Part shown: piece after piece, positions 1-62,814 of the stretch
How the letters are laid out: each line of letters begins with the position of its first letter
Numbering within the stretch: position 1 is the stretch's first letter
Origin: Deltaproteobacteria bacterium
GTDB taxonomy: Bacteria > Myxococcota > Myxococcia > SLRQ01
Length of the DNA: 62,814 nucleotides
Assembly (NCBI GenBank): GCA_029210625.1
Contig: JARGFU010000001.1
Coordinates: 6,992-69,805, forward strand
Direction: 5' to 3'
Program-made: the position numbers and the translations under genes
Notes under the pieces: model-generated
Databases searched by the model: none
Seen by the model: only the letters and a program-made list of their open reading frames with translations
What the model was told of the DNA's origin: nothing

Positions 1-278
1 GCTACTCGGTCCGCCTCCTCGAGAAGGAGGGCGGCCGCAGCGGCCCCTGGCACGCGGACGGTTGACACCCCGGCCTCCCTCGGCGGAAGCGCGCGAAGGC
101 GGCGCCCAGCCGGCGCAGCGTGCGGTCCCGTGTGCCCCAGGCTCGAGCTGGGGGGGTCCGCGGGGGGGAGTGGAGCTCCCCCCCGCTAGTACGACATGCT
201 CAAGGCCGTCGATCGCGGCATGAGCTACTCGGTCCGCCTCCTCGAGAAGGAGGGCGGCCGCAGCGGCCCCTGGCACGC
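1..278 (+). repeat. Perfect 55-bp direct repeat (copies 1..55 and 224..278); each copy encodes the C-terminus of a small ORF (...[19 protein letters not shown])
   Basis: Both copies read gctactcggtccgcctcctcgagaaggagggcggccgcagcggcccctggcacgc with 55/55 identity by direct comparison; copy 1 is cut by the window edge. Confidence 0.85.
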
Positions 279-288
279 CGGTCAGTAA
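196..288 (+). CDS. Small ORF (30 aa, [30 protein letters not shown]); a tandem paralog is partially present at 1..64
   Basis: ATG at 196 and TAA at 286. C-terminal 19 aa are identical to the upstream partial ORF ending at 64 (TGA 62-64). The 3' end overlaps convergently with the stop of the 282..2852 gene. A short ORF at high GC is weak evidence on its own. Confidence 0.25.
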
Positions 289-2852
289 ACCAGGTCGATG
301 GTGCGGCGCTCGCCCGCGTCCAGCGAGATCAGCTGCAGGTAGGGCAGCCCGCCCTCCAGGTGGGTCGGCCCGGCGAGGAGCAGGGCGGGCCCGGGAGCGA
401 GGCCCTCCAGCGCGTAGCGGCCCTCTCCCCCGGCCAGGTCCACCTCGACCAGCCGGGCCCCTCGCAGGTAGGGCCGGGTCGCCTCGACCCCGCTCTCGAA
501 GAAGCGGACCAGCCCCTCCCAGCCCTCCTCCCGCGCGGTGTTGGCGAGCTGCGCGCCGACGACGAGGACGATGAAGCTCCGCTGCCCGGGATCGGTGAGG
601 ACGCCGCCCTCGATCCGGGCGTCCGCCGGCGTGCCCACGTCGAGCTCGAGGGTCTCCCCCGCCCGCAGCTCTCCGACCCGGGAGACCCCGAGCATCTTCT
701 CTCCGGGGCGGTCGGCCGTGACGAAGGCCTGGTAGCGCCCCGGCGGCAGGACCTGGCTCCGGTAGCGGCCCCAGGCGTCGGCCGGCACCGTCGAGCGGGC
801 CGACCCCCACACCGAGGCCTCCCCGAAGCGCTCGAGCTGGAGGATGGCGTGCGGCCTCCCGAAGGCTCGCCCCTCGATGACGCCGCCGGCCTGCAGGGTC
901 AGCCGGATCCGGTCCGTCTCCGGCCCGATGGCGGGGCAGTCGTCCTGGGAGCTCGCCACGTAGCCCGGGTGCTCGGCCCACACGCAGCGTGAGCCCTCGC
1001 CCGGGCGGATCCGGACCTCGCCGGCCGCGTCGGTGGTGTGCCACCCCCCCGCGATCACGAGCGCCCCCTCCACGCCCTCCCCCTCGGGGTCGACCACCTC
1101 GACGGTGACCTCGGGGCCCGGACCGAGGCGCACCTCTCCGAGCTCCACCGGCCCCGGGCAGCCGCCCTCCAGCGAGCGGGTGAGGGTCGCGTGGCCCGGG
1201 CCCTGGAAGCGCACCTCCCTCCTCTCGAAGAGGAGCTCGGCCCGGAAGCGACCGTCGGCCCGCTTCTCCAGGGTCCCCTCCACGAGCTCGACCCCGCCGA
1301 GCGGGAGCCCGGCCGTCGAGACGAGCCTCCCCTCGATCACGCAGAGGGTCTCCAGCTCGATCTCCACTCCGTCGGAGGGCACGCTCAGCGAGCTGAACCC
1401 CGACCCGTACCCGAAGGCCGTGACCGAGGCGATGGCCGGCCCGGGCGGCAGGGCGGTGAAGACGAAGCGGCCCTCCTCGTCGGTGATCGCTCGCACCTCG
1501 GCGAATTCGTTGCTCTCGACCCCGGTCTCCCCCCGCAGGGTCTGGCCGTGGACCGTGACCTCGGCGCCGGCGACGGGCCGGCGATCGTCCGAGGCCAGGG
1601 CCACCCCCTCGAGGCGCCCGGTGGGGCGTGCCCGGATCAGCTCGACCACCGAGCGCTCGCCGGAGACGATCTCGACCCGGCGGGGCTCCCCCGCCGCGAG
1701 GCCGGGCGCCGTCAGGCGAAGCTCCACCACGCCGGGAGCGAGGTCGTCGATCCGCGCCGCCCCCTCGGCGTCGAGGGCCACGCTGCGCAGCGGGGCGCCG
1801 GGGACCTCCGGCTGGAGGGACACCCTCCCCCCGGGGATCGGCGACCCGTCCTCGAAGCGCGCCGACACCACGAGCTCACCCGCCCGCTCCAGGGTGATCT
1901 CGAGGAGGGGCGGCAGGGGCTCCCACCGGCCTTCGAAGCTGCCGTGGCCGGCGTGGCGCACGGTCAGCTCTCCGCTCCGGCTGGCCCCCGAGAGCCAGCA
2001 GACGCCCTCGGCGTCGGTGTGGTGGTCCTCGTCCACCCGCCAGCCGCCGCGCAACATCACCCGGGCTCCGGCGATGGGCTCTCCCCCGGCGTCCCTCACC
2101 CGGACCTCGGTCCGCGGACGCGGCTCGAGCACCAGCAGCACCGAGGCCTCGACCGGAGCTCCCTCCGGGGCGGGAGGGATCGCGGCCCGGGTGGCGGCAG
2201 CCGACCCCTCGTCGCGGCGGGCCATCACCTCCACCTCGCCCACCGGCAGCCCCTCGAAGGTGAAGGAGCCGTCGGCCGCCGAGACCGTCTCGAGCCCCTC
2301 CAAGCGCGGCGTGATCCACACCGGCACCTCGGCGGCCGGCCGCTGCCCGGCGTCGATCACCCGGCCCCTCAGCCGACCCCTCGGCCAGAGGTACAGCTCC
2401 TCGGTCCAGGGCTCGCCCGGCTCGACCCTGGGCTGGCTGCGCTCGTCGAGGGGGGTCGCCGCCGAGGCCAGGTCCCCCCACTCGGCCTGGAGCCGGTGGG
2501 GAAGCGAGACGTCGATCGGGAGGGAGAGTCGCCCGTCGGCCTCACTCACCCCCACCGGCTCGCCGTCCAGGAGGAGGGTCGCTCCCCCGGCCGGCTCGCC
2601 GCTCGGGTGGCGAACCCTCACCGTGAGCGTGGGCCGGAAGTCCGGCGCCTCGGGCGCGTCGGCGCTCGCCACCGGGACCCTTTCGCCCAGCACCGCGGCC
2701 CGCCGCTCGGCGCGGGCCCGCTTCAGGCGGAGCGTCGCCGCGTTCGGGCTGGTCATCGACTCCGGCAGGAAGGAGATCACCAGGCCGGCGCCGGCCAGGA
2801 AGATCCCGACCCCGAGGACGACCGCGATCAGGACCGTAGTGCGCCACGCCAC
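282..2852 (-). CDS. Membrane-anchored protein built of multiple carboxypeptidase-regulatory-like (CarbopepD_reg) beta-sandwich repeats
   Basis: 856-aa ORF with an N-terminal TM helix ([23 protein letters not shown]). It contains repeated motifs of the type [12 protein letters not shown] and [13 protein letters not shown]. Codon usage is GC3-rich and consistent with a real gene. Confidence 0.7.
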
Positions 2853-2900
2853 CGCCCGAGGGTAGCGGGTTTCACCGGCGCCTGGCGAATGGCCGGAGCG

Positions 2901-3236
2901 TCAGGCCGCCGGGGCGAGCTCGACCACGCCGGCGGCGCGGTGCCGCACGAGGGCGATGAAGCCCTCCCAGGTCTCGGGGCGCATGGTCAGGGTGCTGAAC
3001 TCGCGGCCGCTGCTCTTGCCGGCGAAGACGACCTCGCCGCGGATCCACTCGGAGGTGCCGTCGGGGAAGCGCAGGATCCCCACCAGGCGCTGGGCGGGCG
3101 CGAGCTGCAGGTCCCAGATCTTCAGGGTGTCGAGGTCGATCGCCTCGACCTCGCGCTCGAGGGTCTCGCTCTCTCCGGCGAGGGTCAGCGAGATGCGCTC
3201 GGCCTGCTTCTTCCCCGGCTTCGTGATGGCGTCCAT
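2901..3236 (-). CDS. Hypothetical protein (~111 aa, starts MDAITKPGKK)
   Basis: In-frame ATG at 3234-3236 inside the 2901..3332 ORF. Strong GC3 bias throughout. No family recognised. Confidence 0.5.
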   Translation of the reverse strand: MDAITKPGKKQAERISLTLAGESETLEREVEAIDLDTLKIWDLQLAPAQRLVGILRFPDGTSEWIRGEVVFAGKSSGREFSTLTMRPETWEGFIALVRHRAAGVVELAPAA

Positions 3237-3468
3237 GGTTGGGTGGAATACGCCCGGCCCCCGTGGATGCCTGTGACTGCGGTCACCCGGCCATCGCTTT
3301 TTCAGCCATCCCCCGATCATGGCGGCGATCATCCTCCCTCGCGGAGGGCGCGCCAGTTTTTGGCGTGATGGGGATCACGGTGAGCCGCGAGCTGTGAGCT
3401 GTGAGCTACGAGCTGTCGGGCCGAGTGGCGCTTCGCAGCCTGGTTGGCAGTTGATATGGAGGCGCCTC

Positions 3469-5022
3469 ATGAAGGTCTTCGTTCGTGTCGGCGCTCTCTC
3501 CGTCTCCCTCCTCCTCGCCGGGCCGGTGCTGGCCGAGGGGGCGCTCTCAGGGAGGGTGGTCGACGCGCTCTCGGGCCGGGCGCTCTCGGGCGTCGAGGTG
3601 ACCCTCGAGGACACGGGGGCCCGGGCCCTCACCGCCACCGACGGGCGCTACCGCCTCGACGCCCGCGAGTCCCTCGCGCGGACCCTCTCGCTGGCGGCGA
3701 GCGGCTACTGGCCGGCGCGCTTCGTCGATCAGCGGGTCGAGCGGGAGGCCACCCTGCGCCTCCTGCCGCGCCGGATCGACGAGGCCGCCCTGCGCGCCTG
3801 CACCGCCGACCTCGGCCGCTGCTTCGGCGTGCCCACCCACCGGCCCGAGGCCGCGGCCGTCCCGGGCCTGCCGCAGCGGCTGCCGGTCGCAGTGGTCCTC
3901 CCGAACGGCCTCACCGCGCCGCCCGAGCTGCCCGCCACGGTGAAGGTCGCCCGCCGCTTCGCCTCCTCCTGCTCGGGCAACCCCATCGTGCAGATCGACG
4001 AGGTCGCCTTCGAAGACTACGTCGCCGGGGTGGTGCCCGCCGAGATCGGCGTCTTCAAGAGCACCCCCGGCGGCCCCGAGTCGGCCCGGGCCAGCTTCGA
4101 GACCTTCGCGGTCCTCGCCCGCACCTACGCGCTCTGGTGGTGGTTGCAGAGCGGCGGCGCCAGCGCCCAGTACCACCTCGACGACACCGCCTGTAACCAG
4201 CGCTACGAGGACTACCGCGACGCCTGGATCACCTCGGTGGTCGACTCCACCGCCGGGAAGGTCCTGGTGAGCGCCGCCGATCCCACCGTGATCGACAAGT
4301 ACGAGTACGCGGCCTCCTGCGGCCGGCACGGCACCCGCCCCGAGTACCAGACCGAGCTGGTGCCCGATCAGACCGGCACGGTGGGCTGCACCAACGGCGG
4401 CTGGTGCGGCCACGACAACTGCGCGGCCCACGAGGACAACCCCTCCCTGCCCGCGGGCAACCGCTGCCTGGTGCGCGGCACCTGCCAGTGGGGCTCGCTG
4501 GAGTGGTCCTTCGTCGGGCGGGACTACGGCTGGATCCTGGGCCACTACGAGCCGAACCTGACGCTGGTCACCCTCGGCGGCGATCCCACCGCGAACCTGG
4601 TGGGCTTCGTCCGGGAGCTCGACGTCTACACGGGCCCCGACATCGCCGACGCCGCGGTGAGCCTCGACTCGGGCGAGAGCACGATCACCGACGTCACCGG
4701 CTTCTACCGGATCGTCGGCCTGCCGCTCGGCACCTACCAGATCACCGCCAGCGCGACCGGCTACCAGAGCGGCAGCCGGGAGAAGGTCCTCGACGGGCCC
4801 GGTGACTTCTGGGGCTCGCTGGCCCTCCTGCCCGAGGGCCACGACGGCGGCACCGATCCCACCGACGGTGGCGGGAGCGACGGGGGCACCTCCGACGCGG
4901 GGGGAGGCGGCGGCGACGCCCCGCAGGGCGGCTGCGGCTGCGCCAGCCAGGCGCCCGCCCCGGCCGGGAACCTGCTGCTCGCCCTCGCGCTCTTCGGCCT
5001 CGCGCTGCGGCGCCGGAGGTGA
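3469..5022 (+). CDS. Secreted SpoIID/LytB-domain protein flanked by CarbopepD_reg-like domains, with a MYXO-CTERM sorting tail
   Basis: ATG at 3469 with a GGAGG ribosome-binding site 9 nt upstream. Signal peptide MKVFVRVGALSVSLLLAGPVLAEG. SpoIID core motifs are present (FEDYVAGVVPAEIG, LARTYALWW, HLDDTACNQRY). C-terminus reads GGCGCASQAPAPAGNLLLALALFGLALRRRR. Confidence 0.8.
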   Translation: MKVFVRVGALSVSLLLAGPVLAEGALSGRVVDALSGRALSGVEVTLEDTGARALTATDGRYRLDARESLARTLSLAASGYWPARFVDQRVEREATLRLLPRRIDEAALRACTADLGRCFGVPTHRPEAAAVPGLPQRLPVAVVLPNGLTAPPELPATVKVARRFASSCSGNPIVQIDEVAFEDYVAGVVPAEIGVFKSTPGGPESARASFETFAVLARTYALWWWLQSGGASAQYHLDDTACNQRYEDYRDAWITSVVDSTAGKVLVSAADPTVIDKYEYAASCGRHGTRPEYQTELVPDQTGTVGCTNGGWCGHDNCAAHEDNPSLPAGNRCLVRGTCQWGSLEWSFVGRDYGWILGHYEPNLTLVTLGGDPTANLVGFVRELDVYTGPDIADAAVSLDSGESTITDVTGFYRIVGLPLGTYQITASATGYQSGSREKVLDGPGDFWGSLALLPEGHDGGTDPTDGGGSDGGTSDAGGGGGDAPQGGCGCASQAPAPAGNLLLALALFGLALRRRR

Positions 5023-5076
5023 CTCCTCCCCACGCCGCCTTTGCCTGAGACGGGATCGCGGACGTAGATTGCGCCC

Positions 5077-7677
5077 ATGAAGCGGATTCTGGGAGGGATC
5101 GTCTGCCTTCTGCTGCCTGCGCTCGCGCTGGCGCAGGGCAGCGAGGTGCACGAGCAGCCGGACATTCTCCTGGGCGAGGTGACGCTCCCCCTCATCGAGC
5201 GCTCCGAGACCCTGGAGGACCTCCCCCTGGGCGCGTCGCTCTTCGAGGGTACGCTCGGCGGCGCGACCCGCCTCTTCCTGGCGGGCGGCGTCGAGCCGGG
5301 GGGAGTCGGGGAGCGCGCCATCCGCGTCTGGGAGCCGGCGGAGCGGCGCTGGGCGGCGACGGGCCTCTATCTCCCGGGAGAGCTGGTCCCCCGGTCGCCG
5401 GTGAGCGTCACCTGGATCGACCACAGCGCGGGGAGCTTCCTCTCCCTGGGCACCTCGAACCTCCGGGTCGACCCGAGGCCGGCCGCCTTCCTCGACGACC
5501 GGGAGCTCTCCTTCGACACCACCGGTAGCTGCAGCGACCTCGCCGCCGAGACCTCCGCCGCCGGCACCCCCCTGCGGCTGGGCAGCTCCCACTTCTTCAC
5601 CAAGCCGGCCGGGGCCCTGGGCACCCCGGACACCCTGGCCGTCTTCCTCTACCTGGTGGATCCGGACTTCGAGTCCGCCGAGGGCCGCTTCTACAGCGTC
5701 GCGCAGCCCAAGATCGCCACCGGCGCGCCCGACACCATCTGCTTCCAGCGGATCCTCGATCGGATCTCGATCCCCGAGGACCGGGTCTTCGCCTCGGTGC
5801 TCTTCGATCCGACCGCCCGGCAGGGCGAGGGCGCCCTCCTCTTCGCCGGCGGCCAGGGGGTCAGCCAGTCCAGGAACACCACCGCCGTGGCCTACGATCT
5901 CCAGGGCGTGGCCGAGGAGCTCATCGGCTCGGGCTCGAACCAGTCTCCCGAGGCGATGATCCCCCTCGCCGACGGCAGCGGCGTCCTCCTCCTCGTCGAC
6001 GAGGATCCCACCCAGAGGGAGGACGTCCCCGGCCTCGTCGAGGCCCGCTACGACCAGACGAGCGGGCGCTACGAGCTGACCCCCCGGGCCGCGCCGGTCG
6101 GGGTCGGCGGCCAGCCCCCGGCCGGCGTCTACGCCGATGGCTTCGATGCCGGCATGTGGCGCCTGGCCCGGGAGCCCTCCGACGGGACCCTCGTCCTCTA
6201 CGCCCACACCAGCCCGGCCAGCGCCCAGGCCGGTGGCCACGACGTCGACGGCGCCTCCGGGACCCAGAGCGACTACGTCACCCTGCGCGAGGGGACCCTC
6301 GCGCTCTTCGGCCAGACCGAGCACTTCGTGATCTGGCCCCGGCAGTACGGCACCGAGTTCACCTTCCTGCTCACCCTCGACGGCGAGCCCACGGGGCGCT
6401 GGGGGATCGACTACCGCTCGCGGGACGACGGCGTGAACTCCACCCTGGAGTTCGGAAAGATGGACTCCCAGACGCGGGATGACGGCCTCTTCGTCCTCTC
6501 CCTCGAGGGCTACGATCCCGAGGAGTCCTACTTCACCCTCATCGTGCTCGACGGCGGCAACAAGTACCCGGTCCTCGATCTCGACCTGCTGACGACGGTG
6601 CGGGAGCGGGAGAGCGTCTACCGGGGCTTCGGCTGCCAGAGCGGCGGGGGCAGCGGCGGGCTCGCGCTCGTCCTGCTCGCCCTGCTCCTCGCCGGCGCGC
6701 GCCGCCGCCAGGCGCCGGCCCTGCTGCTGGCCGGGCTCCTCCTCTCGGCCTCGCTCCCGGCCCGGGCCGAGGAGGCCCGGGAGGGGCGGCCCCGCCTCGC
6801 CTTCCTCGGGGTGACCCCCGGCGCGGGCGTCGACGCCCTCACCGCCGAGGCCATCAGCGACTACATCCAGACCCTCACCGCCGAGACCCAGGGCTACGAC
6901 GTCATCCGCCTCACCGAGGTGAAGGAGATGCTCGGCTTCGAGGCGCAGAAGCAGCTCCTGGGCTGCGACGAGAGCGGCTGCCTGGCCGACATCGCCGGCG
7001 CCCTCGACGTCGACCGCCTCCTGCGGGCCTCGGTCTCGCGCATCGGCTCGTCGATGATGATCCAGCTGACCCTCCTCGACGGCCGGGAGGCCACCCAGAT
7101 CCGGGCCTCGGGGATGCGCCTGGAGGAGGCCGAGGACGCCGAGCCGGTCCTCGACGTGCTGCCCGAGATCCTCGACGAGGTCTTCCAGGCCGACGAGCGC
7201 TTCGAGGGCAAGCGGGTGAAGGCCCGCAGCCGGCTCGGCAAGAAGCGCGGCTCCCGGGGCTACGTCCCCGAGCACCGCTGGTCTCTCGGCGCGGGCGTCG
7301 ACATCGACGTCGCGAACGGCGGCGGCACGCTGCTGGGCCTCCACGTCGGCTACCGCAGCCGCGTCTTCGGCTTCGGCCTCTCGGTGATGCCGCGCATGGG
7401 GGTGAGCCCCATCGAGGCCTTCACGGTGCCGGTGGGCCTGCGCGCCGAGGTGCGCCTGCGCCTCTTCAAGGCCGGGCCGGTCCACCCCAACCTGGTCCTG
7501 GGCACCACCATGTTCCCCACCGACGCGCTGCTGGCCCGCGCCGGCGTCCACGTCGACGTCGATCTCCACCGCTTCCTGCGCGCCTACGTCGCCCTCGCCG
7601 CCGAGGCGCTCACCGGCAACCAGCCCTTCCACCAGGGCTACGCCGTCCTCTCCGTCGGCGCCGCCTTCGTTCCCTAG
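5077..7677 (+). CDS. Secreted protein with an internal MYXO-CTERM-like segment (around aa 515-545), followed in frame by a second signal-peptide-like segment and a C-terminal domain
   Basis: Signal peptide MKRILGGIVCLLLPALALAQG. An internal RGFGCQSGGGSGGLALVLLALLLAGARRRQ is immediately followed by APALLLAGLLLSASLPARAEE, with no stop and no ATG/GTG/TTG between them (see findings). Confidence 0.6.
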   Translation: MKRILGGIVCLLLPALALAQGSEVHEQPDILLGEVTLPLIERSETLEDLPLGASLFEGTLGGATRLFLAGGVEPGGVGERAIRVWEPAERRWAATGLYLPGELVPRSPVSVTWIDHSAGSFLSLGTSNLRVDPRPAAFLDDRELSFDTTGSCSDLAAETSAAGTPLRLGSSHFFTKPAGALGTPDTLAVFLYLVDPDFESAEGRFYSVAQPKIATGAPDTICFQRILDRISIPEDRVFASVLFDPTARQGEGALLFAGGQGVSQSRNTTAVAYDLQGVAEELIGSGSNQSPEAMIPLADGSGVLLLVDEDPTQREDVPGLVEARYDQTSGRYELTPRAAPVGVGGQPPAGVYADGFDAGMWRLAREPSDGTLVLYAHTSPASAQAGGHDVDGASGTQSDYVTLREGTLALFGQTEHFVIWPRQYGTEFTFLLTLDGEPTGRWGIDYRSRDDGVNSTLEFGKMDSQTRDDGLFVLSLEGYDPEESYFTLIVLDGGNKYPVLDLDLLTTVRERESVYRGFGCQSGGGSGGLALVLLALLLAGARRRQAPALLLAGLLLSASLPARAEEAREGRPRLAFLGVTPGAGVDALTAEAISDYIQTLTAETQGYDVIRLTEVKEMLGFEAQKQLLGCDESGCLADIAGALDVDRLLRASVSRIGSSMMIQLTLLDGREATQIRASGMRLEEAEDAEPVLDVLPEILDEVFQADERFEGKRVKARSRLGKKRGSRGYVPEHRWSLGAGVDIDVANGGGTLLGLHVGYRSRVFGFGLSVMPRMGVSPIEAFTVPVGLRAEVRLRLFKAGPVHPNLVLGTTMFPTDALLARAGVHVDVDLHRFLRAYVALAAEALTGNQPFHQGYAVLSVGAAFVP

Positions 7678-9125
7678 ACAATCGACGCGGCCCGCGCCTC
7701 GACCCGGGCGATGACCGCCTCGAAGGCCCGGCTGATCCGGGTCTGGTCGCGGATCATCGCCACCTTCGGCCAGGTCACCCGCTCCCCCTCCAGGATGAAC
7801 TTCTCGAAGTCGGCCAGGCTGGGGTTGGCGACGATCTTCCGCAGCATCGCCGGATCCACCCGGGGGTGGATGTTGATGTCCCCCACGTAGGGCTGGGCCA
7901 TCAGGTCGTGCAGCCGGCCCAGCCGCCGGCGGACGCGCTCGTTCTCGATGTAGCGGCTGGAGGCGCCGAGGATCGAGGCCAGGTGGGAGGTGGTCAGCTC
8001 GCTGGCGAGCGCCAGCCCGGCCTGGGCCAGGCTCTCCTGCTCGCTCTTGCCGGCGAAGAGGTACACGTGGGCGTTGGTCTGGCTGACGATGAAGTGGTTC
8101 ACGTTGTGCAGCCGCCCGACGCGAGCCATGGGCACGTCGCCGCCCACGCTGCCGTCGATCCACCGCTCCCGGGGCAGGTAGGGCACGGGCTCGCCCTCGG
8201 GACCCCGCGTCATCAGCATGGCGGGCTCGAAGAGGAAGGGCATGGCGCAGGAGACGGCCGCCGAGTAGGTGACCAGCAGGTCGGGCGCCGTCAGGTGGTT
8301 GAGGATCCGCGGCTTCTGCCGGCTGCGGGTCGGCGCGACCGAGATGTTCAGGACCCGGCCGGTCTTCGCGAAGGCCTCCGCGAAGGTGTAGTCGCCGCCC
8401 ATGTTCGTGCGGATGTGTTCGAGGAGCTGCTCGTGCCCGAAGAGCGACTTGTCCCGGGCGATCTGGCGCAGGCCCTTGAAGCGGACCGCCACCCGGTGGA
8501 CCTCCTCCGGGTGGGCGAACATCCGCGCGTTCTCCTCGTCGGTCCGGGTGCAGACCCCGGCGGCGACGATCGCCCCCATGCTCGAGCCCGAGATGATCGA
8601 GGGCAGGAGCCCCCGCAGGAAGAGGGCCTTCACCACCCCCAGGTGGTAGATGCCCAGGGTCGCGCCGCCAGAGAGCATCAGGGCCGAGCGGCCGAACTTG
8701 TGCTGGGCCTGGAAGAGGCGCTCGAGCTTGGCCTCGTCGGGCAGGCCGGTCCTCTTCTCGTCGGCCAGCCAGTTCAGCGCCCGGACGGCCAGCTCGAGGA
8801 AGCGCCGGGGCAGGTGCTTGGTCTCACCGCTGTAGGTCTCGCAGTAGAGGCGCGGGTTCAAGAGGTCGTGGTGGTGCTGGGTCAGCGCCTCCTCGAGGAG
8901 CTCGACCAGCGCCGGCGCGTCCTCCCGCGCGAGGCAGGACTCGAAGCGCGCGACGTCCTCCCGGATCACCTCGTGGTCGTAGTAGTTCGAGCGCTCGTCC
9001 TCGAGCCACGCGTCGTTGTGCTCGAGGGCGTCGAGGGTCTCCGCGGCGGCGAGCCAGTCCTCGTAGGTGAGCGCGGACTCCATCGCCCGCCGCGCCGCCC
9101 GCCGCTGCTTTCGTTCCGAGAACAT
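7674..9125 (-). CDS. Patatin-like phospholipase (DUF3336 N-terminal region plus patatin domain)
   Basis: Oxyanion and nucleophile motifs are present (GGATLGIYHLGV, ISGSSMGAIVAAG, GxSxG type). A downstream DG catalytic-dyad region is also visible. Confidence 0.8.
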   Translation of the reverse strand: MFSERKQRRAARRAMESALTYEDWLAAAETLDALEHNDAWLEDERSNYYDHEVIREDVARFESCLAREDAPALVELLEEALTQHHHDLLNPRLYCETYSGETKHLPRRFLELAVRALNWLADEKRTGLPDEAKLERLFQAQHKFGRSALMLSGGATLGIYHLGVVKALFLRGLLPSIISGSSMGAIVAAGVCTRTDEENARMFAHPEEVHRVAVRFKGLRQIARDKSLFGHEQLLEHIRTNMGGDYTFAEAFAKTGRVLNISVAPTRSRQKPRILNHLTAPDLLVTYSAAVSCAMPFLFEPAMLMTRGPEGEPVPYLPRERWIDGSVGGDVPMARVGRLHNVNHFIVSQTNAHVYLFAGKSEQESLAQAGLALASELTTSHLASILGASSRYIENERVRRRLGRLHDLMAQPYVGDINIHPRVDPAMLRKIVANPSLADFEKFILEGERVTWPKVAMIRDQTRISRAFEAVIARVEARAASIV

Positions 9126-9131
9126 CGCTGC

Positions 9132-10355
9132 TCAATAGCGCGAGACGCAGGTGCCCAGGGGGTCCTCGGCGAGCACGCCGGAGGAGAGGCGCACCTCGGC
9201 GCTGGTGGCGCACTCGGCCATCGCCGCGCCGGCGGTGTTGGTGCGCAGATCCCCGTCCGAGACGGTCAGGCTCGAGCCCTCGCGGGCGAGGATGCCGAGG
9301 CCCGCGTTGCGCTGCAGGCTGGCGCCGGCGACGCCGAGGGTGGAGGCGCCCCAGGCCTCGATGCCGTGGGAGCCGTTGTCCTCCAGGGCGAGGCCGTCCG
9401 CGCTGCCCGAGGTGCCGATCATCTGCAGGCCTCCGCCGTGGGCCTGCCGCACCGCCACGTCCTCCAGGGTCACGCCGGCGCCGTGGAAGAAGAGGCCCAT
9501 CCCGAGATCCCCCACCGAGTCGCCGGCTACCGTCTGGATCGTGACCCGCCGCAGGGTGGTCTCGCCCCGGAGCACCTGCACGCCCACGCCGGCGACGTTG
9601 CTGACCCGCAGGTCCTCGATCAGGGCCGGCACCAGCAGGTCGTTGGCCACGACCCCGCCGGCGGGCATCGGCCCCTCGAGGACGACGTTCTTCAGGGTGC
9701 CCGCCCCGCCCACCAGGCCCACCCCGGCCTGGGTCACGTTGCGCACGTCGAGGTCGTCGAGCTCCACCCGTCCGTCGGGGCGGGTGAGCAGCCCGTACTC
9801 GGCCTCGCGCGCCCGAAGCCGCAGGCCCGTGAGCGTACCGCCGGCGACGAAGTAGGCCGCCGAGGAGACCCGCTCGGCCATCGCGTCGGTGACCGTGGCC
9901 TCGCCGGCGATGAGGCGCAGCGCGGCCTCCGCGTCGTGCACGAAGAGCTGGGAGAAGGTGGCGTCGCCGGCCTCGATCCGGAAGGCCGCCCGCCCGCCGC
10001 TCACCTCGACCCGCTCGACGATGAGCGAGCCGAGGGAGACGACCGTGTGCTGCCGGTCGGCCCCCTGCAGCTTCAGGTCGCGCAGGATCACCTGCACCCC
10101 CGCGGGCACGACGAGCACGGGGCCGTCCGCCGGCGCCACCACGGTGGTCAGGGCGACGCCCGCCCCCTGGAAGAGGGTGTCCCCCTCGACGACCAGCGGC
10201 CCCTGCACCGTGCCCGCCGGGAGGTTGGCCTCGACGATCGGAGGGTCCGCGTCGGGCTCCGAGGGCTTGCTCGCGCAGCCCGAGCCGCCTCCGGCGCAGC
10301 TCGCCAGGACGAGGGCCGCCAGCAGGCCGCCGCCGGTCGCTCGCCAGGCGTTCAC
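9132..10355 (-). CDS. Lipoprotein with right-handed parallel beta-helix repeats
   Basis: Lipobox LVLASCAGG. Repetitive V/G-rich beta-helix-type segments throughout the sequence. Confidence 0.65.
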   Translation of the reverse strand: MNAWRATGGGLLAALVLASCAGGGSGCASKPSEPDADPPIVEANLPAGTVQGPLVVEGDTLFQGAGVALTTVVAPADGPVLVVPAGVQVILRDLKLQGADRQHTVVSLGSLIVERVEVSGGRAAFRIEAGDATFSQLFVHDAEAALRLIAGEATVTDAMAERVSSAAYFVAGGTLTGLRLRAREAEYGLLTRPDGRVELDDLDVRNVTQAGVGLVGGAGTLKNVVLEGPMPAGGVVANDLLVPALIEDLRVSNVAGVGVQVLRGETTLRRVTIQTVAGDSVGDLGMGLFFHGAGVTLEDVAVRQAHGGGLQMIGTSGSADGLALEDNGSHGIEAWGASTLGVAGASLQRNAGLGILAREGSSLTVSDGDLRTNTAGAAMAECATSAEVRLSSGVLAEDPLGTCVSRY

Positions 10356-10804
10356 GACTCACCTCCGGGCAGGAGCTTCGGCGCCCGGGCCGCCGGCGGG
10401 TCCTCGTCCCGGCCCAGCGCGTGGCGCACCTCGCCGGTGCCGAAGCGCTCGACCAGCTCCTCGACGCTGCAGCCGAGGAGCTCGCGGCCCAGTGCGACGA
10501 AGGCCGCGGCCGGCACGCACAAGAGGCGCTCGCCGACGAAGGCCGAGACGAAGACCGCGCCGCACTCCGGCAGGGGCGCCCGGCGGGTCTCGCAGTGGTA
10601 GACGAGCTTCGGCAGGAGCACCTCGAGCAGCCAGTCGGCGCCGGGCGCCTCCGGGACGATCACCTCGTAGGAGAAGGGCTCCCCCCGCTGGTCGGCCGTG
10701 AGCCTCGCGAAGGCCTCCCGCGCCTCGCCGAGCAGCCGGTTGGCGTCACGGGCCTCCCCCTCCAGGAAGGCCTGCTCCCAGAGAGGTGAGAGGTCGAGGG
10801 GCAC
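10352..10804 (-). CDS. Hypothetical protein (~150 aa), probably starting at GTG 10804
   Basis: GTG with GGGAGA 5 nt upstream, located just after the stop of the M23 peptidase gene. 4-bp overlap with the downstream lipoprotein start. GC3-rich. Confidence 0.4.
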   Translation of the reverse strand: MPLDLSPLWEQAFLEGEARDANRLLGEAREAFARLTADQRGEPFSYEVIVPEAPGADWLLEVLLPKLVYHCETRRAPLPECGAVFVSAFVGERLLCVPAAAFVALGRELLGCSVEELVERFGTGEVRHALGRDEDPPAARAPKLLPGGES

Positions 10805-10814
10805 GGCCGTCTCC

Positions 10815-11873
10815 CTATCCGCCCCAGCCCGAGCCCGGAACGTCGATGGTGAAGGGCGGCGCGCCGAGGGTGACCGCCGGATCGAGGGCCTCACCGTCCC
10901 GCCAGATCTCGAAGTGCAGGTGGGGGCCGGTGGAGCGGCCGGTGCTGCCGACGAAGCCGATGGAGTCGCCGGCCTCGAGGCGCTCACCCTCCCGCACCAT
11001 GATGTGGGCGAGGTGCGAGTAGCGGGTGACCCAGCCGCCGGGGTGCATCACCTCGATGTGCTTGCCGTGGCCGCCCATCCAGCCGGCCCAGACCACCACC
11101 CCGGCCCCGGACGAGACGATCACCTGGCCGTCGTAGCCGTCGAGGTCGATCCCGTAGTGCATCCGCGAGAGCCCGCTCATCGGGTGCACCCGCAAGCCGA
11201 ACTCGGAGTTGACGATCACCGGATCCACCGGCCAGACGAGGCGCTCCACGTCGCGGCCCTGCCGCATGGGCTGCACCTTCGCCCGGGCCCGCTCGATGCG
11301 GTGCTCGAGGTAGGCCAGGCGCGAGCGCACCCGGGTGGCGAGATCCGAGCTGACGAGCCAGGCGCGATCGTCGGCGTCGAGCTCGGTCTCGATCGCGACC
11401 TTGGTCCGCACCAGCTGCACCGCCGGCGTCCGGGCCGGCGGCTGGTCGAGGTAGACGTCCACCGCCTCGAGGAGGGTGGACCAGGCCTGGTGCATCGCCT
11501 GGGGGGGCGCGGTCTTCTTCCCCCGGGTCTTCGCCGCCCGCAGGGAGCCGAGCACGCGCGCGGCCGAGGCCATCGAGTCGTCGATCGTGGCCTCGCCCTG
11601 GCTGCGATCGGGGGCCAGGTGATCCAGCGGGATCACCGGCACCGGCCCGGCCCGCCAGCGCTGGGTGTCGGCGGCGCGCTCGGGGAGCACGCGCCCCTGC
11701 AGCGGGCGGATCTTCACCTTCACCGGCGGCACGGTGAGCCCGTCGATCTTCCGCGCCTCGGGGGCCCTCTTCGCCACCTTCACCTCGGTGCCGGTGGAGG
11801 CGATGGGCCGCGCGATCGGCTTCGACGACGGCGTGCTCGCGCAGGCCATCAGCCCCAGGGCGAGGGTGGGCAC
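10815..11873 (-). CDS. M23-family metallopeptidase lipoprotein
   Basis: Lipobox LGLMACAS. The C-terminal M23 core is present (HYGIDLDG, GWMGGHGKHIEVMH, STGRSTGPHLHFEI). Confidence 0.8.
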   Translation of the reverse strand: MPTLALGLMACASTPSSKPIARPIASTGTEVKVAKRAPEARKIDGLTVPPVKVKIRPLQGRVLPERAADTQRWRAGPVPVIPLDHLAPDRSQGEATIDDSMASAARVLGSLRAAKTRGKKTAPPQAMHQAWSTLLEAVDVYLDQPPARTPAVQLVRTKVAIETELDADDRAWLVSSDLATRVRSRLAYLEHRIERARAKVQPMRQGRDVERLVWPVDPVIVNSEFGLRVHPMSGLSRMHYGIDLDGYDGQVIVSSGAGVVVWAGWMGGHGKHIEVMHPGGWVTRYSHLAHIMVREGERLEAGDSIGFVGSTGRSTGPHLHFEIWRDGEALDPAVTLGAPPFTIDVPGSGWGG

Positions 11874-12255
11874 GAGCGTCGCCAGCGAGGGGCGGCCTGG
11901 AGAGAGGAGAGGGGCCAGGGTGGGGTCCTTCCTAGAACTTCCTGATCTAGTAGCAACCGGGAGCGAGGCCCGGCAAGAAACCTCCCCCCACCTACATGTA
12001 GGTCGAGGTGGGATGCACTGTCGCTTTTTCGGGCACCCCCCGGCGCGCCTGCCCGGAGGGGGCCCGGAGGGCCCTTACTTCGCCACGGAACTCCACGAAG
12101 GGCGTTTCTTTAAGCCATACTGCGCCGACCGGCCGGAGCTCTTTTCGGCCGCGTTGGGTGGAACCATCAAGGGAGCCCTTCGGGAGGGGTGGCTGCGAGG
12201 GCAGCTGTCGCCTTTTCGATCGGTGACCCGTCGTAGAGGGCAGGAGACGAACACC

Positions 12256-15200
12256 ATGAACGTGACGATGCCACGGACGCTTCGCAGCTGGACCACGCCG
12301 CTCATCCTGGGGGCCGTGCTGGCCTCCTTCCTCGGCACCAACGGCTGCTCCTGCGACGGTGACGGCGGCCTCGGCGACGTGAAGCCCGAGATCCTCGCCC
12401 TGCCCAACCCGGTGGTCTTCGATCGCATCTCGGTGAACATCGAGGCCTCGGTGCAGCTCATGCTCAAGAACGACGGCAACGCCGTCCTCGAGATCACCGG
12501 CGAGCCGGTGCTCGCCGAGAACGCCGAGGACGGCGAGACCGAGCTGATCCTGCGGCGGATCATGCTGCCCGTCGACTGCGGCACCGGCGCCGAGCGGGTC
12601 GACGATACGCCGAACACCGTCGATCCCGGCGAGTGCGTCTCGGTGGACGTCGTCTACATCCCCGCCAACCTCGGCCCCGACACCGGCACCATCACCGTGC
12701 AGAGCAACGATCCGGACACCCCCACCCTGGTGGTCCCGATCGACGCCGTCGGCGCCGCCCCCGACATCGAGGTCTGCGTGCTGCCCTCGGCCTGCTCGGC
12801 CGAGAGCGTCTGCTACGAGCCCGGCTCCGGCCCGCTCACCATGGACTTCGGCCTGCTGCAGATCAACGACACCGCGACCTGCCCGGTGAGCATCAACAAC
12901 CGCGGCGAGCTGCCCCTGGCCAACCTCGACTGGTCCTTCAAGAGCGGCAACCGGCGCGGCGACTACAGCCTCGACCCCACCGACCTGGGCTCCGGCGGCG
13001 ACCTCGAGCCGGGCGCGGGCATCATCGTCAACATCGAGTTCTCTCCCCGCTCCGGCGGCCCGAAGGACGCGGTGGTCGAGATCACCTCCACCGACCCCGA
13101 CGAGGCCGCGGTCACCATCCACCTCGACGGCATGGGCGACGGCCCCAAGGTCTGCCCGGATCCCTTCCCGGCCATCGACTTCGGCCAGGTCATCGTCGGC
13201 ACCACCGACAGCATCGACGTGACCCTGGAGAACTGCGGCACCATGCAGCTCTCGATCACGGCGATGGAGGTACAGAACCAGAACGGCACCGGCCCCTCCA
13301 CCGAGTTCGCCCTGGGCGCCGGCGCGCCGGGCGTGCCCATCGACCTGGCCGCGGGCACCTCCGCCGCCGTGCCGGTGGAGTTCACCCCGCCCATCGAGGG
13401 CTACTTCACCGGCCGCCTCTACCTCGAGTCCACCGACCCGGTGGTCCCCTCGGGCTGGGTGAACATCGTCGGTGAGGGCGTGGTCCCGCCCTCCTGCGAG
13501 CTGCAGGCCTCCACCTCCACCGTCTCCTTCGGCACCGCCGCGCCCTCGGGGCTGGGCGGCACCCCCGTCGAGAAGACCCTCGCCCTCTCCAACCCCGGCG
13601 AGCTCGACTGCACCGGCGTCACCGCCAACATCACCGCCGGCGCCGCCGCGACCTTCTCCATCGTCGGGCTGCCCGCGGGCGGCCCGCCCTGGACCCTCAC
13701 CCCGGGCACCGTGGTGATCTTCACCCTCGCCTACGATCCGGCCGACACCACCGGCCCGGACCTCGGCACCGTCAGCTTCGGCGCCAACGAGCTGGCCGCC
13801 CCCCTCGACGTGAACCTCACCGGCACGCCGGTCAGCGCGCCGAGCTGCGACCTGGCCGTGACGCCGGCCACCGGCAACTTCTCCTTCAACGAGTGCGCCC
13901 TGCTCTCCTTCACTCCGCGCGTCGCCCAGTTCGGCGCCGTGAAGATGGGCTCGGACAAGACCCTCCCGGTCTCGCTGGAGAACATCGGCACCCGGATGTG
14001 CACCGTCGCCTCGGCCACCTTCCAGGCGGCCATCCCCTTCTTCCCGCCGGACCCCACCTTCACGCTGCCCAACGGCGGCGTCCCGAGGGTGAACGGCGTC
14101 CCGAGCGCGAACATCGCCCCGGGGCAGGTCGGCACCATCGACGTGCTCTACACGCCGGTCTCCGAGGCCGCCAACTGCGGCGCCCTCTGGGTCCAGACCG
14201 ACAACGTCGGGCAGCCCAGCGAGTGCCTCGGCATCACCCCGGCCGGTGACGGCTGCTACAACATCTCGATGATGGGCCAGGGCGTGCGCTCGGCCATCGA
14301 GGTGATCCCCGGCGACGTGGACTTCGGCGTGATCACCGTCGGCTGCGCCTCCCGCGACACCAACGTCACCGTCTACAACATCGGCCAGGCGCCGATGGTG
14401 CTGAACAACATCTACGTCGACCCGGCCACCGCGCCCTTCAGCATCGTCTCCGCGCCGCCCACGCCCCACACCGTGCCCGGCGGCGGCAGCATCACCATCC
14501 GGATGAAGTACCAGCCGCCCGACACCAACACCCACACCGGCCTGCTGGTGCTCGAGTCCGACGCCCAGAACGGCAACTACTTCACCGTCCCCCTCGAGGG
14601 TAAGGGCACCAACGATCCCCACCAGACCGACACCTTCCAGCAGCTCTCCGAGCCGATGGTCGACGTCCTCTGGGTGATCGACAACTCCTGCTCCATGAGC
14701 GAGGAGCAGAGCGCCATCGCCAACAACGGCAACTTCTTCCTCAGCCACGCGCTCTCGCTCTCCACCGACTTCCAGATCGGCGTGACCTCCACCGACATGG
14801 AGGATCCGAACCACGCCGGCCACCTGCTCGGCAACCCGAAGATCATCACCCGGACCACCCCGAACGCCGTGAGCGCCTTCGGGAACAACGTGGACCTGGG
14901 CACCGGCGGCTCGGCCACCGAGAAGGGCCTGGACGCCACCCACAGCGCGCTGACCGATCCGCTCATCACCGACCCCGCCGCGAACGGGGGCTTCCTGCGC
15001 GACGACGCCAAGCTGGTGGTCATCGCGGTCAGCGACGAGGCCGACCAGAGCACGCCGCCGGTCGACTTCTACGTGGACTTCCTGAAGAACATCAAAGGCT
15101 ACCGGAACACGGACCTGATGAGCTTCTCGGCCATCGTCGGCTACGACGAGCAGACCAACCAGCCCAGCCAGTGCACCTCCGCCAACGGCGACGCCGCCTC

Positions 15201-15501
15201 CGGGCCGCGCTACGTCGAGGTGGCGACCCGCACCGGCGGCCTGAAGCGCTCGATCTGCTCCAGCAACTGGGGCCAGATCGCCGACGACCTCGGCCTCGAC
15301 GCCTTCGGCGCCCGCACCGAGTTCTTCCTCACCCGCGAGCCGATCCCCTCCACCATCGTGGTGAAGGTCAACGGCGTGACCGTGCAGTCGGCGGGCAACT
15401 GGAGCTACGACGGCAGCACCAACTCGGTCGTCTTCGATCCGGCCGCGGTGCCGGCGCAGGGTGCCACGATCGTCGTCGACTACGATACGATCTGCCGGTA
15501 G
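12256..15501 (+). CDS. Large lipoprotein with multiple Ig-fold repeats of the choice-of-anchor-D/ASH type and a C-terminal von Willebrand factor A domain
   Basis: ATG at 12256 preceded by AGGAG. Lipobox LGTNGCSC. Recurring LENCG/LSNPG/LENIG/VYNIG beta-sandwich signatures. VWA MIDAS motif DNSCSMS (DxSxS). Confidence 0.75.
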   Translation: MNVTMPRTLRSWTTPLILGAVLASFLGTNGCSCDGDGGLGDVKPEILALPNPVVFDRISVNIEASVQLMLKNDGNAVLEITGEPVLAENAEDGETELILRRIMLPVDCGTGAERVDDTPNTVDPGECVSVDVVYIPANLGPDTGTITVQSNDPDTPTLVVPIDAVGAAPDIEVCVLPSACSAESVCYEPGSGPLTMDFGLLQINDTATCPVSINNRGELPLANLDWSFKSGNRRGDYSLDPTDLGSGGDLEPGAGIIVNIEFSPRSGGPKDAVVEITSTDPDEAAVTIHLDGMGDGPKVCPDPFPAIDFGQVIVGTTDSIDVTLENCGTMQLSITAMEVQNQNGTGPSTEFALGAGAPGVPIDLAAGTSAAVPVEFTPPIEGYFTGRLYLESTDPVVPSGWVNIVGEGVVPPSCELQASTSTVSFGTAAPSGLGGTPVEKTLALSNPGELDCTGVTANITAGAAATFSIVGLPAGGPPWTLTPGTVVIFTLAYDPADTTGPDLGTVSFGANELAAPLDVNLTGTPVSAPSCDLAVTPATGNFSFNECALLSFTPRVAQFGAVKMGSDKTLPVSLENIGTRMCTVASATFQAAIPFFPPDPTFTLPNGGVPRVNGVPSANIAPGQVGTIDVLYTPVSEAANCGALWVQTDNVGQPSECLGITPAGDGCYNISMMGQGVRSAIEVIPGDVDFGVITVGCASRDTNVTVYNIGQAPMVLNNIYVDPATAPFSIVSAPPTPHTVPGGGSITIRMKYQPPDTNTHTGLLVLESDAQNGNYFTVPLEGKGTNDPHQTDTFQQLSEPMVDVLWVIDNSCSMSEEQSAIANNGNFFLSHALSLSTDFQIGVTSTDMEDPNHAGHLLGNPKIITRTTPNAVSAFGNNVDLGTGGSATEKGLDATHSALTDPLITDPAANGGFLRDDAKLVVIAVSDEADQSTPPVDFYVDFLKNIKGYRNTDLMSFSAIVGYDEQTNQPSQCTSANGDAASGPRYVEVATRTGGLKRSICSSNWGQIADDLGLDAFGARTEFFLTREPIPSTIVVKVNGVTVQSAGNWSYDGSTNSVVFDPAAVPAQGATIVVDYDTICR

Positions 15502-15523
15502 CAGTCGAGCCAGAGGAACAACC

Positions 15524-15640
15524 GTGTACGTGCACGTGGACGTGTACGTGCACGACCCTTCGTCCCGGGAATCACGTCGCTGATTCCGGGCGCCCTCCGT
15601 ACACGTCCACGTACACGGACTCTCCCGGGAGCGACCCTAC
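15524..15640. repeat. Composite intergenic element: a (GTGNAC)5 array, a nested hairpin, an inverted (GTNCAC)3 array, then GG and the CTCCCGGGAG palindrome
   Basis: Hexamer arrays read directly from the sequence. The 3' half is homologous to the element at 59255..59320. Confidence 0.8.
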
Positions 15641-15957
15641 CCGGGGACCTTGGGGACCTCGTGCTTCAGGTCCGGCTCGTCGTGCACGAAGGTCAGATGG
15701 AGGGAGCCGCGGGTCCTTCCTTCCGCGGGGGCTGGCGCGCTGCCCGGAAGCTCGTGGATCCGGATCCCCTCCTCGCCCAGGCGGGCGATCAGCTCGCCGA
15801 GCCGCTCGAGCGGTAGCTCGTCGAAGCGCAGCGCCAGCGCGATGTTCGAGAAGAGCTGGAAGTCCTCGATGTAGGCGCCGCAGTCCTGCAGCGCCTCCTC
15901 GACCAGCCGGATGGCCCGGGTCCGCTCGACCCGGGTCGCGCCCTCGAGCCTCTTCAC
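15637..15957 (-). CDS. Hypothetical small protein (106 aa)
   Basis: Clean GC3-biased ORF. Convergent with the upstream large lipoprotein gene. Confidence 0.5.
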   Translation of the reverse strand: MKRLEGATRVERTRAIRLVEEALQDCGAYIEDFQLFSNIALALRFDELPLERLGELIARLGEEGIRIHELPGSAPAPAEGRTRGSLHLTFVHDEPDLKHEVPKVPG

Positions 15958-16017
15958 CCGACCATCCTACCCCTGCGCTCCTGCCGGGTGTCGGACCCTC
16001 GTGCTAGCTTCCCGCGC

Positions 16018-17391
16018 ATGGCGAAAAAGGCTCGCGCGATCTTCTCCTGCACCACCTGCGGTCACCAGGAGCCCAAGTGGCTGGGCCGCTGCCCCGAGTG
16101 CGGCGCCTGGGGCGCCCTGGTCGAGGAGATCGCCGTCAGCAGCAGCAGCGAGAAGGCCGCCGCCCGCTCCCCGGGCCAGGGAGGCCGGCCGGTGCCCCTG
16201 CCCGAGGCGGGGGCCGAGGACTTCCAGCGCCGCTCGACGGGCATCACCGAGCTGGACCGGGTGCTCGGCGGGGGCGTGGTCCCCGGCGCCCTCTCCCTCA
16301 TCGGCGGCGATCCGGGCATCGGCAAGTCCACCCTCATGCTGATGGCGGCCGCGCGCCTGGCGAACGAGCACGGGCCGGTGCTCTACGTCTCCGGCGAGGA
16401 GAGCGTCGCGCAGATCCGCCTGCGGGCCGACCGCCTCGGCCTCGAGGCGCCCACCCTCCACCTGCTGGCCGAGACCGACGGCGAGAAGGTCCTGGCGCAG
16501 GCCTCCGCCATGGAGGGCCTCTGCGCGCTGGTCCTCGACTCGATCCAGACCCTGCACCTGCCCGAGATCTCCTCGGCCCCCGGCTCGGTGAGCCAGGTGC
16601 GCGAGCTCACCGGCCTCTTCCTCGGCTGGTCGAAGCGCCGCGGGGTGCCCACCTTCCTGGTCGGCCACGTCACCAAGGACGGCGCCATCGCCGGGCCGCG
16701 GGTCCTCGAGCACATGGTCGACACGGTCCTCTATTTCGAAGGCGACCGGGGACACGCCTACCGGATCCTGCGCGCCCACAAGAACCGCTTCGGCTCGGCC
16801 GCCGAGATCGGCGTCTTCGAGATGCAGCGCTCGGGCCTGGTCGAGGTCCCCGATCCTTCCGCGGTCTTCCTCGCCGGCCGCCCTGAGGACGCCCCGGGCT
16901 CGGTGGTCACCGCCGCCCTCTCGGGCTCGCGGCCGGTGCTGGTCGAGGTGCAGGCCCTCTGCTCCCAGAGCCCCACCGGCGGCTCGGCGAGGCGCACGGC
17001 CATCGGCGTCGAGAACACCCGCCTGGCCCTGCTCGCCGCGGTCCTCGAGCGGAGGTTGGGCCTGACCCTCTACGATCACGACATCTTCGTGAACGTCGCC
17101 GGCGGCCTCTCCCTCGACGAGCCCGCCGCCGACCTGCCGGTGGCCTGCGCCATCGTCTCCAGCCTGCGCGGCGTGCCCCTCGATCCGCGCACCATCCTCT
17201 TCGGGGAGGTCGGCCTCACCGGCGAGGTGCGGGCGGTGGCCCAGACCGAGCTGCGCCTCTCCGAGGCCGCCAAGCTCGGCTTCAAGACCGCGATCCTCCC
17301 GGCCGATACCCTCGCGCGCCTCACCGAGGATCCCCCCCTGGCGGTGCTGGGGGTCCGCAGCCTCGACGAGGCCCTGGACGCGGCGCTCTAG
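16018..17391 (+). CDS. radA: DNA repair protein RadA/Sms
   Basis: N-terminal zinc ribbon CTTCGHQEPKWLGRCPECGAW. Walker A GGDPGIGKSTL. KNRFG motif. Lon-like C-terminal domain. Confidence 0.9.
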   Translation: MAKKARAIFSCTTCGHQEPKWLGRCPECGAWGALVEEIAVSSSSEKAAARSPGQGGRPVPLPEAGAEDFQRRSTGITELDRVLGGGVVPGALSLIGGDPGIGKSTLMLMAAARLANEHGPVLYVSGEESVAQIRLRADRLGLEAPTLHLLAETDGEKVLAQASAMEGLCALVLDSIQTLHLPEISSAPGSVSQVRELTGLFLGWSKRRGVPTFLVGHVTKDGAIAGPRVLEHMVDTVLYFEGDRGHAYRILRAHKNRFGSAAEIGVFEMQRSGLVEVPDPSAVFLAGRPEDAPGSVVTAALSGSRPVLVEVQALCSQSPTGGSARRTAIGVENTRLALLAAVLERRLGLTLYDHDIFVNVAGGLSLDEPAADLPVACAIVSSLRGVPLDPRTILFGEVGLTGEVRAVAQTELRLSEAAKLGFKTAILPADTLARLTEDPPLAVLGVRSLDEALDAAL

Positions 17392-17418
17392 GAAGATCGG
17401 GTACATTGTAGGCCACCC

Positions 17419-17907
17419 ATGGCCGACGCCCCCGAGAAGACCCCACCCGGAGACCACGACCCCGAGGCGAGCGAGGCCTCCCCCGAGGCCGAGGAGGGAC
17501 GCTCCCCCTCGGGCGCGGACAAGCGCCAGCACCCCCGGGCCAGGCTCTCGCTGCTGGTGCAGTACCGCTTCGCCAGCTTCGACGAGTTCCTCGGCGAGTA
17601 CGCCTCCGACCTCTCCCTGGGCGGGATGTTCATCCGCACCGACGAGCCGAGGCCCTCGGGCTCGATGATCTACCTGCAGTTCTCGCTCAAGGACGGCAGC
17701 ACCCTCATCGAGGGGCTCGGCCGGGTCTGCCACGTGACCGAGCCCGGCGGGGAGCGGCCGGCCGGGATGGGGATCGAGTTCGTGAACTTCGACGAGGCCT
17801 CGCGAGAGCTCATCGAGGGGATCGTCGAGGGGCACCTCTTGGACGGGGGCGAGCCTGAGATCGGTGACGGGGACGGGGACGGGGACGGGGACGGCGCTGG
17901 CCGCTGA
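17419..17907 (+). CDS. PilZ-domain protein with a C-terminal (GD)n tail
   Basis: PilZ motifs are present (QHPRARLSL as RxxxR; DLSLGGMFIRT as DxSxGG). C-terminus ends GDGDGDGDGDGAGR. Confidence 0.7.
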   Translation: MADAPEKTPPGDHDPEASEASPEAEEGRSPSGADKRQHPRARLSLLVQYRFASFDEFLGEYASDLSLGGMFIRTDEPRPSGSMIYLQFSLKDGSTLIEGLGRVCHVTEPGGERPAGMGIEFVNFDEASRELIEGIVEGHLLDGGEPEIGDGDGDGDGDGAGR

Positions 17908-17971
17908 CGGGCGACCGCTTTCCGGTTAGCCTGCCCTCCCTCGTTTCCACCCCACGAGAGAGGAGACTCTC

Positions 17972-19453
17972 ATGGCATCACCCCACGTCGTCGCCATCGA
18001 TCAGGGCACCACCGGCAGCACGGTGCTGGTCCTCGACAAGAAGCTCGAGGTCCGGGGCCGGGCGAACTACGAGTTCCCCCAGCACTTCCCGGGCCCCGGC
18101 CAGGTCGAGCACGACCTCGGCGAGATCTGGAAGAGCGTGCAGCAGGCCCTGAAGAAGGCCCTCGGCCAGGCCGGCGTGAAGGGCAGCGACATCGCGGCCA
18201 TCGGCATCACCAACCAGCGGGAGACCACCTGCCTCTGGCACCGCGGCACCGGCGAGCCGCTGCACCGGGCCATCGTCTGGCAGGACCGCCGCACCGCCGA
18301 GCGCTGCGGGCAGCTGCGCAAGGAGGGCCTCTCGAAGAAGGTGCAGAAGACCACCGGGCTGGTCCTCGACCCCTACTTCAGCGGCACCAAGCTCGAGTGG
18401 CTGCTGAAGAACGTGAAGGGCGCGAAGGCCGCGGCCCGCAAGGGTGACCTGGCCTTCGGCACGATCGACACCTTCCTCGTCTGGAAGCTCACCGGCGGCG
18501 CGGCGCACGTCACGGACGTCACCAACGCCTCGCGCACCCTGCTGATGAACCTCAAGCGCCGCAAGTGGGACCCGGGCATGCTCGAGCTCCTCGGCGTGCC
18601 CGAGGCCGTGCTCCCCGAGATCCGCCCCTCGGCCCAGATCTACGGGACGACCTCCGGCCTGAAGGTGCTGCCCGACGGCATCCCGGTGGCGGGCATGGCC
18701 GGCGACCAGCAGGCCGCCCTCTTCGGCCAGGCCTGCTTCGGCGAGGGCGAGGCGAAGTGCACCTACGGCACCGGCGCCTTCCTCCTGATGAACGTCGGCG
18801 AGAAGGCGGTCTACTCGAAGAACGGCCTGCTCTCCACGGTCGCCTGGGAGGTGGACGGCAAGGCCGCCTACGCCCTCGAGGGCTCGGTCTTCATCGCCGG
18901 CGCGGCGGTGCAGTGGCTGCGGGACGGCCTGAAGTTCTTCAAGTCGGCCCCCGAGATCGAGGCCCTGGCCCGCAGCGTCCCCGACGCGAACGGCGTGGTC
19001 TTCGTCCCGGCGCTCGCCGGCCTCGGCGCCCCCCACTGGCGCCCCGAGGCGCGGGGGCTCCTCTGCGGCCTCGAGCGCAGCACCACCCGCGCTCACCTGG
19101 CCCGGGCGGCCCTCGAGGGCATCGCCCTCTCGGTCCACGACCTCGCCGCCGCCATGCAGAAGGACGCGGGGGGCAAGATGCCCCGCTTCAAGGTCGACGG
19201 CGGCGCCTGCCAGAACGACCTCCTGATGCAGTTCCAGGCCGATCTGTTGAACGTGCCGGTGGTGCGCCCGGAGATGATCGAGACCACGGCGCTCGGCGCC
19301 GCCTTCCTGGCCGGCCTCTCGACCGGCGTGTGGGGCAGCACCGCTGCCATCAAGCGCGCCTGGAAGAGCGACCGCACCTTCAAGCCCGCCATGCGGGCGT
19401 CCGTGCGCGAGGCTCACCTCGCCCGGTGGCGCTCGGCGGTGGAGAGAGCATGA
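17972..19453 (+). CDS. glpK: Glycerol kinase
   Basis: FGGY kinase motifs (AIDQGTTGS, GITNQRETT, WQDRRT, FGTIDT). Length is full. Confidence 0.9.
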   Translation: MASPHVVAIDQGTTGSTVLVLDKKLEVRGRANYEFPQHFPGPGQVEHDLGEIWKSVQQALKKALGQAGVKGSDIAAIGITNQRETTCLWHRGTGEPLHRAIVWQDRRTAERCGQLRKEGLSKKVQKTTGLVLDPYFSGTKLEWLLKNVKGAKAAARKGDLAFGTIDTFLVWKLTGGAAHVTDVTNASRTLLMNLKRRKWDPGMLELLGVPEAVLPEIRPSAQIYGTTSGLKVLPDGIPVAGMAGDQQAALFGQACFGEGEAKCTYGTGAFLLMNVGEKAVYSKNGLLSTVAWEVDGKAAYALEGSVFIAGAAVQWLRDGLKFFKSAPEIEALARSVPDANGVVFVPALAGLGAPHWRPEARGLLCGLERSTTRAHLARAALEGIALSVHDLAAAMQKDAGGKMPRFKVDGGACQNDLLMQFQADLLNVPVVRPEMIETTALGAAFLAGLSTGVWGSTAAIKRAWKSDRTFKPAMRASVREAHLARWRSAVERA

Positions 19454-19761
19454 GCGACGCGAAGCAAAAAAGCCCCAAGGGCGTGCAGCTCCAGATCAAG
19501 GTCGACGAGGACGTCGCGCAGGGCATCTACGCCAACATGGCGATGGTGCACCACACCGACGCCGAGTTCACCATCGACTTCGTCTACGTGCAGCCCCAGG
19601 CCCCCCAGGCCAAGGTGCGCAGCCGGGTGGTGACCTCTCCGAGGCACCTCAAGCGGCTGATCTCGGCGCTGCAGGACAACCTCAACAAGTACGAGGCGAA
19701 GTTCGGCGAGGTGGACATGGCGGCCGCGCCACCGCCGGTGGCGAGCCCCTTCAAGCACTGA
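19450..19761 (+). CDS. DUF3467-family small protein
   Basis: ATG at 19450 overlaps the glpK stop. Contains GIYANMAMVHHTDAEFTIDF. Confidence 0.65.
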   Translation: MSDAKQKSPKGVQLQIKVDEDVAQGIYANMAMVHHTDAEFTIDFVYVQPQAPQAKVRSRVVTSPRHLKRLISALQDNLNKYEAKFGEVDMAAAPPPVASPFKH

Positions 19762-19762
19762 G

Positions 19763-19828
19763 TCGAGCTGCGAGCTGTGAGCTGTGAGCCAGGTTGCTCA
19801 TTGCTCACAGCTCATAGCTGACAGCTAC
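19763..19828. terminator. Imperfect long hairpin built on (GAGCTGT) repeats between convergent genes; candidate bidirectional terminator
   Basis: gagctgtgagctgtgagc, then a loop, then gctcacagctcatagctgacagct. Stem is at least 11 bp. The same 18-mer occurs at 3389..3406. Confidence 0.45.
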
Positions 19829-21894
19829 TAGCGGCGTCGCCGCCGGAAGAGCAGGCCGACGATCGCCAGCAGCGCGAGCTCGGCCGGAGCGCCACCGCGC
19901 CCGCTCTGCCCGCAGAAGCAACCGAAGGTGCCGTCCTCCTCGCCGCTGCCGCCGCCGCCACCGTCGGAGGTGGTGCCGCCGTCGCTCACGCCGCCGTCGA
20001 AGCCGCCGCCGCCGTCGGGCAGGCCACCACCGTCGGTGACCCCGCCGTCGGTCGCGCCGCCGTCGCAGGCGTCGCCGACGCCGTTCAGGTTCGAGTCGGC
20101 CTGGGAGGGGTTCGCGACCAGCGGGCAGTTGTCCATGCCGTCGGAGACGCCGTCGGAGTCGGTGTCCACCCAGCAGATGCCCCGGGCGTCCACGCAGCAG
20201 CCCTTGCTGCTGTCACAGCTGGCGGCCGCCGCGCAGGTGACGCCAGCGCAGGGATCCACGCCCGGGACGCAGGCGCAGTTGGTGCCGCCGGTGCAGGCGT
20301 TGCCGGTGCCCAGGTCCAGGCAGGCCGCGCCGCTGCACTCCGCCGAGGTCAGGCAGGAGCAGGAGCACCAGACGGAGGTGCCGTCGTTGATGCAGACGTC
20401 GTTGTCGGCCGTGCAGGCCGCGCCGTTGTTGGAGCAGTCGTTGCCCAGGCCGTTGCAGGTCGCGGCCTCGCAGAGGCCGCTCTGCGGGTTGCAGCTCTGG
20501 CCGGCCGGGCAGGTCACGTTGTCGCAGGGGCCGGGCTGGGTGGTGTTGGTGACGCAGGCGCAGTTGCCTCCGCCGGCGCAGGCGGCCCCGGTGTTCAGAT
20601 CGAGGCAGCTCCCGTTGGCGCCGCAGACGAGGTCGTCGGCGCAGCGGCAGGAGCAGTAGACCGAGGTGCCGGTGTCCAGGCAGAGGTCGTTGTCGACGGT
20701 GCAGAGGGCGCCGTTGTTCGCGCAGTCGTTGCCCAGGCCGTCGCAGCTCGCCGCCTCGCACTGGGAGGTGGCGGGGTTGCAGGACTCGCCCGGGTTGCAG
20801 ACCACGCCCGCGCAGGGATCGTCGCAGACGTAGGAGGCCGGGCAGGGGCCGTTGGTGCCCGCGTCGTCGTTGAGGCAGAGGTAGAAGGTCTGGCCCTGGG
20901 TGTCGGGCACCTCGAAGCAGGTGCTGTTGCCGGGGCAGGAGGTCTGGCCGCAGGTCTGGGTGCAGACGCCGCCGGCGCCGAAGCTCACGCACATCCCGGA
21001 GGCGCCGCAGTCGATGTTCTCGGTGCAGGTCTCGCAGATCAGGCAGGTGGCCGAGCGCTGGCAGATGTTCCCCACGCAGGTGTAGCCCGCGGTGCAGTCG
21101 GCGTCGCTGCTGCAGGGCGGCGGGACGCAGTCACCGGTGGTGGTGTTGCAGATGAGGGGCGCCTCGCAGTCGGTGTTGTCGAGGCAGGGCGCGGGCACGC
21201 ACTGGCTGTTCTGGCAGACCTCGTCCGGTGCGCAGTCGGCGGCCGTCGAGCAGTTGCAGCTACCCGGGTAGAGGTAGCAGACCCCCGCCTCGTCGTCCTG
21301 GTGCAGGTCCCGCTCGACGATCCCGCCGCTGTAGGAGGGGTACATCGTCACGCCGTTGATCATCGAGTGATCGAGGCCCAGGAAGTGCCCCATCTCGTGG
21401 ACCGCGATGCTCATCAGGTCGGCCTGCCCCCAGTTGGAGGGCGCGCCGTTCACGAAGGTGAAGCCCACCCCGTTGAAGACGATGTCAGCGCTGCTGATGG
21501 TGCAGTTGTTGGTGTAGGCGGCGATGGGCGTGACGCCGATCGTCGAGTTCACGTCCCCCAGGGAGGAGGGCCAGCCGGACTCGATGAAGCCCAGGGTCCA
21601 GGTCGAGTCGCTGCTGTTCTCGGGGCGGGCCGTCGTCGTGCCCTGGTAGGTCACGGCGAAGTCGGAGCAGCAGGGCGACGACCAGACCTGCCAGGAGGAC
21701 TGGAAGACGCTGAGCACCGTGCTCTGGCTCAGCTGTGAGTAGCCGCTGCTGTTGAGGTGCCAGGGCACCGGCCGCTGGCTGGCGGTCCAGCGGGCGCCAC
21801 CGCAGCTGTTGAACATCGTGTTGTAGGCGAGCGCCGGGCGGGCGAGTCCGAGGGCCGCGGCGAGGACGAGGAGCGTGGTCAGCCGCTTCATCAC
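19828..21894 (-). CDS. Secreted zinc metalloprotease (metzincin HExxHxxGxxH) with multiple Cys-rich repeats and a MYXO-CTERM tail
   Basis: Signal peptide. Zinc site HEMGHFLGLDHS. Many CxxxxC repeats. Terminal GCFCGQSGRGGAPAELALLAIVGLLFRRRRR. The ATG start is probably at 21892. Confidence 0.8.
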   Translation of the reverse strand: MMKRLTTLLVLAAALGLARPALAYNTMFNSCGGARWTASQRPVPWHLNSSGYSQLSQSTVLSVFQSSWQVWSSPCCSDFAVTYQGTTTARPENSSDSTWTLGFIESGWPSSLGDVNSTIGVTPIAAYTNNCTISSADIVFNGVGFTFVNGAPSNWGQADLMSIAVHEMGHFLGLDHSMINGVTMYPSYSGGIVERDLHQDDEAGVCYLYPGSCNCSTAADCAPDEVCQNSQCVPAPCLDNTDCEAPLICNTTTGDCVPPPCSSDADCTAGYTCVGNICQRSATCLICETCTENIDCGASGMCVSFGAGGVCTQTCGQTSCPGNSTCFEVPDTQGQTFYLCLNDDAGTNGPCPASYVCDDPCAGVVCNPGESCNPATSQCEAASCDGLGNDCANNGALCTVDNDLCLDTGTSVYCSCRCADDLVCGANGSCLDLNTGAACAGGGNCACVTNTTQPGPCDNVTCPAGQSCNPQSGLCEAATCNGLGNDCSNNGAACTADNDVCINDGTSVWCSCSCLTSAECSGAACLDLGTGNACTGGTNCACVPGVDPCAGVTCAAAASCDSSKGCCVDARGICWVDTDSDGVSDGMDNCPLVANPSQADSNLNGVGDACDGGATDGGVTDGGGLPDGGGGFDGGVSDGGTTSDGGGGGSGEEDGTFGCFCGQSGRGGAPAELALLAIVGLLFRRRRR

Positions 21895-22466
21895 TCGACC
21901 TCGGCCTGCACCTTGCCCTGCACGGCCGCCTCGAGCGCGCCGAGGGTCGTGGTGGGCTCGGGGCGCACGGCGCGGTGGGCGCCGTCGAGGAGCAGCAGCC
22001 CCTCCTGGCTGCGGTGCAGGAGGAGGTCACCGTCGGCGGCGGTGCCGACCACGGCGAGCTTCGACTGGGCGAGGGCCGTCAGGAAGACAACGCCCTTGCC
22101 GGGCTCGCGGTCGGCCAGGAAGACCACCACCCGCTCGCCGTCCTCGAAGGCGGCGTCGCCGGGGATCTTCAGGGTCTTGCCGTCCAAGGTGCCGCCCATC
22201 TGGCGGATGACGACCCGCTCCCCCTTCTTCTTCGCCCCCTTCAGGGCCCGCTCCACCACCAGGGTGGTGTGGGTGTAGGGCCGGCCGCCCTCGCCCCGAA
22301 CGACCTCCTGCGACTGCACCTTGGCCAGCACGACCAGGTCGCTCTTCTCGGCCTGGGCGGCGTCATCGAGGTGGAGCGCCACGGTGGCCCGGGCGGGCGT
22401 TGCGAGGGAGGCGAGACCACAGAGCGCGGTCCCGAGGAGAGCGAGGAACAGGCGTCGGGAAGTCAT
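21891..22466 (-). CDS. Secreted hypothetical protein (191 aa) overlapping the downstream metzincin start (TGATG junction)
   Basis: Internal ATG at 22464-22466 gives signal peptide MTSRRLFLALLGTALCGLASLATPARA. The ORF sequence upstream of this ATG reads as noise. Confidence 0.6.
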   Translation of the reverse strand: MTSRRLFLALLGTALCGLASLATPARATVALHLDDAAQAEKSDLVVLAKVQSQEVVRGEGGRPYTHTTLVVERALKGAKKKGERVVIRQMGGTLDGKTLKIPGDAAFEDGERVVVFLADREPGKGVVFLTALAQSKLAVVGTAADGDLLLHRSQEGLLLLDGAHRAVRPEPTTTLGALEAAVQGKVQAEVE

Positions 22467-22587
22467 CCGGGGATTGTATCGCGTGCGGACCGGCTCCGGG
22501 TCCAGGGGTCCGGCGGGCGGGCCGGGCCTTACCTTCCGGCGCCCCGGATCTTCACCCTGAGCCCGGTTTTTCAGGGTCCTGGCGATC

Positions 22588-22603
22588 TGGCACCCGCCTT
22601 GCT
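22588..22603 (+). promoter_or_regulatory. Canonical sigma-54 (-24/-12) promoter TGGCAC-N5-TTGCT
   Basis: ctGGCACccgccTTGCTc, about 65 nt upstream of the ATG at 22670. Confidence 0.5.
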
Positions 22604-22669
22604 CTGGCCCACGTCCGCCGCGACGGCTCGCGGCGATGACCACCCACCCCAAGACGAAAGGAGAAGCTC

Positions 22670-22855
22670 ATGTCCCAGCCGCAGCTCGAGGTCTGGTCCA
22701 TCCGGGACGCGGAGGGCGAGCGCAAGGCCTACTGGAAGCACGTCGGCCGCGCCTTCCTGAACCGTGACGGCAGCATCAACGTGCTGCTCGACGCCCTGCC
22801 TCTCGGAGCGAAGCTCCAGATCCGCGAGGCCAAGAACCCCGAGAAGGCGGACTAG
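22670..22855 (+). CDS. Small hypothetical protein (61 aa)
   Basis: AAAGGAGAAG ribosome-binding site. GC3-rich. Located downstream of the sigma-54 promoter. Confidence 0.5.
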
Positions 22856-22895
22856 GAGTCCGCCCCCTCGAACCCCCGAACGAAAGGAACGATCC

Positions 22896-23255
22896 ATGAT
22901 CCGAAGCATCCGCCTCCTCCACGCCTCCCTCCTCGCCCTCGTCCTCGGCGTCGGCCTGGCCCTCACCCTGCCCGCCACCGCGGCGCCGTCCGCCGGCCAG
23001 AGCGCCGTGCAGACCACCAAGGCCAAGCCGGTCCTCACCGGCAAGATCAACCTCAACACCGCCTCCGAGGCCGAGCTGCAGCTGCTGCCCGGCATCGGGC
23101 CGGCGAAGGCCAAGCGCATCGTCGGGGTCCGCACCGTGAAGCCCTACGGCCGGCCGGCCGATCTGGTGAAGGTGAAGGGGATCGGCCCGAAGACGGTGCA
23201 GAAGCTGATGCCCTACCTCGCCGTCAGCGGCCCGAGCACCCTGAAGCGCGACTAG
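22896..23255 (+). CDS. ComEA-like helix-hairpin-helix DNA-binding protein, secreted
   Basis: Signal peptide. Contains [26 protein letters not shown] and a second HhH motif [12 protein letters not shown]. Confidence 0.75.
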
Positions 23256-23262
23256 GCAGGTC

Positions 23263-23306
23263 CTGAACCCCTGGACCGGAGCGGGGTGCTCTCCCCCCGT
23301 TGCCCC
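23263..23306 (+). terminator. 14-bp perfect-stem hairpin downstream of the ComEA-like gene
   Basis: ggaccggagcgggg-tgctctccccccgtt-gccccgctccggtcc. Confidence 0.45.
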
Positions 23307-23319
23307 GCTCCGGTCCTTG

Positions 23320-23575
23320 CTGTAGGTAGCGCCCAACCGAATAGAACCGATGGTCGCGTACCCGCTCCTCCCGAGACGAGGAGGGGGACGCCGCCAGGCT
23401 CGATGCTGGGGCCTGGTGAGGGAAGCCGGTCGAACGCCGGCGCGGTCCCGCCACTGTAGCCCTCTGATACCCGCTCCATTCGAGCCACTCGTGTCCTTGC
23501 ACGCGGGGAAGGCGGAGCGGGCGCTTCATCCGGAGGGGAGCCAGGAGACCTGATCCTCGGTCAGCCACGCAGCAC
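23320..23575 (+). ncRNA. Cobalamin (AdoCbl) riboswitch
   Basis: Conserved core GGGAAGCCGGTcgaAcgCCGGCGCGGTCCCGCCACTGTAgcc. B12-box-like GAGCCAGGAGACCTG at 23538..23552. Sits in the leader of a TonB-dependent receptor. Confidence 0.8.
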
Positions 23576-23592
23576 TCTTCGACGGAAAGAGG

Positions 23593-25599
23593 TTGGCTCC
23601 CTTGTCTGTACCCCGCCAACCTGCGCTCCTTCCCGGACGCAGGTCTTTTTGTTCGCCCTCCCGAGCCCGGCCCCACGCCGGCGCGCTCGGCGTCGCGCTC
23701 GCCCTGCTCGGCCTCCTGCCGGCCGGGCTGCGGGCCCAGGAGGACGACGCGCCGGTGGTGGACGAGGTGCCCGAGACCGTGGTGCGCGCCCGCGCGCCGG
23801 GCGAGGCCGAGGCGAAGGCCCCCACCGCGGCGCACTACGCGGTCTCCCTGCGCGAGCGCAGCGAGGTCGACGCCGATCTCGGCGCGGCCCTCGAGGGGCT
23901 GCCGCCGGTGGGGCTGCACCGCTACGGCGGGGGGCTGACCACCTTCTCCCTGCGCGGCAGCGCCTCGCACCAGACCCGGGTCGAGATCGGGGGCGTCCCC
24001 CTCACCCCCCTCGGCGGCGGCTCGGTGGATCTCTCGGGCCTCGACCCCGCCCTCTTCTCCCGGGCCGAGGTGATCGCCGGCCCCCAGGGCGCCGCCTTCG
24101 GCACCGGCGCCCTCGGCGGCGTGCTCTCCCTCTCGCCCTGGCCCGAGGCCCGGGGCGGGCCCCGCACCGAGCTCGAGCTGAAGACCGGCAACCACCACCG
24201 CGCCTCCCTCGCCCTGCGCCAGGCCCTCGGCGAGGGCGGGCGCCTTGCGCTCACCGCCGGGCACGAGGGGGGCGACTTCCTCTTCGAGCGCGATCTCACG
24301 CCCAACCTCCCGGACGATCCCTGGATCACCGAGCGCCGCGTCAACAACGCCCGCCGGGAGGGGAGCGTGCTGCTCACCGCGCGGCGGCGGCTGGCGGGCG
24401 GCAAGGCCCAGCTCATCGCCCTGGGGACGCAGCGCCGGCTCGAGCTGCCCGGGCCGGTGGGCTTCCCCACCCCGGGCGCGGGGGCCGAGAGCCGCCGGGC
24501 GCTCCTGGGCGCCTTCTTCGAGGGGCGCTCGCGGGGCGCGGGGAGCCTGCGGCCGAGGGTGCGGCTCCACGTTCGCCAGGAGCACCTCGAGCTCTGGCCG
24601 GGCTCGACGCCCCTGCCGGGCGCCGCCGCCCCCCAGCGCTCCGAGCTGCGCGAGGGCGGCGCGCTCACCGAGGCCGAGCTGCTCCTCGGCGCGCACCTCC
24701 TCACCCTGGGGGGCGCCCTCGAGGGCAGCCAGCTCGCCGGTGAGCTGCGGGCCGGGCGGGTGGTCGGCGCGCTCCACCTGCGCGATCGCGTCTACCTCCT
24801 CGAGGGCCGCCTCCTCCTCTCGGGCGCGGCGCGGCTGGACCTCCCCGGCGATCAGCCCCTCCAGCCCTCCGCAGCCCTGGGGGTCACCTGGACGCTCCAC
24901 GAGTCCCTCGAGCTCCAGGCCAACCTCGGGCGCAGCGTGCGGCTCCCGACCCTGACCGAGCTGCACCGCGAGGGCCCGCTGACCGCCGCCAACCCCGGGC
25001 TCGTGCCCGAGTCGGCCGTCGCCGGGGACCTGGGCCTGCGGCTCTCGCTCTTCCGCCGGCGAGTGGAGCTCGGGCTCTCGGGCTTCCTCTCCCGCTACGC
25101 CGACCTGATCACCTACGAGCTCTACCCGCCGCTCAAGATGCGCGCGACCAACCTGCGCGCCGCCCTCGTCGCCGGCGTGGAGAGCCGCCTGGTGCTCGCC
25201 CCGGGGGGCGGCTTCTCGGCCGAGCTCTCCCACGCCCTCACCCACTCCCGGGTGCTGGGCGACGATCCCAACGAGCGCGGCAAGCCCCTGCCCTACCGCC
25301 CGGCGCAGAGGGGCCACCTGCGCCTCGCCCTCGAGCGCGGCCCCCTCACCGGCCACCTCGGGGTCGAGGCCCGCAGCCAGCTGCGCCGCAACCGGGCCGG
25401 CACCAAGACCCTCCCGGCGCGGGCGCTCCTCTCGGCCGGCCTGCGCGGCCGCCTGGGTCCCGGCTGCTCCCTCGCCCTCCAGCTCGACAACCTCCTCGAC
25501 GACCGCCGGCAGGAAGACGTCCACGGCTACCCCCTGCCCGGCCGCACCCTCCTCACCTCTCTGCGTTGCGCCTTCGGCGCGAAAGGAAACGATCGATGA
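23593..25599 (+). CDS. TonB-dependent outer-membrane receptor (BtuB-like, riboswitch-controlled)
   Basis: Signal peptide. TonB-box region and plug domain are present (RYGGGLTTFSLRGSASHQTRVEIGGVPL). Long beta-barrel region. No ATG in the leader; start is probably TTG at 23593 or 23602. Confidence 0.8.
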   Translation: MAPLSVPRQPALLPGRRSFCSPSRARPHAGALGVALALLGLLPAGLRAQEDDAPVVDEVPETVVRARAPGEAEAKAPTAAHYAVSLRERSEVDADLGAALEGLPPVGLHRYGGGLTTFSLRGSASHQTRVEIGGVPLTPLGGGSVDLSGLDPALFSRAEVIAGPQGAAFGTGALGGVLSLSPWPEARGGPRTELELKTGNHHRASLALRQALGEGGRLALTAGHEGGDFLFERDLTPNLPDDPWITERRVNNARREGSVLLTARRRLAGGKAQLIALGTQRRLELPGPVGFPTPGAGAESRRALLGAFFEGRSRGAGSLRPRVRLHVRQEHLELWPGSTPLPGAAAPQRSELREGGALTEAELLLGAHLLTLGGALEGSQLAGELRAGRVVGALHLRDRVYLLEGRLLLSGAARLDLPGDQPLQPSAALGVTWTLHESLELQANLGRSVRLPTLTELHREGPLTAANPGLVPESAVAGDLGLRLSLFRRRVELGLSGFLSRYADLITYELYPPLKMRATNLRAALVAGVESRLVLAPGGGFSAELSHALTHSRVLGDDPNERGKPLPYRPAQRGHLRLALERGPLTGHLGVEARSQLRRNRAGTKTLPARALLSAGLRGRLGPGCSLALQLDNLLDDRRQEDVHGYPLPGRTLLTSLRCAFGAKGNDR

Positions 25600-26768
25600 T
25601 CTTCAGGCTCTCCCGGACCTCCGGGCTCCTCCTCCTCCCCCTCCTCCTCCCCCTCCTCCTCTCCCTCGCCTGCGGCGAGCCCACCGACGGCGGAGACGAC
25701 GGCGGCGGCACCGACGGGGGCGGCGGCGCGCCGGCCTTCGCCGTCGATCGCACCCTCTCGCTGGGCAGCTGCCTCAACGCGGGCGCGGTGACCGTCGAGG
25801 GCGGCAAGGCCTACGTGGCCTGCGGCGGGGACTTCACCGGCAACGGCGAGGTGGCCGTGGTCGATCTCGCCACCTGGACCATCGAGCAGCACATCGCCGT
25901 GGGCGGCGCGCCCGGCTCGATCACCGTCTCCGGTGACCGGATCTACCTCGGTGACATGCTCGACGGCCGGGTGCTGGTGGCCGGCACCGACGGCAGCGTC
26001 ATCCACGGCGCCGCCGACGCCGTGGTGATCTGCCCCTCGGACTTCGTCAACAACGTCTTCCAGTTCGTCCCCGACGTGGTGAAGATCGGAGACGTGCTCT
26101 ACGCCAGCTGCTTCGCCACCGACGAGGTGATCGCCTTCCAGCCCTCTGCCGGTGCGGATCCCGGCGACGGAACCCTCAACGCGACGATCCTCGGCCGGGT
26201 GACGGCCGGCGACGGCATCTCGGCCCTCGAGCCCTGGCACGCCAACGACCTGGTCGGCCTCGAGAACCTCTCCGGCGCGGCCTCCCACATCGGCACCGAT
26301 CCCCTCGGCGCCTCCACCAACTACTGGACCTGCGGCGATGTCCCCAACGATCTGAGGATCGAGGACGGCCTGGCCCACGTGGTGAACTCCGGCTCGAACA
26401 CCCTCCAGGTGATCGACCTCTCCGCCGTCTCCACCACCGCCGAGGTGCACCTGGGCGACGGCGCCAGCCCCTGGTCCCTGGCCCTCCTCGCCGACGGCCG
26501 CACCGCGGTCACCCTCCAGGGCACCGACGAGGTCGCCATCGTCGACACCGACCCCGCGACCCCGGCGAGCGAGGCGGTGCAGCAGACCGTGGCGATGCCC
26601 TCCGGCGCCGCGCTCGAGCCCTTCACCGGCATGACGCCCCTGGCCCACCCGCAGGGCATCGCGGTCACCGGCGCCGATCGCCTGGTGGTCTCGCTGACCA
26701 ACTTCGACGCGAACTTCGCCATCGCCGCGCCCGGGATGCTGGTCGAGCTGGTGGAGAGCACCCCCTGA
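25596..26768 (+). CDS. Surface/periplasmic lipoprotein, predicted beta-propeller (YVTN/NHL-like repeats)
   Basis: ATG at 25596 (ATGA overlap with the upstream receptor gene). AAAGGAAAC ribosome-binding site. Lipobox LLSLACG. Repeated G..V.V.D blade-like segments. Confidence 0.65.
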   Translation: MIFRLSRTSGLLLLPLLLPLLLSLACGEPTDGGDDGGGTDGGGGAPAFAVDRTLSLGSCLNAGAVTVEGGKAYVACGGDFTGNGEVAVVDLATWTIEQHIAVGGAPGSITVSGDRIYLGDMLDGRVLVAGTDGSVIHGAADAVVICPSDFVNNVFQFVPDVVKIGDVLYASCFATDEVIAFQPSAGADPGDGTLNATILGRVTAGDGISALEPWHANDLVGLENLSGAASHIGTDPLGASTNYWTCGDVPNDLRIEDGLAHVVNSGSNTLQVIDLSAVSTTAEVHLGDGASPWSLALLADGRTAVTLQGTDEVAIVDTDPATPASEAVQQTVAMPSGAALEPFTGMTPLAHPQGIAVTGADRLVVSLTNFDANFAIAAPGMLVELVESTP

Positions 26769-26938
26769 AGGATCGACGCGCCAGCCGGCGAGGGCCCCTG
26801 CGGGCCCTGCTGATCCTGACCCTCGCCGCGGGCCTCGCGCCCGCGGCCGGGGCCGCGCCGCGGGAGCCCTCCCGCCTGGGGCCGCCCCCCCCCGAGGTCC
26901 CGCACCGGATCGTCACCATCGCCCCGAGCCTCACCGAG

Positions 26939-27679
26939 GTGCTCATCGCCCTGGGCGCGGCCGATCGCATCGTGGGGGTGAGCCGCTACGACGAGTTCCC
27001 CGAGGTGGCGAAGGTCACCCGCATCGGCGGCTACGTGGACCCGGACCTCGAGACCATCCTCGGGCTGCGGCCCGATCTGGTGGTCGCCGAGCCGAGCCCG
27101 GGCAACGAGCGGGTGGTGCGCAAGCTCGCCTCCCTGGGGATCCCGGTCCGGGTGGTCCACGGGGCCTCGCTGGCCGAGCTGCGGCTGCAGGTCGAGGCCC
27201 TGGCCCGGGACCTGGGCCGCCCCGAGGCGGGCGTCCGCCTCCTCGAGACCCTGGAGGAGCGCCGGCTGCGGGTTCAGCTGGCCCTGGCCGGCGCCGCGCC
27301 CCGCCGCGCGCTGCTGGTGGTGGGGCACGAGCCCCTGGTGGTGGCCGCCCCCGGCTCGCTGGCCCACGAGCTCCTCGAGCTCTCGGGCGCGACGAACGTC
27401 GTCCCCCCGAGCGCCTCGCCCTATCCGGTCTACGCCCTCGAGGCCGCCATCGCCGCCGAGCCGGAGGTGGTCCTCGACTTCTCGGGCCGCCCCCTCTCCG
27501 AGCGCCCCGCCTCCCTCGCCACCCTCGGCGCGGTGAAGGCCGGGCGCTGGGTGCAGCTGGCCGACACCTCGCTCCTGCGGCCCGGGCCGGAGGTGATGCA
27601 CGCGGTCGAGGTGATGGCCCGCCGCCTCCACCCCGGCCGCTTCCCCCGGCCGCGCGCCCCGGAGGGCGAGCAGCCTTGA
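26939..27679 (+). CDS. Periplasmic substrate-binding protein of an ABC importer, BtuF/FhuD class; true start upstream at about 26771
   Basis: PBP class-III motifs (RIVTIAPSLTEVLIALGAADRIVGV). In the same frame upstream there is a Tat-like signal (RRASRRGPLRALLILTLAAGLAPAAG) with no ATG/GTG; CTG at 26765 is possible. Confidence 0.7.
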   Translation: MLIALGAADRIVGVSRYDEFPEVAKVTRIGGYVDPDLETILGLRPDLVVAEPSPGNERVVRKLASLGIPVRVVHGASLAELRLQVEALARDLGRPEAGVRLLETLEERRLRVQLALAGAAPRRALLVVGHEPLVVAAPGSLAHELLELSGATNVVPPSASPYPVYALEAAIAAEPEVVLDFSGRPLSERPASLATLGAVKAGRWVQLADTSLLRPGPEVMHAVEVMARRLHPGRFPRPRAPEGEQP

Positions 27680-28743
27680 GCACCCACGACACGGCCGCCG
27701 GACCCTCGGCCCCCGGCGCCCGCCTCACGGCCGGCCGCTTCCTGGGCTGGATGATCCTGCTCCTCGCGCTCCTCCTCGGGGCGATGATCCTGGCGCTCCT
27801 CCTGGGCAGCACCGAGCTCTCCCTGGGCGCGGCCCTGGAGGGGGCGGGCCCGGCCCGGGTGGTGCTCCTCGAGGTGCGCCTGCCCAGGGTGCTCCTCGGC
27901 GCGCTGGTGGGCGCGGGGCTGGGCGCCTCGGGCGCGGCCCTCCAGGCCATCCTGCGAAACCCCCTGGCCGACCCCTTCATCCTCGGCGTGAGCGGCGGCG
28001 CGGCGCTCGGCGGCACCGTGGCCCGGGCGCTGGCCACCGGCCTCTTCGGGGTGGCCGGGGGCACCCTCTGGCTGGGCCTGGGCTCCCACCTGGCCGCCAC
28101 CGCCGGCGCCCTCGGGGCGGTGGCCCTCACCTTCGGCATCGCCCGCGGCGCCGGCGGCGCCCGCCCCTACGCCCTGCTGCTGGCCGGGGTCGTCCTCAAC
28201 GCCTTCGCCTCGGCCCTGATCCTCTTCCTGCGGGCGGCGGTAGCCCAGGACAAGGCGCAGGAGCTGCTCTACTGGCTCATCGGCAGCCTGGGCTACCCGA
28301 CCCCCCTCGAGCTCGCCTCGGTGGCCGTGCTGGTGATCTGCGGCGGCGTCCTCCTCTCCCTCCTCGGCGGCACCCTGAACGTGCTCGCCCTCCAGGATCG
28401 CGGGGCGGCGGTGCTGGGCATCGACGCCGAGCGGATGCGCCTGCTGGTGATCGTCCTGACCTCGGTGATCGTCGGCACCACCGTCTCGCTCGCCGGCCTG
28501 GTGGGCTTCGTGGGCCTGATGGTGCCCCACTTCCTGCGCCTGCTGACCGGCCCCGACCACCGCCTGCTCCTCCCGGCGAGCCTCCTGGGCGGCGGCGCCT
28601 TCCTGGTGCTGGCCGATCTCTCCGCTCGCCTGCTATTTCGCTTCCTGGGCACCGAGCCCCCGGTGGGGGTGGTCACCGCCTTCCTCGGGGGGCCCTTCTT
28701 CCTCTGGCTCATGCGCCGACGCGGTGGGAGCACCCTCACATGA
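27676..28743 (+). CDS. ABC importer permease, FecCD/BtuC family
   Basis: FecCD signature (LAGVVLNAFASALILFL and related). 9-10 TM helices. ATGA overlap with the upstream gene. Confidence 0.85.
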   Translation: MSTHDTAAGPSAPGARLTAGRFLGWMILLLALLLGAMILALLLGSTELSLGAALEGAGPARVVLLEVRLPRVLLGALVGAGLGASGAALQAILRNPLADPFILGVSGGAALGGTVARALATGLFGVAGGTLWLGLGSHLAATAGALGAVALTFGIARGAGGARPYALLLAGVVLNAFASALILFLRAAVAQDKAQELLYWLIGSLGYPTPLELASVAVLVICGGVLLSLLGGTLNVLALQDRGAAVLGIDAERMRLLVIVLTSVIVGTTVSLAGLVGFVGLMVPHFLRLLTGPDHRLLLPASLLGGGAFLVLADLSARLLFRFLGTEPPVGVVTAFLGGPFFLWLMRRRGGSTLT

Positions 28744-29948
28744 CGAAGCGAAACGCCCTCTGGATGGCCCTCTTGCTCCTCGCCCTGGGAGGCCTGGCCG
28801 CCCTCGCGCGCCTCTCCGGCGAGGCGCCGCCCACCCCGGCCGGTGACGACGGGCAGACCCGGACCGACGCCGGCGCCGAGGCCTCACCACAGGCGGTGGT
28901 GGACCCCTCCCGCGAGTCCCTCCAGAGCCTGCGCAACAACCCGCCCCGGCGGATCGACGCCCACACCCACGTGGCGCCCGGCGATCTCGATGCGTTCATG
29001 AAGATCATGGAGGCCGCGGGCATCGACGGGATCGTGAACTTCTCGGGCGGCTTCCCGGGCGGCGGGCTGGAGCAGCAGCTCGAGGCCGCGGCGCGCTACC
29101 CCCACCGGGTCGCGGTGATGATGAACCTCGACTGGCGCAGCTTCGGCCGGCCCGGCTGGGTCGAGGCCCAGGTCGCGGCCCTGGAGCAGGGCAAGGCCCT
29201 GGGCGCCGCCGGCCTGAAGATCAGCAAGGCCCTGGGTCTGGGCGTGCGGCACCCCGACGGCAAGCTGCTCGCGGTCGACGATCCCCTCCTCGATCCGATC
29301 TTCGAGGCCTGCGGCCGGCTGGGCCTCCCGGTGGCGATCCACACCGGAGACCCCCGCGCCTTCTTCGACGCCCCCACCCCCGAGAACGAGCGCTACCTCG
29401 AGCTGCAGAAGAACCCGGGCTGGTCCTTCCACGGCAAGGACTTCCCGGAGTGGCGGGCGCTGCGCGAGGCCTTCCTCGCCCGCATCGGCCGCCACCCGAA
29501 GACCACCTTCATCGGCGTGCACTTCGGCAACTCCCCGGAGGACCCGCGCTGGGTGGCCGACGTGATGGACCAGTTCCCCAACCTCTACATCGACACCGCC
29601 GCCCGCCTGCCCGAGGTGCTGCGGCAGGAGGACCCCGTGCGCTGGCGCGAGACCCGGCGGGTCTTCGATCGCCACACCGAGCGGGTGCTCTTCGGCAGCG
29701 ACTCGATGCAGATGGGGGGCGAGCTGATCCTGGGCGCGCCCGGCGCCCGCAAGATGCACCGCACCGACGCCGCGGTCTTCTTCCGCACCCACTGGCGCCT
29801 CTTCCAGACCTCCGACTTCGACGTCCCCTCGCCCTCCCCGATCCAGGGCAAGTGGCCCCTGCGAAGCCTGGGGCTGAAGCGCAACCACCTCGAGCCCTTC
29901 TACCATGGCACCGCCGAGCGCCTCTTCCCCCAGCTCGCCACCCCCTGA
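28740..29948 (+). CDS. Exported metal-dependent amidohydrolase (Amidohydro_2-like TIM barrel) inserted inside the B12-transport operon
   Basis: N-terminal signal or anchor (LWMALLLLALGGLAALA). Metal ligands IDAHTHV, VAIHTGDP, GVHFGNS, LFGSDS. Confidence 0.75.
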   Translation: MTKRNALWMALLLLALGGLAALARLSGEAPPTPAGDDGQTRTDAGAEASPQAVVDPSRESLQSLRNNPPRRIDAHTHVAPGDLDAFMKIMEAAGIDGIVNFSGGFPGGGLEQQLEAAARYPHRVAVMMNLDWRSFGRPGWVEAQVAALEQGKALGAAGLKISKALGLGVRHPDGKLLAVDDPLLDPIFEACGRLGLPVAIHTGDPRAFFDAPTPENERYLELQKNPGWSFHGKDFPEWRALREAFLARIGRHPKTTFIGVHFGNSPEDPRWVADVMDQFPNLYIDTAARLPEVLRQEDPVRWRETRRVFDRHTERVLFGSDSMQMGGELILGAPGARKMHRTDAAVFFRTHWRLFQTSDFDVPSPSPIQGKWPLRSLGLKRNHLEPFYHGTAERLFPQLATP

Positions 29949-30777
29949 GCTGGCGCGGATCGAGGGGCTCGCCTTCGCCTACCCCGGCGGGCGCACCCTC
30001 TTCGCGGACCTCACGCTCGAGGTCCGGGGCGGCGAGCTCCTCGGCGTCCTCGGCCCCAACGGCGCGGGCAAGAGCACCCTCCTCTCGCTCCTCTGTGGCC
30101 TGGCGCGGCCGGCGGCCGGCCGCCTCTTCCTCGGCGGGGATCCCCTCGAGGGGCTCTCGCGCCGGGAGCTGGCTCGCCGGATCGCCCTGGTCCCCCAGGA
30201 CGTGGGCGCGGCCTTCCCCTTCACCGTCCTCCAGACGGTCCTCCTCGGGCGCACCCCCCACCTCGGTCCCCTGGGCATCGAGCGAGCCGAGGACCTCGAG
30301 CGGGCCGAGGCGGTCCTCGAGGAGACCGGCCTCTCGGCGCTGCGCGACCGCCCCATCGACGCCCTCTCGGGGGGCGAGCGGCAGCGGGTGCTGATCGCGC
30401 GGGCGCTCTGCCAGGACACCCCCCTGCTCGCCTGCGACGAGCCCACCTCGCACCTGGACATCCACCACCAGGTGAAGACCTACGACCTCTTCCATCGCCT
30501 GACCCGCGATCCGGCGCGGGGCGCCCTCTGCGTCCTGCACGACCTCAACCTCGCGGCGGCCTACTGCGACCGCATCCTCCTCCTCGACGCCGAGGGGAGG
30601 CAGGCCGCCCTCGGCCCCACCGAGGAGGTGCTCTCCTACGCCCTGCTCAAGGAGGTCTACCGCACCGAGATCTGGGTGGGCGTGAACGAGCTCACCGGCG
30701 CCCTGACCCTGGCCCCGGTCGCCGGGCATGATCGGGCGCCGCCGCCGGTTGGAGGTGGCCGGGTGGGGGATCGATGA
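29905..30777 (+). CDS. ABC transporter ATP-binding protein (BtuD/FecE class)
   Basis: Walker A GPNGAGKST. ABC signature LSGGERQRV. Walker B LLACDEPTSHLD. Confidence 0.85.
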   Translation: MAPPSASSPSSPPPELARIEGLAFAYPGGRTLFADLTLEVRGGELLGVLGPNGAGKSTLLSLLCGLARPAAGRLFLGGDPLEGLSRRELARRIALVPQDVGAAFPFTVLQTVLLGRTPHLGPLGIERAEDLERAEAVLEETGLSALRDRPIDALSGGERQRVLIARALCQDTPLLACDEPTSHLDIHHQVKTYDLFHRLTRDPARGALCVLHDLNLAAAYCDRILLLDAEGRQAALGPTEEVLSYALLKEVYRTEIWVGVNELTGALTLAPVAGHDRAPPPVGGGRVGDR

Positions 30778-30800
30778 AATAGGCTCCTTGAGTAGAGGCG

Positions 30801-32078
30801 ATGAGAGAGCGAGGCACAGCCCGTGAGGGAGTCGAGCGAGGACGAGGCCGGACCCGGCTCGGGCGACCTCTGCTCGTCGCCGCCCTGCTCCACCTCCTGC
30901 TCCTCCTGATCCCCCTCGACGCCGGCCTCGACCGGCGCGCCCCGCCCCGCCGGGTGCAGATCGAGCTGCGGGCCCCCGAGCCCCCCGAGCCCCTCCCGGA
31001 GCTCACCGCGCCGGCCGAGCCCATGCTCCCGCCGGCCCCGGCAGCCCCCGAGGTGGCGGCGCCCGCGCCCCGCTCCCCCCGCCCTGCCCGCGCACGGCCG
31101 GCCGCGGCGGGGGTCACCCTGGCCCCCGAGCCCGCCGAGAGCGCGGCCCCGGACGAGCTCGCCGTGGCCCCCGAGCCCGCCCCGCCCGTGGTGGAGCGAC
31201 TGGGCCCCGCGCGCGGCGACGGCCCGATCGACCTGCTCCCCGGCCCCCTCCTCGCTCGCCTCGCCGGCCGGGTCGAGGAGCCCGCCCCGCCGGGGGAGGC
31301 CGCCCGGATCAAGAAGCGGGTCCACACCTACGTGCGGGAGCTGCAGGCCCGCGACCGGGTGCAGATCGGCCTCATCGACCCCTACTTCCGCACCCTGGGT
31401 GAGACCTTCCGGGCGAGCTTCGAGCCGGACTGGTCGGTCTACGATCGCCGCTCCGGCGAGAAGGGGCTGGGCGGCGCCCTGCGCGCCTGGCTGCAGGACT
31501 ACCGCGAGACCGCGGATCGCTACGCCCTCTCCGGCTCCCCCTACCGTGAGGGCGAGCGGGACAGCGCCCTGATGCGCGGCGGCCCCGGCGCGCCGCCCGA
31601 CACGACCCTCTCTGGCGCCCGCCCGCTGGGGGGGATGGGCGACATGGCGGCCCTGCGCGATCTCTGGAGCGACGTGGTCCACGGCCGCGCCGGCGGCGTC
31701 GAGCTGCTGGCGCTGGTGCGGGTGAGCCAGGCCCCGGACGGCGCGCTGCTGCGGGTGGAGATCGAGACCCCCTCGGGCCGGCCGGCCTACGATCGCCTGG
31801 CCCTCTCCTCGGTGAAGACGGCGCTGGCCGAGCCGCTGCGCCCGCCGCGGATGGGCGAGGGCCTCGGGCTCACCGGCGAGTCCATCGAGAGCCTCTGGGC
31901 GTTCCGCACCCGCTTCACCGTCACGCCGCCGGCCTGGACCGTCGCCCCGATGGCGGGCATCGGCGGGATCGGCGGGGTGCAGGGCTGCGACCTGAACGCC
32001 AACGGCGGCGTCGAGCGCTGCTTCGCGCCCCTCTCCCGCCAGGCCTTCCCGCACCTCGAGCTCGTTGCGGTCTACTGA
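30801..32078 (+). CDS. TonB-family energy transducer (putative): TM anchor, Pro-rich spacer and C-terminal domain
   Basis: N-terminal TM helix LLVAALLHLLLLLIPL. Long P/A/E-rich linker. C-terminal ~90-aa mixed alpha/beta region. Lies in a TonB-dependent transport context. Confidence 0.5.
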   Translation: MRERGTAREGVERGRGRTRLGRPLLVAALLHLLLLLIPLDAGLDRRAPPRRVQIELRAPEPPEPLPELTAPAEPMLPPAPAAPEVAAPAPRSPRPARARPAAAGVTLAPEPAESAAPDELAVAPEPAPPVVERLGPARGDGPIDLLPGPLLARLAGRVEEPAPPGEAARIKKRVHTYVRELQARDRVQIGLIDPYFRTLGETFRASFEPDWSVYDRRSGEKGLGGALRAWLQDYRETADRYALSGSPYREGERDSALMRGGPGAPPDTTLSGARPLGGMGDMAALRDLWSDVVHGRAGGVELLALVRVSQAPDGALLRVEIETPSGRPAYDRLALSSVKTALAEPLRPPRMGEGLGLTGESIESLWAFRTRFTVTPPAWTVAPMAGIGGIGGVQGCDLNANGGVERCFAPLSRQAFPHLELVAVY

Positions 32079-32204
32079 CTATCGGGGGGAGTTCCACTCC
32101 CCCCGGACCCCCCAGCTCGAGACGGGGGTACCAAAGGGCCGCTGCGCTGCGCCGGCTGCGCGCCGCCTCCGCGCGCTTCTGCCCGAGCTTGCGTTGGCCG
32201 CCCT

Positions 32205-33062
32205 CTAGGGCTCGCGCCCGGGGCAGCTCTCGCCGAAGCGGCGGAAGTCGCCGTGGGTGAAGGCCCACTCGGGGGTCTTCAGCTCGCCGCTCTTCTGCAC
32301 CGGGAACCAGGGGGAGTCGCCGGAGGGGCCGCGGACCACGTGGATCTCCTGGGCCGGCATGTAGGACTGGGCCAGGGCGAAGCGGCGCTCGCCGCCGGGC
32401 CCCTCGATCAGGTCCACCACCACCATGGCGTGGCCCGGGTGGCCGCCGCGGATGAGGACGTCGCCCGGCGCGATGGCGTCGCCCGCGACCGGCTGGAGCT
32501 CCTTCTCGAAGGAGGCCGAGCCGGCGTAGAGGAAGACCCGCTGCAGGTAGCCGCGGAAGGTGGCCTCGCCCGCGTCGGGCTTCGCCGTGCGCTTCCACTT
32601 CACCTGCGAGCCCTTCACCTCGGGGCGCATCCCGGCCCGCCACTCCGACCAGCGCGCGGCGTCGCCGCTGGTGAAGCGGAAGCAGATCTGATCGGCCCGG
32701 CCGGTCTGCCGCAGGTACTCGGCGCGCAGGCGCATCACGGCGTCGGCGCACTGCTGCAGGTCGCGGCTCCCGACGTCCACCGCCAGCACCCGCCACTGCA
32801 CGTCCTGCCGCCCCTTGGGGCTTCCGTCGTGGAGCATCACCTTCGCCCCGGCGGGGCGGGTCGGCAGCCCCCGGAGGAAGGCGCCGAAGCTACCGGGCGC
32901 GACCGGCACCCGCGTGAAGCCCGCGGGCAGCGGCAACGCCTCGGCGAGGGTGCCCTCGACCGCACCGCTGACGAAGGGCCGCTCGTCGGCGGCGAGGCTG
33001 CCCGCCGGCAGGAGCAGGAGCAGGAGCACCGCCCCCGGGGCGAGACGGCGCGGGAGGATCAT
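32205..33062 (-). CDS. Secreted DUF4846-family protein
   Basis: Signal peptide. DUF4846-like core (GDVLIRGGHPGHAMVVVD). Confidence 0.65.
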   Translation of the reverse strand: MILPRRLAPGAVLLLLLLPAGSLAADERPFVSGAVEGTLAEALPLPAGFTRVPVAPGSFGAFLRGLPTRPAGAKVMLHDGSPKGRQDVQWRVLAVDVGSRDLQQCADAVMRLRAEYLRQTGRADQICFRFTSGDAARWSEWRAGMRPEVKGSQVKWKRTAKPDAGEATFRGYLQRVFLYAGSASFEKELQPVAGDAIAPGDVLIRGGHPGHAMVVVDLIEGPGGERRFALAQSYMPAQEIHVVRGPSGDSPWFPVQKSGELKTPEWAFTHGDFRRFGESCPGREP

Positions 33063-33643
33063 TCCTCGTCCTGCTCCGCTTTGAGCTTGAGCATCTTCTT
33101 CTTGTAGAGCTTGCGCTTGAGCGGCGAGATCCGCTCGACCAGCAGGTTGCCGGTGAGGTGATCGTGCTCGTGCTGCAGGGCGATCGCGTAGAGCCCCTCG
33201 GCGTCCACCTCGAAGGGCTCGCCGTGGGCGTCGAGGGCCCGCACCTTCACCCGGGCGGCCCGCTTCATCTCGACCGTCAGGTCGGGCAGGGAGAGGCAGC
33301 CCTCCTCGAAGGTGACCTCGCCCTCCATCTCCACGAACTCGGGGTTCACGAAGACCAGGGGCCCGGTGCGCGGCGCGCCCTCACCCTCCGGCTCCTCCTC
33401 GAGCTCCTCCTCGCCCTCCCCCTCGTAGTCGTCGAGGGGCACTTGCGGCACGTCGACCACGAAGATCTGCTTGGAGATCCCGATCTGCGGCGCGGCCAGG
33501 CCGAGGCCGTCGGCGTCGTACATGGTCTCGATCATGTCCTCGAGCAGGGCGTCGAAGTCCTCGCCGAACTCGGAGGGGTCCACGGCTTCGGCTTCCCGGG
33601 TGAGGACCGGGTCGGGCCAGATGACGATCTCGCGCAGGGCCAT
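33059..33643 (-). CDS. def: Peptide deformylase
   Basis: All three signature motifs are present: GLGLAAPQIG, EGCLSLP, QHEHDHL. Confidence 0.9.
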   Translation of the reverse strand: MALREIVIWPDPVLTREAEAVDPSEFGEDFDALLEDMIETMYDADGLGLAAPQIGISKQIFVVDVPQVPLDDYEGEGEEELEEEPEGEGAPRTGPLVFVNPEFVEMEGEVTFEEGCLSLPDLTVEMKRAARVKVRALDAHGEPFEVDAEGLYAIALQHEHDHLTGNLLVERISPLKRKLYKKKMLKLKAEQDEE

Positions 33644-33853
33644 GGGCGGCGGTGCTCCGACAGGAAAAAAGGTGGAGCGAGACTATAGAGCGCCATCCGG
33701 TCCTGGGCCACCGCTGGGCCCCCTGGCTGGGGGCCTCGAGGAGAGGAGAGGTGGGGCGGGCGGGTCGGGAGAAACCGGGGAACCGGCATGGGGGGGAGGA
33801 ACCGTTCCGACCCGCCGCCCCTGTTTGACCGGTCAACCTCCGACCCCGGGCAC

Positions 33854-34615
33854 CTATTCCTCGGGCTGGGCCTTTTCGGTCGGCCCCTCGTCGAGGCCGT
33901 AGACCGCCAGGTACTGGTAGGGCAGCAGCTCCTGGTCCAGCGTCAGCCGGGTGTAGCCGGCCTCGCGCATCTCCCCGTCGATCACCTCCGGGGCCAGGCG
34001 GCGGCTCTCGGGCGGTCCCACCGGGATCTCCCCCATCTTGAAGTCGACGATCGCGATCCGGCCGCCGGGCTTGAGGCTGGACTGGAGGCGGCGGAAGTAG
34101 GCCGGACGCGCCTCGATGTGGTGGTAGGTGTCCACCATCAGGATCAGGTCCACCGGCTCGGGGAGCAGGGGGCTCTCGAAGGTGCCGAGGATCGAGAAGA
34201 GGTTGGCGAGGCCCTCCTTGCGGGCGCGCTCGTTGAGGAAGCGCACCATGTCGGGCTCGACGTCCACTCCCCAGACCCGGCCGCCGGAGGCGAGGCGGGC
34301 CATGCGCACCGGGAAGTAGCCGGTGGCGGAGCCGATGTCGGCGGCCACGGCCGTCTCGGAGATCGCCAGGGCGGCGAGGACCTCGTCCGGCCGCTGCCAG
34401 GCGTCGCGCTCGGGGTTCTCGAAGGTCTTCGCCCAGGCGTCGGCGTCGTCGAAGCGATGGTGACCGCTGCCGTGCGGCTTGTGGTCGGCGTCGCCGTCGA
34501 CCTCGGCGTGGCTGGCGTGGGCGGCGTGCCCGCCGTGCCCGGCCTCCTGAGCGTGGGCGCACGCCGCGCCGAATAGGAGGAGGAGGAGAGCGGAGAGGGT
34601 CGCGCTGATCTTCAT
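33854..34615 (-). CDS. Secreted class I SAM-dependent methyltransferase with a His-rich N-terminal region
   Basis: Signal peptide. His-rich segment HGGHAAHASHAEVDGDADHKPHGSGHH. SAM-binding motif I VADIGSATGYF. Confidence 0.7.
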   Translation of the reverse strand: MKISATLSALLLLLFGAACAHAQEAGHGGHAAHASHAEVDGDADHKPHGSGHHRFDDADAWAKTFENPERDAWQRPDEVLAALAISETAVAADIGSATGYFPVRMARLASGGRVWGVDVEPDMVRFLNERARKEGLANLFSILGTFESPLLPEPVDLILMVDTYHHIEARPAYFRRLQSSLKPGGRIAIVDFKMGEIPVGPPESRRLAPEVIDGEMREAGYTRLTLDQELLPYQYLAVYGLDEGPTEKAQPEE

Positions 34616-34677
34616 GGCGGGGGAGATAACGCCCGGCGGGGCTCCCCGGCAAGCGGGGCCTACGTTATGCCTCGACC

Positions 34678-35346
34678 ATGTCCGAGATCAGCACCCACGT
34701 GGACCAGCGCCACTTCGACTACCTCGCCGCCCGCACCACGCGCGACGACGACTTCCTCGTCGCGCTCAAGGCGGCCGCCCGCGAGGCCGGCCTGCCCGCC
34801 ATCTGGATCTCGCCGGAGCAGGCGAGCTTCATGCAGATCCTCCTGCGCTCGGCGCGCGCCCGGGAGGTGGTGGAGGTCGGCACCCTCGCCGGCTACTCCG
34901 CCATCACGATGGCCCGGGCGCTGCCGCCGGACGGCCGCCTGCGCACCCTGGAGCTGATGCCCGCCCACGCGGCCTTCGCCCGGGAGTGGGTCTCCCGCTC
35001 GGACGTGGCCGACCGCATCGAGGTGCTCGAGGGCGGTGGCGCCGAGCTCCTGCCCACCTTCGCGAGCGGCACCGTGGACGCGATCTTCCTCGACGCCGAC
35101 AAGGCCGGCTACGCCGGCTACCTCGAGGAGGCGCGGCGCCTGCTGAAGCCCGGGGGCCTGCTCCTCTGCGACAACGCCTTCGCCTTCGGCGACCTCTTCA
35201 GCGAGGGGGAGGTCTCGGAGGGGGTGGCGGCCATCCGCGCCTTCAACGATCTGCTCGCCGCCGACCCCGACTTCCACGGCGTGATCGTCCCCATCGGCGA
35301 CGGCCTCTGGGTCGGCGTGCGCGAGGGAGAGGAGGCCCCCCGGTGA
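34678..35346 (+). CDS. O-methyltransferase family 3 (caffeoyl-CoA OMT-like)
   Basis: EVGTLAGYSAITMA, DAIFLDADK and GGLLLCDNAF motifs. Confidence 0.85.
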   Translation: MSEISTHVDQRHFDYLAARTTRDDDFLVALKAAAREAGLPAIWISPEQASFMQILLRSARAREVVEVGTLAGYSAITMARALPPDGRLRTLELMPAHAAFAREWVSRSDVADRIEVLEGGGAELLPTFASGTVDAIFLDADKAGYAGYLEEARRLLKPGGLLLCDNAFAFGDLFSEGEVSEGVAAIRAFNDLLAADPDFHGVIVPIGDGLWVGVREGEEAPR

Positions 35347-35714
35347 AGACCGTCCTCCGCCTCCTGCCCGCCTTCCTCTGCTGCCTGCTGATGGGCGCTC
35401 ACTTCCTGCGCCTGGGCATGCTCTGGGCGGTGATCGCCTGCTGCGTCTTCCCCTTCGTGCTCTTCCTGCGGCACCCGGCGGTGCGCTGGGCCGTGGTGGC
35501 CGCCCTCACCCTGGGCTTCGTCTCCTGGATCCTCACCACCCTCCAGCTGGTGATGGTCCGGATGCAGACCGAGGCGCCCTTCGTGCGGCTGGCGATCATC
35601 CTCGGCGCGGTCGCCCTCTTCCACCTCGTCGCCGCCGCCCTCCTCTTCGGGGAGCGGATGCGCGGCTACTTCCACCCCTCGCCCGGGGAGCCCGCCTCGC
35701 CCTCCTCCGCCTGA
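35343..35714 (+). CDS. Small 3-4 TM membrane protein, GTG start overlapping the upstream stop (GTGA)
   Basis: Hydrophobic helices throughout. GC3-rich. Confidence 0.45.
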   Translation: MKTVLRLLPAFLCCLLMGAHFLRLGMLWAVIACCVFPFVLFLRHPAVRWAVVAALTLGFVSWILTTLQLVMVRMQTEAPFVRLAIILGAVALFHLVAAALLFGERMRGYFHPSPGEPASPSSA

Positions 35715-36310
35715 GGCAGGGAGAGCTCGAAGGCGCAGCGCGCCCCTCCGGTGGAGAGCAGGGTGGGCCGCTCGAGGCGCACCGGCCCCCGGCCGAAGAA
35801 GGCGTCGTCCGCGGCGCAGAAGACCGGCGAGAGCTCGGGCACGCCGAGCTCGGCGCAGAGCTCGACGAAGCGGCAGGCGGTGATCCCGAAGGCGATCCGG
35901 TCGGCCTCGACCCGCTCCACCTCCAGCCTCGCGTTGGGGAAGCCCGCGCCGACCTGCTCGAGGAGCGCGCGCCGCTCCTGCTCATTCAATGCTCGCCAGC
36001 GCCCGGGCTCCAGGCCCGCGGTGCGGCGCTCGAGGAAGGCCTCTCCGGCGGCGACCACGATCGCGCGGGTCAGCCGCAGGGCCTCCTCCTCGCCGACCCG
36101 CCCCCGCAGGAAGCGGTAGACCCGCAGGGCCGGGCCGAGCTGGGCCCGGGTGTCGCGCTCGGCCGCCGTGTCGGCCGGCGGCAGGCCCCGCAGGGGATCG
36201 CGCGTCAGCTGCGATCGTCCCAGCCAGAGGAGCGCCCGTCCCCGGCCCACCTCCCGGGCCAGGCCCCGGATGGCCGCGCGCTTCACGGCGAGATCGGTGG
36301 CGAGGTCCAT
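35666..36310 (-). CDS. Hypothetical protein, possibly from the L-2-amino-thiazoline-4-carboxylate hydrolase-like family
   Basis: FVELCAELGVPELSPVFCAADDAFF resembles the conserved core of that family. Assignment is tentative. Confidence 0.45.
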   Translation of the reverse strand: MDLATDLAVKRAAIRGLAREVGRGRALLWLGRSQLTRDPLRGLPPADTAAERDTRAQLGPALRVYRFLRGRVGEEEALRLTRAIVVAAGEAFLERRTAGLEPGRWRALNEQERRALLEQVGAGFPNARLEVERVEADRIAFGITACRFVELCAELGVPELSPVFCAADDAFFGRGPVRLERPTLLSTGGARCAFELSLPQAEEGEAGSPGEGWK

Positions 36311-36313
36311 GGG

Positions 36314-37753
36314 CTAGGGCTGGGGCAGCGGCACGAGGGCCAGGAGGAGATCGCTGGTGGTGAACCAGAGCAGGCGCGGCATCGGGCGCCGCCCGCGCTG
36401 CAGGGAGAAGCGCACCTCGACCTCACCCTTCTCCCCCGGCGACAGGCGGGTGGTCGTGGGCGGTCCCGGCTTCTTCGCCGGGCGCTCGCCCGGGGCGGGC
36501 GCGGCGGCAGGCGCGGCGGCGGCCTCGGCGGCGGCCCCTGCTTCCGGCTCGGGCAGCGGGCGAGGCAGGGGCCGGAGGCTGGCCGAGCGGGTCCTGCCGT
36601 CCTCGAGCGCGACCCAGGGCAGCCCCAGCTTCCCGAGGCCGTCGTAGGAGCCGTCGGGCACCCAGGCCGCCTCACCCCGGTTCTCCACCTCGAGGGTGAT
36701 CGTGCAGTCCCGGTCGCAGTCGATCCCCGAGGGGCAGCGGCCTCGATCGGGGACCTCGCAGCGCCAGCGCTCCACCCGCAGGGCGAAGGCCGGGTCGGGC
36801 GCCACCCACTCGCCGGTGGCGGGCAGGCGGCGCAGCAGCTCGACGACGTGCGCGCTGGCCGCGAGGTCCCAGCGGGTGAGCCAGTGCTCGAGGCGCCGGG
36901 TGCGGGGCCGCACCTCGGGGTGATCCCAGCCCCGGTAGGCCGCCAGCGACCAGAGGGGCCGGTGCACCTCGCCGAGGGCCTCCCGGGGCAGCCCGAAGTC
37001 CACGTCGGGCCCCTCGGTGCGATCCCGCCCCTCCAGCCAGCCCAGGGCCGTGTCGACCTGGCTCGCCGCGGCCTGCGCCCGGCGCTCGACCTCGGCCGCG
37101 GGGACCACCGCGCACTCCAGCCGGCCGTGGGGGGCGTGGACCTTCAGGGGGAGGGCGCCGTCGAAGACCGGCTCCCGCCGCACCATCAGCTCCCGGTCGG
37201 TGAGGTCCCGATCCCAGATCTCCAGGTGGAGGCTCTCCCCTTTCTTCAGGCGGACGCCGGGGATGGTGAAGATCCGGGTCGCCGTCTTGCTGCTGCGGAT
37301 CGCCCGGGGCGTGGTGCCGAGGCGGAGCTCCACCAGGATCTCGGGGTTGCCGAACCAGTCGAAGCGGTGCTTGGGGTCGAGGCCCACCGCCCGGCAGGCC
37401 ACCAGCGCCCCCTCCAGCGGCCCCCCGGGCTGCGGCGCCGCTTGGGCCAGGTCCCACAGCTCGGCGGCGGCCCGCGCGTCGGGCCCGGCGCGATCGCCCT
37501 CTTGCAGGTGGCGGGGGTGGATCACCTCGCCGAGGGGCACTTGCTCGGGCGCGGGGAGGCGCACCGAGCGCGGCAGGGAGGGCTCCCGCTTCGGCGCCAC
37601 GTCCTCGTAGGCGAGGACCTCGTCCCGGGGGGAGGGGATCTCCGGCGGCGGCGGCGGCGCGGCCAGGGGCGCCTGACGGGAGCCGCAGGCCACCCCGCCG
37701 AGCAGCGCTCCCGCGAAGAGCGCGAGGAGGACCCTGGCAGCGGGGGTCCTCAC
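36314..37753 (-). CDS. Hypothetical lipoprotein (~479 aa), GTG start in a GTGA overlap with the upstream gene stop
   Basis: GTG at 37751-37753. Signal and lipobox LLALFAGALLGGVACGS. The ORF sequence upstream of this start reads as antisense noise. Confidence 0.55.
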   Translation of the reverse strand: MRTPAARVLLALFAGALLGGVACGSRQAPLAAPPPPPEIPSPRDEVLAYEDVAPKREPSLPRSVRLPAPEQVPLGEVIHPRHLQEGDRAGPDARAAAELWDLAQAAPQPGGPLEGALVACRAVGLDPKHRFDWFGNPEILVELRLGTTPRAIRSSKTATRIFTIPGVRLKKGESLHLEIWDRDLTDRELMVRREPVFDGALPLKVHAPHGRLECAVVPAAEVERRAQAAASQVDTALGWLEGRDRTEGPDVDFGLPREALGEVHRPLWSLAAYRGWDHPEVRPRTRRLEHWLTRWDLAASAHVVELLRRLPATGEWVAPDPAFALRVERWRCEVPDRGRCPSGIDCDRDCTITLEVENRGEAAWVPDGSYDGLGKLGLPWVALEDGRTRSASLRPLPRPLPEPEAGAAAEAAAAPAAAPAPGERPAKKPGPPTTTRLSPGEKGEVEVRFSLQRGRRPMPRLLWFTTSDLLLALVPLPQP

Positions 37754-38472
37754 CCCACGGCTTCCCCCGGGCCCCCGCCCACGGGCTGCCGCCCGTAGAA
37801 GATGCTCATCACCCAGAGGGAGGTGGCCGTGAGGATGTGCCAGTAGGCGTGGCCCTGGAAGACGTGATCGGTGGGGTCGCAGTAGACCCGCGAGAGGTCG
37901 AGGGCCGAGAAGGTCGCGCCGGCGCCCAGGAGGATCAGGCCGACGACGAAGAGGCCCAGCGCGGTGGCCGGCAGCTTCTTCACCCGCAGGTAGACCTCCT
38001 GCCCGACGATCACGAGGATCAGGACGAAGACCAGCATCTGGATCGGCAGCTCGAGGGCGAAGCCCACGGGCACGAGCGCGCTCATCCCGATCACGCCCCC
38101 GAGGTACCAGCGCATCCCCCGCTGGCTGCTCACCGCGCCGAGGCGGCGCAGGTTGAGCACGAGGGGGAGGAAGGCGAAGAGGAACATCGCGACGAAGTCG
38201 AAGAACTGGAAGAAGAAGGTGTAGGAGGCGTGGAAGATCCCCGAGAGGAGCCCCACGACGATCGCCACCGGCCCGAAGGCCCGCAGCAGGGGATCCGGGT
38301 GCCGCCGCAGGCTGTAGGTCATCCAGAGGCCGAAGAGGACGTAGGCGAGGTTCGACCAGGTACCCGCCGGGTTCACCACCCACGCGCAGAGGTTCTCCTC
38401 GCACCAGTCGATGTTCGGCGGCGTCCAGTCGGCCCAGGGGCAGCCTTCGGGCAGGGGGGGGACGGTCATCAT
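37750..38472 (-). CDS. Ceramidase/CREST-family 7-TM putative hydrolase
   Basis: ATGATG start with AGGAGC upstream. IDWCEENLCAWVVNPAGTWSNLAY resembles the alkaline-ceramidase signature. A conserved HAYWH is also present. Confidence 0.65.
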   Translation of the reverse strand: MMTVPPLPEGCPWADWTPPNIDWCEENLCAWVVNPAGTWSNLAYVLFGLWMTYSLRRHPDPLLRAFGPVAIVVGLLSGIFHASYTFFFQFFDFVAMFLFAFLPLVLNLRRLGAVSSQRGMRWYLGGVIGMSALVPVGFALELPIQMLVFVLILVIVGQEVYLRVKKLPATALGLFVVGLILLGAGATFSALDLSRVYCDPTDHVFQGHAYWHILTATSLWVMSIFYGRQPVGGGPGEAVG

Positions 38473-38652
38473 GGTGGAGCTCCTCGTGCGGTCGGCGGCG
38501 CATTCGCCTGCCCGCGGCATCCTACCTTCTTCGCGACGCACGGGGGGTCTTCGCGCGCGCCCCCATCGATCCGCTATGATTCCGGGTGTTCCCTCCGGCA
38601 GCCTCGCCCCACCTCGCGAGAGGCTCTTCCGGAGGGAGAGGAGGAGCGCACC

Positions 38653-40452
38653 ATGCGAGCGAAGATCGGCCTCGTCACCCTGCTGCTGATGGTCCTGGGT
38701 GGCTGCACCTGCGGCACCAAGGTGGATGACACGGTCACCGGCGTCCGGGTGACCGTCGACTACGAGCAGGCCCTGGGCCTCGATCAGCTGCGCTTCCTCG
38801 GTGAGCTCGAGAGTAGCCCCGGCGTCGCGGCCTTCCCCTCCGGCGTCTTCCCCGAGGATCCCACGCCCCTCGAGGCGGGCAGCGACAGCGTCGTGATCCT
38901 GGTAGACGAGGCCCTCGCCGGCGAGAACCTCATCATCACGGTCGAGGGGCTCTCCGGCGGCTCGGTCGTCGCGAGCGCCTCGACCACGGTCCCCCTGGTC
39001 CAGTCCGTGATCCGCGAGGCCAGCGTCAGCCTCACGGCGACGGCCAGCTGCGGCGACGGCACCTGCGACGCGGCCAGCGAGGACACCTGCTCCTGCCCCG
39101 CCGACTGCGGCGGCCCCGGGACCTGCGGCGACGACCTCTGCTGCGCCGGTGAGGGCGAGACCGCCACCACCTGCCCCGCCGACTGCGCCCCCCCCTCCTG
39201 CGGGGACAGCATCTGTGGCGTGGGCGAGGACCCCTGCTCCTGCCCGGGCGACTGCATCATCGACTCCTGCAGCGACGGCTGCTGCTCGGGGGCCGAGACC
39301 CTCGCGAGCTGCCCCGCCGACTGCTCGGTCTGCGGCGACGGCTCCTGCACCGGCAGCGAGGACGCCACCTCCTGCCCCGCCGACTGCGGCGGGGCGAACT
39401 GCGGCGACGGCACCTGCGACCCCACCGAGACCTTCGCCTCCTGCCCCGCCGACTGCTCGACCTGCAACACCGACGGCGCCTGCGACCCCACCGAGACCTT
39501 CGCCTCCTGCCCCGCCGACTGCTCGACCTGCGACGCCGACGGCACCTGCGACCCCACCGAGGACTTCGCCTCGTGCCCGGCCGACTGCGCCACCTGCAAC
39601 ACCGACGGCACCTGCGACCCCACCGAGACCTTCGCCTCCTGCCCCGCCGACTGCTCGACCTGCAACACCGACGGCGCCTGCGACCCCACCGAGACCTTCG
39701 CCTCCTGCCCCGCCGACTGCTCGACCTGCGACGCCGACGGCACCTGCGACCCCACCGAGACCTTCGCCTCGTGCCCGGCCGACTGCGCCACCTGCAACAC
39801 CGACGGCGCCTGCGACCCCACCGAGACCTCCCTCTCCTGCCCGACCGACTGCGTCTGCAACGCGGACGGCACCTGCGACGCCGGCGAGGACGCCACCAAC
39901 TGCGCCGCCGACTGCGCGGTCTGCACCAGCTGCGCCGGGGGGACATGCTCCGAGACCTGCGCCGCGAGCTGCAACCCCTCCTGCTCGAGCGGCTGCACCT
40001 GCGACTACGACTGCACCAGCCAGAACAACTGCAGCCCCTTCTGCCTCGACGGCGCCGACTGCACGATGAACTGCTCGGGCACCGCGGGCAACTGCTCCCC
40101 CGAGTGCTTCGGCAGCTCCACCTGCGCCGTCCTCTGCGAGAACTCCGGCAACACCTGCAACCTCGAGTGCCGGGACAGCGCCACCTGCAGCTCCACCTGC
40201 ACCGGCCCGACCAGCTGCGATGCGCACTGCCACGATCAGGCCACCTGCGACTACGACTGCGCGAACATCACCACCGGCAGCTGCACCGGCGTCCGCTGCG
40301 AGAGCGACGGCGGCTGCCTGCTCAACTGCGGGAGCGTGCCGACCACCAACTGCAGCTTCGACCGCTGCCGGGACAGCCAGGGCAACAACTTCACTCCGGT
40401 GGACTGCTACGGCGACGGCACGCTCTTCGCCTGCAACCGCGCCTGCCCCTGA
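38653..40452 (+). CDS. Lipoprotein made of tandem Cys-rich repeats (SCPADCSTCNTDGACDPTETFA type)
   Basis: ATG at 38653. Lipobox LMVLGGCTCG. About 7 near-identical 20-aa repeats, then further Cys-rich modules to the C-terminus. Confidence 0.75.
   Translation: MRAKIGLVTLLLMVLGGCTCGTKVDDTVTGVRVTVDYEQALGLDQLRFLGELESSPGVAAFPSGVFPEDPTPLEAGSDSVVILVDEALAGENLIITVEGLSGGSVVASASTTVPLVQSVIREASVSLTATASCGDGTCDAASEDTCSCPADCGGPGTCGDDLCCAGEGETATTCPADCAPPSCGDSICGVGEDPCSCPGDCIIDSCSDGCCSGAETLASCPADCSVCGDGSCTGSEDATSCPADCGGANCGDGTCDPTETFASCPADCSTCNTDGACDPTETFASCPADCSTCDADGTCDPTEDFASCPADCATCNTDGTCDPTETFASCPADCSTCNTDGACDPTETFASCPADCSTCDADGTCDPTETFASCPADCATCNTDGACDPTETSLSCPTDCVCNADGTCDAGEDATNCAADCAVCTSCAGGTCSETCAASCNPSCSSGCTCDYDCTSQNNCSPFCLDGADCTMNCSGTAGNCSPECFGSSTCAVLCENSGNTCNLECRDSATCSSTCTGPTSCDAHCHDQATCDYDCANITTGSCTGVRCESDGGCLLNCGSVPTTNCSFDRCRDSQGNNFTPVDCYGDGTLFACNRACP
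39410..39850 (+). repeat. ~60-bp near-perfect tandem repeat, about 7 copies, inside the CDS
   Basis: Period 60 nt (tgcgaccccaccgagaccttcgcctcctgccccgccgactgctcgacctgcaacaccgacggcgcc). Not a CRISPR array: no unique spacers, and it is coding. Confidence 0.85.
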
Positions 40453-40522
40453 TCCGGAGTCGGCCTGCGGCGCCCCCCGCCGACCCCGAGGGGTGAGCGG
40501 GGGTCCGCGGCGCGCGGCGACC

Positions 40523-42586
40523 TCAGCCCCGCCGGCGGCGGGTGCGCAGGGCCAGCAGGCCACCGATCAGCGCGAGGCCGAGGAGGCCGGGCCGGCCCTC
40601 GCCGGTGCTGCCGCAGTCGCAGCCCTCGCCCTCCTCGGGCGGCTCGGCGCCGCAGTCGCTGTCATGCTCCTCGCAGCCCGCGGGGCAGCAGCCGTCGTCC
40701 GGGACGCAGGCGGTGATGGCGCTGCGCGTGCAGAGCAGATCGCAGCTCGCGGCCGAGCCGAAGGCCGCGTCGGCGGTGCAGGCGTCGCCGTCGTCACAGG
40801 ACGCCGGGCAGTCCCCGTCGCAGGTCTCGCCGCCCTCGACGATCCCGTTGCCGCAGGTCTGCGCCGCGCAGTCGCTGTCGTTGGCTGAGGTGCACCCCGG
40901 CGCGCAGCAGCCGTCCCCCGAGGTGCAGGCGCCGATGGCGTCGTTCCGGCAGGCGAGATCGCAGGTCTCGGAGGAGCCGGTCATGGCGTCGGTGGTGCAG
41001 ACGTCGCCGTCGTCGCAGGTCGCCGGGCAGTCCCCGTCGCAGGTCTCGCCGGCCTCGACCACCCCGTTGCCGCAGGTGGCGGGCGAGGCGCAGTCCGAGT
41101 CGCCCGCTGCCGCGCAGCCGCCGGGGCAGCAGCCGTCGCCTCCGATGCAGGCGCTGATCCGGGCGTTGACGCAGACCAGGTCACAGGTGGAGAACTCACC
41201 GGTCTGGCTGTCGATGGTGCAGGCGTCCGCGTCGTCGCAGGTCGTGGGGCAGTTCCCGTCGCAGATCTCGCTCCCCTCGACGACCCCGTTGCCGCAGACC
41301 GGCGCGCTGCCGCAGTCGTCGTCGTTCTGCCAGGTGCAGCCGGGCGCACAGCAGCCGTCGCCGTTGGTGCACGCCGTGATCGAGGCGTGGGTGCAGGCCA
41401 TGTCACAGGTGGAGGGATCGCCCGCCTGCTGGTCGGTGGTGCAGGCGTCGCCGTCGTCGCAGGTCGAAGGGCAGATGGCGAGCGGATCGCAGGTCTCCCC
41501 GGCCGCGGTGTTCAGGGTGCCGTCGTCGCAGGCCACGAAGGTGCAGTCGGCGTCACAGGTGGCGGTCTGGCCGCCCTCGTCGCAGTCCTCGCCGGCGTCG
41601 ACGAAGCCGTTGCCGCAGCCCCCACTGGCGCAGTCGGAGTCGTTGCCCGGGTTGCAGCCCGGGGCGCAGCAGCCGTCGCCGCCGGTGCAGGTCGTGATCG
41701 GGGCGTTGGTGCAGGCCAGGTCACAGGTGGCCGCGCTGCCGGTCTGGCTGTCGCTGGTGCAGACGTTGCCGTCGTCGCAGGTGCCCGGGCAGCTCGAGAT
41801 GGGATCGCAGGTCTCCCCGGCCGTGGTGTTCAGGGTGCCGTCGTCGCAGACCACGGCGGTGCAGTCGGCGTCGCAGGTGGCCGACTCGCCCCCGTCGTCG
41901 CAGGCCTCCGTCCCCTCGACGCTGCCGTTGCCGCAGACCGCCGTGGAGCAGTCCGGATCGGCGCCGTCGTAGACGTCGTCCCCGTCGTTGTCGAGGCCCT
42001 CGGTGAGGCCAGCGAAGTCCTCGCTCCCGTCGAGGTTGCAGGGATCGGTGGGGATCGAGGGGTGACCGGTGCCGGGGCTGGCGTAGTAGGGCGGTGAGAT
42101 CTCCTCCCCCACGGGGGTGTAGTTGACCGGGTTGGCGTCCTGGTGGCAGCTGGCGCAGACGGTGGTCCCCTTGCGGTAGTGGTGCTGACGCAGCCCGGCT
42201 CCGCGGCCCCCGTAGGAGGGGAAGTCCGGGTTGGAGGAGGTGTTGTCCTCCTCCCGCCCGTGGCAGCCCACGCAGGCGATGGCCAGCAGCCCCGCGCCGC
42301 CGTTCGAGCTGTTCAGCAGCACCGGGAAGCGACTCGGCCCGTGGCAGGTGTCGCAGTCACCACCGAGCATGTCCGCGCGGTGGATCACATGATTGTTGCC
42401 CCAGCTCTGCCCGTCGGTGCTGGAGGTGTAGCTGTTGGAGCGGAAGTCACCATGGCAGGCACGGCAGTTGGTGGCGTCCTTGTTCTGGCTGTACCGGTCG
42501 TAGGCGCGCGCCTCACCGGGCCCGAACGATAGGAACAAGGCGATCGCGATCAGGGCAGAGACCTTCCAGAGCGACTTCGCGTTCAT
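40523..42586 (-). CDS. Secreted tetra-heme c-type cytochrome domain fused to Myxococcus cysteine-rich repeats, with a MYXO-CTERM tail
   Basis: Signal peptide. Four CxxCH motifs (CRACH, CDTCH, CVGCH, CASCH) in the first ~180 aa. About 6 repeats of the CGNGxVExGExCD...CDDGDxCTxD...GDGCCAPGC type. Terminal [33 protein letters not shown]. Confidence 0.8.
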
Positions 42587-42646
42587 GGTTCCCCTCCTCC
42601 AGGGAGTCTAGATCATCCAGCACCTGCTCTCGTAGAGTCCCCGGCG

Positions 42647-44383
<1,737 letters not shown>

Positions 44384-44395
44384 GAGGACGATTCC

Positions 44396-44872
44396 ATGAT
44401 CACCAGGGAAGAGCTGGCGAGCGCCCCCTTCTTCGGCGCCCTCGACGAGCAGGAGCAAGCCCTGCTCGCGGGCGTCGCCCGCCGCGGCAGCGCGGCGGCG
44501 GGGGAGGCGATCTTCAAGGCCGGCGAGCGGAGCCGGACCCTCTACGTCGTGATCGACGGCCTGGTCTCCCTCCGGCAGAAGGCCCGGGTCGGCAAGGCGG
44601 AGACCACCATGGCCGCGGGGAGGCCCGGCGAGGTCATCGGCGTCTCGGCGATGCTGGAGGGCGAGGGCGTCCACTCGGTCAGCGGCGTCTGCCTGGAGGC
44701 GACCGAGTTCATCGAGCTCGACGTCCCCGACCTGATGAAGGCCCTGGAGGCCGAGCCCGCGGTGGGCCTGCGCATCCTGCGGCGCCTCACCCTCCTGCTG
44801 GCCGAGCGGCTGGCGGCGGCGCGGGCGCAGCTCGGAAGCCAGACCCGCGAGGGCCTGATCTCCCACGGCTGA
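44396..44872 (+). CDS. Cyclic-nucleotide-binding domain protein
   Basis: cNMP-binding beta-roll pattern (FKAGERSRTLYVVIDGLVSL ... GEVIGVSAML). Confidence 0.7.
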   Translation: MITREELASAPFFGALDEQEQALLAGVARRGSAAAGEAIFKAGERSRTLYVVIDGLVSLRQKARVGKAETTMAAGRPGEVIGVSAMLEGEGVHSVSGVCLEATEFIELDVPDLMKALEAEPAVGLRILRRLTLLLAERLAAARAQLGSQTREGLISHG

Positions 44873-44884
44873 GGTGGACGGCCC

Positions 44885-45535
44885 CTAGGGGCAGTTCACG
44901 TCGTTGTAGGTGTTGAAGGGCTCGCCGCCGGGGGCGGACGCCTCCTCCCCGATCCGGCCGGTGGGGCAGGTGCCGCCGGTCGTGCCGTCCTCGGTGGAGA
45001 TGAACCAGGTGTCCACGTTCGAGTCGTCGTCGAGGTTCCCCGCGGCCACGGCGGTGAAGCCGCAGACGGGGCAGAGCCCCTCGTCCTGGACGCCCGGCAG
45101 GGTCGTCATGGTCCCCACCGGCGACTGCCAGGTCACCGAGGGCATGCTGCCCCAGCCGGGGTTCGGGTTGGCCGTGGCGAACTTGAAGGTGTCCACCGAG
45201 ACGTACTCGGCGTTGCTGGCCGCGACCTCGGAGCCCACGGGATCGGTGCGATCGACCGAGTTCGCGGCGGTCCCCGAGTAGAAGGCGAAGCGGTTCGGCC
45301 GCTCGGGGCTGAAGCCCACGATCAGGATCTTGGAGGTGTACTCGTCGAACTCGGTGTAATAGGCCTTCTCGGCCGAGAAGAGCGCCTTGAGGTTGCTCTT
45401 GGCCTCGGACTGTCGGGCCTTGGCCTGGAACCGAACGAAGTTCGGGATCGCGATGGCGGCGAGGAGGCCGATGATGGCCACCACGATCATGAGCTCGATG
45501 AGGGTGAATCCACTCCCCGGGAACTTCCGACCCAT
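44885..45535 (-). CDS. pilA: Type IVa major pilin PilA
   Basis: Prepilin leader ending G|[24 protein letters not shown]. Strongly similar to M. xanthus PilA across its whole length, including the C-terminal Cys pairs. ATG at 45535; the GTG at 45547 is the alternative start. Confidence 0.85.
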
Positions 45536-45607
45536 CTTCCCTTGCACTTCCCCAGGCTAACGGATGAGGCCGAGGATTCGCAACTTAGGCAGGTTCTGGC
45601 TTGCGCG

Positions 45608-46057
45608 ATGGCCCCTTTTGACGGCACGCTCGGGGAGCCAAGGGGGAAGAGCTTGACGACTCTCAACCAGACTCGGGCCAAGCCGCGGAGCCTGGTGGTC
45701 GACGACTGCCGGACGATCCTCGCGCTGGTCTCTCACCTCCTCAAGGACGCGGGCTACGAGGTCACCACCTGCGAGAACCCGATCCTGGTCCCGGCGCTCA
45801 TCTTCCGGGAGAAGATCGATCTGGTGCTCCTCGACGTGAGGATGCCCGGACTCACCGGGGAGTGGGTGGCCGAGACCGTCGCGGACAAGAACCGCAGCGG
45901 CGCCGCGCGGATCCTCTTCTACTCCTCCGAGCCCGAGGAGCACCTGAAGCACCTGGTCGAGTCGACCGGGGCGGCGGGCTACGTCCAGAAGTCGGCGGAC
46001 GACAGCACCCTCCTCCACACGATCTCCCGGATGCTCAATCAGCGAGGCGATGCATGA
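45608..46057 (+). CDS. Stand-alone CheY-like response regulator receiver
   Basis: LVVDDCRTIL. The phosphoacceptor Asp is in IDLVLLDVRMPGLTG. Overlaps the next gene (ATGA). Confidence 0.7.
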   Translation: MAPFDGTLGEPRGKSLTTLNQTRAKPRSLVVDDCRTILALVSHLLKDAGYEVTTCENPILVPALIFREKIDLVLLDVRMPGLTGEWVAETVADKNRSGAARILFYSSEPEEHLKHLVESTGAAGYVQKSADDSTLLHTISRMLNQRGDA

Positions 46058-46905
46058 ACCACGACGACGGAGCCCCGAGCTTCCTGGATCCCGAGAGCAG
46101 CCTGGTCCCCCTGAGCCAGCTCATGCGCACCCTCGAGCGAGATCTCGTCCGCACCGAGCGGACCCTGGACGTGTTGACCCTGGTGGTCCTCGAGTTCGAC
46201 GGCTGCCCCTCGCGCCCGCAAGAGCTCCCCGTCGAGGTGTGGGGCGAGGCGGTCCGGCGCCTCGCCGGCCGGATCGAGACCTGCATCCGGGCCAGCGATC
46301 AGGCCTTCGGCGGCCACTCCGGGCGCTTCGGGCTGGTCCTCCCGGGCACGCCCAAGGACGAGGCCCTCAGGGTCGCCGAGCGCCTGCGGCCCCGCGTGCC
46401 GGAGCTCTTCACCGATCTCCCCGGCGAGGCCGCCGACTGGACCGTGAGCTTCGGCCTGGCCGCCTACCCCGGAGACGCCAAAGAGGCGGGGGCCCTGTGG
46501 GAGAGCGCCGTCGAGGCCCTCGACGCGGCGCGGGAGAGCGGGGGTAACCGCAGCTGGCTCCACCAGGACGACCGGCGGAGCGCCCGCCGGGTCCCGGTGG
46601 ACCTCGGCGCCATGGTCCATCCCCTCGGCAGGGACCCCGTCGAGGCGAGGGTCGTGAACCTGAGCGAGGTGGGCCTGGCCCTCGAGACCACCGTGACGCT
46701 CCCGCGGGGCAACCTCCTCGAGATCCGCTTCGAGGACGGCGAGGGGGGAGAGCTCGCCGCCTGCGCCCGGGTCGCCTGGAGCCGGGACACCGCCTCCGGA
46801 GGCCAGCACCTCGGGGTCCGCTTCATCGAGACCAGCTCGGCGCACCGCTTCCGGCTCCAGCGCCTGCTGGAGCGGGCCCGCGCGGCCGCCACCGAGAGCG
46901 AGTGA
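46054..46905 (+). CDS. Degenerate GGDEF-like domain fused to a C-terminal PilZ domain (candidate c-di-GMP effector)
   Basis: GGDEF-like region carries GGHSGRF in place of GGEEF. PilZ motifs RRSARRVPV and NLSEVGLAL (D/NxSxxG). Confidence 0.65.
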   Translation: MNHDDGAPSFLDPESSLVPLSQLMRTLERDLVRTERTLDVLTLVVLEFDGCPSRPQELPVEVWGEAVRRLAGRIETCIRASDQAFGGHSGRFGLVLPGTPKDEALRVAERLRPRVPELFTDLPGEAADWTVSFGLAAYPGDAKEAGALWESAVEALDAARESGGNRSWLHQDDRRSARRVPVDLGAMVHPLGRDPVEARVVNLSEVGLALETTVTLPRGNLLEIRFEDGEGGELAACARVAWSRDTASGGQHLGVRFIETSSAHRFRLQRLLERARAAATESE

Positions 46906-46912
46906 GGCCCCT

Positions 46913-47491
46913 TCAGGGCTGGATCGCCTCCCGCCGGTAGGGCACGTCGCACTCCTCGCAGCCGATGAGCTTGGAGTGCATCCAGCAGCCGACGCAGAAG
47001 CCGAGGGTCGCCTCCAGCCAGGTCAGCACGAAGCAGATCGCCACCACCGAGATCAGCCAGACGGTGGCGAAGTCGAGGAGGCGCATCGTCAGGCAGACCA
47101 CCCCGAGGGAGCCCCCGAGGATCCAGGCGAAGCGCTTGGGGGCCGCGGGCTTCCAGGTCGGCCGGAAGCGGAAGGTCGCCACCGTCCCGACGATGCCCGT
47201 GGGAGGGAAGGGCGTCAGGCCGAAGGCGGCCGCCGTGAACATGTCGAAGATCACGTAGGGGCCCACGTAGATCACCGGGTCGAGCTCGGGGGCGAAGATC
47301 AACAGCCCGATGGTCGTGGCCGAGAGGGCGTTGAGCAGCCCGGCCCGGGCCCGGGTGGCGGTCTCGTTGACCCGGGCCACACTTGATCCGGGCAGCTCCT
47401 GACCCTGTCGCCACCAGGGCCGGCTCAGGAAGGTATGGAACTCGGGATGGTCGTGCATGGAAAGGTCCGGTTGGGGTACGGTTTCCATCAT
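46913..47491 (-). CDS. DUF4395-family membrane protein
   Basis: 4 TM helices and C-terminal GFCVGCWMHSKLIGCEEC. Confidence 0.6.
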   Translation of the reverse strand: MMETVPQPDLSMHDHPEFHTFLSRPWWRQGQELPGSSVARVNETATRARAGLLNALSATTIGLLIFAPELDPVIYVGPYVIFDMFTAAAFGLTPFPPTGIVGTVATFRFRPTWKPAAPKRFAWILGGSLGVVCLTMRLLDFATVWLISVVAICFVLTWLEATLGFCVGCWMHSKLIGCEECDVPYRREAIQP

Positions 47492-47570
47492 GCCCTCCTT
47501 TCGGCGGTCTTGTCCGCCCCGAGGTCGCCCGTGAATCCTTTTGTTTCAGCCGAGGCACCCAAGAGAAGCG

Positions 47571-48476
47571 ATGCCCGGTAGACACGTACTCCTCGTCGAC
47601 GACTCGGCCAGTGTGCGGGCCGTGCTCCGTCTGGAGCTCGAGACCCTGGGCTTCTTCGTCACCGAGGCCATCGAGGTGGAGGCGGCCCGGGAGGCCCTGG
47701 CCGCCAACGACGACATCGACGCGGTCCTCCTCGACTGGCACCTGCCGGGGACCAGCGGCATCGACCTCCTGCGGGAGTGGATGGCCCACCCCCGCTACCG
47801 TTGGATCCCGGTGCTGATGATCACCTCCGACGAGGACCCGGCCCGGATCCGGGAGGCCCTCTCCGCCGGCGCCGTCGACTTCCTCCACAAGCCGCCGGAC
47901 ACCCTCGAGCTCCACGCCCGCCTCTCCTCGGCCCTGCGGATCAAGGCGCTCCACGACGAGCTGCGGACCCTGGCGATGCACGACTCGCTCACCGGGCTGC
48001 TGAACCGCCGGGCGCTCGACTACCGGCTCGAGGACGAGATCTCCCGGGCGATCCGCTACGAGCGCGACCTCTCGGTGGCCCTGATCGACGTCGACCACTT
48101 CAAGCAGGTCAACGACACCCACTCTCACTCGGTCGGCGACCGCGCCCTCGTCCACGTGGGCTCCCTGCTCACTCAGGGCCTGCGGCGGGCCGACACCGTC
48201 GCCCGCTGGGGTGGCGAGGAGTTCATCGTCGTCCTCCCCGAGACCGGCCTGGAGGACGCCGTCCACGCCGTCGACCGTATGCGCCAGGCCCTGGTCGAGG
48301 CGCCCTGCATCTGTGGGGGCAAGGAGCTGCCCCTCACCTGGAGCGCCGGCGTCGCCTCGCTCTCCAGCCTCGAGGACAAGCACCCCTCCACCCTCGTCGA
48401 CGCCGCCGATCAGGCCCTCTACCGGGCCAAGGCCGCCGGGCGGAACCAGGTCGTGGGCGGCCGCGCCGAGGACTGA
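47571..48476 (+). CDS. Response-regulator diguanylate cyclase (REC plus GGDEF with intact GGEEF)
   Basis: VLLVDDSASVR. Asp in LLDWHLPG. RWGGEEF active site. RxxD I-site region. Confidence 0.85.
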   Translation: MPGRHVLLVDDSASVRAVLRLELETLGFFVTEAIEVEAAREALAANDDIDAVLLDWHLPGTSGIDLLREWMAHPRYRWIPVLMITSDEDPARIREALSAGAVDFLHKPPDTLELHARLSSALRIKALHDELRTLAMHDSLTGLLNRRALDYRLEDEISRAIRYERDLSVALIDVDHFKQVNDTHSHSVGDRALVHVGSLLTQGLRRADTVARWGGEEFIVVLPETGLEDAVHAVDRMRQALVEAPCICGGKELPLTWSAGVASLSSLEDKHPSTLVDAADQALYRAKAAGRNQVVGGRAED

Positions 48477-49396
48477 AGCCCGGGGCGCCGCATAGGCAGG
48501 AGCGTGAGGGCCAGGAGGTAGAGGCGATAGGGGCGCCCCTCGACGTCGATGGTCCCCTTCCCGCGGCCGGTGCAGAGCCGCCAGGCGAGCTTCTGGGAGA
48601 GGGCGACCAGGAGGCCCGAGCCGCTCCCGGAGAGCTCGAGGGTGCTGCCGATGATCACCATCGCGATCCCGAAGAGGGCCGTCGCGCCGTAGCCCACCGC
48701 GAGATCGAGGCGGCAGAGCTTCAGGTCCGCCTCGGTGCGGCCCTTCTCCCGGATCCAGTAGCCGTAGCAGAGGATGGTCACCGTCCCCCCGACCCCGCCC
48801 AGCAGCGCCACCGTCCAGGCGAGGCCCCCGTCGTCGAAGCGAGGGATCGAGGGCAGGAGGAGCCCCTCGAGCACCTCGCCGGTCCCCGGCCAGAGGCGCC
48901 CGGCGGTGAAGAGGACGATCACGAACATCACCCCGATGGTCACGCCCATCACCTTCTCGAAGAGGGCGAAGCCGCCTCGCCACACCAGCAGCAGGCCGAG
49001 GAGGCTGGAGGCGACGCCGAAGACCACCTTGCCGGCGGCCGCGCTCTCGAAGACCGGGAAGAGCGCGTGGAGGGTCACCCCGCAGGCGCTCATCAGGGCC
49101 GAGCCGACGAAGAAGGACCAGAGCAGCAGGTAGGCCAGGAAGACCCAGCCCACCCCGCGGCCGAAGCGGGTGATGGCGCCCTCGAGGGCCGTCTCTCCGG
49201 TGGCGAGCTGCCAGCGGGCGAGGCCCTCGTTGAGGACGAACTTCAGGGCGGCGCCCACCACCACCGCCCAGAGGATGGCCGTGCCCAGCTCGCTGCCGGT
49301 GAAGCTCGCCGTGGCGAGATCTCCGGCGCCCACCCCGGTCGCCGCGACCAGCAGCCCGGGGCCGATGAGGGTCAGGATTCCCAGCTTCTCTCTCAT
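48419..49396 (-). CDS. Nramp-related (COG1914-like) divalent-cation transporter, apparently truncated (~325 aa, 7-8 TM)
   Basis: ATG at 49394-49396. GPGLLVAATGVGAGDLATASFTGSELGTAILWA matches the Nramp TM1 region but lacks DPGN. The 3' end runs 58 bp into the convergent GGDEF gene and the final ~45 aa are low-complexity. Confidence 0.5.
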   Translation of the reverse strand: MREKLGILTLIGPGLLVAATGVGAGDLATASFTGSELGTAILWAVVVGAALKFVLNEGLARWQLATGETALEGAITRFGRGVGWVFLAYLLLWSFFVGSALMSACGVTLHALFPVFESAAAGKVVFGVASSLLGLLLVWRGGFALFEKVMGVTIGVMFVIVLFTAGRLWPGTGEVLEGLLLPSIPRFDDGGLAWTVALLGGVGGTVTILCYGYWIREKGRTEADLKLCRLDLAVGYGATALFGIAMVIIGSTLELSGSGSGLLVALSQKLAWRLCTGRGKGTIDVEGRPYRLYLLALTLLPMRRPGLQSSARPPTTWFRPAALAR

Positions 49397-49464
49397 GTCG
49401 TCCTCCCGCGATCCGGTTTCGCTGGTACCTGCGGGCGCCCCCCTGGAAACCCGTAGCGCTTTCT

Positions 49465-51553
49465 TCAGCGCCGGCGGCGCAGGCCACGGACGAGGAGGAG
49501 GAGGAGGAAGGAGGAGGCCCCCACGCCGGTCCAGATCCCCAGGCGGCTGCGGGGAGCGCGGCGGCGCTGAGCGACGACCACGACGTCGGTGCCCTCGACC
49601 GGGACGAAGGCCGCCAACCAGGCGCCTCCGAAGGCGGGGTCGGCGTCGGCGGCGGGATCCCGGTAGCGCTCGTCGACGCCGAGGCCGGGGGCGCCCTCCC
49701 ACCGCGCCGGGTGGGCCAGGGGCTGATCGTCCAGCCCGAAGGCCGGGTGGAAGAGCAGCACCCAGTCCGGCGGCTCGGCCGGCTCGTCGCCCACCTGGGT
49801 GGGGTCGACCCGGACGATGACGCCCGTCGCCGAGTCGCTCGGCTCGGTCTGCGGCAGGCGCAGGCCCTGGCTGGCGAGGACCCCGGCCACGATGACGCCG
49901 ACCGGCACGCCCTCGTGGAGGACGGCCCGGGCGATCCCGAGCTTGTACTGACGCGAGGTCAGGCCATAGAGCACCTTCGAGGCGTAGGCGCAGGCCCCGT
50001 CGCCCCGGGGCTGGCAGAGGCAGCGAGAGGTGGGCGCCGAGGCGCAGGCCAGCGCGCCGAGGACGTAGTCCCGCCGGCTGAAGTCCCAGCCCTCGTGGGC
50101 CTCGAGGCGGTGGGGCCAGCGCGCGACCAGGGCCCCCTTGCGGTCCACCAGCCACCAGCTCTCGAAGGGGGACTCTCCGTCGAGGTCGTTGAGGCGAGCG
50201 CCGGCGATCACCGTCAGGCGCTGGACCTCCTCGAGGTCTCCCGCGGCGAGCGCCGCGCCCAGCCCGGGCGTCCCGGCCGCGGCGTCGGCGGCGCTGGCGA
50301 ACTGCAGCAGGCGGATCCGCACGGTGTCCGCCTGGTGGCGGGCGAGGTCGAGCTGGATGTGCGCCGGCTCCCTCGCGAGCTCGAGGACCTGGAGCGTCAC
50401 CAGCACCGCCGCGAGGGTGAGGAAGGCCAGGGCCAGCGCGCTCGCCGTCGCCAGCAGGGGGTTGCGGCGGCGCCAGGCCGCCAGGCGCTCGCGGGAGGAC
50501 CAGAGGCGAGCGTGCGGCTGCGCGCCCTCGAGCCAGCGCTCGAGATCGTCGGCGAGGTCCTCGGCCGTGGGGTAGCGATCCTCGGGCGCGTGGGCGAGGG
50601 CCTTCAGGCAGATGGCCTCGAGGTCGGCGTCGACCCCGGGGTGCGCCTCGCAGGGCGAGGCGGGCCCGCTCTGCGCGAACCTTCTCCAGGGTCTCCCGGC
50701 GGCTCTCGCCCAGGTGGGGCGGGCGGCCGCAGAGCGCGTGGTAGAGGACCGCACCGAGCCCGTGGACGTCCGAGAGGCTGGTCTCCTCCCGCTCGGGGTC
50801 CGCCTGCTCGGGGGACATCCAGGCCGCCGTGCCCACCACCCCTCCGCTCGTGGCGCGCGACTCCAGGGGCTGCTCCTCGCCGCTCACCCGCTTGGCCAGG
50901 CCGAAGTCGGTGACGTAGGGCCGGCCGGCGGGCCCCAGGAGGATGTTGTCCGGCTTCAGGTCGCGGTGGAGGAGGCCGCGCTGGTGCGCGTGGTGGACCG
51001 CCCGCGCGACGTCCCGGACGACGGCCACCCGCTCACGGACCTCGCCCTCCTCGGGCTGCTGCCAGTCGCCCAGCGTCCCCCCGTCGATGAGGTCCATCGT
51101 GAAGTAGGGGCGGTCCTCGTGCAGGGCGACCTCGTGGACCCGGATGATGTTCGGGTGCTGGAGCCGGGCCATGTTCTCGGCCTCGGCGAAGAAGCGCTCC
51201 TCGGCGACCCGGAGCACGTGGGGCAGGCTGATCTTCAGGGCCACGAAGCGATCGAGGCTCTTCTGTCGCGCCCGGTAGACCACGCCCATCCCGCCGTGGC
51301 CGAGGTACTCGATGCCCTCGTAGTCCCCGAAGTCGGGGAGGGTCAGGGGCACCTCCTCGGGTACCCAGGCCGGCAGCTCGAGGAAGGCCTCGGCCGTCGC
51401 CTCCCCGTGGCTGACGAGGAGGGCCTCGACCTCGGCGGCGAGCTCGCCCTCGTCCCGGCGCAGGGCCGCGAGGGCCTCGGCCCGCTCGGGCGGCTCGAGC
51501 TCGAGCAGCCCGGCGAAGCGATCGCAGACCTCCTGCCAGCGCTCGGGGCTCAT
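49465..51553 (-). CDS. Hanks-type Ser/Thr protein kinase with TM helix and periplasmic sensor domain; apparent +1 frameshift near 50630-50760
   Basis: Kinase domain in one frame from ATG 51551-51553 (GHGGMGVVYRA, HRDLKPDNILL, DFGLAK, SPEQ). The conserved PEDRYPTAEDLADDLERWL tail, the TM helix and the sensor domain are in a second frame (track ORF 49465..50754). The junction lies in a ccccgggg run. Confidence 0.7.
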
Positions 51554-52128
51554 GGCGTCCCCTTGAGCTGGCGGTGGAGCCAGGCCCGGGCGACCTGCCA
51601 GTCCTCCTCGCAGGAGGAGACCGAGACCTCGAGGGCCTCGGCGATCTCGCTCCACTTCAGACCGCCGAAGAAGCGCAGGGTGACCACCTCGTGCTGACGC
51701 GGGCTCAGGGCCTTCAGGGTGTCCATCGCCTCAGCCAGATCGAAGACCGAGAAGCGCAGGCTGCTCTCCAGGGCCTGCAGCACTCCGTCGAAGGGGACCC
51801 GATCCCGGGCGTCGGGGCGCTTGCCCGCCGCTCGCTTGCGGGCGTGATCGATGAGGATCTGCCGCATGGCCCGGGCCTGGGTGGCGAAGAAGTAGGCGCG
51901 ATCGATCACCGGCAGGGGCGCCTTCACGAAGACCCGCAGGTAGGCCTCGTGCACCAGGGCCGTGGGCTGGAGGGTGTGCCCCTCCCGCTCCCGGCGCATG
52001 AGGTTGCCCGCCATCCGCTTCAGCTCGTCCGAGACCAGCGCGAAGAGCTCGCCCTTCGCCTTCTGGTCGCCGCCGCGGATGGCCGCCAGCAAGCGCTCGA
52101 TCTCGCCTCGTCTGCTGCTCTCCCCCAT
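51550..52128 (-). CDS. ECF sigma factor of the kinase-associated type (TIGR02999/Sig70_X6-like)
   Basis: EGHTLQPTALVHEAYLRV and LIDHARKR motifs. Stop overlaps the kinase ATG (ATGA). Confidence 0.85.
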   Translation of the reverse strand: MGESSRRGEIERLLAAIRGGDQKAKGELFALVSDELKRMAGNLMRREREGHTLQPTALVHEAYLRVFVKAPLPVIDRAYFFATQARAMRQILIDHARKRAAGKRPDARDRVPFDGVLQALESSLRFSVFDLAEAMDTLKALSPRQHEVVTLRFFGGLKWSEIAEALEVSVSSCEEDWQVARAWLHRQLKGTP

Positions 52129-52197
52129 CGCCCGCCCCCCCCGATTACCCCGTCGGGGGCGGGAGCGGTAGCCCGGCCTCGGCGCCGGCGCGCCGGA

Positions 52198-53277
52198 TCA
52201 GGCGACGACACGCAGGGGCCTCCCGGCGCGGCTCGGTCGCGCCCGCCAGCAGCCGGGGTCGGCGTGGTAGGGGCTGCCGTGGGCGGCCTGGGAGAGGCAG
52301 CGCAGGCCGCCGCCGCAGACCCTGGCGTGGAGGCAGCCCTCGCAGCCCTCGGCGTTGCGCTCCGGCTCCCGCAGCTCCCGCAGGAGCGGGCTCTGGTAGT
52401 AGAGCTCCGTCATGCTCCGGGAGCGCAGGTTCCCCACCGGCAGGGGCATCCGGCGGCAGGGGACGAGGGTGCCGTCGGGCAGCACGGTCAGCAGGCTCTT
52501 GCCCGCCGTGCAGCGGTAGGGACGCTCGCCGCCCTCCAGGAACTGCAGCGTGCGGTGCATGGCGATCTCGGGCGGGAAGATCAGCCAGCTCTTTCGCATG
52601 AGCTCCTGCGTTCGCCGCATCGATCGGAGGAAGCGGCGGGTCTCCTCGGGGGCGGGGCTGCGGAGCCCGCCGACGCTTCCCTGCCCCTCGGGGATGAGCC
52701 GGTCGGCCCAGACCCGATCGACCCCCAGCCGCTGCCCCAGCCGCGCGACCTTCCGGAACTCCCCCAGGTTCCCCGAGTGGGCGGTGAAGGAGAGGAAGAC
52801 CCGGATCCCGTGTCCGAGCAGGTGGCGGATGCCCCCGACGCTCTGCGCGTGACTCCCCTTGCCCCGGATCTCGTCGTGGACCTTCCGGCTCCCCTCGATG
52901 CTCACCTGCACGAAGCTCGGCCGGAGGGCCCGGAGGCGCGCTGCCCGCTCCTCGTCGATGAGGGTGTCGTTGGTGAGGAGAGCCCAGGAGTGCCGGTGGC
53001 GGTGACGGGCCAGCTCCTCGCAGAGCTCGAGGAGATCCTTGCGGGCGAAGGGCTCGCCGCCGGTGAGGGTGACGTGGCCTCGCAGCTCCGGCTGCCCGCG
53101 CTCCTCTCCGTAGCGGGTGAGCAGCTCGTGGTACTGCTCCAGGATCCGCAGCAGGTCCCGGTAGGGGAGCTCCTCGCCGCGGTAGCCCTCCTGGTAGCAG
53201 TGGTGGCAGCGCAGGTTGCAGCGCTCGGTGAGGTGCCACTGGAGGAGGAGGCCGGACTTGTAGTCGTGGTTGCACAT
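52198..53277 (-). CDS. Radical SAM/SPASM-domain enzyme (peptide-modifying maturase class)
   Basis: ATG at 53275-53277. CNLRCHHC (CxxxCxxC) inside LLLQWHLTERCNLRCHHCY. C-terminal 7-Cys SPASM cluster (CTAG...CRRM...CEGCLHARVCGGGLRC). TGATG coupling to the upstream gene. Confidence 0.85.
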   Translation of the reverse strand: MCNHDYKSGLLLQWHLTERCNLRCHHCYQEGYRGEELPYRDLLRILEQYHELLTRYGEERGQPELRGHVTLTGGEPFARKDLLELCEELARHRHRHSWALLTNDTLIDEERAARLRALRPSFVQVSIEGSRKVHDEIRGKGSHAQSVGGIRHLLGHGIRVFLSFTAHSGNLGEFRKVARLGQRLGVDRVWADRLIPEGQGSVGGLRSPAPEETRRFLRSMRRTQELMRKSWLIFPPEIAMHRTLQFLEGGERPYRCTAGKSLLTVLPDGTLVPCRRMPLPVGNLRSRSMTELYYQSPLLRELREPERNAEGCEGCLHARVCGGGLRCLSQAAHGSPYHADPGCWRARPSRAGRPLRVVA

Positions 53278-53771
53278 CAGCCGCACCCCCCACAGCCGCC
53301 GCAGCCGCCGCAGCCCCCGCCGCAGCCACCTCCGCAGCCCCCACCCCCGTTCACGCTGACGGCGAAGGCCGCCTGCACCGAGGCGCCCACCGCGAGGAGG
53401 CCGACCCCGTGGACCGCCACCGCCAGCGCCGGATCGACGCCCGCGCTCGCCCAGTCGATGGAGGAGCTGGCGCTCATCCAGCGTAGCTCCTCCCTCAGGT
53501 GCTTCAGCAGCCGGCGGCCCAGGGTGGTCGCCTTCCCGGAGGTGGGCCGCAGGATCCCGGCGAAGAGGTAGGCGGTCCCCGCCAGGAGGAAGGGGAGGAT
53601 GCCCATCGGCCGGTCGAGCGTCAGGCCGAGGAGCGCCTTGATCGACCCGAGGAGCAGGCAGACCGTCATCGGCAGGTAGGTGATCCAGGCCGCCCGCTGC
53701 TCGTCCGCCGCGCTCTGCAGCAGCCGGCGCTCCACGAGGTCCTCGCGGACCCTCGAGAGGGTGTCCTCCAC
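53277..53771 (-). CDS. Membrane protein segment (3 TM) ending in a pure Gly/Cys tail NGGGGCGGGCGGGCGGCGGCGGCG; in frame with the 53856..54149 ORF across a TAG
   Basis: Read from GTG at 53771 to TGA at 53277-53279. TM helices ITYLPMTVCLLLGSIKALLGL, ILPFLLAGTAYLFAGIL, ALAVAVHGVGLLAVGASVQAAFAV. Tail is 23 residues of G/C only. Confidence 0.6.
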   Translation of the reverse strand: MEDTLSRVREDLVERRLLQSAADEQRAAWITYLPMTVCLLLGSIKALLGLTLDRPMGILPFLLAGTAYLFAGILRPTSGKATTLGRRLLKHLREELRWMSASSSIDWASAGVDPALAVAVHGVGLLAVGASVQAAFAVSVNGGGGCGGGCGGGCGGCGGCGGCG

Positions 53772-53855
53772 CCGCAGCTCGAGGTGGGCGCTCGAGAGCA
53801 GGGCGCCGGGCCCCTCGATCCCGTCCTCGATGAGGTCGACCAGGTCCTGCTCGAT

Positions 53856-54149
53856 CTAGGGGGAGGGGCGCGGCCCGCCGGGGATCACCCGGGTCTGCTC
53901 GCCGTCCTCGCTGATCTCGAGCTGACCCCGCTCGACCATCCGGTAGAAGACGGCGCGGACCACCGCCTGCCACCCACCCCCCAGGTAGGCGATCGCCTCG
54001 GCGCTCAGCCCCTCGGCCGGGGGCAGCGGCAGGTCCTCGGTGCCGTCCCACCAGTGGAGGATCCGGTTGATCCCCAGCGCGAGGGCCACCAGGCCCAGGT
54101 AGACGAGGAGGAAGGTCGGTCCCGGTATCGAACGAATGAGCTCCAGCAT
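53856..54149 (-). CDS. N-terminal part (1 TM) of the same reading frame, ending at an in-frame TAG (53856-53858)
   Basis: ATG at 54147-54149 with AAAGGAGAG 6 nt upstream. MLELIRSIPGPTFLLVYLGLVALALGINRIL. Same frame as the 53277..53771 segment. Confidence 0.5.
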   Translation of the reverse strand: MLELIRSIPGPTFLLVYLGLVALALGINRILHWWDGTEDLPLPPAEGLSAEAIAYLGGGWQAVVRAVFYRMVERGQLEISEDGEQTRVIPGGPRPSP

Positions 54150-54211
54150 CGTGGTCTCTCCTTTCGAAGAGACCTGCGCGAGCTCTCCCGGAAATCCGTA
54201 GGAAGAAGCGG

Positions 54212-54238
54212 TTGACAACTTGGCCATGTTGCCACATG
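54212..54238. promoter_or_regulatory. Operator/promoter TTGACAACTTGGCCATGTTGCCACATG in the divergent region (candidate ArsR/SmtB site)
   Basis: Imperfect palindrome CAACTTGGCCATGTTG embedded between -35-like TTGACA and -10-like hexamers. A near-identical copy lies at 54592..54618. Confidence 0.55.
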
Positions 54239-54265
54239 AATCGTGCGTCTCACTCCGGAGAAGCC

Positions 54266-54562
54266 ATGCCCTGTTCCGACGACAAGGTCTTCAAGCAGCA
54301 AGCGCGGGTGCTCAAGGCCCTCGCCAACGCCTCGCGCCTGAAGATCGTCGACCGGCTCTCCCGGGGGGAGTGCTCGGTCGGAGAGCTCACCGAGCTGGTC
54401 GGCTCGGACCGCTCCACCGTCTCCAAGCACCTCGCGGTGCTGCGCAGTCACGGGATCGTCGAGGACCGCCGGGAGGGCAACGTCGTCTACTACTCGCTCC
54501 TGACGCCCTGCGTGATGAACTTCTTCTCCTGTGCCACCCAGGTCCTCGAGGAGCGCAGCTGA
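54266..54562 (+). CDS. ArsR/SmtB-family metalloregulator
   Basis: HTH region LKALANASRLKIVDRL...ECSVGELTELVGSDRSTVSKHL. Carries Cys residues N-terminally (MPCSDD) and C-terminally (CVMNFFSC). Confidence 0.85.
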   Translation: MPCSDDKVFKQQARVLKALANASRLKIVDRLSRGECSVGELTELVGSDRSTVSKHLAVLRSHGIVEDRREGNVVYYSLLTPCVMNFFSCATQVLEERS

Positions 54563-54591
54563 TGGTCCCCGCGGTTTTTTTTGAGCCAATA

Positions 54592-54618
54592 TTGCCAACT
54601 TGGCCATATTGCCATGCA
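54592..54618. promoter_or_regulatory. Second operator copy TTGCCAACTTGGCCATATTGCCATGCA, upstream of the permease gene
   Basis: 20/23 positions match the 54212 site, with the same TTGNCA...TTGCCA framing. Confidence 0.55.
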
Positions 54619-55811
54619 CTTCCGGCGAGGGCCTCCCGGTGAAGGAGCGAAGCAAGCTGCTGCTCATGCTGGCGGTCTTCGCCGCCTGCTGGTTCCTGCC
54701 GGTGGACAGCGAGCGCTTCCTGTCGGCGGTCGGCGAGGGCCTGAAGCTCACCCGGTGGTACGCCCGGGAGCACGTGCTGCTCTGCCTGGTGCCGGCCTTC
54801 TTCATCGCCGGCGCCATCAGCGTCTTCGTCAGCCAGGGCTCGGTGATGAGGTACCTCGGCCCGGCCGCGAGGAAGCTCGTCGCCTACCCGGTGGCCGCGG
54901 TCTCCGGCACCATCCTGGCGGTCTGCTCCTGCACGGTGCTGCCCCTCTTCGCGAGCATCCACCAGCGCGGCGCCGGCCTCGGCCCGGCCACCGCCTTCCT
55001 CTACTCCGGGCCGGCCATCAACGTGCTGGCGATCATCCTCACGGCGCGAGTGCTGGGCCTCGAGCTGGGCATCGCCCGCGCGGTCGGGGCGATCACCTTC
55101 TCGGTGATCATCGGCCTGCTCATGCACCTCTTCTTCCGCAAGGAGGAGGCCGCCCGTCAGGCCGAGGGCATGGTCCTGATGCCGGTCGAGGAGCGGGGCC
55201 GGACGCTCTGGCAGGAGGGCGTCTACTTCGCCGCCCTGGTCGGCATCCTGGTCTTCGCCAACTGGGGCGCTCCGGCCGAGAAGGACACGGGCGTCTGGAC
55301 CAGCGTCCACTCGGTGAAGTGGATCGTCACCGGCGGGTTCGCCCTCGTCCTCGTCTTCTCCCTCTGGCGTTGGTTCGAGCGGGACGAGCTTGGCGACTGG
55401 ACCGAGTCGAGCTGGACCTTCGCCAAGCAGATCATGCCGCTGCTCCTGGCTGGCGTGCTCGTCGCGGGCTTCCTGCTCGGTGGCCCCGATGGCGGCCGCG
55501 GCGTGATCCCCGACGAGTGGGTCGCCTCGATGGTGGGCGGCAACTCGCTGGGCGCCAACCTCTTCGCTTCGGTGGCGGGCGCCCTGATGTACTTCGCCAC
55601 CCTCACCGAGGTGCCCATCCTGGAGGGGCTCCGCAGCTCGGGCATGGGGAAGGGACCCGCGCTGGCGCTGCTGCTCGCGGGTCCGGCGCTCTCCCTGCCC
55701 AACATGCTCGTCATCCGAAGCGTGATGGGCACCCGGAAGACCCTGGTGTTCATCGGGCTGGTGATCGTGCTCTCAACCCTCGCAGGTCTGCTCTACGGAG
55801 CGCTGTTCTAG
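54600..55811 (+). CDS. COG0701/DUF318-type permease (the two-CPxC-motif permease commonly found in ArsR-linked clusters)
   Basis: 8-10 TM helices. AVCSCTVLPLF motif. Start uncertain: TTG 54600, GTG 54639 or ATG 54666. Confidence 0.8.
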   Translation: MAILPCTSGEGLPVKERSKLLLMLAVFAACWFLPVDSERFLSAVGEGLKLTRWYAREHVLLCLVPAFFIAGAISVFVSQGSVMRYLGPAARKLVAYPVAAVSGTILAVCSCTVLPLFASIHQRGAGLGPATAFLYSGPAINVLAIILTARVLGLELGIARAVGAITFSVIIGLLMHLFFRKEEAARQAEGMVLMPVEERGRTLWQEGVYFAALVGILVFANWGAPAEKDTGVWTSVHSVKWIVTGGFALVLVFSLWRWFERDELGDWTESSWTFAKQIMPLLLAGVLVAGFLLGGPDGGRGVIPDEWVASMVGGNSLGANLFASVAGALMYFATLTEVPILEGLRSSGMGKGPALALLLAGPALSLPNMLVIRSVMGTRKTLVFIGLVIVLSTLAGLLYGALF

Positions 55812-55820
55812 GAGGTCGTG

Positions 55821-56069
55821 ATGAAGGTCGAGATCCTGGGAACCGGATGTGCCAAGTGCCAGAAGCTCTACCGGCTGGTGGAGCAGGCCGTCGCCGACAC
55901 CGGCTCGGACGCCGAGGTGGTGAAGGTCGAGAAGATGGACGAGATCATGAGCTACGGCGTGCCCTTCACGCCGGCCCTGGTCATCGACGGTACCGTGAAG
56001 TCGGTGGGCAACCTCCCGAAGCCCGCCCAGCTCGAGGCCTGGCTCCGGGAAGGCGCGGGCCAGCGCTGA
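55821..56069 (+). CDS. Thioredoxin-fold redox-active disulfide protein 2-like small protein (CxxC)
   Basis: ATG with GGAGG 6 nt upstream. MKVEILGTGCAKCQKL. Confidence 0.85.
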   Translation: MKVEILGTGCAKCQKLYRLVEQAVADTGSDAEVVKVEKMDEIMSYGVPFTPALVIDGTVKSVGNLPKPAQLEAWLREGAGQR

Positions 56070-56076
56070 AGCGCCG

Positions 56077-56784
56077 ATGCTTGACGAGCTGGTTCAGAAC
56101 GCGGGTCAGTACATCGACACGAACCCGTGGCTCGCCATCGCGGCGGTCTTCGTCGGCGGCCTGCTGACGGCCTCGAACCCCTGCGTCCTCGCCATGATCC
56201 CGCTGACGATGAGCTTCGTGGCCGGCCGGCGGGAGGAGAGGCCCGGGGTGCTCCGCGCGCTCGGCTTCTCCTCCGTCTTCGTCCTGGGGCTCTCCCTCAC
56301 CTTCACCGCGCTGGGCATGGTCGCCGCGCTCGCCGGCCAGCTCTACGGCGACGTCTCCAGCGCCTGGAACTGGGTGGTCGCCGCCGTCTGCGGGGTGATG
56401 GGGCTCCACCTGATGGGCGTGGTGACCGTGCCCATCCCCTCGCTGGCCGGCCGGATCCAGCCGAGGACCCGCGGCCTGCTCGGCGCGCTGATCCTCGGCC
56501 TGCTCTTCGGGCTGGTCTCCGCGCCCTGCGCGGCGCCGATCCTCGTCGTCCTGCTCACCTACCTGGCCGGCTCGGGCGCCTCGGTGGCGTACGGCGGCCT
56601 GCTGCTGCTCGTCTACGCCCTCGGCCACAGTCTGCTGATCCTCATCGCCGGCACCTCCATGGGCGCCGCGCGCACCCTCATCGAGAACAAGAAGATGACC
56701 GGGACCCTGGCCATCCTGCGCAAGGGCGCGGGCGTCGTGATCGTCCTGGTCGGGCTCTACTTCGGCTATCGAGGTCTGTCATGA
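56077..56784 (+). CDS. CcdA/DsbD-family transmembrane thiol-disulfide electron transporter
   Basis: Two conserved TM Cys residues (TASNPCVLAMIP and VSAPCAAPIL). 6 TM helices. Confidence 0.85.
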   Translation: MLDELVQNAGQYIDTNPWLAIAAVFVGGLLTASNPCVLAMIPLTMSFVAGRREERPGVLRALGFSSVFVLGLSLTFTALGMVAALAGQLYGDVSSAWNWVVAAVCGVMGLHLMGVVTVPIPSLAGRIQPRTRGLLGALILGLLFGLVSAPCAAPILVVLLTYLAGSGASVAYGGLLLLVYALGHSLLILIAGTSMGAARTLIENKKMTGTLAILRKGAGVVIVLVGLYFGYRGLS

Positions 56785-57197
56785 GATTCACCGCTCCCCT
56801 CCTCGCCCTCCTCGCCCTCACCGCCGCCTGTAACGAGCCGGTGTCTCTCTCCCGACCCGCCGCGCCGGCTGAGACCGCCGCGCCGGCCGAGGCCGCGACC
56901 CCCCGCCAGGTGGTCAAGCGGGTCGTCTTCGTCGGCAAGCAGGGCGCCTGCGACTGCACGAAGGCCAAGGTCGAGGCGAGCTGGGCGGCCCTGCAGCAGA
57001 CGCTGGGCACCCCGGCGAAGCTGCCGGTGGAGAAGCTGCAGATCGACGTCGACGGCCCGCAGGTCGCCTTCTACCAGCAGCAGAAGCCGATCCTCGCGCT
57101 CCCCGCGATCTACCTCATCGACGAGACCGCCACCGTCGTCGAGTTGCTGCAGGGCGAGGTCACTGCCGACCAGCTCACCGCCGCCCTGAAGCACTGA
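56781..57197 (+). CDS. Lipoprotein with a CxC motif (ACDCTK), ATGA-coupled to ccdA
   Basis: Lipobox LLALTAAC. 138 aa. Confidence 0.55.
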   Translation: MRFTAPLLALLALTAACNEPVSLSRPAAPAETAAPAEAATPRQVVKRVVFVGKQGACDCTKAKVEASWAALQQTLGTPAKLPVEKLQIDVDGPQVAFYQQQKPILALPAIYLIDETATVVELLQGEVTADQLTAALKH

Positions 57198-57204
57198 GGG
57201 GGGG

Positions 57205-57322
57205 CGAACCCTCCGGGTTCGGGCGCCTTTTTGGCGCTGCAAAAACGCGCGTGCGGCCAACGGCGAACCCTTCGGGTTCGGGCGCCTTTTGGGCTGTGCC
57301 AAAAACGCGCGTGCTGCCAACG
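57205..57322. repeat. Two tandem ~59-bp repeats, each with a CGAACCC-loop-GGGTTCG hairpin followed by GGCGCC-TTTT(T)-GGCGC
   Basis: Units 57205..57262 and 57263..57322 are about 90% identical. Hairpin plus T-run resembles an intrinsic terminator for the upstream + operon. Confidence 0.7.
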
Positions 57323-57398
57323 GGTAATCGGCCCCTTCCGCCCGAACAGGACGCCCGCCTGCGCCCGCCGTGCGGAGGTAGGGCCGCCCTAAGGTAGA

Positions 57399-57432
57399 AC
57401 GCCCGCCCGATCGAGGTAGATCGGGCGGGCGT
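57399..57432 (-). terminator. 14-bp perfect-stem hairpin immediately 3' of tRNA-Lys on the minus strand
   Basis: acgcccgcccgatc-gaggta-gatcgggcgggcgt. No U-tract. Confidence 0.5.
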
Positions 57433-57436
57433 CCTG

Positions 57437-57509
57437 TGAGGGCGGAAGGAATCGAACCTTCAACCTATGGATTAAGAGTCCATTGCTCTGCCAATTGAGC
57501 TACGCCCCC
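57437..57509 (-). tRNA. tRNA-Lys (anticodon CTT)
   Basis: Manually folded cloverleaf. Anticodon loop CTCTTAA. T-loop GGTTCGATTCC. No encoded CCA. Confidence 0.85.
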
Positions 57510-57528
57510 GTATGGGGATGATCTGGAG

Positions 57529-57602
57529 GGTGACCAGAGGGGATTGAACCCTCAACCTCCGGAGCCACAGTCCGGCGCTCTGCCAATTGAGCTATGGTCA
57601 CC
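57529..57602 (-). tRNA. tRNA-His (anticodon GTG) with encoded G-1
   Basis: Loop CTGTGGC. Extra 5' G pairs with the discriminator C, as is typical of tRNA-His. Confidence 0.85.
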
Positions 57603-57635
57603 ATAGCTTCGTATTCGTCTTTTTGGTGGCGCCAG

Positions 57636-57709
57636 TACGCCAGGAGGGACTCGAACCCCCGACCAGCGGCTTAGAAGGCCGCTGCTCTATCCACCTGAGC
57701 TACTGGCGC
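57636..57709 (-). tRNA. tRNA-Arg (anticodon TCT)
   Basis: Loop CTTCTAA. Cloverleaf folds with one G-U pair in the acceptor stem. Confidence 0.85.
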
Positions 57710-57728
57710 ATCCTATTCGTTTTTCTTG

Positions 57729-57802
<74 letters not shown>

Positions 57803-57866
57803 CTGACAGGAAGCGTGGATTTATTCCAAGGCCCCCACGAAAGCAAGTAGGTCGATCGCCACTTTT

Positions 57867-58496
57867 CTAGAGGAGGGTCTCCAGCAGGGGCAGCAGGGCC
57901 CGCAGGGCCTTCCCCCGGTGACTGATGGCGTCCTTCTCCTCCGCGGAGAGCTCACCGTGGGTCCGGACGCGATCCTGGCCCGGCTCGTGGGAGACGAAGA
58001 GAGGATCGTAGCCAAAGCCGCCGCTCCCCTTCGGGCCGTGATCGATCCTGCCCAGGCAACGCTCCTCCAGGTGCCAGACGCGGCCGTCGGGCGCGACGAG
58101 GCAGAGCGCGCAGACGAAGGCGGCGCCGCGATCCTCGTCGGCGACGTCCACCAGTTCGTCCAGGAGCTTGCGGTTGTTAGCCTCGTCCCGCTCGGGGCCG
58201 ATCTCCCCGGCGTAGCGGGCCGAGTAGATCCCCGGCGCTCCGTCCAGGGCATCGACGCAGAGGCCCGAGTCGTCGGCCAGCACCCACTCCCCGAGCACCT
58301 CGCTGATGGTGCGGGCCTTCTTCTCGGCGTTGCCGGCGAAGGTGGGCGCGTCCTCGACGATCTCGGGCAGGCGCTTGCCCTCGGGGTCGAGGTCGTCGAG
58401 GGACTGCAGCTCGAGCCGCTCCCCGAAGCGCTCCCGCGCCATCCGGGAGAGCTCCTCTAGCTTGTGGGCGCTGCGGGTCGCGACGACCAGCCTCAC
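57867..58496 (-). CDS. rdgB: dITP/XTP pyrophosphatase (Ham1/RdgB)
   Basis: Ham1 motifs ([17 protein letters not shown]). 4-bp overlap with the upstream rph gene. Confidence 0.9.
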
Positions 58497-59236
58497 GCGC
58501 GGTCTCCGGCGAGGGCCTGCTCGATGGCCGCCCGCTGCTTCTGGGCCAGCGAGGCGATCCCCGCGAGGGCCAGATCGAGGAGGGAGTCGAGCTGGGCGCG
58601 GCTGAAGGTCCGGCCCTCGGCGGTGCCCTGCACCTCGATGAGCTGGCCGCTGGCGGTGCCCACGACGTTCATGTCCACCTCGGCGTTGGCGTCCTCGGCG
58701 TAGTCGAGGTCGAGGCGGGGCTCGTCGCCGATCAGGCCGACGCTCACCGCGGCCACCGGCTCGCAGAGGGCGGCCTCCGGGATCGTCCCGTCGGCGATGA
58801 GGCGCGAAAGCGCGATGGCGGTGGCCACGTAGGCCCCGGTGATCGAGGCGGTGCGGGTGCCGCCGTCGGCCTGGATGACGTCGCAGTCGAGGGTCAGCGA
58901 GCGCTCGCCGAAGGCCTCGAGGTTCACCGCCTGCCGCAGGCTGCGGCCGATGAGGCGCTGGATCTCCTGGGTGCGCCCCTTCTGCTTCCCCTTCGCGGCC
59001 TCGCGATCGGAGCGGGTGTGGGTGGCGCGGGGCAGCATCCCGTACTCGGCGGTCACCCAGCCGGCGCCGGAGCCGGCCCGGAAGGGCGGCACCCGATCAC
59101 CGTAGGAGGCGGTGCAGATGACCTTGGTGTGCCCGCAGGAGATCAGGCACGACCCCTCCGCGTGGCGGGTGTAGTTCGGGGTGATGACGACCTCTCGGAG
59201 GTCGGCGGAGCCTCTACCGTTTCGCTCGACGATCAT
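58493..59236 (-). CDS. rph: Ribonuclease PH
   Basis: ATG at 59234-59236 (the ORF extension upstream of it is spurious). [27 protein letters not shown]. Confidence 0.9.
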
Positions 59237-59254
59237 GGGCGGGCAACCTACTGC

Positions 59255-59320
59255 AAACCAGCCGCCCCCGTACACGTCCACGTCCACGTGCACGTCCACG
59301 GCCTCTCCCGGGAGAGCCCT
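59255..59320. repeat. (GTNCAC)5 hexamer array + GG + CTCTCCCGGGAGAG palindrome; second copy of the 15524..15640 element family
   Basis: cgtacacgtccacgtccacgtgcacgtccacggcctctcccgggagagccctgcgcccc, aligned by eye to 15597..15640. Confidence 0.8.
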
Positions 59321-59331
59321 GCGCCCCGGCC

Positions 59332-60174
59332 CTACTCGTCCCGCTGCTCGAGGATCTTCGCGAACTTCAGGATGGCGCCGAGGATGCCCGTCGCGGAGCG
59401 GCTCTGCAGGCCGGCGTCGCCCAGCTCCTTCCCCTCCTTCGGGTGAGAGAGGAAGCCCAGCTCGACCAGCACGGCCGGCATCTTCGCCCCGTTGAGCACC
59501 GCGAAGGGCGCTTGCCGCACCCCACGATCGGGGAAGCCGGTGGCCTCGACCAGGGCCTCCTGCACGATGTGAGCGAGGCGGGAGGAGTCCTGGTGCGCGG
59601 CGCTCACCTGCAGATCGTAGAGGATCGCGTCGAGGGGGTTGGCCGAGGCCATCTCGTCCTGCGAGAGGGGCTCGCCGTTCTCGTACTCGGCCAGGCGGCG
59701 GGCCGCCTCGTCGGTGGAGTCGGCGGAGAGGAAGAAGGTCTCCGCGCCTCGCACCTTCCGGCCCTCGGGACCGTAGGGCATCGAGTTGCAGTGGATCGAG
59801 ATGAAGAGGTCGGCCTCGGCGTCGTTCGCCTTCTGCACGCGGTCGCGCAGCTCGACGTCCTCGTCCCCGGGCCGGGTCTCGATCACCTGATAGCCGCTGG
59901 CGAGCAGCCGGATCTTGAGCGCCTGCACCACGCTGGCGGCGATGTCCTTCTCGATGAGGTCGCCGCGGACCGCGCCGAACTTCGCGCCGCCGTGGCCGGC
60001 GTCGAGGGCGACCAGCAGCCTGCGCTTCGGCTCCGCCTCCGGAATCGTCGTGGAGCCACCCTCGCCCGGCGCCGGCAGGGTCACCACCGCGACCTCCTCG
60101 GCCGCCACCGGGGCGGACGAGAGCAAGAGCAGCGTTGCGCCGACGAGGCCGGCGGCTCGGGCGAGGGGCTTCAC
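59332..60174 (-). CDS. N-acetylmuramoyl-L-alanine amidase (Amidase_3, AmiC-like), secreted
   Basis: Signal peptide. Amidase_3 zinc-ligand region (VALDAGHGG and ISIHCNS). GTG start. Confidence 0.8.
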
Positions 60175-60237
60175 GTTCGAGAAGCTATCGCGCCGGACGG
60201 TTACGTCAAATTTCGGGCTGCGGGTGCGCTGGGGGCT

Positions 60238-61281
60238 TTAACCCAGCACCCGGACCCGGGGCTTGCCCTCGACGATCCGCCCGATCTCGGCGGCCACCGG
60301 GGTCTTCGCCTCTTCAAGGGCGAGGAGCAGCTTGTCCGCCACCCGGGGGGAGGCCGAGATGAGCAGGCCGCCGGAGGTCTGGGCGTCGGCCAGGAGGATC
60401 CGCTCGAGCTCGGGCAGCTTGCCGAAGCGCACCTTCGGGGCGACGGCCTCGAGGTTGGCCTTCGAGCCTCCGGGGATCTCGCCGCCCTCGGCGTGCCTTC
60501 GGGCGGCGGAGAGGATCGGGATCCTGGCGTGCTCGAGCTCGGCGCCCACGCCGGAGGCCTCGAGCATCTCCAGGAGGTGGCCGAGGAGGCCGAAGCCGGT
60601 GACGTCGGTCAGCGCCCGCACGCCACGCGGGAAGCGCCGCACGACCTCGCTCGCGCCGCGGTTGAGGGTGCGCATCACCCGGCTGACCTCGCGGATCTCC
60701 TTGGGGCTCGCCCGCCCGGCCTTGATGGCGGTGGCGAGGATGCCGCTGCCCAGGGGCTTGGTGAGGATCAGGCGGTCGCCCGGCCGCGCGCCGGCGTTGG
60801 TGAGCAGCCGCTTCGGGTGCACCTTCCCCACCACCGCCAGGCCGTACTTCGGCTCGCGGTCGTCGATGGAGTGGCCGCCCATCAGCGGCACCCCGGCCTC
60901 CTTCGCCACCGACGAGCCGCCCGCCAGGATGCGGCTGGCGATCTTCAGGTCGAGGGTGCGGGGGAAGGCCAGGAGGTTGAGCGCCATGATCGGATCGGCG
61001 CCCATGGCGTAGACGTCCGAGAGCGCGTTGGCCGCGGCGATCGCGCCGAACTGGAAGGCATCGTCGACGATCGGGGTGAAGAAGTCGGTGGTGAAGACCA
61101 GCGCGGTGCGAGGATCGAGCAGGTACACCCCGGCGTCATCCCGCGTGTCGGTCCCCACCAGGACGCGCGGGTCGGTGATCGGCGGCAGTGAGCGCAGCAC
61201 CTGCGCCAGCTCCTTCGGGCGGAGCTTGCAGGCTCAACCAGCGCCGTGGCTGTACTGCGTGAGTCTCTCGTTGGAGGGCAT
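60238..61281 (-). CDS. selD: Selenide, water dikinase (selenophosphate synthetase) encoded as a selenoprotein: in-frame TGA (Sec) at 61234..61236
   Basis: Translating through the UGA gives MPSNERLTQYSHGAG-U-ACKLRPKELAQVLRSLPP, the canonical SelD N-terminus. Hairpin agctcc-gcccgaa-ggagct lies 9 nt downstream of the UGA. Body motifs TTDFFTPIVDDAFQFGAIAAANALSDVYAMG. The track ORF 60238..61200 is the UGA-truncated version. Confidence 0.85.
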
Positions 61282-61361
61282 GGACACAGTCATACTCCCG
61301 AATCGCTCCGGGCGCAGGTGGTCAGCGCCGGGCGATGCCGCCTATCCTCTTGCGAGGCCTC

Positions 61362-62814
61362 ATGCGCACTGCTCCCGGAGAAGGAAGCCGCCTGGGCGGC
61401 TATCACCTCGAGACCCACCTGGCTCGCGGCGGCATGGCGGACATCTACGTGGCCCGCTCGCCTCACGGGCACCAGGTGGCCCTCAAGTGCATCCGGCCCA
61501 CCTTCGCCCAGGACCAGACCTTCGTGGATCTCTTCCTGCGCGAGGCGCAGCTCTCGATGGTCCTCGAGCACGGGAACATCGCCCGGGTCTTCGACTTCGG
61601 CGAGGAGGACGGCCACTACTTCATGGTGATGGAGTACGTGCGGGGGCCGGCCCTCTTCGATCTGCTGCAGGCCCTGAAGGTCCGGCGCCGCCCCTTCCCG
61701 ATCGAGGTCGCCGCTCACGTCCTGGCCGAGACCGCGGCGGGCCTCGCTCACGCCCACGGACGGGTGGACGAGGCGGGGCGCCTCTTGCCGGTCGTGCACC
61801 GCGACATCAGCCCCCAGAACGTGCTGGTCGCCCTCGACGGAACGGTGAAGGTCGTGGACTTCGGCATCGCGAAGGCCCGCGACTCCCAGAACCTCACCCG
61901 CCCCGGCGTCGCCCGGGGCAAGTACCTCTACTTCTCGCCGGAGCAGGTGAAGCAGCAGCCCCTCGACGGCAAGAGCGACGTCTACGCCTGCGGGGTGGTC
62001 CTCTACGAGCTGCTCGCCGGTCGCCGCCCCTTCGAGGGCGAGCTCATCGAGGTGCTCGGCAAGATCGTCCGCGGCGACTTCCCCCCGCTCGCGGAGCTGA
62101 AGCCCGAGCTGCCCCGCGCGCTGGTCGAGCTGGTGGGGGCCTCCCTCGCCCAGGAGCCCGGGGCGCGCCCGAGCGCCGCCGCCATGGAGGCCACCCTGCG
62201 AGGCTGGCTGCGCGGGGAGGCCCACGCCCTCTCGCCGGCCCAGGCCACCCGGGCCCTGGTGGAGGAATGCTGGGACGAGGACGAGGAGCGGACGATCTCG
62301 GGCGAGCCCACCCACGGCGACGCGGAGCCCCCGGCGGCGACCGGCCGGGCCGGCGCCTCGCGGCTCGCGCTCGCCCTGGGCGCGGTGGTGGCGCTGGGGC
62401 TCGGCGCGGCCCTCCTCCTGGGCCGGAGCGAGGCGCCGCCGCCGGCCACCCGGATCGAGTCGAACCCCACCGGCGCCCGGATCTCCTTCCCGGACCTCGG
62501 CCTCGAGGGCACCGCCCCCTTCGAGACCAGCCGCCTCGAGCCGGGTCACCCCTACCGGGTCGAGGCCACGCTCGAGGGCCACGAGCCCGGCCGGCGGATC
62601 GTGGTGGGCGGCGACCGCCTGCGCTTCGTCCTCGCCCCCCGCCCGAAGGCCCCCGTGCTCCTGCCTCCGGAGCCCACCACCGACGAGGCGGATCCGGTCG
62701 AGGGGGAGCAGATCTACGCCCGCGTGCAGCCCAGCATCGCCCACGCCCTCGGCAACGCCGCGGGGCTGGGCAACGACGCGCCGGTGGGCACCGGCCGGGC
62801 CGGTCCCTGGCCCC
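61362..62814 (+). CDS. Hanks-type Ser/Thr protein kinase with TM helix and PEGA-like extracellular domain (3' partial; continues past the window end)
   Basis: Not in the ORF track because no stop is reached. Hand translation gives HRDISPQNVLV, DFGIAKA, SPEQ, the TM helix LALALGAVVALGLGAALLL and IESNPTGARISFPDLGLEG. Alternative ATG at 61335. Confidence 0.8.
   Translation, partial: MRTAPGEGSRLGGYHLETHLARGGMADIYVARSPHGHQVALKCIRPTFAQDQTFVDLFLREAQLSMVLEHGNIARVFDFGEEDGHYFMVMEYVRGPALFDLLQALKVRRRPFPIEVAAHVLAETAAGLAHAHGRVDEAGRLLPVVHRDISPQNVLVALDGTVKVVDFGIAKARDSQNLTRPGVARGKYLYFSPEQVKQQPLDGKSDVYACGVVLYELLAGRRPFEGELIEVLGKIVRGDFPPLAELKPELPRALVELVGASLAQEPGARPSAAAMEATLRGWLRGEAHALSPAQATRALVEECWDEDEERTISGEPTHGDAEPPAATGRAGASRLALALGAVVALGLGAALLLGRSEAPPPATRIESNPTGARISFPDLGLEGTAPFETSRLEPGHPYRVEATLEGHEPGRRIVVGGDRLRFVLAPRPKAPVLLPPEPTTDEADPVEGEQIYARVQPSIAHALGNAAGLGNDAPVGTGRAGPWP

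Follow-up and report, generated by a model that had tools for sequence, protein, structure and literature searches.

A Candidate REP-like Hairpin Element Built on Tandem GTNCAC Hexamers at Two Intergenic Sites of a Myxococcota-like Bacterium

Two intergenic loci of the DNA analysed here (the window, i.e., the whole stretch of 62,814 nt with a GC content of 72%) carry short arrays of a GTNCAC hexamer adjoining a palindrome, and the unique sequences flanking these arrays are common to both loci. The reading favoured here, for and against which the chances appear evenly balanced, is that of a REP-like interspersed hairpin element on tandem hexamers, specific to its lineage, whose hairpin would lie at transcript 3′ ends. 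The RNase PH and RadA proteins encoded in the window are closest to proteins of uncultured ‘Deltaproteobacteria’/Myxococcota, the nearest non-self relatives being 72–84% identical. Myxococcota genomes are large and have a high GC content and, to our knowledge, classic terminators are scarce and intergenic repeats have been little studied in this phylum.

Results

Structure and Neighbourhood of the Two Loci

Both loci are extragenic, being located between called genes with their arrays outside annotated ORFs, and their neighbourhoods agree with the preliminary description, which placed one of them between convergent genes and the other between an amidase gene and rph (Table 1). Locus 1 fills the gap between the gene of a 1278-aa Ig-like/ASH protein (plus strand, TAG at 15499–15501) and a minus-strand ORF (15637–15957, 106 aa), and both neighbours present their stops to it; arm 1 starts 22 nt 3′ of the stop of the plus-strand gene, and the 3′ flank of the module overlaps the stop codon of the minus-strand ORF (15637–15639). 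The two arms are complementary unit for unit in pairs such as GTGGAC:GTCCAC and GTGTAC:GTACAC. The 106-aa ORF is an orphan with no Pfam match and with no homologue or counterpart in the relatives; its third-position GC (GC3, used throughout the window to tell real ORFs from spurious ones) is 0.94, which is coding-like, and the convergent status of locus 1 hinges on this GC3 argument. The gene beyond this ORF is that of RadA (15988–17391, plus strand); a 622-aa minus-strand ORF opposite it (15967–17835) was rejected on GC3 as a spurious artefact.

Locus 2 is bounded by the stop codon of an Amidase_3 gene (59332–59334) and the ATG of the RNase PH gene (59236–59234), both on the minus strand, in an operon with the order amidase–rph–Ham1. 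On this strand the array is upstream of rph, its near end being 33 nt from the ATG, and 11 nt separate the end of the 3′ flank from the amidase stop. The preliminary description had the second copy begin at 59255; the array and the palindrome are present there as claimed, but the first 15 nt of that interval are non-repeat flank and the array itself begins at 59270. Four tandem tRNA genes are located on the minus strand (57437–57802) just downstream of the amidase–rph–Ham1 operon.

Table 1. Coordinates of the sequence features of the two loci in the window.
Feature	Position	Strand	Sequence or basis
Locus 1, hexamer array arm 1, five units	15524..15553	-	GTGTAC GTGCAC GTGGAC GTGTAC GTGCAC on the plus strand; (GTNCAC)5 on the minus strand
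Locus 1, inner stem-loop	15564..15590	.	CCCGGGAATCA-cgtcgc-TGATTCCGGG; about 10 bp with one bulge; between both arrays; includes TCCCGGGA
Locus 1, 5′ flank of the module	15591..15598	+	CGCCCTCC; local alignment; locus 2 counterpart CGCCCCC
Locus 1, hexamer array arm 2, three units	15599..15616	+	GTACAC GTCCAC GTACAC
Locus 1, 3′ flank of the module	15617..15638	+	GG-A-CTCTCCCGGGAG-CG-A-CCCT; palindrome 15620–15631
Locus 2, segment missing from relatives	59247..59336	-	flanked by a direct repeat, CCTACT (plus) / AGTAGG (minus)
Locus 2, 5′ flank of the module	59263..59269	+	CGCCCCC; sequence and local alignment
Locus 2, solo hexamer array, five units	59270..59299	+	GTACAC GTCCAC GTCCAC GTGCAC GTCCAC
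Locus 2, 3′ flank of the module	59300..59320	+	GG-C-CTCTCCCGGGAGAG-CCCT; perfect 14-nt palindrome 59303–59316

Statistics and Relatedness of the Two Copies

The hexamer arrays and the palindrome are present at both loci as first described. A search of the window for (GTNCAC)3 with at most one mismatch gave seven overlapping matches, all of them in the three arrays, versus 0.00 in 100 shuffles, and (GTNCAC)2 matched ten times, always within the arrays (0.02 expected). The 12-mer palindrome taken alone is not significant (seven matches with at most one mismatch, 3.35 expected). Three of the four TCCCGGGA octamers of the window are inside the two loci (15563–15570, 15623–15630 and 59306–59313) and the fourth is at 5372–5379; their total is not enriched (3.94 expected), and the copy in the inner hairpin of locus 1 is outside the module shared by the loci.

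The junction CACGG-N-CTCTCCCGGGAG-NG is exact at both loci, and their local alignment reads CGCCC(T)CC-GTACACGTCCACGT...CACGG(A/C)CTCTCCCGGGAG(C/A)G(A)CCCT. Both therefore have in common a flank 5′ of the array, CGCCC(T)CC (7–8 nt), and a unique flank of about 20 nt 3′ of it, GG-N-CTCTCCCGGGAG-NG-(A)CCCT, in which 19 of the 22 post-array positions are identical. Since unique flanks, and not just the arrays, are common to both loci, the two are homologous copies and not independent microsatellites; the copy containing arm 2 of locus 1 (15599–15616) and the copy at locus 2 are related by descent. On the minus strand, the parts follow one another in an order common to both copies: a TAG stop, a spacer of 5 nt (locus 1) or 15 nt (locus 2), CTC(T)CCCGGGAGAG, NCC, (GTGNAC)n and GG(A/G)GGGCG. 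A profile built from the two copies found no third or degenerate copy in the 62.8-kb window.

Comparison with Related Genomes

The synteny of amidase, rph and Ham1 is kept in two relatives, L122 and L123, whose RNase PH proteins are 73% and 84% identical to that of the window, respectively. The amidase–rph spacer is 95 nt long in the window versus 45 nt in L122 and 19 nt in L123, and the spacers of both relatives contain no array and no palindrome, i.e., the site is empty. As these syntenic relatives have short spacers without the element, locus 2 is a lineage-specific gain of about 80 nt. The synteny of the RadA region, comprising genes of Ig-like proteins, RadA, a PilZ protein and an FGGY kinase, is also kept in relatives; in one of them (L125), the orthologous Ig-like gene is followed by an ordinary GC stem-loop, GACGCCCGGC...GCCGGGCGTC, where the window has the array hairpin. 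No intergenic hexamer or heptamer arrays were found in about 53 kb of the relatives’ sequence.

Predicted Folding and RNA Families

The predicted fold of locus 1 (161 nt) is strong on both strands: at −81.2 kcal/mol, the minus-strand fold (z = −3.2) was matched by none of 200 shuffles, and the plus strand gives −73.3 kcal/mol (z = −2.7). The minus-strand RNA would have 20 continuous pairs that include U-G wobbles, which correspond to A-C mismatches on the opposite strand. The junctions between units give the self-complementary tetranucleotide ACGT, so that a single array can fold on itself and opposed arrays can pair unit for unit. The solo array of locus 2 folds on itself weakly; the fold of this locus is no better than that of shuffled sequence (z = −0.86), which makes the case for a structural role weak there.

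A scan with consensus promoters and terminators gave no site at either locus, and no U-tract follows the hairpins there, so that neither locus fits the classic intrinsic terminator; what they have in common with it is a GC-rich hairpin close behind a stop codon. GC hairpins without U-tracts also occupy further convergent gaps of the window. The preliminary description preferred a mobile structure or an array of binding sites to a simple terminator; this wording went too far, considering that the copies stand 5–22 nt after stops, that the hairpins of locus 1 are strong and that a relative has an ordinary GC-rich stem-loop. No Rfam family matches either locus at gathering thresholds; permissive searches returned only repeat-derived miRNA models (14–21 bits, cut-offs 60–90) and an IRES model (10 bits, cut-off 60), and locus 2 has no match.

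Hexamer Arrays in Other Genomes

A scan for (GTNCAC)4, using one genome per species, found at least 120 loci. Among the 120 matches listed, 55 bear the label Myxococcota or ‘deltaproteobacterium’, several of them coming from the same MAG. Application of a crude GC3 gene caller to these 55 loci and the window (67 arrays) placed 56 of the 67 arrays in intergenic regions; for 24 of the 67, another array in inverted orientation lies at most 200 nt away, and by these crude gene calls the ratio of convergent to divergent gaps is about 12 to 5. A strand bias of the arrays relative to the upstream gene was considered for the other genomes and dropped (about 15 to 8, not significant). Hexamer arrays also occur sporadically in many phyla among the matches listed, and rarely in viral contigs.

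One family belongs to a single Myxococcales MAG (L041, L057, L074 and L105), in which all four loci read ...AACTGAC(GTCCAC)5, with exactly five units each; three of the four are full (GTGGAC)5-loop-(GTCCAC)5 hairpins, and all four sampled copies are located 2–22 nt after stop codons. Pairs of loci from the same genome share 94 nt at 92.6% (L041/L074 of this MAG), a 76-nt element at 92% (L081/L114) and a 99-nt flank at 99% between loci 2.2 Mb apart (L046/L093); L021/L054 and L017/L094 are further pairs of dispersed hexamer-array elements. The similarity within a genome is confined to the element (40–100 nt), the neighbouring genes being unrelated. Several Myxococcota genomes have, in this way, their own dispersed array families with conserved loops or flanks.

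The palindrome of the window is absent beside the arrays of all 120 other loci listed, and its role as a general partner of such arrays was dropped on this ground. The exact junction pattern CACGTNCACGGNCTCTCCCGGGAG has no matches in metagenome contigs, and neither plasmids nor phages matched locus 1 in a BLAST search. No description of GTNCAC arrays was found in the literature searched, and the only analogue found was the TAACTGA repeats discussed below.

Other Repeats and Features of the Window

The window contains a second short-unit repeat, the heptamer (GAGCTGN)n, with seven matches versus 0.31 expected. A solo array of this family (3380–3416) precedes a SpoIID-like gene (ATG at 3469) by 53 nt, and an inverted pair (19765–19826) lies between convergent genes, a small plus-strand ORF (19452–19762) and a matrixin-like gene, forming a 17-bp hairpin of −41 kcal/mol over 65 nt; the small ORF has no Pfam match and is syntenic with a DUF3467 gene in relative L124. 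This layout of one solo array and one inverted pair mirrors that of the hexamer family, and the two heptamer arrays share no flanks. A (CGGGGA)5.5 array (17862–17894) was set aside as coding and not an intergenic element; its product is a (Gly-Asp)5 stretch at the C-terminal end of a PilZ-domain protein.

Coding tandem repeats were observed in two large convergent ORFs without Pfam matches (37837–40452, plus strand, and 40523–42586, minus strand), with units rich in Cys codons (TGC): those at 39273–39932 have a 66-nt period (a 198-nt reference matches eight times, with overlaps, at steps of 66 nt), and those at 40642–41924 have units of about 220–320 nt. A cobalamin riboswitch (23419–23551, 69.9 bits) precedes genes (23593–32078) whose products contain the domains of a TonB-dependent receptor, a periplasmic binding protein, a FecCD permease, an amidohydrolase, an ABC ATPase and, weakly, a TonB C-terminal domain.

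Discussion

Alternative Explanations

The two loci might represent a MITE-like non-autonomous element mobilised by a transposase whose gene is located elsewhere in the genome, in which case the hairpins and the position beside stop codons would be by-products of tolerated insertion. We regard this as unlikely, even though the empty site at locus 2 in the relatives agrees with it, as does the dispersal of short array-bearing repeats among unrelated flanking genes in other Myxococcota genomes. It would also account for the 6-nt direct repeat at locus 2, where AGTAGG (minus strand) occurs at 59247–59252 and 59331–59336, 84 nt from start to start, around an insert of 78 nt. This repeat may be a target duplication or a coincidence. 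Both of its TAG triplets are in the reading frame of the amidase gene; the repeat includes the stop codon and could have arisen by chance, and no direct repeat of this kind accompanies locus 1. The ends of the locus 2 insert (GCCGGGGCG... and ...GGCTGGTTTGC) are not complementary by inspection, i.e., they form no terminal inverted repeats; none of the approximately 50 ORFs of the window encodes a transposase or Y1/RAYT domain, and the array families of other genomes show no obvious target-site duplications. Like the Correia/NEMIS MITEs, locus 2 is a small non-coding insertion, present or absent between relatives, close to gene ends and possibly carrying hairpins that affect transcripts, but terminal inverted repeats were not found, it is doubtful that the direct repeat is a target duplication, and an IS element from which the insertion could derive was not identified. 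The earlier suggestion of a REP/MITE-like mobile structure is nevertheless reasonable because the copies are homologous, locus 2 is absent in two relatives and analogous repeats exist in Myxococcota; what found no support is its MITE side, as there are no terminal inverted repeats and the direct repeat around the locus 2 insert is questionable.

The preliminary description also proposed an array of binding sites. In such a cluster, the palindrome CTCTCCCGGGAGAG would be the operator of a dimeric regulator and the array a reiterated platform on DNA or RNA, similar to what has been proposed for the TAACTGA repeats (PMC4679880), which provide a precedent. The palindrome of locus 2 is perfect, three quarters of the TCCCGGGA octamers of the window are inside the two loci, and the solo arrays precede start codons by 33 nt (hexamer) and 53 nt (heptamer). 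This explanation appears improbable all the same: a period of 6 bp does not keep step with the turn of the DNA helix, so that neighbouring sites face nearly opposite sides of B-DNA, the base at the N position is unconstrained, and no protein partner was identified. Moreover, the palindrome adjoins the arrays in 0 of the 120 other loci listed, the metagenome collection lacks the exact junction and relatives with the same operon do not conserve the site.

Independent microsatellites, produced by local slippage and by template switching between arms, with neither a common origin nor a function, are very unlikely. They would explain the differing numbers of units (five, three and five) and the sporadic presence of pure hexamer arrays across many phyla, viral contigs included, and the heptamer arrays of the window are indeed without common flanks. 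However, slippage cannot yield 3′ flanks identical at 19 of 22 positions together with a common 5′ flank, and the units are heterogeneous (GTACAC, GTCCAC, GTGCAC), unlike those of young slippage arrays.

Hardly credible is an element that is translated or controls translation, in which the palindrome would give a Shine–Dalgarno-like (SD-like) GGGAGAG 3 nt before the first GUG, open to sequestration by CUCUCCC, and the array would encode a (Val-X)n peptide of 14 codons (locus 1) or an N-terminal extension of RNase PH (locus 2, ORF 58493–59299): GGGAGAG-NCC-GUG is present in both copies, the array of locus 2 is in frame with rph with no stop between them, and the gain or loss of 6-nt units leaves the reading frame intact, but the RNase PH homologues are 237–247 aa long and align from the annotated ATG, the codons between array and ATG have a low GC3 (TTT GCA GTA GGT), an open frame of 21 codons is unremarkable at 72% GC and the array families of other genomes have no SD-like motif. 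The frame-preserving length of the unit and the position of the arrays outside annotated ORFs also bear on a phase-variable contingency repeat, a type in which changes of repeat number switch a promoter or a reading frame.

Several other ideas were dropped. Z-DNA was rejected as the commonest unit, GTCCAC, breaks the purine–pyrimidine alternation; arrays of restriction or methylation sites (GTNNAC) do not fit the neighbouring arrays of other genomes; parS-like CACGTG cores have no parS flanks; and a Rho-utilisation site disagrees with the G-rich character of the strand transcribed after the stops and with the shortness of the arrays.

Comparison with Known Repeats and Terminators

The favoured reading, a REP-like hairpin element, has its model in the REP and BIME sequences, which are repetitive extragenic palindromes of Enterobacteria and Pseudomonas that make upstream mRNA more stable and allow the genes of an operon to be expressed differentially. 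REPs are imperfect palindromes of 20–40 nt that lack an internal tandem repeat, number in the hundreds and are tied to RAYT (Y1) transposases. The elements described here resemble them in being short, extragenic, dispersed and able to form stem-loops, in occurring singly or as inverted pairs, and in being concentrated at the 3′ ends of genes, within operons and between convergent genes. They differ in that the stems of the window are tandem hexamer arrays of variable length, present as two copies and with no RAYT in the 62.8-kb window; such a gene could be located in another part of the genome.

Intrinsic terminators without U-tracts have been proposed for high-GC bacteria, and the loci are similar to these in having, about 25 nt or less from a stop, a GC-rich hairpin that lacks a U-tract, a relative having an ordinary hairpin at the same position. 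Ordinary terminators are unique sequences, whereas the stems of these putative terminators are tandemly repeated and the module is duplicated.

The cyanobacterial STRR sequences are intergenic tandem repeats of heptamers. The arrays of the present study share with them, and with the TAACTGA repeats, units of 6–7 nt in arrays of two to tens of copies, the reuse of one unit at many intergenic loci per genome, a patchy phylogenetic spread and a suggested regulatory role; the GTNCAC unit, the period and the taxon (a Myxococcota-like host) are different, which makes the arrays an analogue and not a member of these families. The TAACTGA direct repeats are intergenic in Beggiatoaceae, Cyanobacteria and Bacteroidetes (MacGregor 2015, PMC4679880), mostly only a few nucleotides upstream of start codons, with one indirect repeat versus 169 direct sets (PMC4679880). 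In contrast, the GTNCAC arrays adjoin stop codons, are frequently inverted pairs and carry conserved unique flanks.

A Possible Mode of Action and Spread

The REP-like hairpin reading may be put together as follows. The module, on the minus strand AGGG - CTC(T)CCCGGGAGAG - NCC - (GTGNAC)n - GG(A/G)GGGCG, has been copied to at least two intergenic sites beside stop codons, locus 1 having also a second, inverted array. Opposed or self-folding arrays would form long hairpins in RNA or in single-stranded DNA, and such hairpins would most likely mark or protect transcript 3′ ends, as in the case of REP/BIME and of the U-tract-less terminators of high-GC bacteria. Locus 1 could serve the transcript ends between its convergent genes, and locus 2 could supply an intercistronic hairpin between the amidase gene and rph. 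The number of units (three versus five) might drift by replication slippage; transposition in trans, template switching and gene conversion are candidate mechanisms of copying.

A function at 3′ ends is probable by analogy with REP/BIME, with the ordinary hairpin at the orthologous site of L125 and with the hairpins in further convergent gaps of the window. Proximity to stop codons and enrichment in convergent gaps are also expected of neutral insertions that survive where they are least harmful. As for the term ‘interspersed family’, it refers to two copies of the module (n = 2) in the 62.8-kb window and is extended by analogy with other genomes.

Significance

It is possible, though on balance doubtful, that the two loci are one small family in an undescribed class of ‘tandem-hexamer hairpins’ that is enriched in Myxococcota; its genome-specific versions would combine (GTNCAC)n stems with a loop or flank of conserved sequence, would stand immediately after stop codons, would spread by copying and perhaps would act as portable modules for transcript ends or RNA processing. 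A two-copy family alone is of limited consequence; the apparent abundance of array hairpin families in Myxococcota is what deserves attention. A portable tandem-hexamer hairpin would combine features of REPs and of short-tandem-repeat arrays, adding a type to the known repeats, and such modules could aid the annotation of transcript ends in Myxococcota and would supply strain-variable markers.

Follow-up and report, generated by a model that had tools for sequence, protein, structure and literature searches.

A predicted tetraheme c-type cytochrome on a cysteine-rich stalk with a MYXO-CTERM sorting signal

The gene under study occupies positions 40523..42586 on the reverse strand of the window, which is the whole 62.8-kb stretch of DNA that was analysed. 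The open reading frame comprises 687 codons plus a stop codon, and its 687-aa product is arranged as a tetraheme head, a cysteine-rich stalk and a MYXO-CTERM tail. The frame is supported as coding by a GC3 value of 0.94 and by homologues that match the head half and the stalk half alike. A Shine-Dalgarno sequence (GGAGGAGG) is located 6 nt 5' of the ATG at 42586. The DNA around the gene is 72% GC, and a scan of this region for promoters and terminators found none. An open reading frame on the opposite strand, 40542..41972 (+), was rejected as a shadow of the high-GC DNA facing the cytochrome gene. Cysteine accounts for 11.6% of the residues of the full-length protein. The first 28 residues (42503..42586, reverse strand) were read from the sequence as a Sec signal peptide with an n-region bearing K4 and K8, a hydrophobic core and an ARA cleavage motif, the predicted cut falling between …GEARA and YDRYS. 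Residue A28 at the cleavage site is 92% conserved among 194 relatives, and the region is helical at residues 3-21 in the structure model. As read, the protein is equipped with the export signal that is required for heme attachment outside the cytoplasm.

The head (aa 29-195; 42002..42502, reverse strand) was delimited by HMM matches, conservation and an AF2 model. It includes four CxxCH motifs on the reverse strand: CRACH starting at C41 (aa 41-45; 42452-42466), CDTCH at C78 (aa 78-82; 42341-42355), CVGCH at C105 (aa 105-109; 42260-42274) and CASCH at C144 (aa 144-148; 42143-42157). The motifs might be chance products of a cysteine-rich sequence that bind no heme, as both the 11.6% cysteine content and a Pfam scan of the whole 687-aa product, in which no cytochrome domain was detected, would allow. 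However, shuffling of the whole protein produced a mean of 0.15 CxxCH motifs compared to the four observed, and none of 20,000 shuffles reached four; shuffles of the head alone, which has 10 cysteines, gave 0.023 motifs on average. The 68 cysteines of the stalk include no CxxCH, all of the motifs instead being confined to the cysteine-poor head. The motifs are 99-100% conserved in 194 non-identical relatives and are invariant even in relatives that lack cysteine-rich repeats entirely. The empty whole-protein scan probably reflects a filter effect, as the same outcome was obtained with the cysteine-rich relatives P0203 and P0244. When residues 1-217 were scanned alone, Cytochrom_c3_2 (PF14537) matched with 28.4 bits against a cut-off of 25, with the c7 and MtrC/F II-IV models just under their cut-offs. 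A chance origin of the motifs is therefore vanishingly improbable.

Candidates for the distal heme ligands are equally evident in the head. Residues H69 and H136 are 100% conserved in the 194 relatives, followed by H66 (95%), H175 (92%), M73 (90%) and H135 (89%). Each of the nine histidines in the head either is part of a CxxCH motif or is conserved. In the 10 relatives in which H66 is absent, the residue is Met in every case, which is the pattern expected of a heme axial ligand. The AF2 model of the head was of good quality (pLDDT 89.2, pTM 0.80) with short helices at the motifs. An earlier note on this DNA had described the four motifs in the N-terminal part and had proposed a comparison with domain HMMs; it had regarded chance occurrence, a lack of distal histidines and a lack of conservation as the outcome that would overturn the assignment. 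None of these was found: the motifs are all present and conserved together with candidate ligands, and the match to Cytochrom_c3_2 exceeds the gathering score when the head is scanned alone. Judged on these sequence features, the head is a genuine multiheme c-type cytochrome domain. It is closed by an acidic motif, GLDNDGDxxYDxxDxDC (aa 196-215; 41942..42001, reverse strand), that was recognized by conservation and by a weak resemblance to NF033662 (acid_disulf_rpt), which scored 21 bits where the cut-off is 41. Weak NF033662 matches also were noted in 69 of 121 members of the head family. Conservation amounts to 94-97% at D199, N200, D201, G202, D207, D210 and C213 and reaches 99% at C183. 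The motif probably binds calcium and probably is locked by a C183-C213 disulfide.

The stalk consists of five repeats that each open with CGNG, commencing at residues 218, 324, 431, 505 and 578, instead of the approximately six that were claimed previously. Repeats 1 (aa 218-323; 41618..41935) and 2 (aa 324-430; 41297..41617) are long units of 106-107 aa with 16 cysteines each, and are evident at the DNA level as a 318-nt period with 2.1 copies and 80% matches. Repeats 3 (aa 431-504; 41075..41296), 4 (aa 505-577; 40856..41074) and 5 (aa 578-651; 40634..40855), again on the reverse strand, are short units of 73-74 aa with 12 cysteines each. The short units correspond to a 222-nt period with 3.2 copies and 77% matches; repeat 3 was assigned from this period and the AF2 model, and repeats 4 and 5 from reading of the repeats and the same model. 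In the AF2 model of the stalk (pLDDT 90.5, pTM 0.50) every repeat forms one small domain or β-hairpin. The high local confidence in combination with the lower pTM value fits a beads-on-a-string arrangement, and is consistent with the earlier view of the repeats as a stalk. A Foldseek search of the PDB with the stalk model gave no match.

The repeats had been attributed to TIGR02232. This assignment was not borne out: neither TIGR02232, DUF4215 nor any other Pfam or NCBIfam model was reached by the whole protein or by single repeats at E-values up to 1-10. The TIGR02232 and DUF4215 models do detect the relatives P0241 (34.2 bits), P0087 and P0319, and it is only the opening CGNGxVExGExCD of the stalk repeat that resembles them. 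By sequence, the stalk unit is a separate, uncurated repeat of 73 aa and 12 cysteines. It was found in >2,400 proteins, mostly from Myxococcota, the stalk relatives being mostly Polyangia/Myxococcota. The majority of these proteins have no redox domain and many are repeats alone. Elsewhere, the stalk bears hydrolases, CAP domains and other non-respiratory heads, as well as further cytochrome heads (P0260, P0202 and P0224). The complete design of head, stalk and MYXO-CTERM recurs in four metagenomic proteins, P0203, P0244, P0257 and P0241, with 2, 4, 4 (plus two TIGR02232-like units) and 10 repeats among them. Thus, the fusion that the earlier note considered to be unusual is real, but is not a one-off.

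The C-terminal residues 652-687 (40526..40633, reverse strand) form a MYXO-CTERM sorting signal, in agreement with the tail proposed in the earlier note. TIGR03901 of NCBIfam scored 22.4 bits over residues 654-685 of 687, which exceeds its cut-off of 20. The tail is composed of GCDCG, a hydrophobic helix and RTRRRRG, and is accompanied by the signal peptide at the N-terminus of the protein. The succession of cysteine motif, helix and arginine cluster agrees with the description of MYXO-CTERM tails (PMC11980579). Experiments with TraA and MXAN_4924 have shown that MYXO-CTERM proteins are cleaved by MrtX and reach the surface in a T2SS-dependent manner, and the uncleaved precursor is modelled to sit in the inner membrane (PMC11980579). 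Two further MYXO-CTERM proteins are encoded in the window, at 3319..5022 (23.4 bits) and 19828..21894; mrtX and gsp genes were not found within the 62.8 kb. The MYXO-CTERM content, the 72% GC of the DNA and the predominance of Polyangia/Myxococcota among the stalk relatives are in favour of a host in Myxococcota.

The cytochrome gene is adjacent to a gene for a cysteine-rich lipoprotein, 38653..40452 (+). This had been reported as a divergent, second Cys-repeat protein, but the two genes are convergent with stop codons 70 bp apart, and the similarity of the lipoprotein to the stalk is not significant (pairwise E 0.013). The lipoprotein gene carries its own 66-nt repeat. A link between the two was rejected on the grounds of the convergent orientation, the lack of homology and the separate 66-nt repeat. 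Other neighbours in the window include genes for a ceramidase, FTHFS, a cNMP-binding protein and PilA. A TonB-ABC uptake cluster of the iron/heme/B12 type is located 10-17 kb away, and nothing ties the cluster to the cytochrome. Searches of the 62.8-kb window for a porin-cytochrome conduit or a second CxxCH protein, and for ccm or ResBC genes, found none.

Homologues of the head, taken here as aa 29-216 with the closing acidic motif, constitute, on the basis of sequence, a large, unnamed family that has no curated model, spans phyla and is represented almost only by MAGs. Exactly four CxxCH motifs are present in 118 of the 120 top homologues, the first at a median position of 42. The ~190-aa head has the signature YxxYS…CxxCHGxF…WG…HxxHRxxM…GAGLRQHH…PPYY…HP…GLDNDGD. 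Neither the cytochrome nor the adjacent FTHFS has an exact match on record, and the closest genomic and metagenomic relatives are only 49-69% identical. Among 121 members of the family, 53 end in a T9SS type A CTD, eight in MYXO-CTERM, about five in PEP-CTERM and five in a GC dockerin. Direct inspection of the C-terminal tails also covered 82 genomic copies from >10 phyla. In all cases the head occupies the N-terminal position, with interchangeable surface-sorting tags behind it, so that extracellular location appears as a property of the head family as a whole. The family extends to lineages of anoxic sediments, and the head is joined with further multiheme modules in P0333, L032 and L051, with 14 CxxCH motifs and MtrC/F-like matches of 61 bits. 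Clustering of open reading frames over 80 loci revealed nothing common to more than five loci, and the neighbours of three genes of the same architecture were unrelated. Sequence and family-profile searches of PDB chains at E-values up to 10 gave no cytochrome relative of the head. Fold searches with the head model returned no match, and so gave no sign of similarity to known electron-transfer folds. Searches of the literature on MYXO-CTERM, T9SS or PEP-CTERM in connection with multiheme cytochromes yielded no account of the family or the architecture.

The protein is proposed to be an electron-transfer head that is displayed on the cell surface by a non-conducting stalk and that is delivered by myxosortase and T2SS, a reading which is considered fairly probable. 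The precursor would be exported by means of the Sec signal peptide and cleaved after ARA28, and in the periplasm each of the four CxxCH motifs in the head would bind a heme covalently. Sixth ligands may be contributed by H66, H69, H135, H136, H175 and M73, making all of the hemes six-coordinate, an arrangement that is suited to electron transfer over substrate binding. The five tandem disulfide-rich repeats would fold separately to provide a non-conducting spacer in which the 68 cysteines could form up to 34 disulfides. The MYXO-CTERM tail would keep the precursor in the inner membrane where, by analogy with TraA, a cysteine of GCDCG may be lipidated; myxosortase (MrtX) would remove the helix, and T2SS, again by analogy with TraA, would carry the protein to the exterior surface of the outer membrane. 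With the protein anchored through its C-terminus, the hemes would be carried on the distal tip of the stalk. Electrons would most likely be exchanged there with metal oxides, humic substances, neighbouring cells, other extracellular cytochromes or similar partners that are barred from the cell, either by contact or by a tethered shuttle and not along a continuous wire. Counting against this mechanism are the lack of a conserved neighbour gene and of a conduit in the window. Mineral respiration would be superfluous for many myxobacteria, which live aerobically. Moreover, a stalk that does not conduct would hold the hemes at a distance from the membrane, and the model offers no route by which electrons would get to the head. 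Redox sensing was set aside: the protein has no signalling domain and the mature form would have no transmembrane segment, and the loss of any transmembrane link after myxosortase cleavage argues against such a role.

Other roles may be envisaged for the protein. It might be displayed on the surface but act as a non-respiratory reductase or oxidase in assimilatory Fe(III) reduction, in redox-based attack on prey and competitors or protection from them, or in the handling of peroxide and ROS. The solitary gene lacking respiratory partners accords with such a role, as do the use of the same 73-aa stalk by hydrolases, CAP domains and further heads without a respiratory role, the abundance of secreted and surface proteins in the host Myxococcota genome (PMC11495043) and the iron/heme/B12-type TonB-ABC cluster, although the latter is not linked to the cytochrome gene. 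However, the conserved His and Met residues would suffice for four six-coordinate hemes, which disfavours an open catalytic site, and the occurrence of the head in anoxic-sediment lineages and in fusions with large multiheme modules also points elsewhere. This alternative is considered rather unlikely.

Small multiheme cytochromes of the c3/c7 type usually are periplasmic, and the protein might instead be a periplasmic carrier that is tethered to the inner membrane, with the MYXO-CTERM helix serving as a simple anchor and the protein never being exported further. Neither a T2SS nor an mrtX gene is present in the window, and inner membrane anchoring of the uncleaved precursor is part of the published model (PMC11980579). 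Set against this, the T9SS CTDs, PEP-CTERM signals and dockerins of the relatives all send proteins past the outer membrane, a disulfide-rich stalk of 435 aa fits poorly in the periplasm, and the MYXO-CTERM clients tested so far do reach the surface (PMC11980579). A carrier confined to the periplasm thus is improbable. Even less credence is given to a mainly structural or adhesive surface protein in which the hemes are structural, or are an iron or heme store, with no electron transfer. Most proteins with the 73-aa stalk have no redox domain, many being repeats only, and an acidic calcium-type motif in combination with cysteine-rich repeats is typical of adhesins. Nevertheless, the four motifs and the ligands are strictly conserved over >10 phyla whereas everything C-terminal to them is variable, which denotes selection on the heme domain itself and makes a purely structural role very improbable.

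The predicted surface cytochrome shares features with several known systems. Similarly to MtrC and OmcA of Shewanella, it would be a multiheme c-type protein attached through a lipid to the external side of the outer membrane. However, MtrC and OmcA have ten hemes and an N-terminal lipobox and dock straight on the MtrAB conduit with no stalk, whereas here there are four hemes, no lipobox, a C-terminal MYXO-CTERM signal and no mtrAB-like neighbours. Matches of the head to HMMs of the OmcA/MtrC family and of MtrC/F domain II/IV were weak and partial: PF22113 scored 28.4 against a cut-off of 30 and TIGR03507 appeared only at weak E-values. Thus, the sequence does not place the head in the MtrC/OmcA decaheme family. 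The extracellular OmcE of Geobacter/Desulfuromonas has four hemes in ~200 aa and is ~80% coil with short helices (10.1101/2025.10.22.684050), and the head model here likewise is mostly coil with short helices. In contrast, OmcE polymerises and is unanchored, whereas a surface anchor is predicted here, and the OmcE cluster with its other cytochromes, β-propeller lipoproteins and β-barrel has no counterpart around the gene. The nanowire subunits OmcE, OmcS and OmcZ showed no sequence or fold similarity to the head. Class III c3/c7 cytochromes (PF14537, PF14522, PF02085) resemble the head in their small folds of low complexity and in carrying several CxxCH hemes with bis-His ligation, and supply its only Pfam match over threshold (Cytochrom_c3_2). 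These proteins are soluble, periplasmic and 70-120 aa in length, but the head here is ~190 aa, has its own signature and is joined to a surface tag. PgcA of Geobacter sulfurreducens, an extracellular lipoprotein with heme domains on repetitive non-redox linkers, embodies the same tethered heme concept. In PgcA, the three hemes are situated between Pro-Thr repeats behind an N-terminal lipid anchor, and the linkers are flexible instead of being disulfide-rich domains. The overall plan is shared with TraA of Myxococcus xanthus, a kin-recognition receptor with a head, cysteine-rich repeats and MYXO-CTERM (PMC13184517) that also has a signal peptide. The head of TraA is a polymorphic recognition domain instead of a cytochrome, and its repeats are compared here by layout.

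Surface multiheme cytochromes are the best-understood route of mineral and electrode respiration, and nearly all of this knowledge stems from Shewanella and Geobacter. Membership of the head in a large, unnamed, surface-sent family points to extracellular electron handling that has gone unstudied. It is tentatively suggested, as a possibility that is open to doubt, that the head is the myxobacterial form of an unrecognised, phylum-spanning class, acting as a tethered shuttle beyond the polysaccharide layer and as a common terminal module of extracellular exchange. If so, one 190-aa heme module would have been combined with four or more mutually unrelated sorting systems (T9SS, myxosortase, exosortase/PEP-CTERM and dockerin), and a terminal module for extracellular electron exchange would be common to uncultured soil and sediment bacteria. 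Redox cargo would be added to the known clients of MYXO-CTERM and myxosortase. The mode in Myxococcota would be new, with a redox head on a long, length-variable, non-conducting disulfide stalk in place of a membrane-docked wire, which raises the question of how electrons would be supplied to a heme domain that sits on the distal end of an insulator. The coupling of the head to a surface tag also offers a simple sequence marker of possible extracellular redox activity that would be useful in groups not deemed electroactive, including Krumholzibacteriota, Eisenbacteria, Binatia, Polyangia and Phycisphaerae. As whole-protein HMM scans overlook the cytochrome in cysteine-rich versions of the protein, surveys of EET genes under-count it.

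The gene under study (40523..42586, minus strand) encodes a protein of 687 aa. Its GC3 value of 0.94 is usual for real genes in this window of 72% GC, and a Shine-Dalgarno sequence, GGAGGAGG, is located 6 nt 5′ of the ATG. An overlapping plus-strand ORF (40542..41972) was rejected as a shadow ORF, homologues being found only for the minus-strand product. The N-terminus reads as a signal peptide that would be cleaved before YDRYS. It is followed by four CxxCH motifs (C41, C78, C105 and C144), by repeats that begin with CGNG at residues 218, 324, 431, 505 and 578, and by a MYXO-CTERM sequence at residues 654–685 whose TIGR03901 score in NCBIfam (22.4 bits; cut-off, 20) upholds the tail proposed in the earlier note. 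The repeats form a Cys-rich stalk (40634..41935, minus strand) behind the tetraheme head; the ~6 units described from the sequence are indeed repeats, but they number five. Two are long (106–107 aa, 16 Cys) and three are short (73–74 aa, 12 Cys), and DNA-level matches among the repeats within the gene are 77–80%.

Shuffled versions of the whole protein contained a mean of 0.15 CxxCH motifs, and four motifs were reached in none of 20,000 shuffles. Moreover, eight of only ten Cys residues in the head are within CxxCH motifs, and the 68 Cys residues of the stalk include no such motif. Thus, cysteine richness does not account for the motifs. A search with residues 1–217 retrieved 429 proteins, nearly all metagenomic and without names, the best of which are 60–69% identical and mostly 230–340 aa in length. 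All four motifs are invariant in an alignment of 121 head sequences, and are 99–100% conserved when the comparison is extended to 194 non-identical sequences. In the latter set, H69 and H136 are conserved in 100% of sequences, H66 in 95% with the other classical heme ligand, Met, in all ten remaining sequences, and H135, H175 and M73 in 89, 92 and 90%, respectively. The motif histidines and these candidate sixth ligands together account for every histidine in the head, and the conserved His and Met residues are enough for six-coordination of all four hemes. The assignment of a tetraheme cytochrome in the earlier note therefore survived the test for chance motifs, as both the motifs and the candidate distal ligands are conserved in relatives. 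Exactly four motifs are present in 118 of the top 120 relatives, and the median position of the first at residue 42 indicates that the head is always N-terminal.

When the head was scanned alone, the Pfam model Cytochrom_c3_2 was matched with a score of 28.4 compared to a threshold of 25, and the scores with the cytochrome c7 and MtrC/MtrF II–IV domain models were slightly under threshold. Whole-protein scans returned no family for the protein or for P0203 and P0244, two other Cys-rich fusions, which suggests that automatic annotation would probably overlook the cytochrome. The HMMER composition filter probably is responsible for the cytochrome domain that is missed by whole-protein hmmscan in these Cys-rich fusions. 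Such proteins will be labelled hypothetical and overlooked in surveys of multiheme cytochromes. The AlphaFold2 model of the head built with the family alignment is confident (pLDDT 89.2, pTM 0.80). Coil predominates in it, and short helices are located at the CxxCH motifs and at HxxHRxxM and GAGLRQHH. The head is closed by a conserved acidic motif, GLDNDGDxxYDxxDxDC, at which a model for an acidic double-disulfide repeat is matched weakly in 69 of 121 family members. The motif is flanked by C183 and C213, the sole conserved non-heme Cys residues of the head, and may form a Ca-binding loop that is closed by a disulfide.

The stalk belongs to a larger set of proteins. Residues 218–687 retrieved at least 2,428 sequences with scores of up to 864 bits, the named sources of which are mostly Polyangia, Sandaracinaceae and other Myxococcota. 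The unit of ~73 aa with 12 Cys (CGNGvVExGETCD…CPxxCDDGxaCTxDxxxGSxxxCxxxCxxxxIxxCxxGDGCCPxGCxxxxDSDC) is present in up to 12 copies per protein among relatives. No Pfam or NCBIfam model, TIGR02232 and DUF4215 included, was matched by the repeats of the protein, and their earlier designation as TIGR02232-type was not borne out. The two long repeats possess an added TIGR02232-like half unit in front, and the TIGR02232 model does score (34.2 bits) in the relative P0241. The heads found on the stalk in other proteins include CAP, lamin-tail and Kelch domains and the catalytic domain of an arabinofuranosidase. In P0202, P0209 and P0224, a run of four or five repeats has class I cytochrome c domains on either side. 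Many stalk proteins are N-terminal lipoproteins with little or nothing beyond the repeats; a MYXO-CTERM-like tail is rare (2/120 and 15/128 by a regex test). A model of three short repeats (pLDDT 90.5, pTM 0.50) has one beta-hairpin in each repeat, and its high local but low global confidence would be expected for small, independent domains in a chain. A PDB fold search with the stalk produced no match.

The full protein was searched against 1.84 billion cluster representatives. The combination of head, stalk and MYXO-CTERM, the distribution of which the earlier note had put forward as a check, recurs in P0257 (412 aa; two repeats; tail matched by the GC_trans_RRR/MYXO-CTERM model), in P0244 and P0203 (both 626 aa; four repeats, with two additional TIGR02232-like units in P0203; tails that read as MYXO-CTERM-like) and in P0241 (1044 aa, truncated at the N-terminus; 10 repeats; MYXO-CTERM at 25 bits). 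The architecture is therefore real and recurrent; these proteins have between two and 10 repeats, and stalk length is quick to change. A different head with five CxxCH motifs that is weakly ExtKL-like precedes approximately six stalk repeats and MYXO-CTERM in P0260, and the placement of redox heads on this stalk seems to have recurred in Myxococcota. The neighborhoods of the same-architecture genes have nothing in common with each other or with the window, and the collections searched contained neither the exact protein nor an orthologue more than 69% identical.

A scan of species-representative genomes yielded 218 head relatives. The best 80 all derive from MAGs and are spread among Krumholzibacteriota, Eisenbacteria, Acidobacteriota, Planctomycetota/Phycisphaerae, Gamma- and Alphaproteobacteria, Nitrospirota, Binatia, Gemmatimonadota, Latescibacterota, Verrucomicrobiota and Myxococcota/Polyangiaceae. 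The region C-terminal to the head is variable throughout the family: among 121 aligned members, 53 have a T9SS type A sorting domain, eight MYXO-CTERM, ~5 PEP-CTERM and five a GC-type dockerin. Direct reading of 82 genomic copies revealed the same tags as well as Cys-rich repeats of several kinds and Ig-like repeats, and a few copies with extra multiheme modules and up to 14 CxxCH motifs. One relative, P0333, joins the head to further multiheme modules with MtrC/F-like matches of 61 bits. When ORFs within 10 kb of 80 head loci were clustered, no gene family was present in more than five loci. What sets the family apart is thus surface sorting and not an operon: the head is constantly accompanied only by a predicted signal that would direct proteins to the outer membrane or past it. 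Some MAGs have two or more copies of the head gene, as at loci L041 (a tandem pair, 10001–10612 and 11232–11891), L071 and L012. Among such MAGs are one of Eisenbacteria in which two copies are adjacent and one of Thermodesulfovibrionia in which two copies are 2 kb apart.

[quoted passage not shown] TraA, the best-studied client, consists of a head, cysteine-rich repeats and MYXO-CTERM (PMC13184517). The protein described here would be sorted by the same MYXO-CTERM/MrtX/T2SS route, which would display the four-heme head at the distal end of the stalk. Electron transfer at the cell surface is, on balance, the likeliest function because there are sufficient conserved His/Met ligands, the head is fused to larger multiheme modules in some relatives, and every lineage exports it. 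The weak point is the step from cell to head, as the stalk is unable to carry electrons and the nearby genes encode no conduit. The head would have to receive electrons when other surface cytochromes collide with it, via soluble shuttles or from donors outside the cell.

A non-respiratory redox role at the surface, in iron assimilation or predation-linked redox chemistry, is a serious rival to electron transfer. A role in the periplasm is less likely than the former, and a purely structural role is less probable again. Chance occurrence of the CxxCH motifs, against which both the shuffles and the conserved candidate ligands argue, ranks lowest, below the structural role. Among known systems, the lipid-anchored, T2SS-delivered cytochromes MtrC/OmcA are closest by function, TraA by architecture, and OmcE by size and heme number. 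In membership tests, the protein fell outside MtrC/OmcA, OmcE-type nanowires and TIGR02232 repeats, and within generic multiheme cytochromes and MYXO-CTERM only. Literature searches on cytochromes with MYXO-CTERM, T9SS or PEP-CTERM tags, and a term search of the in silico myxosortase paper, turned up no account of the head family or the architecture. Many unassigned secreted multiheme proteins, some in Myxococcota, were noted in a survey of activated-sludge MAGs (PMC11495043). Overall, the protein is a predicted surface-anchored multiheme cytochrome whose head family and stalk repeat are both uncurated, and its C-terminal lipid-anchor route is not known to have been associated with cytochromes before. 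As a lead, it is solid, testable and of broad phylogenetic reach, but its function is putative.

The gene appears monocistronic. The gene for formate-tetrahydrofolate ligase is divergent from it, 60 bp apart, and a Cys-rich lipoprotein gene (38653..40452, plus strand; lipobox LGGC, 15.4% Cys) that had been viewed as divergent is instead convergent, with stop codons separated by 70 bp. The lipoprotein has no Pfam or NCBIfam match and includes a highly regular 66-nt (22-aa) tandem repeat, CDPTETFASCPADCSTCxxDGx, in 7.2 copies with 89% identity. It was rejected as a stalk homologue as its similarity to the stalk is not significant and it has its own repeat type. Other neighbors encode a ceramidase-family membrane protein, methyltransferases, a cNMP-binding protein, response regulators and GGDEF proteins. 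A PilA-type type IV pilin gene (44885..45547, minus strand; 220 aa, Pilin_PilA 103.6 bits) is 2.3 kb from the cytochrome gene, flanked by genes for the cNMP-binding protein, a response regulator and GGDEF proteins, with no other pil genes nearby. No other ORF in the window contains CxxCH, and ccm/ResBC, mrtX, T2SS and porin-cytochrome genes are absent from it.

Two further MYXO-CTERM proteins are encoded in the window. The first (3319..5022, plus strand; TIGR03901 23.4 bits) has a SpoIID/LytB-like domain and a segment like an anammox S-layer glycoprotein. The second (19828..21894, minus strand; 688 aa, 10.5% Cys) has a matrixin-like zinc protease head (HEMGHxxGLxH) that weakly matches MXAN_2677/2678, a family of myxosortase-dependent metalloproteases. 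C-terminal to this head are Cys-rich segments of a different kind and TSP3-like DxDxDG motifs, and the protein ends in GCFCG…LLFRRRRR. Taken with the GC content and the taxonomy of the stalk relatives, these two proteins support a host within Myxococcota. A cluster of iron-siderophore/heme/B12 type (23593..30777, plus strand) encodes a TonB-dependent receptor, a Peripla_BP_2 protein, a FecCD permease and an ABC ATPase, with an amidohydrolase gene between the latter two; no evidence ties it to the cytochrome. A small membrane protein (53277..53771, minus strand) has a pure Gly/Cys end, GGGGCGGGCGGGCGGCGGCGGCG. A row of genes at 54212..56784 (plus strand) specifies an ArsR-like regulator, an SO_0444/SaoE-like permease (below cut-off), an MTH895/ArsE-type thioredoxin-like protein and a DsbD/CcdA-like membrane protein that is the sole thiol-redox membrane component in the window and is not recognizable as a cytochrome maturation protein. 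Finally, a large lipoprotein (12268..15501, plus strand) contains five domains of the choice-of-anchor D type, and its C-terminus is a MIDAS/VWA-like adhesin region.

Follow-up and report, generated by a model that had tools for sequence, protein, structure and literature searches.

Results

Organisation of the locus

The window (the whole stretch of DNA that was analysed, 62,814 nt) carries on its reverse strand a gene of the TIGR04222 membrane protein family, referred to here as the carrier, which ends in a glycine/cysteine tail and runs directly into a gene for a radical SAM/SPASM enzyme. The features of this pair are:

54156..54163, reverse strand: Shine-Dalgarno-like AAGGAGAG, 6–7 nt 5′ of the ATG of the TIGR04222 gene, by direct reading
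53859..54149, reverse strand: N-terminal part of the TIGR04222 gene, 97 codons, with TM1 (10–33) and the start of a winged-helix-like, predicted cytoplasmic domain
53856..53858, reverse strand: in-frame TAG (amber) codon that splits the TIGR04222 frame, following ...GGPRPSP
53280..53855, reverse strand: C-terminal part of the TIGR04222 gene, 192 codons, with the rest of that domain, TM2, TM3, a basic loop, short hydrophobic helices and the tail
53280..53351, reverse strand: Gly/Cys tail NGGGGCGGGCGGGCGGCGGCGGCG, six Cys in GGCG/GGGCG units, putative modification site
53275..53279, reverse strand: TGATG stop/start overlap of the tail gene and the radical SAM gene, from the sequence
52198..53277, reverse strand: radical SAM/SPASM enzyme (MDF1561443.1), 359 aa, intact, PF04055 plus PF13186, with all invariant family residues present
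53197..53220, reverse strand: CxxxCxxC motif (C20, C24, C27) of the SAM-binding [4Fe-4S] cluster, from sequence and family alignment
52249..52512, reverse strand: SPASM region (C256, C274, C312, C315, C321, C327, C343) of two auxiliary clusters, from Pfam and alignment

The TGA of the tail gene (53279–53277) and the ATG of the enzyme gene (53277–53275) have one A in common, as the initial annotation had pointed out, and at homologous loci the gap between the called genes is 2–43 nt. A scan for promoters and terminators found none in the GC-rich DNA of the locus.

Besides the radical SAM gene and the split TIGR04222 gene, the region between ~48.4 and 58.5 kb holds genes for a truncated Nramp protein, a kinase, an ECF sigma factor, ArsR, a permease, Thioredoxin_3 and CcdA, as well as one for an unclassified lipoprotein, four tRNA genes and an ORF that by eye is RdgB/HAM1-like. 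No MNIO (DUF692) or PME partner was identified among the genes of this region. A redox- or metal-responsive function had originally been read from the ArsR, CcdA and thioredoxin-like neighbours. Though these genes and the permease are real, none of them belongs to a neighbour cluster that recurs across 82 loci, so that they are of no use for inferring function and that reading falls away. The ECF sigma/kinase pair recurs only in the single closest relative.

The TIGR04222 carrier

The carrier start at 54149 agrees with the N-termini of homologues (MLELLRSIPGP...). With the TAG read as X, the protein scores 102.1 bits against NCBIfam TIGR04222 (cut-off 43) over profile positions 2–228 of 229, which bears out the family that the initial annotation had tentatively named. 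Taken alone, the 164-aa C-terminal ORF scores 65.9 bits and the N-terminal piece 30.2 bits against the same cut-off of 43; the N-terminal part covers positions 2–78 of the NCBIfam profile, and the C-terminal part matches positions 106–304 of 305 of an HMM built from homologues. TIGR04222 is related to DUF2207_C.

AlphaFold2 models the N-terminal part with helices 10–33, 50–58 and 60–73 and strands 77–79 and 86–88, and the C-terminal part with helices 147–177, 185–200, 240–251 and 256–262. Three of the four transmembrane helices originally proposed are clear from this model (pLDDT 85) and from family hydropathy (10–33, 147–177 and 185–200); the fourth is only a borderline hydrophobic stretch, modelled as the two short helices 240–251 and 256–262. 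Lysine and arginine residues cluster after TM3. By eye, one homologue (L089) has both a signal-peptide-like N-terminus and an ectodomain, which would fix TM1 as N-out.

The frame from 54149 to 53277 ends in ...SVNGGGGCGGGCGGGCGGCGGCGGCG, and its translation confirms the described tail of 23 residues, all Gly or Cys, behind an Asn. The tail is disordered in the AlphaFold2 model (pLDDT <50). Across 43 homologues its terminal GGCGGCG block (G281–G287) is either invariant or conserved to 90% or more, whereas the carrier is ~30% identical among homologues once the terminal GGCGGCG(G) block is set aside. A low-complexity Gly/Ser/Cys region after the TIGR04222 domain is also present in 42 aligned homologues, and homologous carriers keep the Gly/Cys tail, the loss of which would have counted against a role as substrate. 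Across 185 tails, the composition is 63% Gly and 20% Cys, with 2–4 residues between cysteines. Such tails are rare even at the 73% GC of the window, where they occur in 1 of 830 ORFs; in related loci, the background rate among ORFs at a distance of over 2.5 kb from the enzyme is 1 in 6852. The mixed glycine codons (gga, ggc, ggt and ggg) in the tail of homologue L001 further indicate that the tail is selected at the protein level.

An in-frame stop codon in the local carrier gene

The initial annotation had taken 54149 to 53277 as a single open frame, but the TAG at 53858–53856 divides it, and the mechanical ORFs around it run from 54227 to 53856 and from 53771 to 53277. The TAG aligns to a variable column just ahead of the near-invariant Glu100. 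Carrier homologues are uninterrupted, apart from the split L016 and, on our reading, the probably disrupted L030. The latter might be mistaken for a TIGR04222–enzyme fusion; however, its tail lies in a frame other than that of its domain, and a frameshift is the best explanation. An exact match to the deposited C-terminal fragment was sought with five candidate start sites, and none was found.

Programmed recoding of the TAG is unlikely, given that homologues, including the carrier of the closest enzyme relative, are uninterrupted, that the column is variable and that the window holds no suppressor or Pyl tRNA. The local carrier gene may instead have become a pseudogene very recently, be a split gene or reflect a sequence error, and this copy of the cassette may be without function. 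The TAG may be a true nonsense allele in a decaying locus, which would leave the cassette inactive in this genome; we take this prospect seriously but lean against it. In its favour, the assembly as deposited contains the TAG, with the 97-aa N-terminal piece entered on its own as a hypothetical protein (MDF1561445.1), and no suppressor tRNA is available in the window. Two further neighbouring genes are damaged: the kinase gene directly downstream has a 1-nt frameshift near 50690, and the Nramp gene covers only profile positions 1–223 of 357. Conversely, the enzyme gene shows no damage and no near-invariant residue of the carrier is lost; any inactivation must therefore be very recent. The kinase frameshift falls in a GGGCCC run, and the 530 kb source contig may, at a guess, come from a long-read MAG assembly, which together make consensus errors plausible. 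Moreover, restart at GTG 53771 would still yield a tailed carrier with two transmembrane helices, resembling natural mini carriers.

The radical SAM/SPASM enzyme

The enzyme, a 100% match to P0001, scores 77.3 bits against Radical_SAM PF04055 (gathering score 29.5) and 34.7 bits against SPASM PF13186 (21.5). The CxxxCxxC motif and seven-Cys SPASM cluster named in the initial annotation are both present, and all ten cysteines are invariant in 23 homologues; mean column identity in the family is 58%. The SPASM cysteines of the family are spaced CX2CX5CX5C; the usual SPASM spacing is CX2CX5CX3C. The radical SAM core begins so early, at residue 12, that an RRE domain would not fit in front of it. 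The seven SPASM cysteines would serve two [4Fe-4S] clusters, with one coordination site possibly open for a substrate thiolate, in line with the proposal for SbtM (PMC9204691). In the CteB structure, a substrate Cys is reportedly bound at an auxiliary cluster.

The enzyme passes no curated NCBIfam subfamily cut-off. The best-scoring profiles are those of SbtM, TIGR04053 and the radical SAM enzyme of the ACGX system, named for Ala-Cys-Gly-X repeat peptides; the three score about equally across the family, and the profiles thus do not point to SbtM-like chemistry in particular. SbtM (TIGR04082) is the best single NCBIfam match, at 125.7 bits against a cut-off of 350; within the family, the lowest E value against this profile is 4.6e-46. 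The match is confined to profile positions 200–499 of 516, so that the enzyme has no counterpart to the first 200 residues of SbtM. We do not assign the enzyme to SbtM, as the score is below the cut-off and the top three models are statistically tied over the family. The sacti/ranthipeptide synthase models (StsB, PapB, AlbA, SkfB) all fall short of their cut-offs, with 72 bits for StsB (cut-off 625), 71.5 for PapB (340) and 53 for AlbA (850), and the nearest solved structures are SkfB, PqqE, CteB and anSME (E 1e-21 to 1e-15).

The profile searches place the enzyme in no characterised non-peptide family; such a placement would have counted against a peptide-modifying role. Profiles of the tetrapyrrole enzymes NirJ, AhbC and AhbD do give matches (118.8, 104.6 and 100.9 bits), and homologue P0119 has a precomputed match to the tetrapyrrole methylase family PF00590. 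A role in tetrapyrrole cofactor biosynthesis, with the adjacency to the carrier incidental, is nevertheless highly improbable: the scores lie 4–6 times under their respective cut-offs of 515, 650 and 500, no tetrapyrrole (haem, haem d1) genes are conserved near the enzyme family in 82 loci, and linkage to Gly/Cys tails is near-universal.

Conserved linkage of enzyme and tail

Linkage was counted over 64 species-level genome loci whose flanks were complete. Under a strict rule, a Gly/Cys-tailed ORF lies within 2.5 kb of the enzyme in 53 of them; inspection added four more (L013, L034, L058 and L061), bringing the count to ~57/64 and leaving seven complete loci with no tailed ORF nearby. When all 80 genome loci are counted, 48 of the tailed ORFs immediately precede the enzyme gene in the same orientation. 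The 64 loci are drawn from more than 10 phyla, and a scan of 185,579 species genomes found the cassette in at least 587, well outside the Myxococcales range first envisaged. An NTase-like gene of ~245 aa is found in 33 loci, and none in the window.

The proteins that carry the tail are of several types: TIGR04222 membrane proteins; mini membrane proteins of 130–220 aa with a GMHK(W/F) motif; N-terminally extended forms of 526–560 aa, of which L089 and L068 show, by eye, a DUF2207-N-like ectodomain; and leader-type peptides of the form ...PKVLATYxKEEL..PHG..GCGCGCGGG. The tail is the sole feature common to the different carriers beside the enzyme. One kind of tail on four or more types of carrier, all beside the same enzyme family, is the pattern that marks an enzyme–substrate pair. 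Together with the linkage, this comparative genomic pattern gives good support to the inference that the tail is the substrate of the coupled enzyme, as the initial annotation had proposed.

The tail could alternatively be a low-complexity appendage, either thiol-rich and metal- or Fe-S-binding or structural like the Gly/Ser tails of DUF2207 relatives, with the enzyme acting elsewhere and the membrane protein docking or supplying it. The relatedness of TIGR04222 to DUF2207_C counts for this reading, as do the absence of a C-proximal Cys from more than one quarter of TIGR04222 proteins (PMC12452194) and the occurrence of Gly/Cys-tailed members without an adjacent enzyme; some tailed TIGR04222 genes are solitary, with neither an MNIO nor a radical SAM enzyme beside them. 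We nevertheless regard it as improbable. Unrelated carriers share the tail alone, among them soluble leader-type peptides that could not be a membrane dock, and the terminal GGCGGCG(G) block is conserved far above the carrier body. Furthermore, SPASM enzymes of this type typically modify peptides or proteins.

Discussion

On balance, with confidence slightly better than even, we read the locus as one copy of a widespread two-gene cassette in which a stand-alone radical SAM/SPASM enzyme modifies the (G2-4C)n tail of a co-translated carrier. The tail is probably chemically modified and would bind metal. Our literature searches found no publication on the pairing of a Gly/Cys-tailed protein with a radical SAM enzyme, and nothing relevant on the ACGX, TIGR04340 and TIGR04053 systems.

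The chemistry, the metal and the topology of the tail are speculative, and the following scheme draws largely on analogy. The carrier would insert N-out with three transmembrane helices, placing the winged-helix-like domain and basic loop in the cytoplasm, where the oxygen-sensitive enzyme could reach the disordered tail, either permanently or before a weak hydrophobic hairpin moves it across the membrane. If the tail is periplasmic, as predicted for TIGR04222 proteins (PMC12452194), modification would have to precede translocation. A tail Cys would be bound at an auxiliary cluster and a 5′-deoxyadenosyl radical would abstract a hydrogen atom, converting Gly-Cys units most likely to 5-thiooxazoles as in SbtM-type chemistry (-4 Da per Cys), or alternatively to thioethers between Cys sulfur and an α-carbon (-2 Da each). 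The product would be a membrane-tethered tail that binds a soft, copper-type metal. The most likely mechanism is Cys-directed radical chemistry on GGCG motifs. The sactionine-type thioether and metallothionein-like binding suggested at the outset are both possible for the tail; the thiooxazole route is at least as likely, because SbtM acts on GG(U/C)G motifs (PMC9204691).

The same enzyme–substrate pair may instead follow a sacti- or ranthipeptide-like course, in which thioether bridges from Cys sulfur to the glycine α-carbon knot the tail and no heterocycles form. Glycine α-carbon radicals are stabilised, which speaks for this course. The best-matching solved structures include the thioether-forming SkfB and CteB alongside PqqE, and the StsB, PapB and AlbA models give significant sub-threshold matches. 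Yet every thioether synthase model falls below its cut-off and is outscored by SbtM and the ACGX-system enzyme, and the RRE domain present in most sacti/ranthipeptide synthases is missing; we therefore consider this outcome unlikely, though worth keeping in view.

Other TIGR04222 proteins have been proposed to be matured by MNIO (DUF692) enzymes, and the cassette would be the radical SAM equivalent of that arrangement. A tentative extension, to which we give limited credence, is that (G2-4C)n tails are phylum-spanning, post-translationally modified, membrane-tethered metallophores, matured on one carrier family by two unrelated enzyme classes: oxygen-dependent MNIO enzymes, mainly in Actinomycetota, and the present radical SAM/SPASM family in several lineages that are for the most part anaerobic or microaerophilic. 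Either class would install poly-thiooxazole on an entire membrane protein and not on a peptide that is released.

If the substrate assignment holds, the enzymes make up a large family of protein-maturing radical SAM enzymes that has yet to be studied. With the tail of an integral membrane protein as substrate, the RiPP concept would be stretched from peptides to membrane proteins, and the apparent service of one carrier family by two unrelated chemistries, MNIO and radical SAM, would amount to a natural experiment. At <90% identity, TIGR04222 counts more than 3,500 members, and MNIO is absent from one third of TIGR04222 genomes (PMC12452194); a demonstrated modification would give a function to carriers that have no MNIO partner. 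The cassette may also bring to light an unfamiliar mode of dealing with copper or other soft metals at the membrane. It is readily testable, with a short motif (GGCGGCGG), two genes and cultured hosts in Labilibacter marinus and Uliginosibacterium gangwonense.

Comparison with known systems

TIGR04222 proteins with Cys-rich tails have been proposed as MNIO substrates (PMC12452194, 2025). That system and the present one have in common the carrier family, an unstructured Gly/Ser/Cys C-terminus and a whole membrane protein as precursor, but here the neighbouring enzyme belongs to the radical SAM/SPASM class, and neither the main text nor three supplements of that study mention partners of that class. 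SbtM is likewise a radical SAM enzyme, with an inferred SPASM domain and two auxiliary clusters, and its target motif GG(U/C)G, in which Cys or Sec is converted to a thio(seleno)oxazole (PMC9204691), is the unit repeated in the tail. Its substrate, however, is a small selenopeptide confined to Geobacter/Desulfobacteria-type strains, in contrast to the putative membrane protein substrate here and to a family found in many phyla.

Among enzymes acting on Cys-rich peptide regions, SkfB, CteB, AlbA and PapB are also radical SAM/SPASM proteins, but have RRE domains and small, leader-containing peptide substrates. The anSME enzymes resemble ours in being SPASM proteins without an RRE and in oxidising the Cys β-carbon of a full-length protein before export; they differ in their weak sequence relation (E 5e-15) and in their C/S-x-P-x-R sulfatase motif, which the tail, made only of Gly and Cys, lacks. 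The bufferins (BufA/BufB/BufC) are a plausible functional analogue of the tailed carriers: their Cys-rich precursors extend to real proteins, are modified in the cytoplasm before export and bear copper-binding heterocycles, and 5-thiooxazole, the copper ligand of bufferins, is made by both radical SAM and MNIO enzymes (PMC11626156). They depart from the cassette described here in relying on a non-haem iron oxidase with a DUF2063 partner and in having soluble, Sec-exported, structured precursors that carry no poly-Gly/Cys tails.

Results

Anatomy of the interrupted cassette

The genes for the Gly/Cys-tailed carrier and the adjoining radical SAM/SPASM enzyme lie on the minus strand throughout, in the following arrangement:

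Features of the cassette
54149 (ATG) to 53279-53277 (TGA), minus strand: carrier frame, C-terminal end ...AFAVSVNGGGGCGGGCGGGCGGCGGCGGCG
53858-53856, minus strand: in-frame TAG in the carrier frame, after ...VIPGGPRPSP
53277-53275 (ATG) to 52198, minus strand: enzyme ORF of 359 codons, GenBank MDF1561443.1, from a 530-kb contig of a MAG labelled 'Deltaproteobacteria bacterium'

The Gly/Cys tail described in the initial annotation is present, and the carrier TGA and enzyme ATG have one A in common, at 53277, as it had proposed. The reported CxxxCxxC motif and seven-Cys SPASM pattern were also recovered, as C20-x3-C24-x2-C27 and cysteines 256, 274, 312, 315, 321, 327 and 343. The carrier does not form the single frame from 54149 to 53277 that was claimed, as the overlooked TAG breaks it; mechanical ORF calling yields two ORFs (54227..53856 and 53771..53277), and the 97-residue N-terminal piece has its own GenBank entry as a hypothetical protein (MDF1561445.1). 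GC-rich DNA does not account for the tail; such an end occurs in one of 830 ORFs in the window (73% GC), and at the homologous locus L001 it is encoded with mixed codons.

The TAG falls in a variable alignment column (P, G, R, A, E, Q, S or K in homologues), just before the near-invariant Glu100, and all near-invariant residues are retained on either side of it. The carrier adjoining P0002, the closest enzyme relative (59% identity), is uninterrupted at 315 residues. No suppressor tRNA is encoded in the window. Within the cassette's 6 kb, two more genes are damaged:

Damaged genes near the cassette
about 51552..49465, minus strand: Ser/Thr kinase, frame change in or near a GGGCCC run, near 50690 (50640-50740)
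about 48640-49456, minus strand: Nramp (MntH-like) gene, covering Pfam profile positions 1-223 of 357 only

One frame of the kinase gene covers positions 1-210 of 263 of the Pkinase profile, while the domain end (DLEAICLKAL...RWLEG) and a 390-residue C-terminal region lie in another, reflecting an indel in the assembly or else a pseudogene. The Nramp gene has no continuation in any frame and appears to be truncated at the start of a converging plus-strand gene. On this evidence we take the TAG for a nonsense mutation of very recent origin or for an error in the consensus. The only visible split among related loci is at L016 (Candidatus Thiomargarita nelsonii, 5013-5959), where the carrier is spread over three frames. 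At L030 (4396-8256) the tail and domain are in different frames, so that the domain frame continues into the enzyme frame, a probable frameshift; the repeat that codes for Gly and Cys may be liable to indels or to errors of assembly. The window copy is interrupted and may be non-functional. Restart at GTG 53771, which has no good ribosome-binding site before it, would give a two-TM carrier that keeps the tail, akin to natural mini carriers.

Family and topology of the carrier

If the TAG is read as X, the carrier scores 102.1 bits against NCBIfam TIGR04222 (cut-off 43; profile positions 2-228 of 229), the family that had been suggested, tentatively but rightly, in the initial annotation; its only Pfam match is a weak one to DUF2207_C. 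A confident AlphaFold2 model built from 43 sequences (pLDDT 85.3, pTM 0.78) has TM helices at residues 10-33, 147-177 and 185-200. Between TM1 and TM2 lies a helix-helix-strand-strand unit with a winged-helix look (residues 50-88), followed by further helices, and the tail is disordered from residue 265 on. Four TM segments had been proposed: three stand in the model, with family-averaged hydropathies of 2.1, 1.9 and 2.9, whereas the last hydrophobic stretch reaches only 1.5, and two short helices (240-251 and 256-262) follow TM3.

The L089 carrier has an N-terminal extension with a signal-peptide-like start and, judged by eye, a DUF2207-N-like ectodomain; that of L068 resembles it. From these extended forms, the model, hydropathy and the concentration of Lys and Arg in the post-TM3 loop, we infer an N-out TM1, with both the winged-helix domain and the basic loop on the cytoplasmic side. 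The tail of TIGR04222 proteins has been predicted to be periplasmic (PMC12452194); in the model, the short broken helices could form a re-entrant hairpin, in which case the tail would stay inside.

A distinct and widespread enzyme

The enzyme exceeds the Pfam cut-offs for Radical_SAM (77.3 bits) and SPASM (34.7 bits), and its radical SAM core begins at residue 12; it therefore has no RRE domain. It reaches the cut-off of no NCBIfam subfamily model (SbtM, a thio(seleno)oxazole-forming maturase, 125.7 against 350; NirJ, 118.8 against 515; ScmE, 116 against 400). Over 23 family members the best profiles (ACGX-system rSAM, SbtM and TIGR04053) are indistinguishable, at about 1e-46 each, and the nearest solved structures are those of SkfB, PqqE, CteB and anSME (E 1e-21 to 1e-15). 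On these grounds, sequence comparison places the enzyme in a distinct, uncharacterised SPASM clade.

A homologue search gave 1332 matches, the best 120 at 48-59% identity; column identity across the family averages 58%, and ten cysteines are invariant. Scanning a single genome for each species confirmed at least 587 loci. The MAG titles among those listed include Nitrospinota, Chloroflexota, Planctomycetota, Verrucomicrobiota, Syntrophobacteraceae, Desulfobacterales, Nitrospirota, Acidobacteriota, Thiotrichaceae and Beggiatoa relatives, Rhodocyclaceae, Campylobacterales and Armatimonadia, and a few MAGs have an archaeal label; cultured hosts include Uliginosibacterium and Labilibacter marinus. 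One 348-residue homologue, P0119, has a precomputed match to PF00590 (tetrapyrrole methylase), seemingly odd at that size.

Conserved linkage of tail and enzyme

Co-occurrence of tail and enzyme was checked at 80 re-analysed genome loci, 64 of which had at least 1.2 kb on either side of the enzyme gene. Under a strict rule, a Gly/Cys-tailed ORF lay within 2.5 kb of the enzyme at 53 of these 64, and inspection added four (L013, L034, L058 and L061), bearing out the suggested association. Across all 80 loci, 48 tailed ORFs were directly upstream of the enzyme on the same strand; beyond 2.5 kb, such a tail ended one of 6852 ORFs. Called genes at homologous loci are 2-43 nt apart, so tight coupling is usual.

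The type of carrier varies and the tail is constant. TIGR04222 proteins of 300-345 residues form the majority, alongside the following:

Other carrier types, by locus
N-terminally extended, 526-560 aa: L033-35, L041, L061, L089
Mini membrane carriers, 130-220 aa: L059 6994-7665; L064 1027-1683; L066 1451-2089; L081 4937-5956; L017 5490-5960; L029 5361-5948
Leader-type peptides: L031 5284-5481, 5581-5760; L058 5344-5523, 5624-5836; L071 5649-5918

All mini carriers combine a GPDFL-type first helix with a GMHK(W/F) motif and a tail straight after the last helix; several also bear an N-terminal CxxC...CxxC zinc ribbon. The leader-type peptides, one or two per locus and in some cases tandem, are encoded immediately upstream of the enzyme and follow the pattern ...PKVLATYxKEELxxxIxPHG...GCGCGCGGG; none matches a curated family, and they have the appearance of classical RiPP precursors on which this enzyme clade would act. 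TIGR04222 proteins with an extra N-terminal PF27765 domain (425-505 aa; P0213-P0240 and L087) include one from the cyanobacterium Limnofasciculus baicalensis; at L087, the single locus examined, the gene stands alone with neither enzyme type adjoining.

In a set of 185 unique tails, Gly makes up 63%, Cys 20% and Ser 9% of the final 25 residues, with a median of six cysteines and 2-4 residues from one Cys to the next; 75% of the tails end in CGGCGG. Aligning 43 sequences shows about 30% identity over the carrier body, with a terminal GGCGGCG block that is invariant or conserved at 90% or more. A constant enzyme with a short motif common to otherwise unrelated neighbours reads as the classic maturase/substrate signature.

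Neighbouring genes

Genes flanking the cassette
54212-57197, plus strand: divergent five-gene run of ArsR (HTH_5), permease, Thioredoxin_3, CcdA (DsbD_TM) and lipoprotein
51550-52128, minus strand: ECF sigma factor of type TIGR02999, downstream of the enzyme and followed by the frameshifted kinase

The permease has weak, sub-threshold matches to SaoE and SO_0444 Cu/Zn efflux proteins. The carrier ATG and the likely start of ArsR lie about 110 bp apart, and the two genes could share a control region; the ArsR-to-lipoprotein arrangement is not conserved at other loci. Four tRNA genes (Lys-CTT, His-GTG, Arg-TCT and Pro-TGG) lie at 57436-57802 on the minus strand.

When ORFs within 4.5 kb of the enzyme were clustered over 82 loci, only three families recurred: enzyme, carrier and an NTase-like protein. 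The redox- or metal-responsive role that had been read from the ArsR, CcdA and thioredoxin-like neighbours is therefore unsupported. The NTase-like protein (about 245 aa; 33 of 82 loci, absent from the window) matches NTP_transf_2 only weakly, scoring 17.6 bits and so falling short of the cut-off, and carries a degenerate G-x-D-x-N motif. Its gene lies ahead of the carrier or past the enzyme (for example L001 4572-5081, L003 4288-5031 and L049 4143-4925), and it may be a partner protein. The sigma factor and kinase recur beside the cassette only in the P0002 contig, where they flank it in a different order, and do not recur in two other close relatives; they may represent a lineage-specific regulatory link.

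Discussion

The pairing of a radical SAM/SPASM enzyme with Gly/Cys-tailed membrane proteins is widespread and undescribed, and constitutes a real family-level lead. Our literature searches found no account of it, and neither the main text nor the three supplements of PMC12452194 mention radical SAM or SPASM. That study proposed subsets of TIGR04222 proteins as substrates of MNIO (DUF692) enzymes, which are missing from one third of the genomes with TIGR04222 (PMC12452194).

Gene anatomy, family membership and conserved linkage are established by the present data; we infer that the enzyme modifies the carrier tail, and the type of reaction is speculative. SbtM, which likewise belongs to the radical SAM/SPASM enzymes, removes a hydrogen atom from the Cys/Sec beta-carbon to form a thio(seleno)oxazole (-4 Da, absorbance at 304 nm), and an auxiliary cluster is the proposed Cys binder (PMC9204691). 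Bufferins carry the same 5-thiooxazole, installed by MNIO enzymes, and bind copper through it (PMC11626156). In the enzyme described here, seven SPASM cysteines for two clusters may leave one ligand site open. Given these precedents, the cysteine count and the GGCG units of the tail, we favour Cys-directed oxidation of those units to thiooxazoles. The main alternative is thioether formation from Cys to the Gly alpha-carbon; profile scores do not discriminate between the two routes, and confidence in the chemistry is therefore low. A thiooxazole-bearing tail would be a membrane-tethered soft-metal ligand, and a metal function is plausible on grounds other than the neighbouring genes.

Radical SAM maturation of Cys-rich precursors is already known and the TIGR04222 family was previously catalogued; the pairing is not categorically new. 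SbtM acts at a conserved GGUG / Gly-Cys motif (PMC9204691), and the tail of the window carrier is a run of GGCG units.

Follow-up and report, generated by a model that had tools for sequence, protein, structure and literature searches.

Repressors of the ArsR/SmtB family, such as the R773 and chromosomal E. coli ArsR, SmtB, CzrA and CadC, are winged-helix proteins of about 100 residues that occupy a ~22-bp imperfect palindrome on the -35 box and spacer of their own promoters and have conserved cysteines as candidate sensors. In work by Chen, Rosen and co-workers, cited in PMC9144182, ArsP is described as a methylarsenite efflux permease, and ArsE, ArsF and ArsG are linked to roxarsone and nitarsone. 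A published survey had proposed that a thioredoxin-like protein feeds CcdA. Envelope reducing pathways that depend on CcdA, which works with ResA or StoA in Bacillus and with Etrx lipoproteins in Streptococcus pneumoniae, combine a thioredoxin in the cytoplasm, CcdA itself and a thioredoxin-fold protein that is lipid-anchored outside the cytoplasm.

In this study, we analyzed a window of 62,814 bases (the whole stretch of DNA under study), in which arsR lies between two copies of a palindrome, a layout that recurs in many uncultured bacteria. We computed the sites, their conservation and placement, the families and folds of the encoded proteins, and the association with ars genes in relatives. 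With a probability of about 0.72, the locus is a repressor switch of the arsenic-resistance kind, in which an ArsR/SmtB protein acts on two operators and thereby controls itself and an efflux and thiol operon.

Two palindromic sites and the ArsR protein

The two sites are 22-bp imperfect palindromes assigned to no strand: operator 1 at 54213..54234 (left half TGACAACTTGG, right half CCATGTTGCCA) and operator 2 at 54593..54614 (left half TGCCAACTTGG, right half CCATATTGCCA). They share the form TGnCAAC-TTGG to the left of the center and CCAT-nTTGCCA to the right. Their arms overlap and are 86% (operator 1) and 79% (operator 2) complementary, and the copies are direct repeats, 380 nt apart and identical at 21 of 23 positions. 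The pattern CAACTTGGCCATNTTGCCA has exactly two forward matches in the 62,814 bases, namely operators 1 and 2, and a third match is site 1 read in reverse; the expected count is 0.01, and three matches were reached in none of 100 shuffles. Both operator sequences quoted in the first-pass annotation, 23 nt each, were found as quoted at 54212-54234 and 54592-54614. Its start coordinates were correct, while the ends that it gave, 54238 and 54618, lay 4 nt too far.

The comparison set comprised 80 other loci, from Myxococcota, Acidobacteriota and further phyla, each encoding an ArsR with 70-90% identity to that of the window. A weight matrix trained solely on these loci, with the window left out, scored operators 1 and 2 at 36.0 and 35.0 bits, respectively, and the next-best site of the 62.8-kb window outside the arsR locus at 2.2 bits. 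Over all 81 loci (822 kb), 137 of the 146 matches of at least 12 bits fell no more than 120 bp from arsR, which corresponds to 7.0 matches per kb near arsR versus 0.011 per kb elsewhere; 395 kb of unrelated loci gave zero matches to the operator matrix. The matches in relatives occupy the same two places, one on the promoter of arsR and the other shortly before the permease gene, and the family consensus is TG(G/A)CAA(C/T)nTGG in the left half and CCAn(G/A)TTG(C/T)CA in the right. The earlier proposal of two near-identical palindromic operators at these positions was borne out, since the positions are kept across phyla. An operator lies upstream of arsR in 71 of the 81 loci and downstream of it in 45. 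The downstream copy is present in 31 of the 39 loci where a close permease homolog directly follows arsR and in none of the 10 where a thioredoxin gene abuts arsR. Downstream operators begin 24-50 nt past the arsR stop, with 19-30 nt typically left between their end and the permease start, and in two loci (L029 and L002) the operator travels with relocated operons far from arsR.

The arsR gene (54266..54562, plus strand) encodes a 98-aa protein, which family profiles (HTH_5, PF01022, E = 1.7e-12; NF033788, 91.5 bits against a cut-off of 55) and an AlphaFold2 model identify as an ArsR/SmtB winged-helix repressor; its nearest solved relatives are ArsR-family proteins. The model (pLDDT 85) has helices at residues 5-19, 22-31, 38-45, 49-61 and 82-97 and strands at 65-70 and 73-78. 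As modeled, this is the canonical alpha1-alpha2-alpha3-alpha4-beta-beta-alpha5 fold of the family, with the wing at 65-78. Cys36, just before helix 3, is kept in 79 of the 81 loci, and Cys82 and Cys89, both in helix 5, in all 81; Cys3 is not conserved among them. A classical R773-type As(III) site was rejected, as the window protein has GECSVGEL with the single Cys36 and no Cys-Val-Cys. In our manual register, Cys36 presumably lies one residue before the first Cys of the R773 ELCVCDL motif. An assignment as a BigR/SqrR persulfide sensor was also rejected (NF040642, 56.9 bits against a cut-off of 155): in the alignment with SqrR (6o8k) the helix-2 Cys of SqrR faces Asp29 of the window protein, and the BigR/SqrR Cys positions are absent. 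Weak matches to the BigR, CmtR and TsoR models all fell below threshold.

Candidate promoters and the operon downstream of arsR

Together with T54212, the left half of operator 1 forms TTGACA (54212-54217), a perfect -35 box for the arsR promoter. The candidate -10 hexamer, CATGAA (54235..54240, plus strand), lies 17 nt after TTGACA and was placed from relatives, which have cATAcT at this position; the upstream-site consensus over 71 loci is TTGaCaA..TGGCCAa.T.GCCA.AtacT, with the geometry TTGACA-N17-cATAcT. A GGAG Shine-Dalgarno sequence of arsR can be read at 54257-54260 (plus strand). The -10 candidates of the window are weak at both operators, and a consensus promoter scan of 53700-57500 called no promoter. 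The promoter-like hexamers that had been described as framing the sites thus held for the perfect -35 box and not for the weak -10 candidates. We nevertheless read the window sites as promoters because the hexamers are conserved in other loci.

Operator 2 starts 31 nt past the arsR stop and ends 24 nt before the permease start codon. Ahead of it, a run of eight T residues merges into TTGAGC (54581-54586), the whole covering 54575..54586 on the plus strand. From the sequence and its relatives, this stretch is a candidate UP-like element with the -35 box of a permease promoter, or else a candidate U-tract belonging to a weak terminator of arsR. Of the 45 loci with a downstream site, 34 have a T-run (5 or more), which mostly ends exactly 10 nt before the operator. 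No significant terminator hairpin was found at the T8 run of the window (z = 0.04). Among the 34 relatives with a T-run, 15 show a modest hairpin (at most -6 kcal/mol) whose end lies immediately ahead of that run. A conserved CAAT(A/G)T element (54587-54592), which directly precedes operator 2, may be an extra operator half-site.

Four genes on the plus strand follow operator 2. The first (54639..55811, GTG start) encodes a 390-aa ArsP_1 (COG0701) permease, which scores 261 bits against PF03773 (cut-off 32.3) and has the Cys-Ser-Cys motif in AVCSCTV; homologs 63-84% identical to it occur in many of the related ArsR loci. The SaoE equivalog (112.7 bits, cut-off 325) and the SO_0444 Cu/Zn efflux equivalog (108 bits, cut-off 300) were rejected as assignments. 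The CSC motif has been discussed as a heavy-metal ligand (bioRxiv 10.1101/2022.07.06.499078). The second gene (55821..56069) encodes an 82-aa cytoplasmic thioredoxin-like protein of the MTH895/ArsE family (Thioredoxin_3, 93 bits; TIGR00412, 98.3 bits, cut-off 62), whose active site CAKC (GTGCAKC) lies near the N-terminus. The third (56077..56784) encodes a 235-aa thiol-disulfide transporter of the CcdA/DsbD type (DsbD_TM, 76.9 bits, cut-off 27.1), with Pro-Cys motifs in two transmembrane segments; as ArsG, an aromatic aminobenzylarsenical efflux permease, it reached 45.7 bits against a cut-off of 200 and was rejected.

The fourth gene (56781..57197), whose start overlaps the ccdA stop by 4 nt, encodes a 138-aa lipoprotein that matched no family in a profile search. 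A disordered linker joins its lipobox (Cys17) to a minimal thioredoxin fold of ~90 aa, for which AlphaFold2 gave a pLDDT above 94 and the order beta-alpha-beta-alpha-beta-beta-alpha. Nearly all Foldseek matches listed were thioredoxins or other proteins with that fold, among them the C-terminal domain of DsbD, the lipoprotein Etrx2 and SdbA. Its A-C-D-C-T motif (Cys57 and Cys59) is invariant and, unlike the canonical CxxC, has the form CxC; the 196 homologs are essentially all unnamed or 'hypothetical'. ArsF was rejected as an identity, with no match to NF040494 and no BLASTP alignment to an ArsF-family protein. By its lipobox, modeled fold and Cys pair, the protein is a putative extracytoplasmic thioredoxin-fold reductase of the kind served by CcdA or DsbD, with a predicted redox role. 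CcdA is always paired with this lipoprotein in relatives, and this pair and ArsG plus ArsF are near-exclusive alternatives, with 17 loci for one pair, 13 for the other and 1 mixed. The gene calls of the first-pass annotation agreed with these results: arsR, the permease, the thioredoxin and CcdA scored above their profile cut-offs, and the lipoprotein was present without a family match. Family profiles, fold and structure matches also support its view of the downstream genes as a thiol and metal(loid)-handling module.

Arsenic association and alternative readings

A search of the 62.8-kb window revealed no gene for ACR3, ArsA, ArsD, ArsF or ArsG, and the arsenic assignment therefore rests on relatives. 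In L002, whose ArsR is 89% identical, the operator precedes arsE-arsF-arsG (ArsG, 292.5 bits, cut-off 200; ArsF, 98 bits, cut-off 60). In L078, it stands before arsD-arsA, after which come arsR-trx-ccdA-lipoprotein and an ACR3-like gene of distant relationship (31% identity). Of the 80 loci, 17 have ACR3-like genes, often together with a second ArsR of ~40% identity, 18 have ArsF and ArsG, and 4-6 have ArsA. Given the operator before arsEFG and arsD-arsA and ACR3 nearby, the best reading of the system is an ArsR regulon of the (organo)arsenical type. The same architecture might instead respond to another thiophilic metal (Cu(I), Zn, Cd, Hg or Ag) or to a thiol-redox or persulfide signal, in which case the operon would serve metal efflux and thiol repair in the periplasm. 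The curated models nearest to the permease, the SO_0444 family Cu/Zn efflux transporter and SaoE, would suit this idea, as would the discussed metal-ligand role of the CSC motif, the generic nature of thioredoxin, CcdA and a periplasmic thioredoxin-fold protein as an envelope reducing pathway, the lack of ars structural genes in the window, and an ArsR that has no CVC and resembles BigR, CmtR and TsoR below threshold. Against it stand the arsEFG, arsD-arsA and ACR3 genes of relatives as well as the low BigR score and missing BigR/SqrR cysteines. Other ArsR clades have independently evolved trigonal S3 sites for As(III), and we take the three conserved cysteines to fit such a site, which also counts against a non-arsenic inducer. 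We consider both the non-arsenic inducer and the corresponding role of the operon rather unlikely.

The sites themselves can also be read differently. Their being direct repeats is the sole point in favor of a pair of sites without regulatory function that match by chance or belong to a generic repeat dispersed in the genome; with just two copies in 62.8 kb, a 630-fold enrichment beside arsR across 81 loci, and conserved position and palindromic columns amid diverging flanks and variable columns, this is scarcely credible. Alternatively, arsR and the permease operon could share a single transcript that starts at the arsR promoter. Operator 2 would then have no promoter of its own and would act internally, as a roadblock or a second clamp, possibly looping with operator 1 over 380 bp. 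The gap of just 76 nt between the genes, the weak -10 candidates at site 2 and the lack of a significant hairpin in the window favor such a transcript. However, the T-run and TTGnnn stand in a fixed, promoter-like 10-nt register before operator 2, a hairpin precedes the T-run in those 15 relatives, operator 2 is missing exactly where the next gene abuts arsR, and operators accompany the relocated operons of L029 and L002; we judge a single transcript to be unlikely. Operator 1 might further be bidirectional, with ArsR also repressing the divergent TIGR04222 (Gly-Cys-tail)/radical-SAM/ECF-sigma operon; a sensor of metal(loid)s or redox state would then be coupled to a radical-SAM maturase. It does lie in the sole intergenic space for a divergent promoter (54150-54265, 116 bp), with its center 74 bp upstream of the TIGR04222 start codon and its left half reading as TTGTCA, -35-like, on the minus strand, and the Cys-rich tail could plausibly bind thiophilic metals. 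In L050, arsR and an arsF gene diverge from a shared region that holds two weaker sites, and bidirectional operator use is therefore possible in this ArsR family. However, none of the 80 loci has a TIGR04222 or radical-SAM neighbor, and the upstream neighbors of arsR are heterogeneous (37 divergent, 41 co-directional). Four homologous Gly-Cys-tail and radical-SAM loci that were scanned have neither ArsR nor operator (best matrix score below 10 bits). The closest radical-SAM homolog adjoins an ECF sigma factor and a Ser/Thr kinase, as in the window, and these are more natural regulators of a radical-SAM module than ArsR. There is no acceptable sigma-70 -10 box 16-18 nt behind TTGTCA on the minus strand, and the TIGR04222 gene carries an in-frame TAG. 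Autoregulation of arsR fully explains the position of operator 1, because the TTGACA-overlapping geometry recurs in 71 of the 81 loci whatever lies upstream. ArsR control of this operon, which the first-pass annotation held to be probable, thus finds no support in the relatives and is quite improbable, save perhaps as an effect local to this one genome; judged by genomic context, the operon is a chance neighbor and no conserved member of the ArsR regulon.

Proposed mechanism and comparison with known systems

From the computed features we infer that ArsR binds DNA and represses by occluding promoters, what induces the switch, and which way electrons flow. The 98-aa ArsR, presumably a homodimer, would bind the 22-bp palindrome at two places. 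On operator 1 it would cover its own promoter at the -35 box and spacer, leading to autoregulation, and on operator 2 the core promoter of a second transcription unit for the permease, thioredoxin, CcdA and lipoprotein. The proposed inducer is a thiophilic species (most likely an organoarsenical or trivalent arsenic), whose binding to the Cys36/Cys82/Cys89 triad would free ArsR from both operators. The induced permease would export the toxic species, and reducing equivalents would pass from the cytoplasmic thioredoxin via CcdA to the periplasmic lipoprotein, a relay proposed on account of the thioredoxin fold of the lipoprotein and its constant company with CcdA in relatives.

Taken as a whole, the system belongs to a known class and amounts to a commonplace metal(loid) switch. 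The window ArsR resembles the ArsR/SmtB repressors in its size and fold, in the palindrome that overlaps its own promoter at the -35 box and spacer, and in its conserved cysteines. It differs in having no ELCVCDL site: Cys36 is alone in that region, and the candidate sensor combines it with Cys82 and Cys89 of helix 5. To our knowledge, this combination matches none of the described ArsR site classes. We also take the operator consensus, with its TGGCCA core, to be unlike the SmtB, CzrA and E. coli ArsR operators. The structural genes stand under a second operator past the arsR stop and not in one arsR-first operon.

Among organoarsenical genes, the window resembles arsP and arsEFG in its CSC-bearing ArsP_1 permease and ArsE-family thioredoxin, and the full arsR-permease-arsE-arsF-arsG set is found under this operator in relatives whose ArsR is 82-89% identical, whereas the window has CcdA and an unrelated CxC lipoprotein in place of ArsG and ArsF. 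The published survey shares with the window the same three redox components alongside arsR and arsP-type genes; the regulator clade, operator and lipoprotein partner were not defined there, and arsC, which the window lacks, was present in most of its examples. With the CcdA pathways, the window has the same three-part relay set in common. Unlike in those pathways, however, the lipoprotein has a C-D-C active site instead of CxxC in a minimal ~90-aa domain, and the genes belong to an ArsR-controlled efflux operon rather than to cytochrome c maturation or methionine-sulfoxide repair.

Genes and operators at the arsR locus

The plus strand of the locus begins with arsR (54266–54562), which encodes a 98-aa protein with an HTH_5 domain and a match to NF033788 (91.5 bits; cut-off 55). 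The genes that follow on the same strand encode an ArsP_1 permease with a Cys-Ser-Cys motif (54639–55811; GTG start; PF03773, 261 bits), a Thioredoxin_3 protein of the TIGR00412 "MTH895/ArsE family" (55821–56069), a CcdA/DsbD_TM protein (56077–56784) and a 138-aa lipoprotein without a family match (56781–57197). Domain and family profile matches thus agree with the first-pass annotation, which had described this gene set as ArsR, a permease, a thioredoxin-like protein, CcdA and a lipoprotein. On the minus strand, one gene encodes a Gly-Cys-tailed TIGR04222 membrane protein and another a radical-SAM/SPASM enzyme. An exact-sequence look-up with the window ArsR returned no record, a collection of 72,556 plasmids held no close relative (all <47% identity), and we found no cultured-organism literature on this ArsR clade.

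Directly 3' of the lipoprotein stop codon, positions 57203–57323 hold a tandem duplication with a unit of ~60 nt, the copies being 88% identical over 43-nt cores and 96% identical over 24-nt cores. Each copy contains a GAACCC-TCC-GGGTTC dyad followed by GGGCGCCTTTT; the duplication could represent a terminator in two copies or else a small repeat element. An Rfam search yielded nothing beyond a cluster of four tRNA genes (Lys-CTT, His-GTG, Arg-TCT and Pro-TGG; 57436–57802, minus strand), which converges on the 3' end of the ArsR-controlled operon. GC content is 0.62–0.65 at the tRNA cluster and 0.64–0.70 over arsR and the permease gene, compared with ~0.72 in the surroundings.

Two 23-mers, TTGACAACTTGGCCATGTTGCCA at 54212–54234 on the arsR promoter (operator 1) and TTGCCAACTTGGCCATATTGCCA at 54592–54614 between arsR and the permease gene (operator 2), are identical at 21 of 23 positions. 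Each contains a palindrome with overlapping 14-nt arms (54213–54234, 86% complementary; 54593–54614, 79% complementary). With up to three mismatches allowed, CAACTTGGCCATNTTGCCA occurred in the 62,814-base window only at the two operator positions, the expected count being 0.01. By scanning one genome per species, we collected 80 loci encoding an ArsR 70–90% identical to that of the window, from Myxococcota, Acidobacteriota, Eisenbacteria, Gemmatimonadota, Trueperaceae, Fibrobacteraceae, Bdellovibrionota and others; here the palindromes lie ~30–65 nt 5' of the arsR start codon and 24–50 nt 3' of its stop codon. A symmetrised weight matrix built from the sites of the relatives' loci alone, with the window left out (information, 27.9 bits), gave 36.0 and 35.0 bits for the window operators and 2.2 bits for the runner-up outside the locus. 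When 822 kb from 81 loci were scanned, an upstream site was present in 71/81 loci, a downstream site in 45/81 and both in 43/81. Match density was 7.0 per kb near arsR and 0.011 per kb elsewhere, and 395 kb of unrelated loci contained zero matches of at least 12 bits.

The invariant columns of the operator, TG.CAA..TGGCCA..TTG.CA, are kept while the variable columns and the flanks diverge among the ArsR loci, the pattern that marks a phylogenetic footprint. A generic repeat dispersed regardless of gene context is rejected, since 137 of the 146 matches of at least 12 bits fell within 120 bp of arsR and the flanks diverge. The two near-identical ArsR-associated operators proposed in the first-pass annotation are confirmed as strongly non-random: they are the only two in the window, and the same two placements recur across the relatives' loci. 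At one locus (L026, 5215–6285), the operator lies 781 nt upstream of arsR; the ORF in between shares the reading frame of arsR and consists of a long stretch of low-complexity KANLA and SKSVA repeat units that may be an N-terminal extension of ArsR or an insertion.

Placement of the operators relative to two putative promoters

Alignment of the 71 upstream sites gave the consensus cTTGaCaA..TGGCCAa.T.GCCA.AtacT, which reads as a putative promoter in which the TTGACA -35 box forms the left half-site, the operator fills the 17-nt spacer and cATAcT is the -10 box. At the arsR promoter of the window, the -35 box is perfect (54212–54217), and the -10 candidate, CATGAA (54235–40), is weak. A consensus promoter and terminator scan of 53700–57500, with thresholds too strict for these sites, called no sigma-70 promoter and no relevant terminator; at the arsR promoter this is because the -10 box of the window is weak.

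At the downstream sites, a T-run of at least five is found in 34/45 loci, mostly ending exactly 10 nt 5' of the operator and running into a conserved TTGnnn hexamer. The corresponding T8 run of the window (54575–54582) merges with TTGAGC (54581–54586). The downstream operator ends 19–30 nt 5' of the permease start codon. The permease promoter would consist of TTGAGC as the -35 box, an 18-nt spacer and CATATT within the operator as the -10 box, an arrangement that would leave room for a Shine-Dalgarno sequence. In 15 of the 34 T-run relatives, a modest, terminator-like hairpin (at most -6 kcal/mol) stands directly 5' of the T-run. For the window, folding of positions 54525–54600 gave no significant hairpin (z = 0.04) that would support a terminator function of the T8 run.

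The strongest argument that operator 2 serves a separate promoter is its distribution: a site of this type is present in 31/39 loci in which a gap separates arsR from a close permease homologue downstream, and in 0/10 loci in which a thioredoxin gene directly adjoins arsR; the latter ten keep the upstream site alone. The operator also accompanies relocated operons in two relatives (L002 and L029). As read from the sequence, this is an ArsR switch, conserved and autoregulated, in which a second operator is predicted to control an operon for ArsP-type efflux and a thiol relay. For an ArsR clade that spans phyla including Deinococcota, it supplies an operator consensus that can be tested and a wiring diagram with two promoters.

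The ten loci of the second kind (L032, L037, L038, L040, L044, L048, L050, L051, L053 and L062) are mostly from Acidobacteriota-type MAGs; the thioredoxin gene follows arsR within ~10 nt, with neither permease nor second operator, and several continue with genes for ferredoxin-like or HgcB-like and other Cys-rich proteins.

Inducing signal and the divergent operon

Gene content of the ArsR loci was determined by tblastn with defined queries. In L002, whose ArsR is 89% identical to that of the window, an operator lies 5' of arsE-arsF-arsG, and further downstream come arsR, another operator and the permease gene; the profile scores were 292.5 bits for the ArsG equivalog (cut-off 200), 97.9 for ArsF (60) and 111 for ArsE (62). 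In L078, arsD (119.8 bits; cut-off 90) and arsA stand behind an operator of 37.7 bits that includes TTGACA; next come arsR-trx-ccdA-lipoprotein and an ACR3-like gene of distant similarity (31% identity). In 17/80 ArsR loci, an ACR3-like gene is found no more than 6 kb away, often with a second ArsR (~40% identical), and one representative protein scored 452 bits with TIGR00832. The arsEFG, arsD-arsA and ACR3-like genes of its relatives thus show that this ArsR clade is embedded in arsenic-resistance gene sets. PMC9144182 cites ArsP, ArsE, ArsF and ArsG as proteins for resistance to organoarsenicals, and a metal-ligand role of the CSC motif of the ArsP_1 permease family is discussed in a preprint by Haft (bioRxiv 10.1101/2022.07.06.499078).

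Among the cysteines of ArsR, Cys36 is kept in 79/81 proteins and both Cys82 and Cys89 in 81/81, while Cys3 is not conserved. The canonical ArsR fold is seen in an AlphaFold2 model (pLDDT 85), where Cys36 stands just before helix 3 and helix 5 carries Cys82 and Cys89 within its first two turns. A classical CVC-type sensor is rejected because the CVC site is absent, and a BigR/SqrR-type sensor because its characteristic cysteines are absent and the BigR equivalog score is far below the cut-off, as were the scores of CmtR, TsoR and other equivalog models. By analogy, the Cys36/Cys82/Cys89 triad may fit an S3 site for a trivalent metalloid. Such S3 sites have arisen independently in other ArsR clades. 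We consider arsenicals the probable inducer (probability roughly 0.55–0.6); another thiophilic metal or a redox signal is a less likely one.

The first-pass annotation had further proposed that the same ArsR represses the divergent Gly-Cys-tail/radical-SAM operon. The 116 bp between the divergent genes do contain operator 1, with its centre 74 bp 5' of the start codon of the TIGR04222 gene. However, every comparative test of this proposal was negative: a TIGR04222 or radical-SAM gene stands beside ArsR in 0/80 loci, the upstream neighbours of arsR are heterogeneous (divergent, n = 37; co-directional, n = 41), and two loci with radical-SAM homologues (L140 and L141) contain no ArsR and no matrix score of 10 bits or more. 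In both the window and the closest relative, the radical-SAM module instead adjoins an ECF sigma factor (TIGR02999, 192 bits, in the window) and a Ser/Thr kinase. Within the window itself, no acceptable -10 box was seen behind the minus-strand TTGTCA, and the TIGR04222 gene has an in-frame TAG. ArsR control of this operon through operator 1 is therefore very unlikely, and it is equally improbable that operator 1 gates a Gly-Cys-tail/radical-SAM-SPASM/ECF sigma operon so that the three cysteines, as a thiophilic-metalloid sensor of a previously uncharacterised class, would switch on the maturation of a Cys-rich membrane protein. The earlier interpretation as a whole is partly supported; its novel-looking part, control of a radical-SAM maturase, is not, and this tempting link between metal sensing and maturation is removed.

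The TIGR04222 gene (53277–54149, minus strand) has its single TAG at 53856–53858; read through, it yields one full-length domain match (profile 2–228 of 229; 102 bits, cut-off 43), and the TAG could reflect a pseudogene, an assembly error or read-through. The radical-SAM/SPASM gene (52198–53277, minus strand) overlaps the stop codon of the Gly-Cys-tail gene by 1 nt and is followed 3' by the ECF sigma factor gene (51550–52128) and a long Ser/Thr kinase gene, the stretch from the radical-SAM/SPASM gene onwards lying within 48419–53277 on the minus strand. The radical-SAM enzyme has >1000 homologues (E <= 1e-30) at ~50–59% identity; a metagenome scan with it retrieved distant relatives only (<=35% identity), which were accompanied by no ArsR, TIGR04222 gene or operator and are too distant to be informative as a reciprocal test. 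The closest homologue (P0242, 59% identical) neighbours a protein with a faint Sigma70_r2 match, a kinase and a 315-aa unannotated protein, which suggests that the Gly-Cys-tail and radical-SAM proteins belong to a conserved module together with the ECF sigma factor and the kinase. In a Desulfomonile tiedjei MAG, a 55% identical radical-SAM/SPASM gene is immediately preceded by a gene (L140, 4042–4998; L141, 513–1469) for an intact TIGR04222-like protein of 318 aa, whose Gly-Cys tail ends in GGWGGGCGGGCGGGGGCGGGGGGCGGGGCGGCGGG. The pairing of Gly-Cys tail and radical-SAM enzyme is widespread.

The CcdA-partnered lipoprotein and ArsEFG-type modules

Beyond arsR, the permease gene and the thioredoxin gene, two layouts occur in a near-exclusive manner: ArsF with ArsG (17 loci) and CcdA with the lipoprotein (13 loci), a single locus being mixed. 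The window belongs to the latter type. The lipoprotein lacks a Pfam domain, and virtually all of its 196 homologues are unnamed or annotated as hypothetical. It consists of a lipobox with Cys17, a variable linker and a domain with an invariant A-C-D-C-T motif, the CxC of which opens helix 1 in an AlphaFold2 model (pLDDT >94) of beta-alpha-beta-alpha-beta-beta-alpha thioredoxin fold. Among the Foldseek matches listed, nearly all were thioredoxins or thioredoxin-fold proteins, including the C-terminal domain of DsbD and the pneumococcal lipoprotein Etrx2. The cytoplasmic thioredoxin of the ArsE family, CcdA and the lipoprotein are predicted to constitute a complete reducing relay from cytoplasm to periplasm.

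Two further proteins were encountered in these loci. Three of them (L002, 5300–8041; L007, 7936–10749; L029, 1735–4314) encode a protein of ~860–910 aa that has eight or more CxxCH haem-binding motifs and ends in a membrane domain. Its gene in L029 lies downstream of a pair of overlapping operator-like sites of lower score (17 and 22 bits), and the protein may be an additional member of the regulon. Six loci (L012, L017, L022, L023, L029 and L033; about 7500–9700) have, between the thioredoxin gene and that for ArsF or CcdA, a gene for a small Cys-rich protein (~130 aa) with motifs including CCACSG, FPCSG and DGCPLRC and without an NCBIfam match.

The lipoprotein is unrelated in sequence to ArsF, and homology to ArsF is rejected; nevertheless, it occupies the equivalent slot in the operon. 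We tentatively suggest that CcdA and the CxC lipoprotein functionally replace ArsG and ArsF, in which case ArsEFG-type modules would be transmembrane thiol-reducing relays; this reading is better supported, and less striking, than a double duty of operator 1. Besides the operator consensus, the points of interest are thus the conserved candidate sensor site of three cysteines, unlike the classical CVC site, and an unannotated family of CxC thioredoxin-fold lipoproteins that, with its CcdA partner, alternates with ArsG and ArsF. Paired with CcdA at exactly the place where other regulon members have ArsF and ArsG, this family could help to show the real role of ArsE/F/G-type genes.
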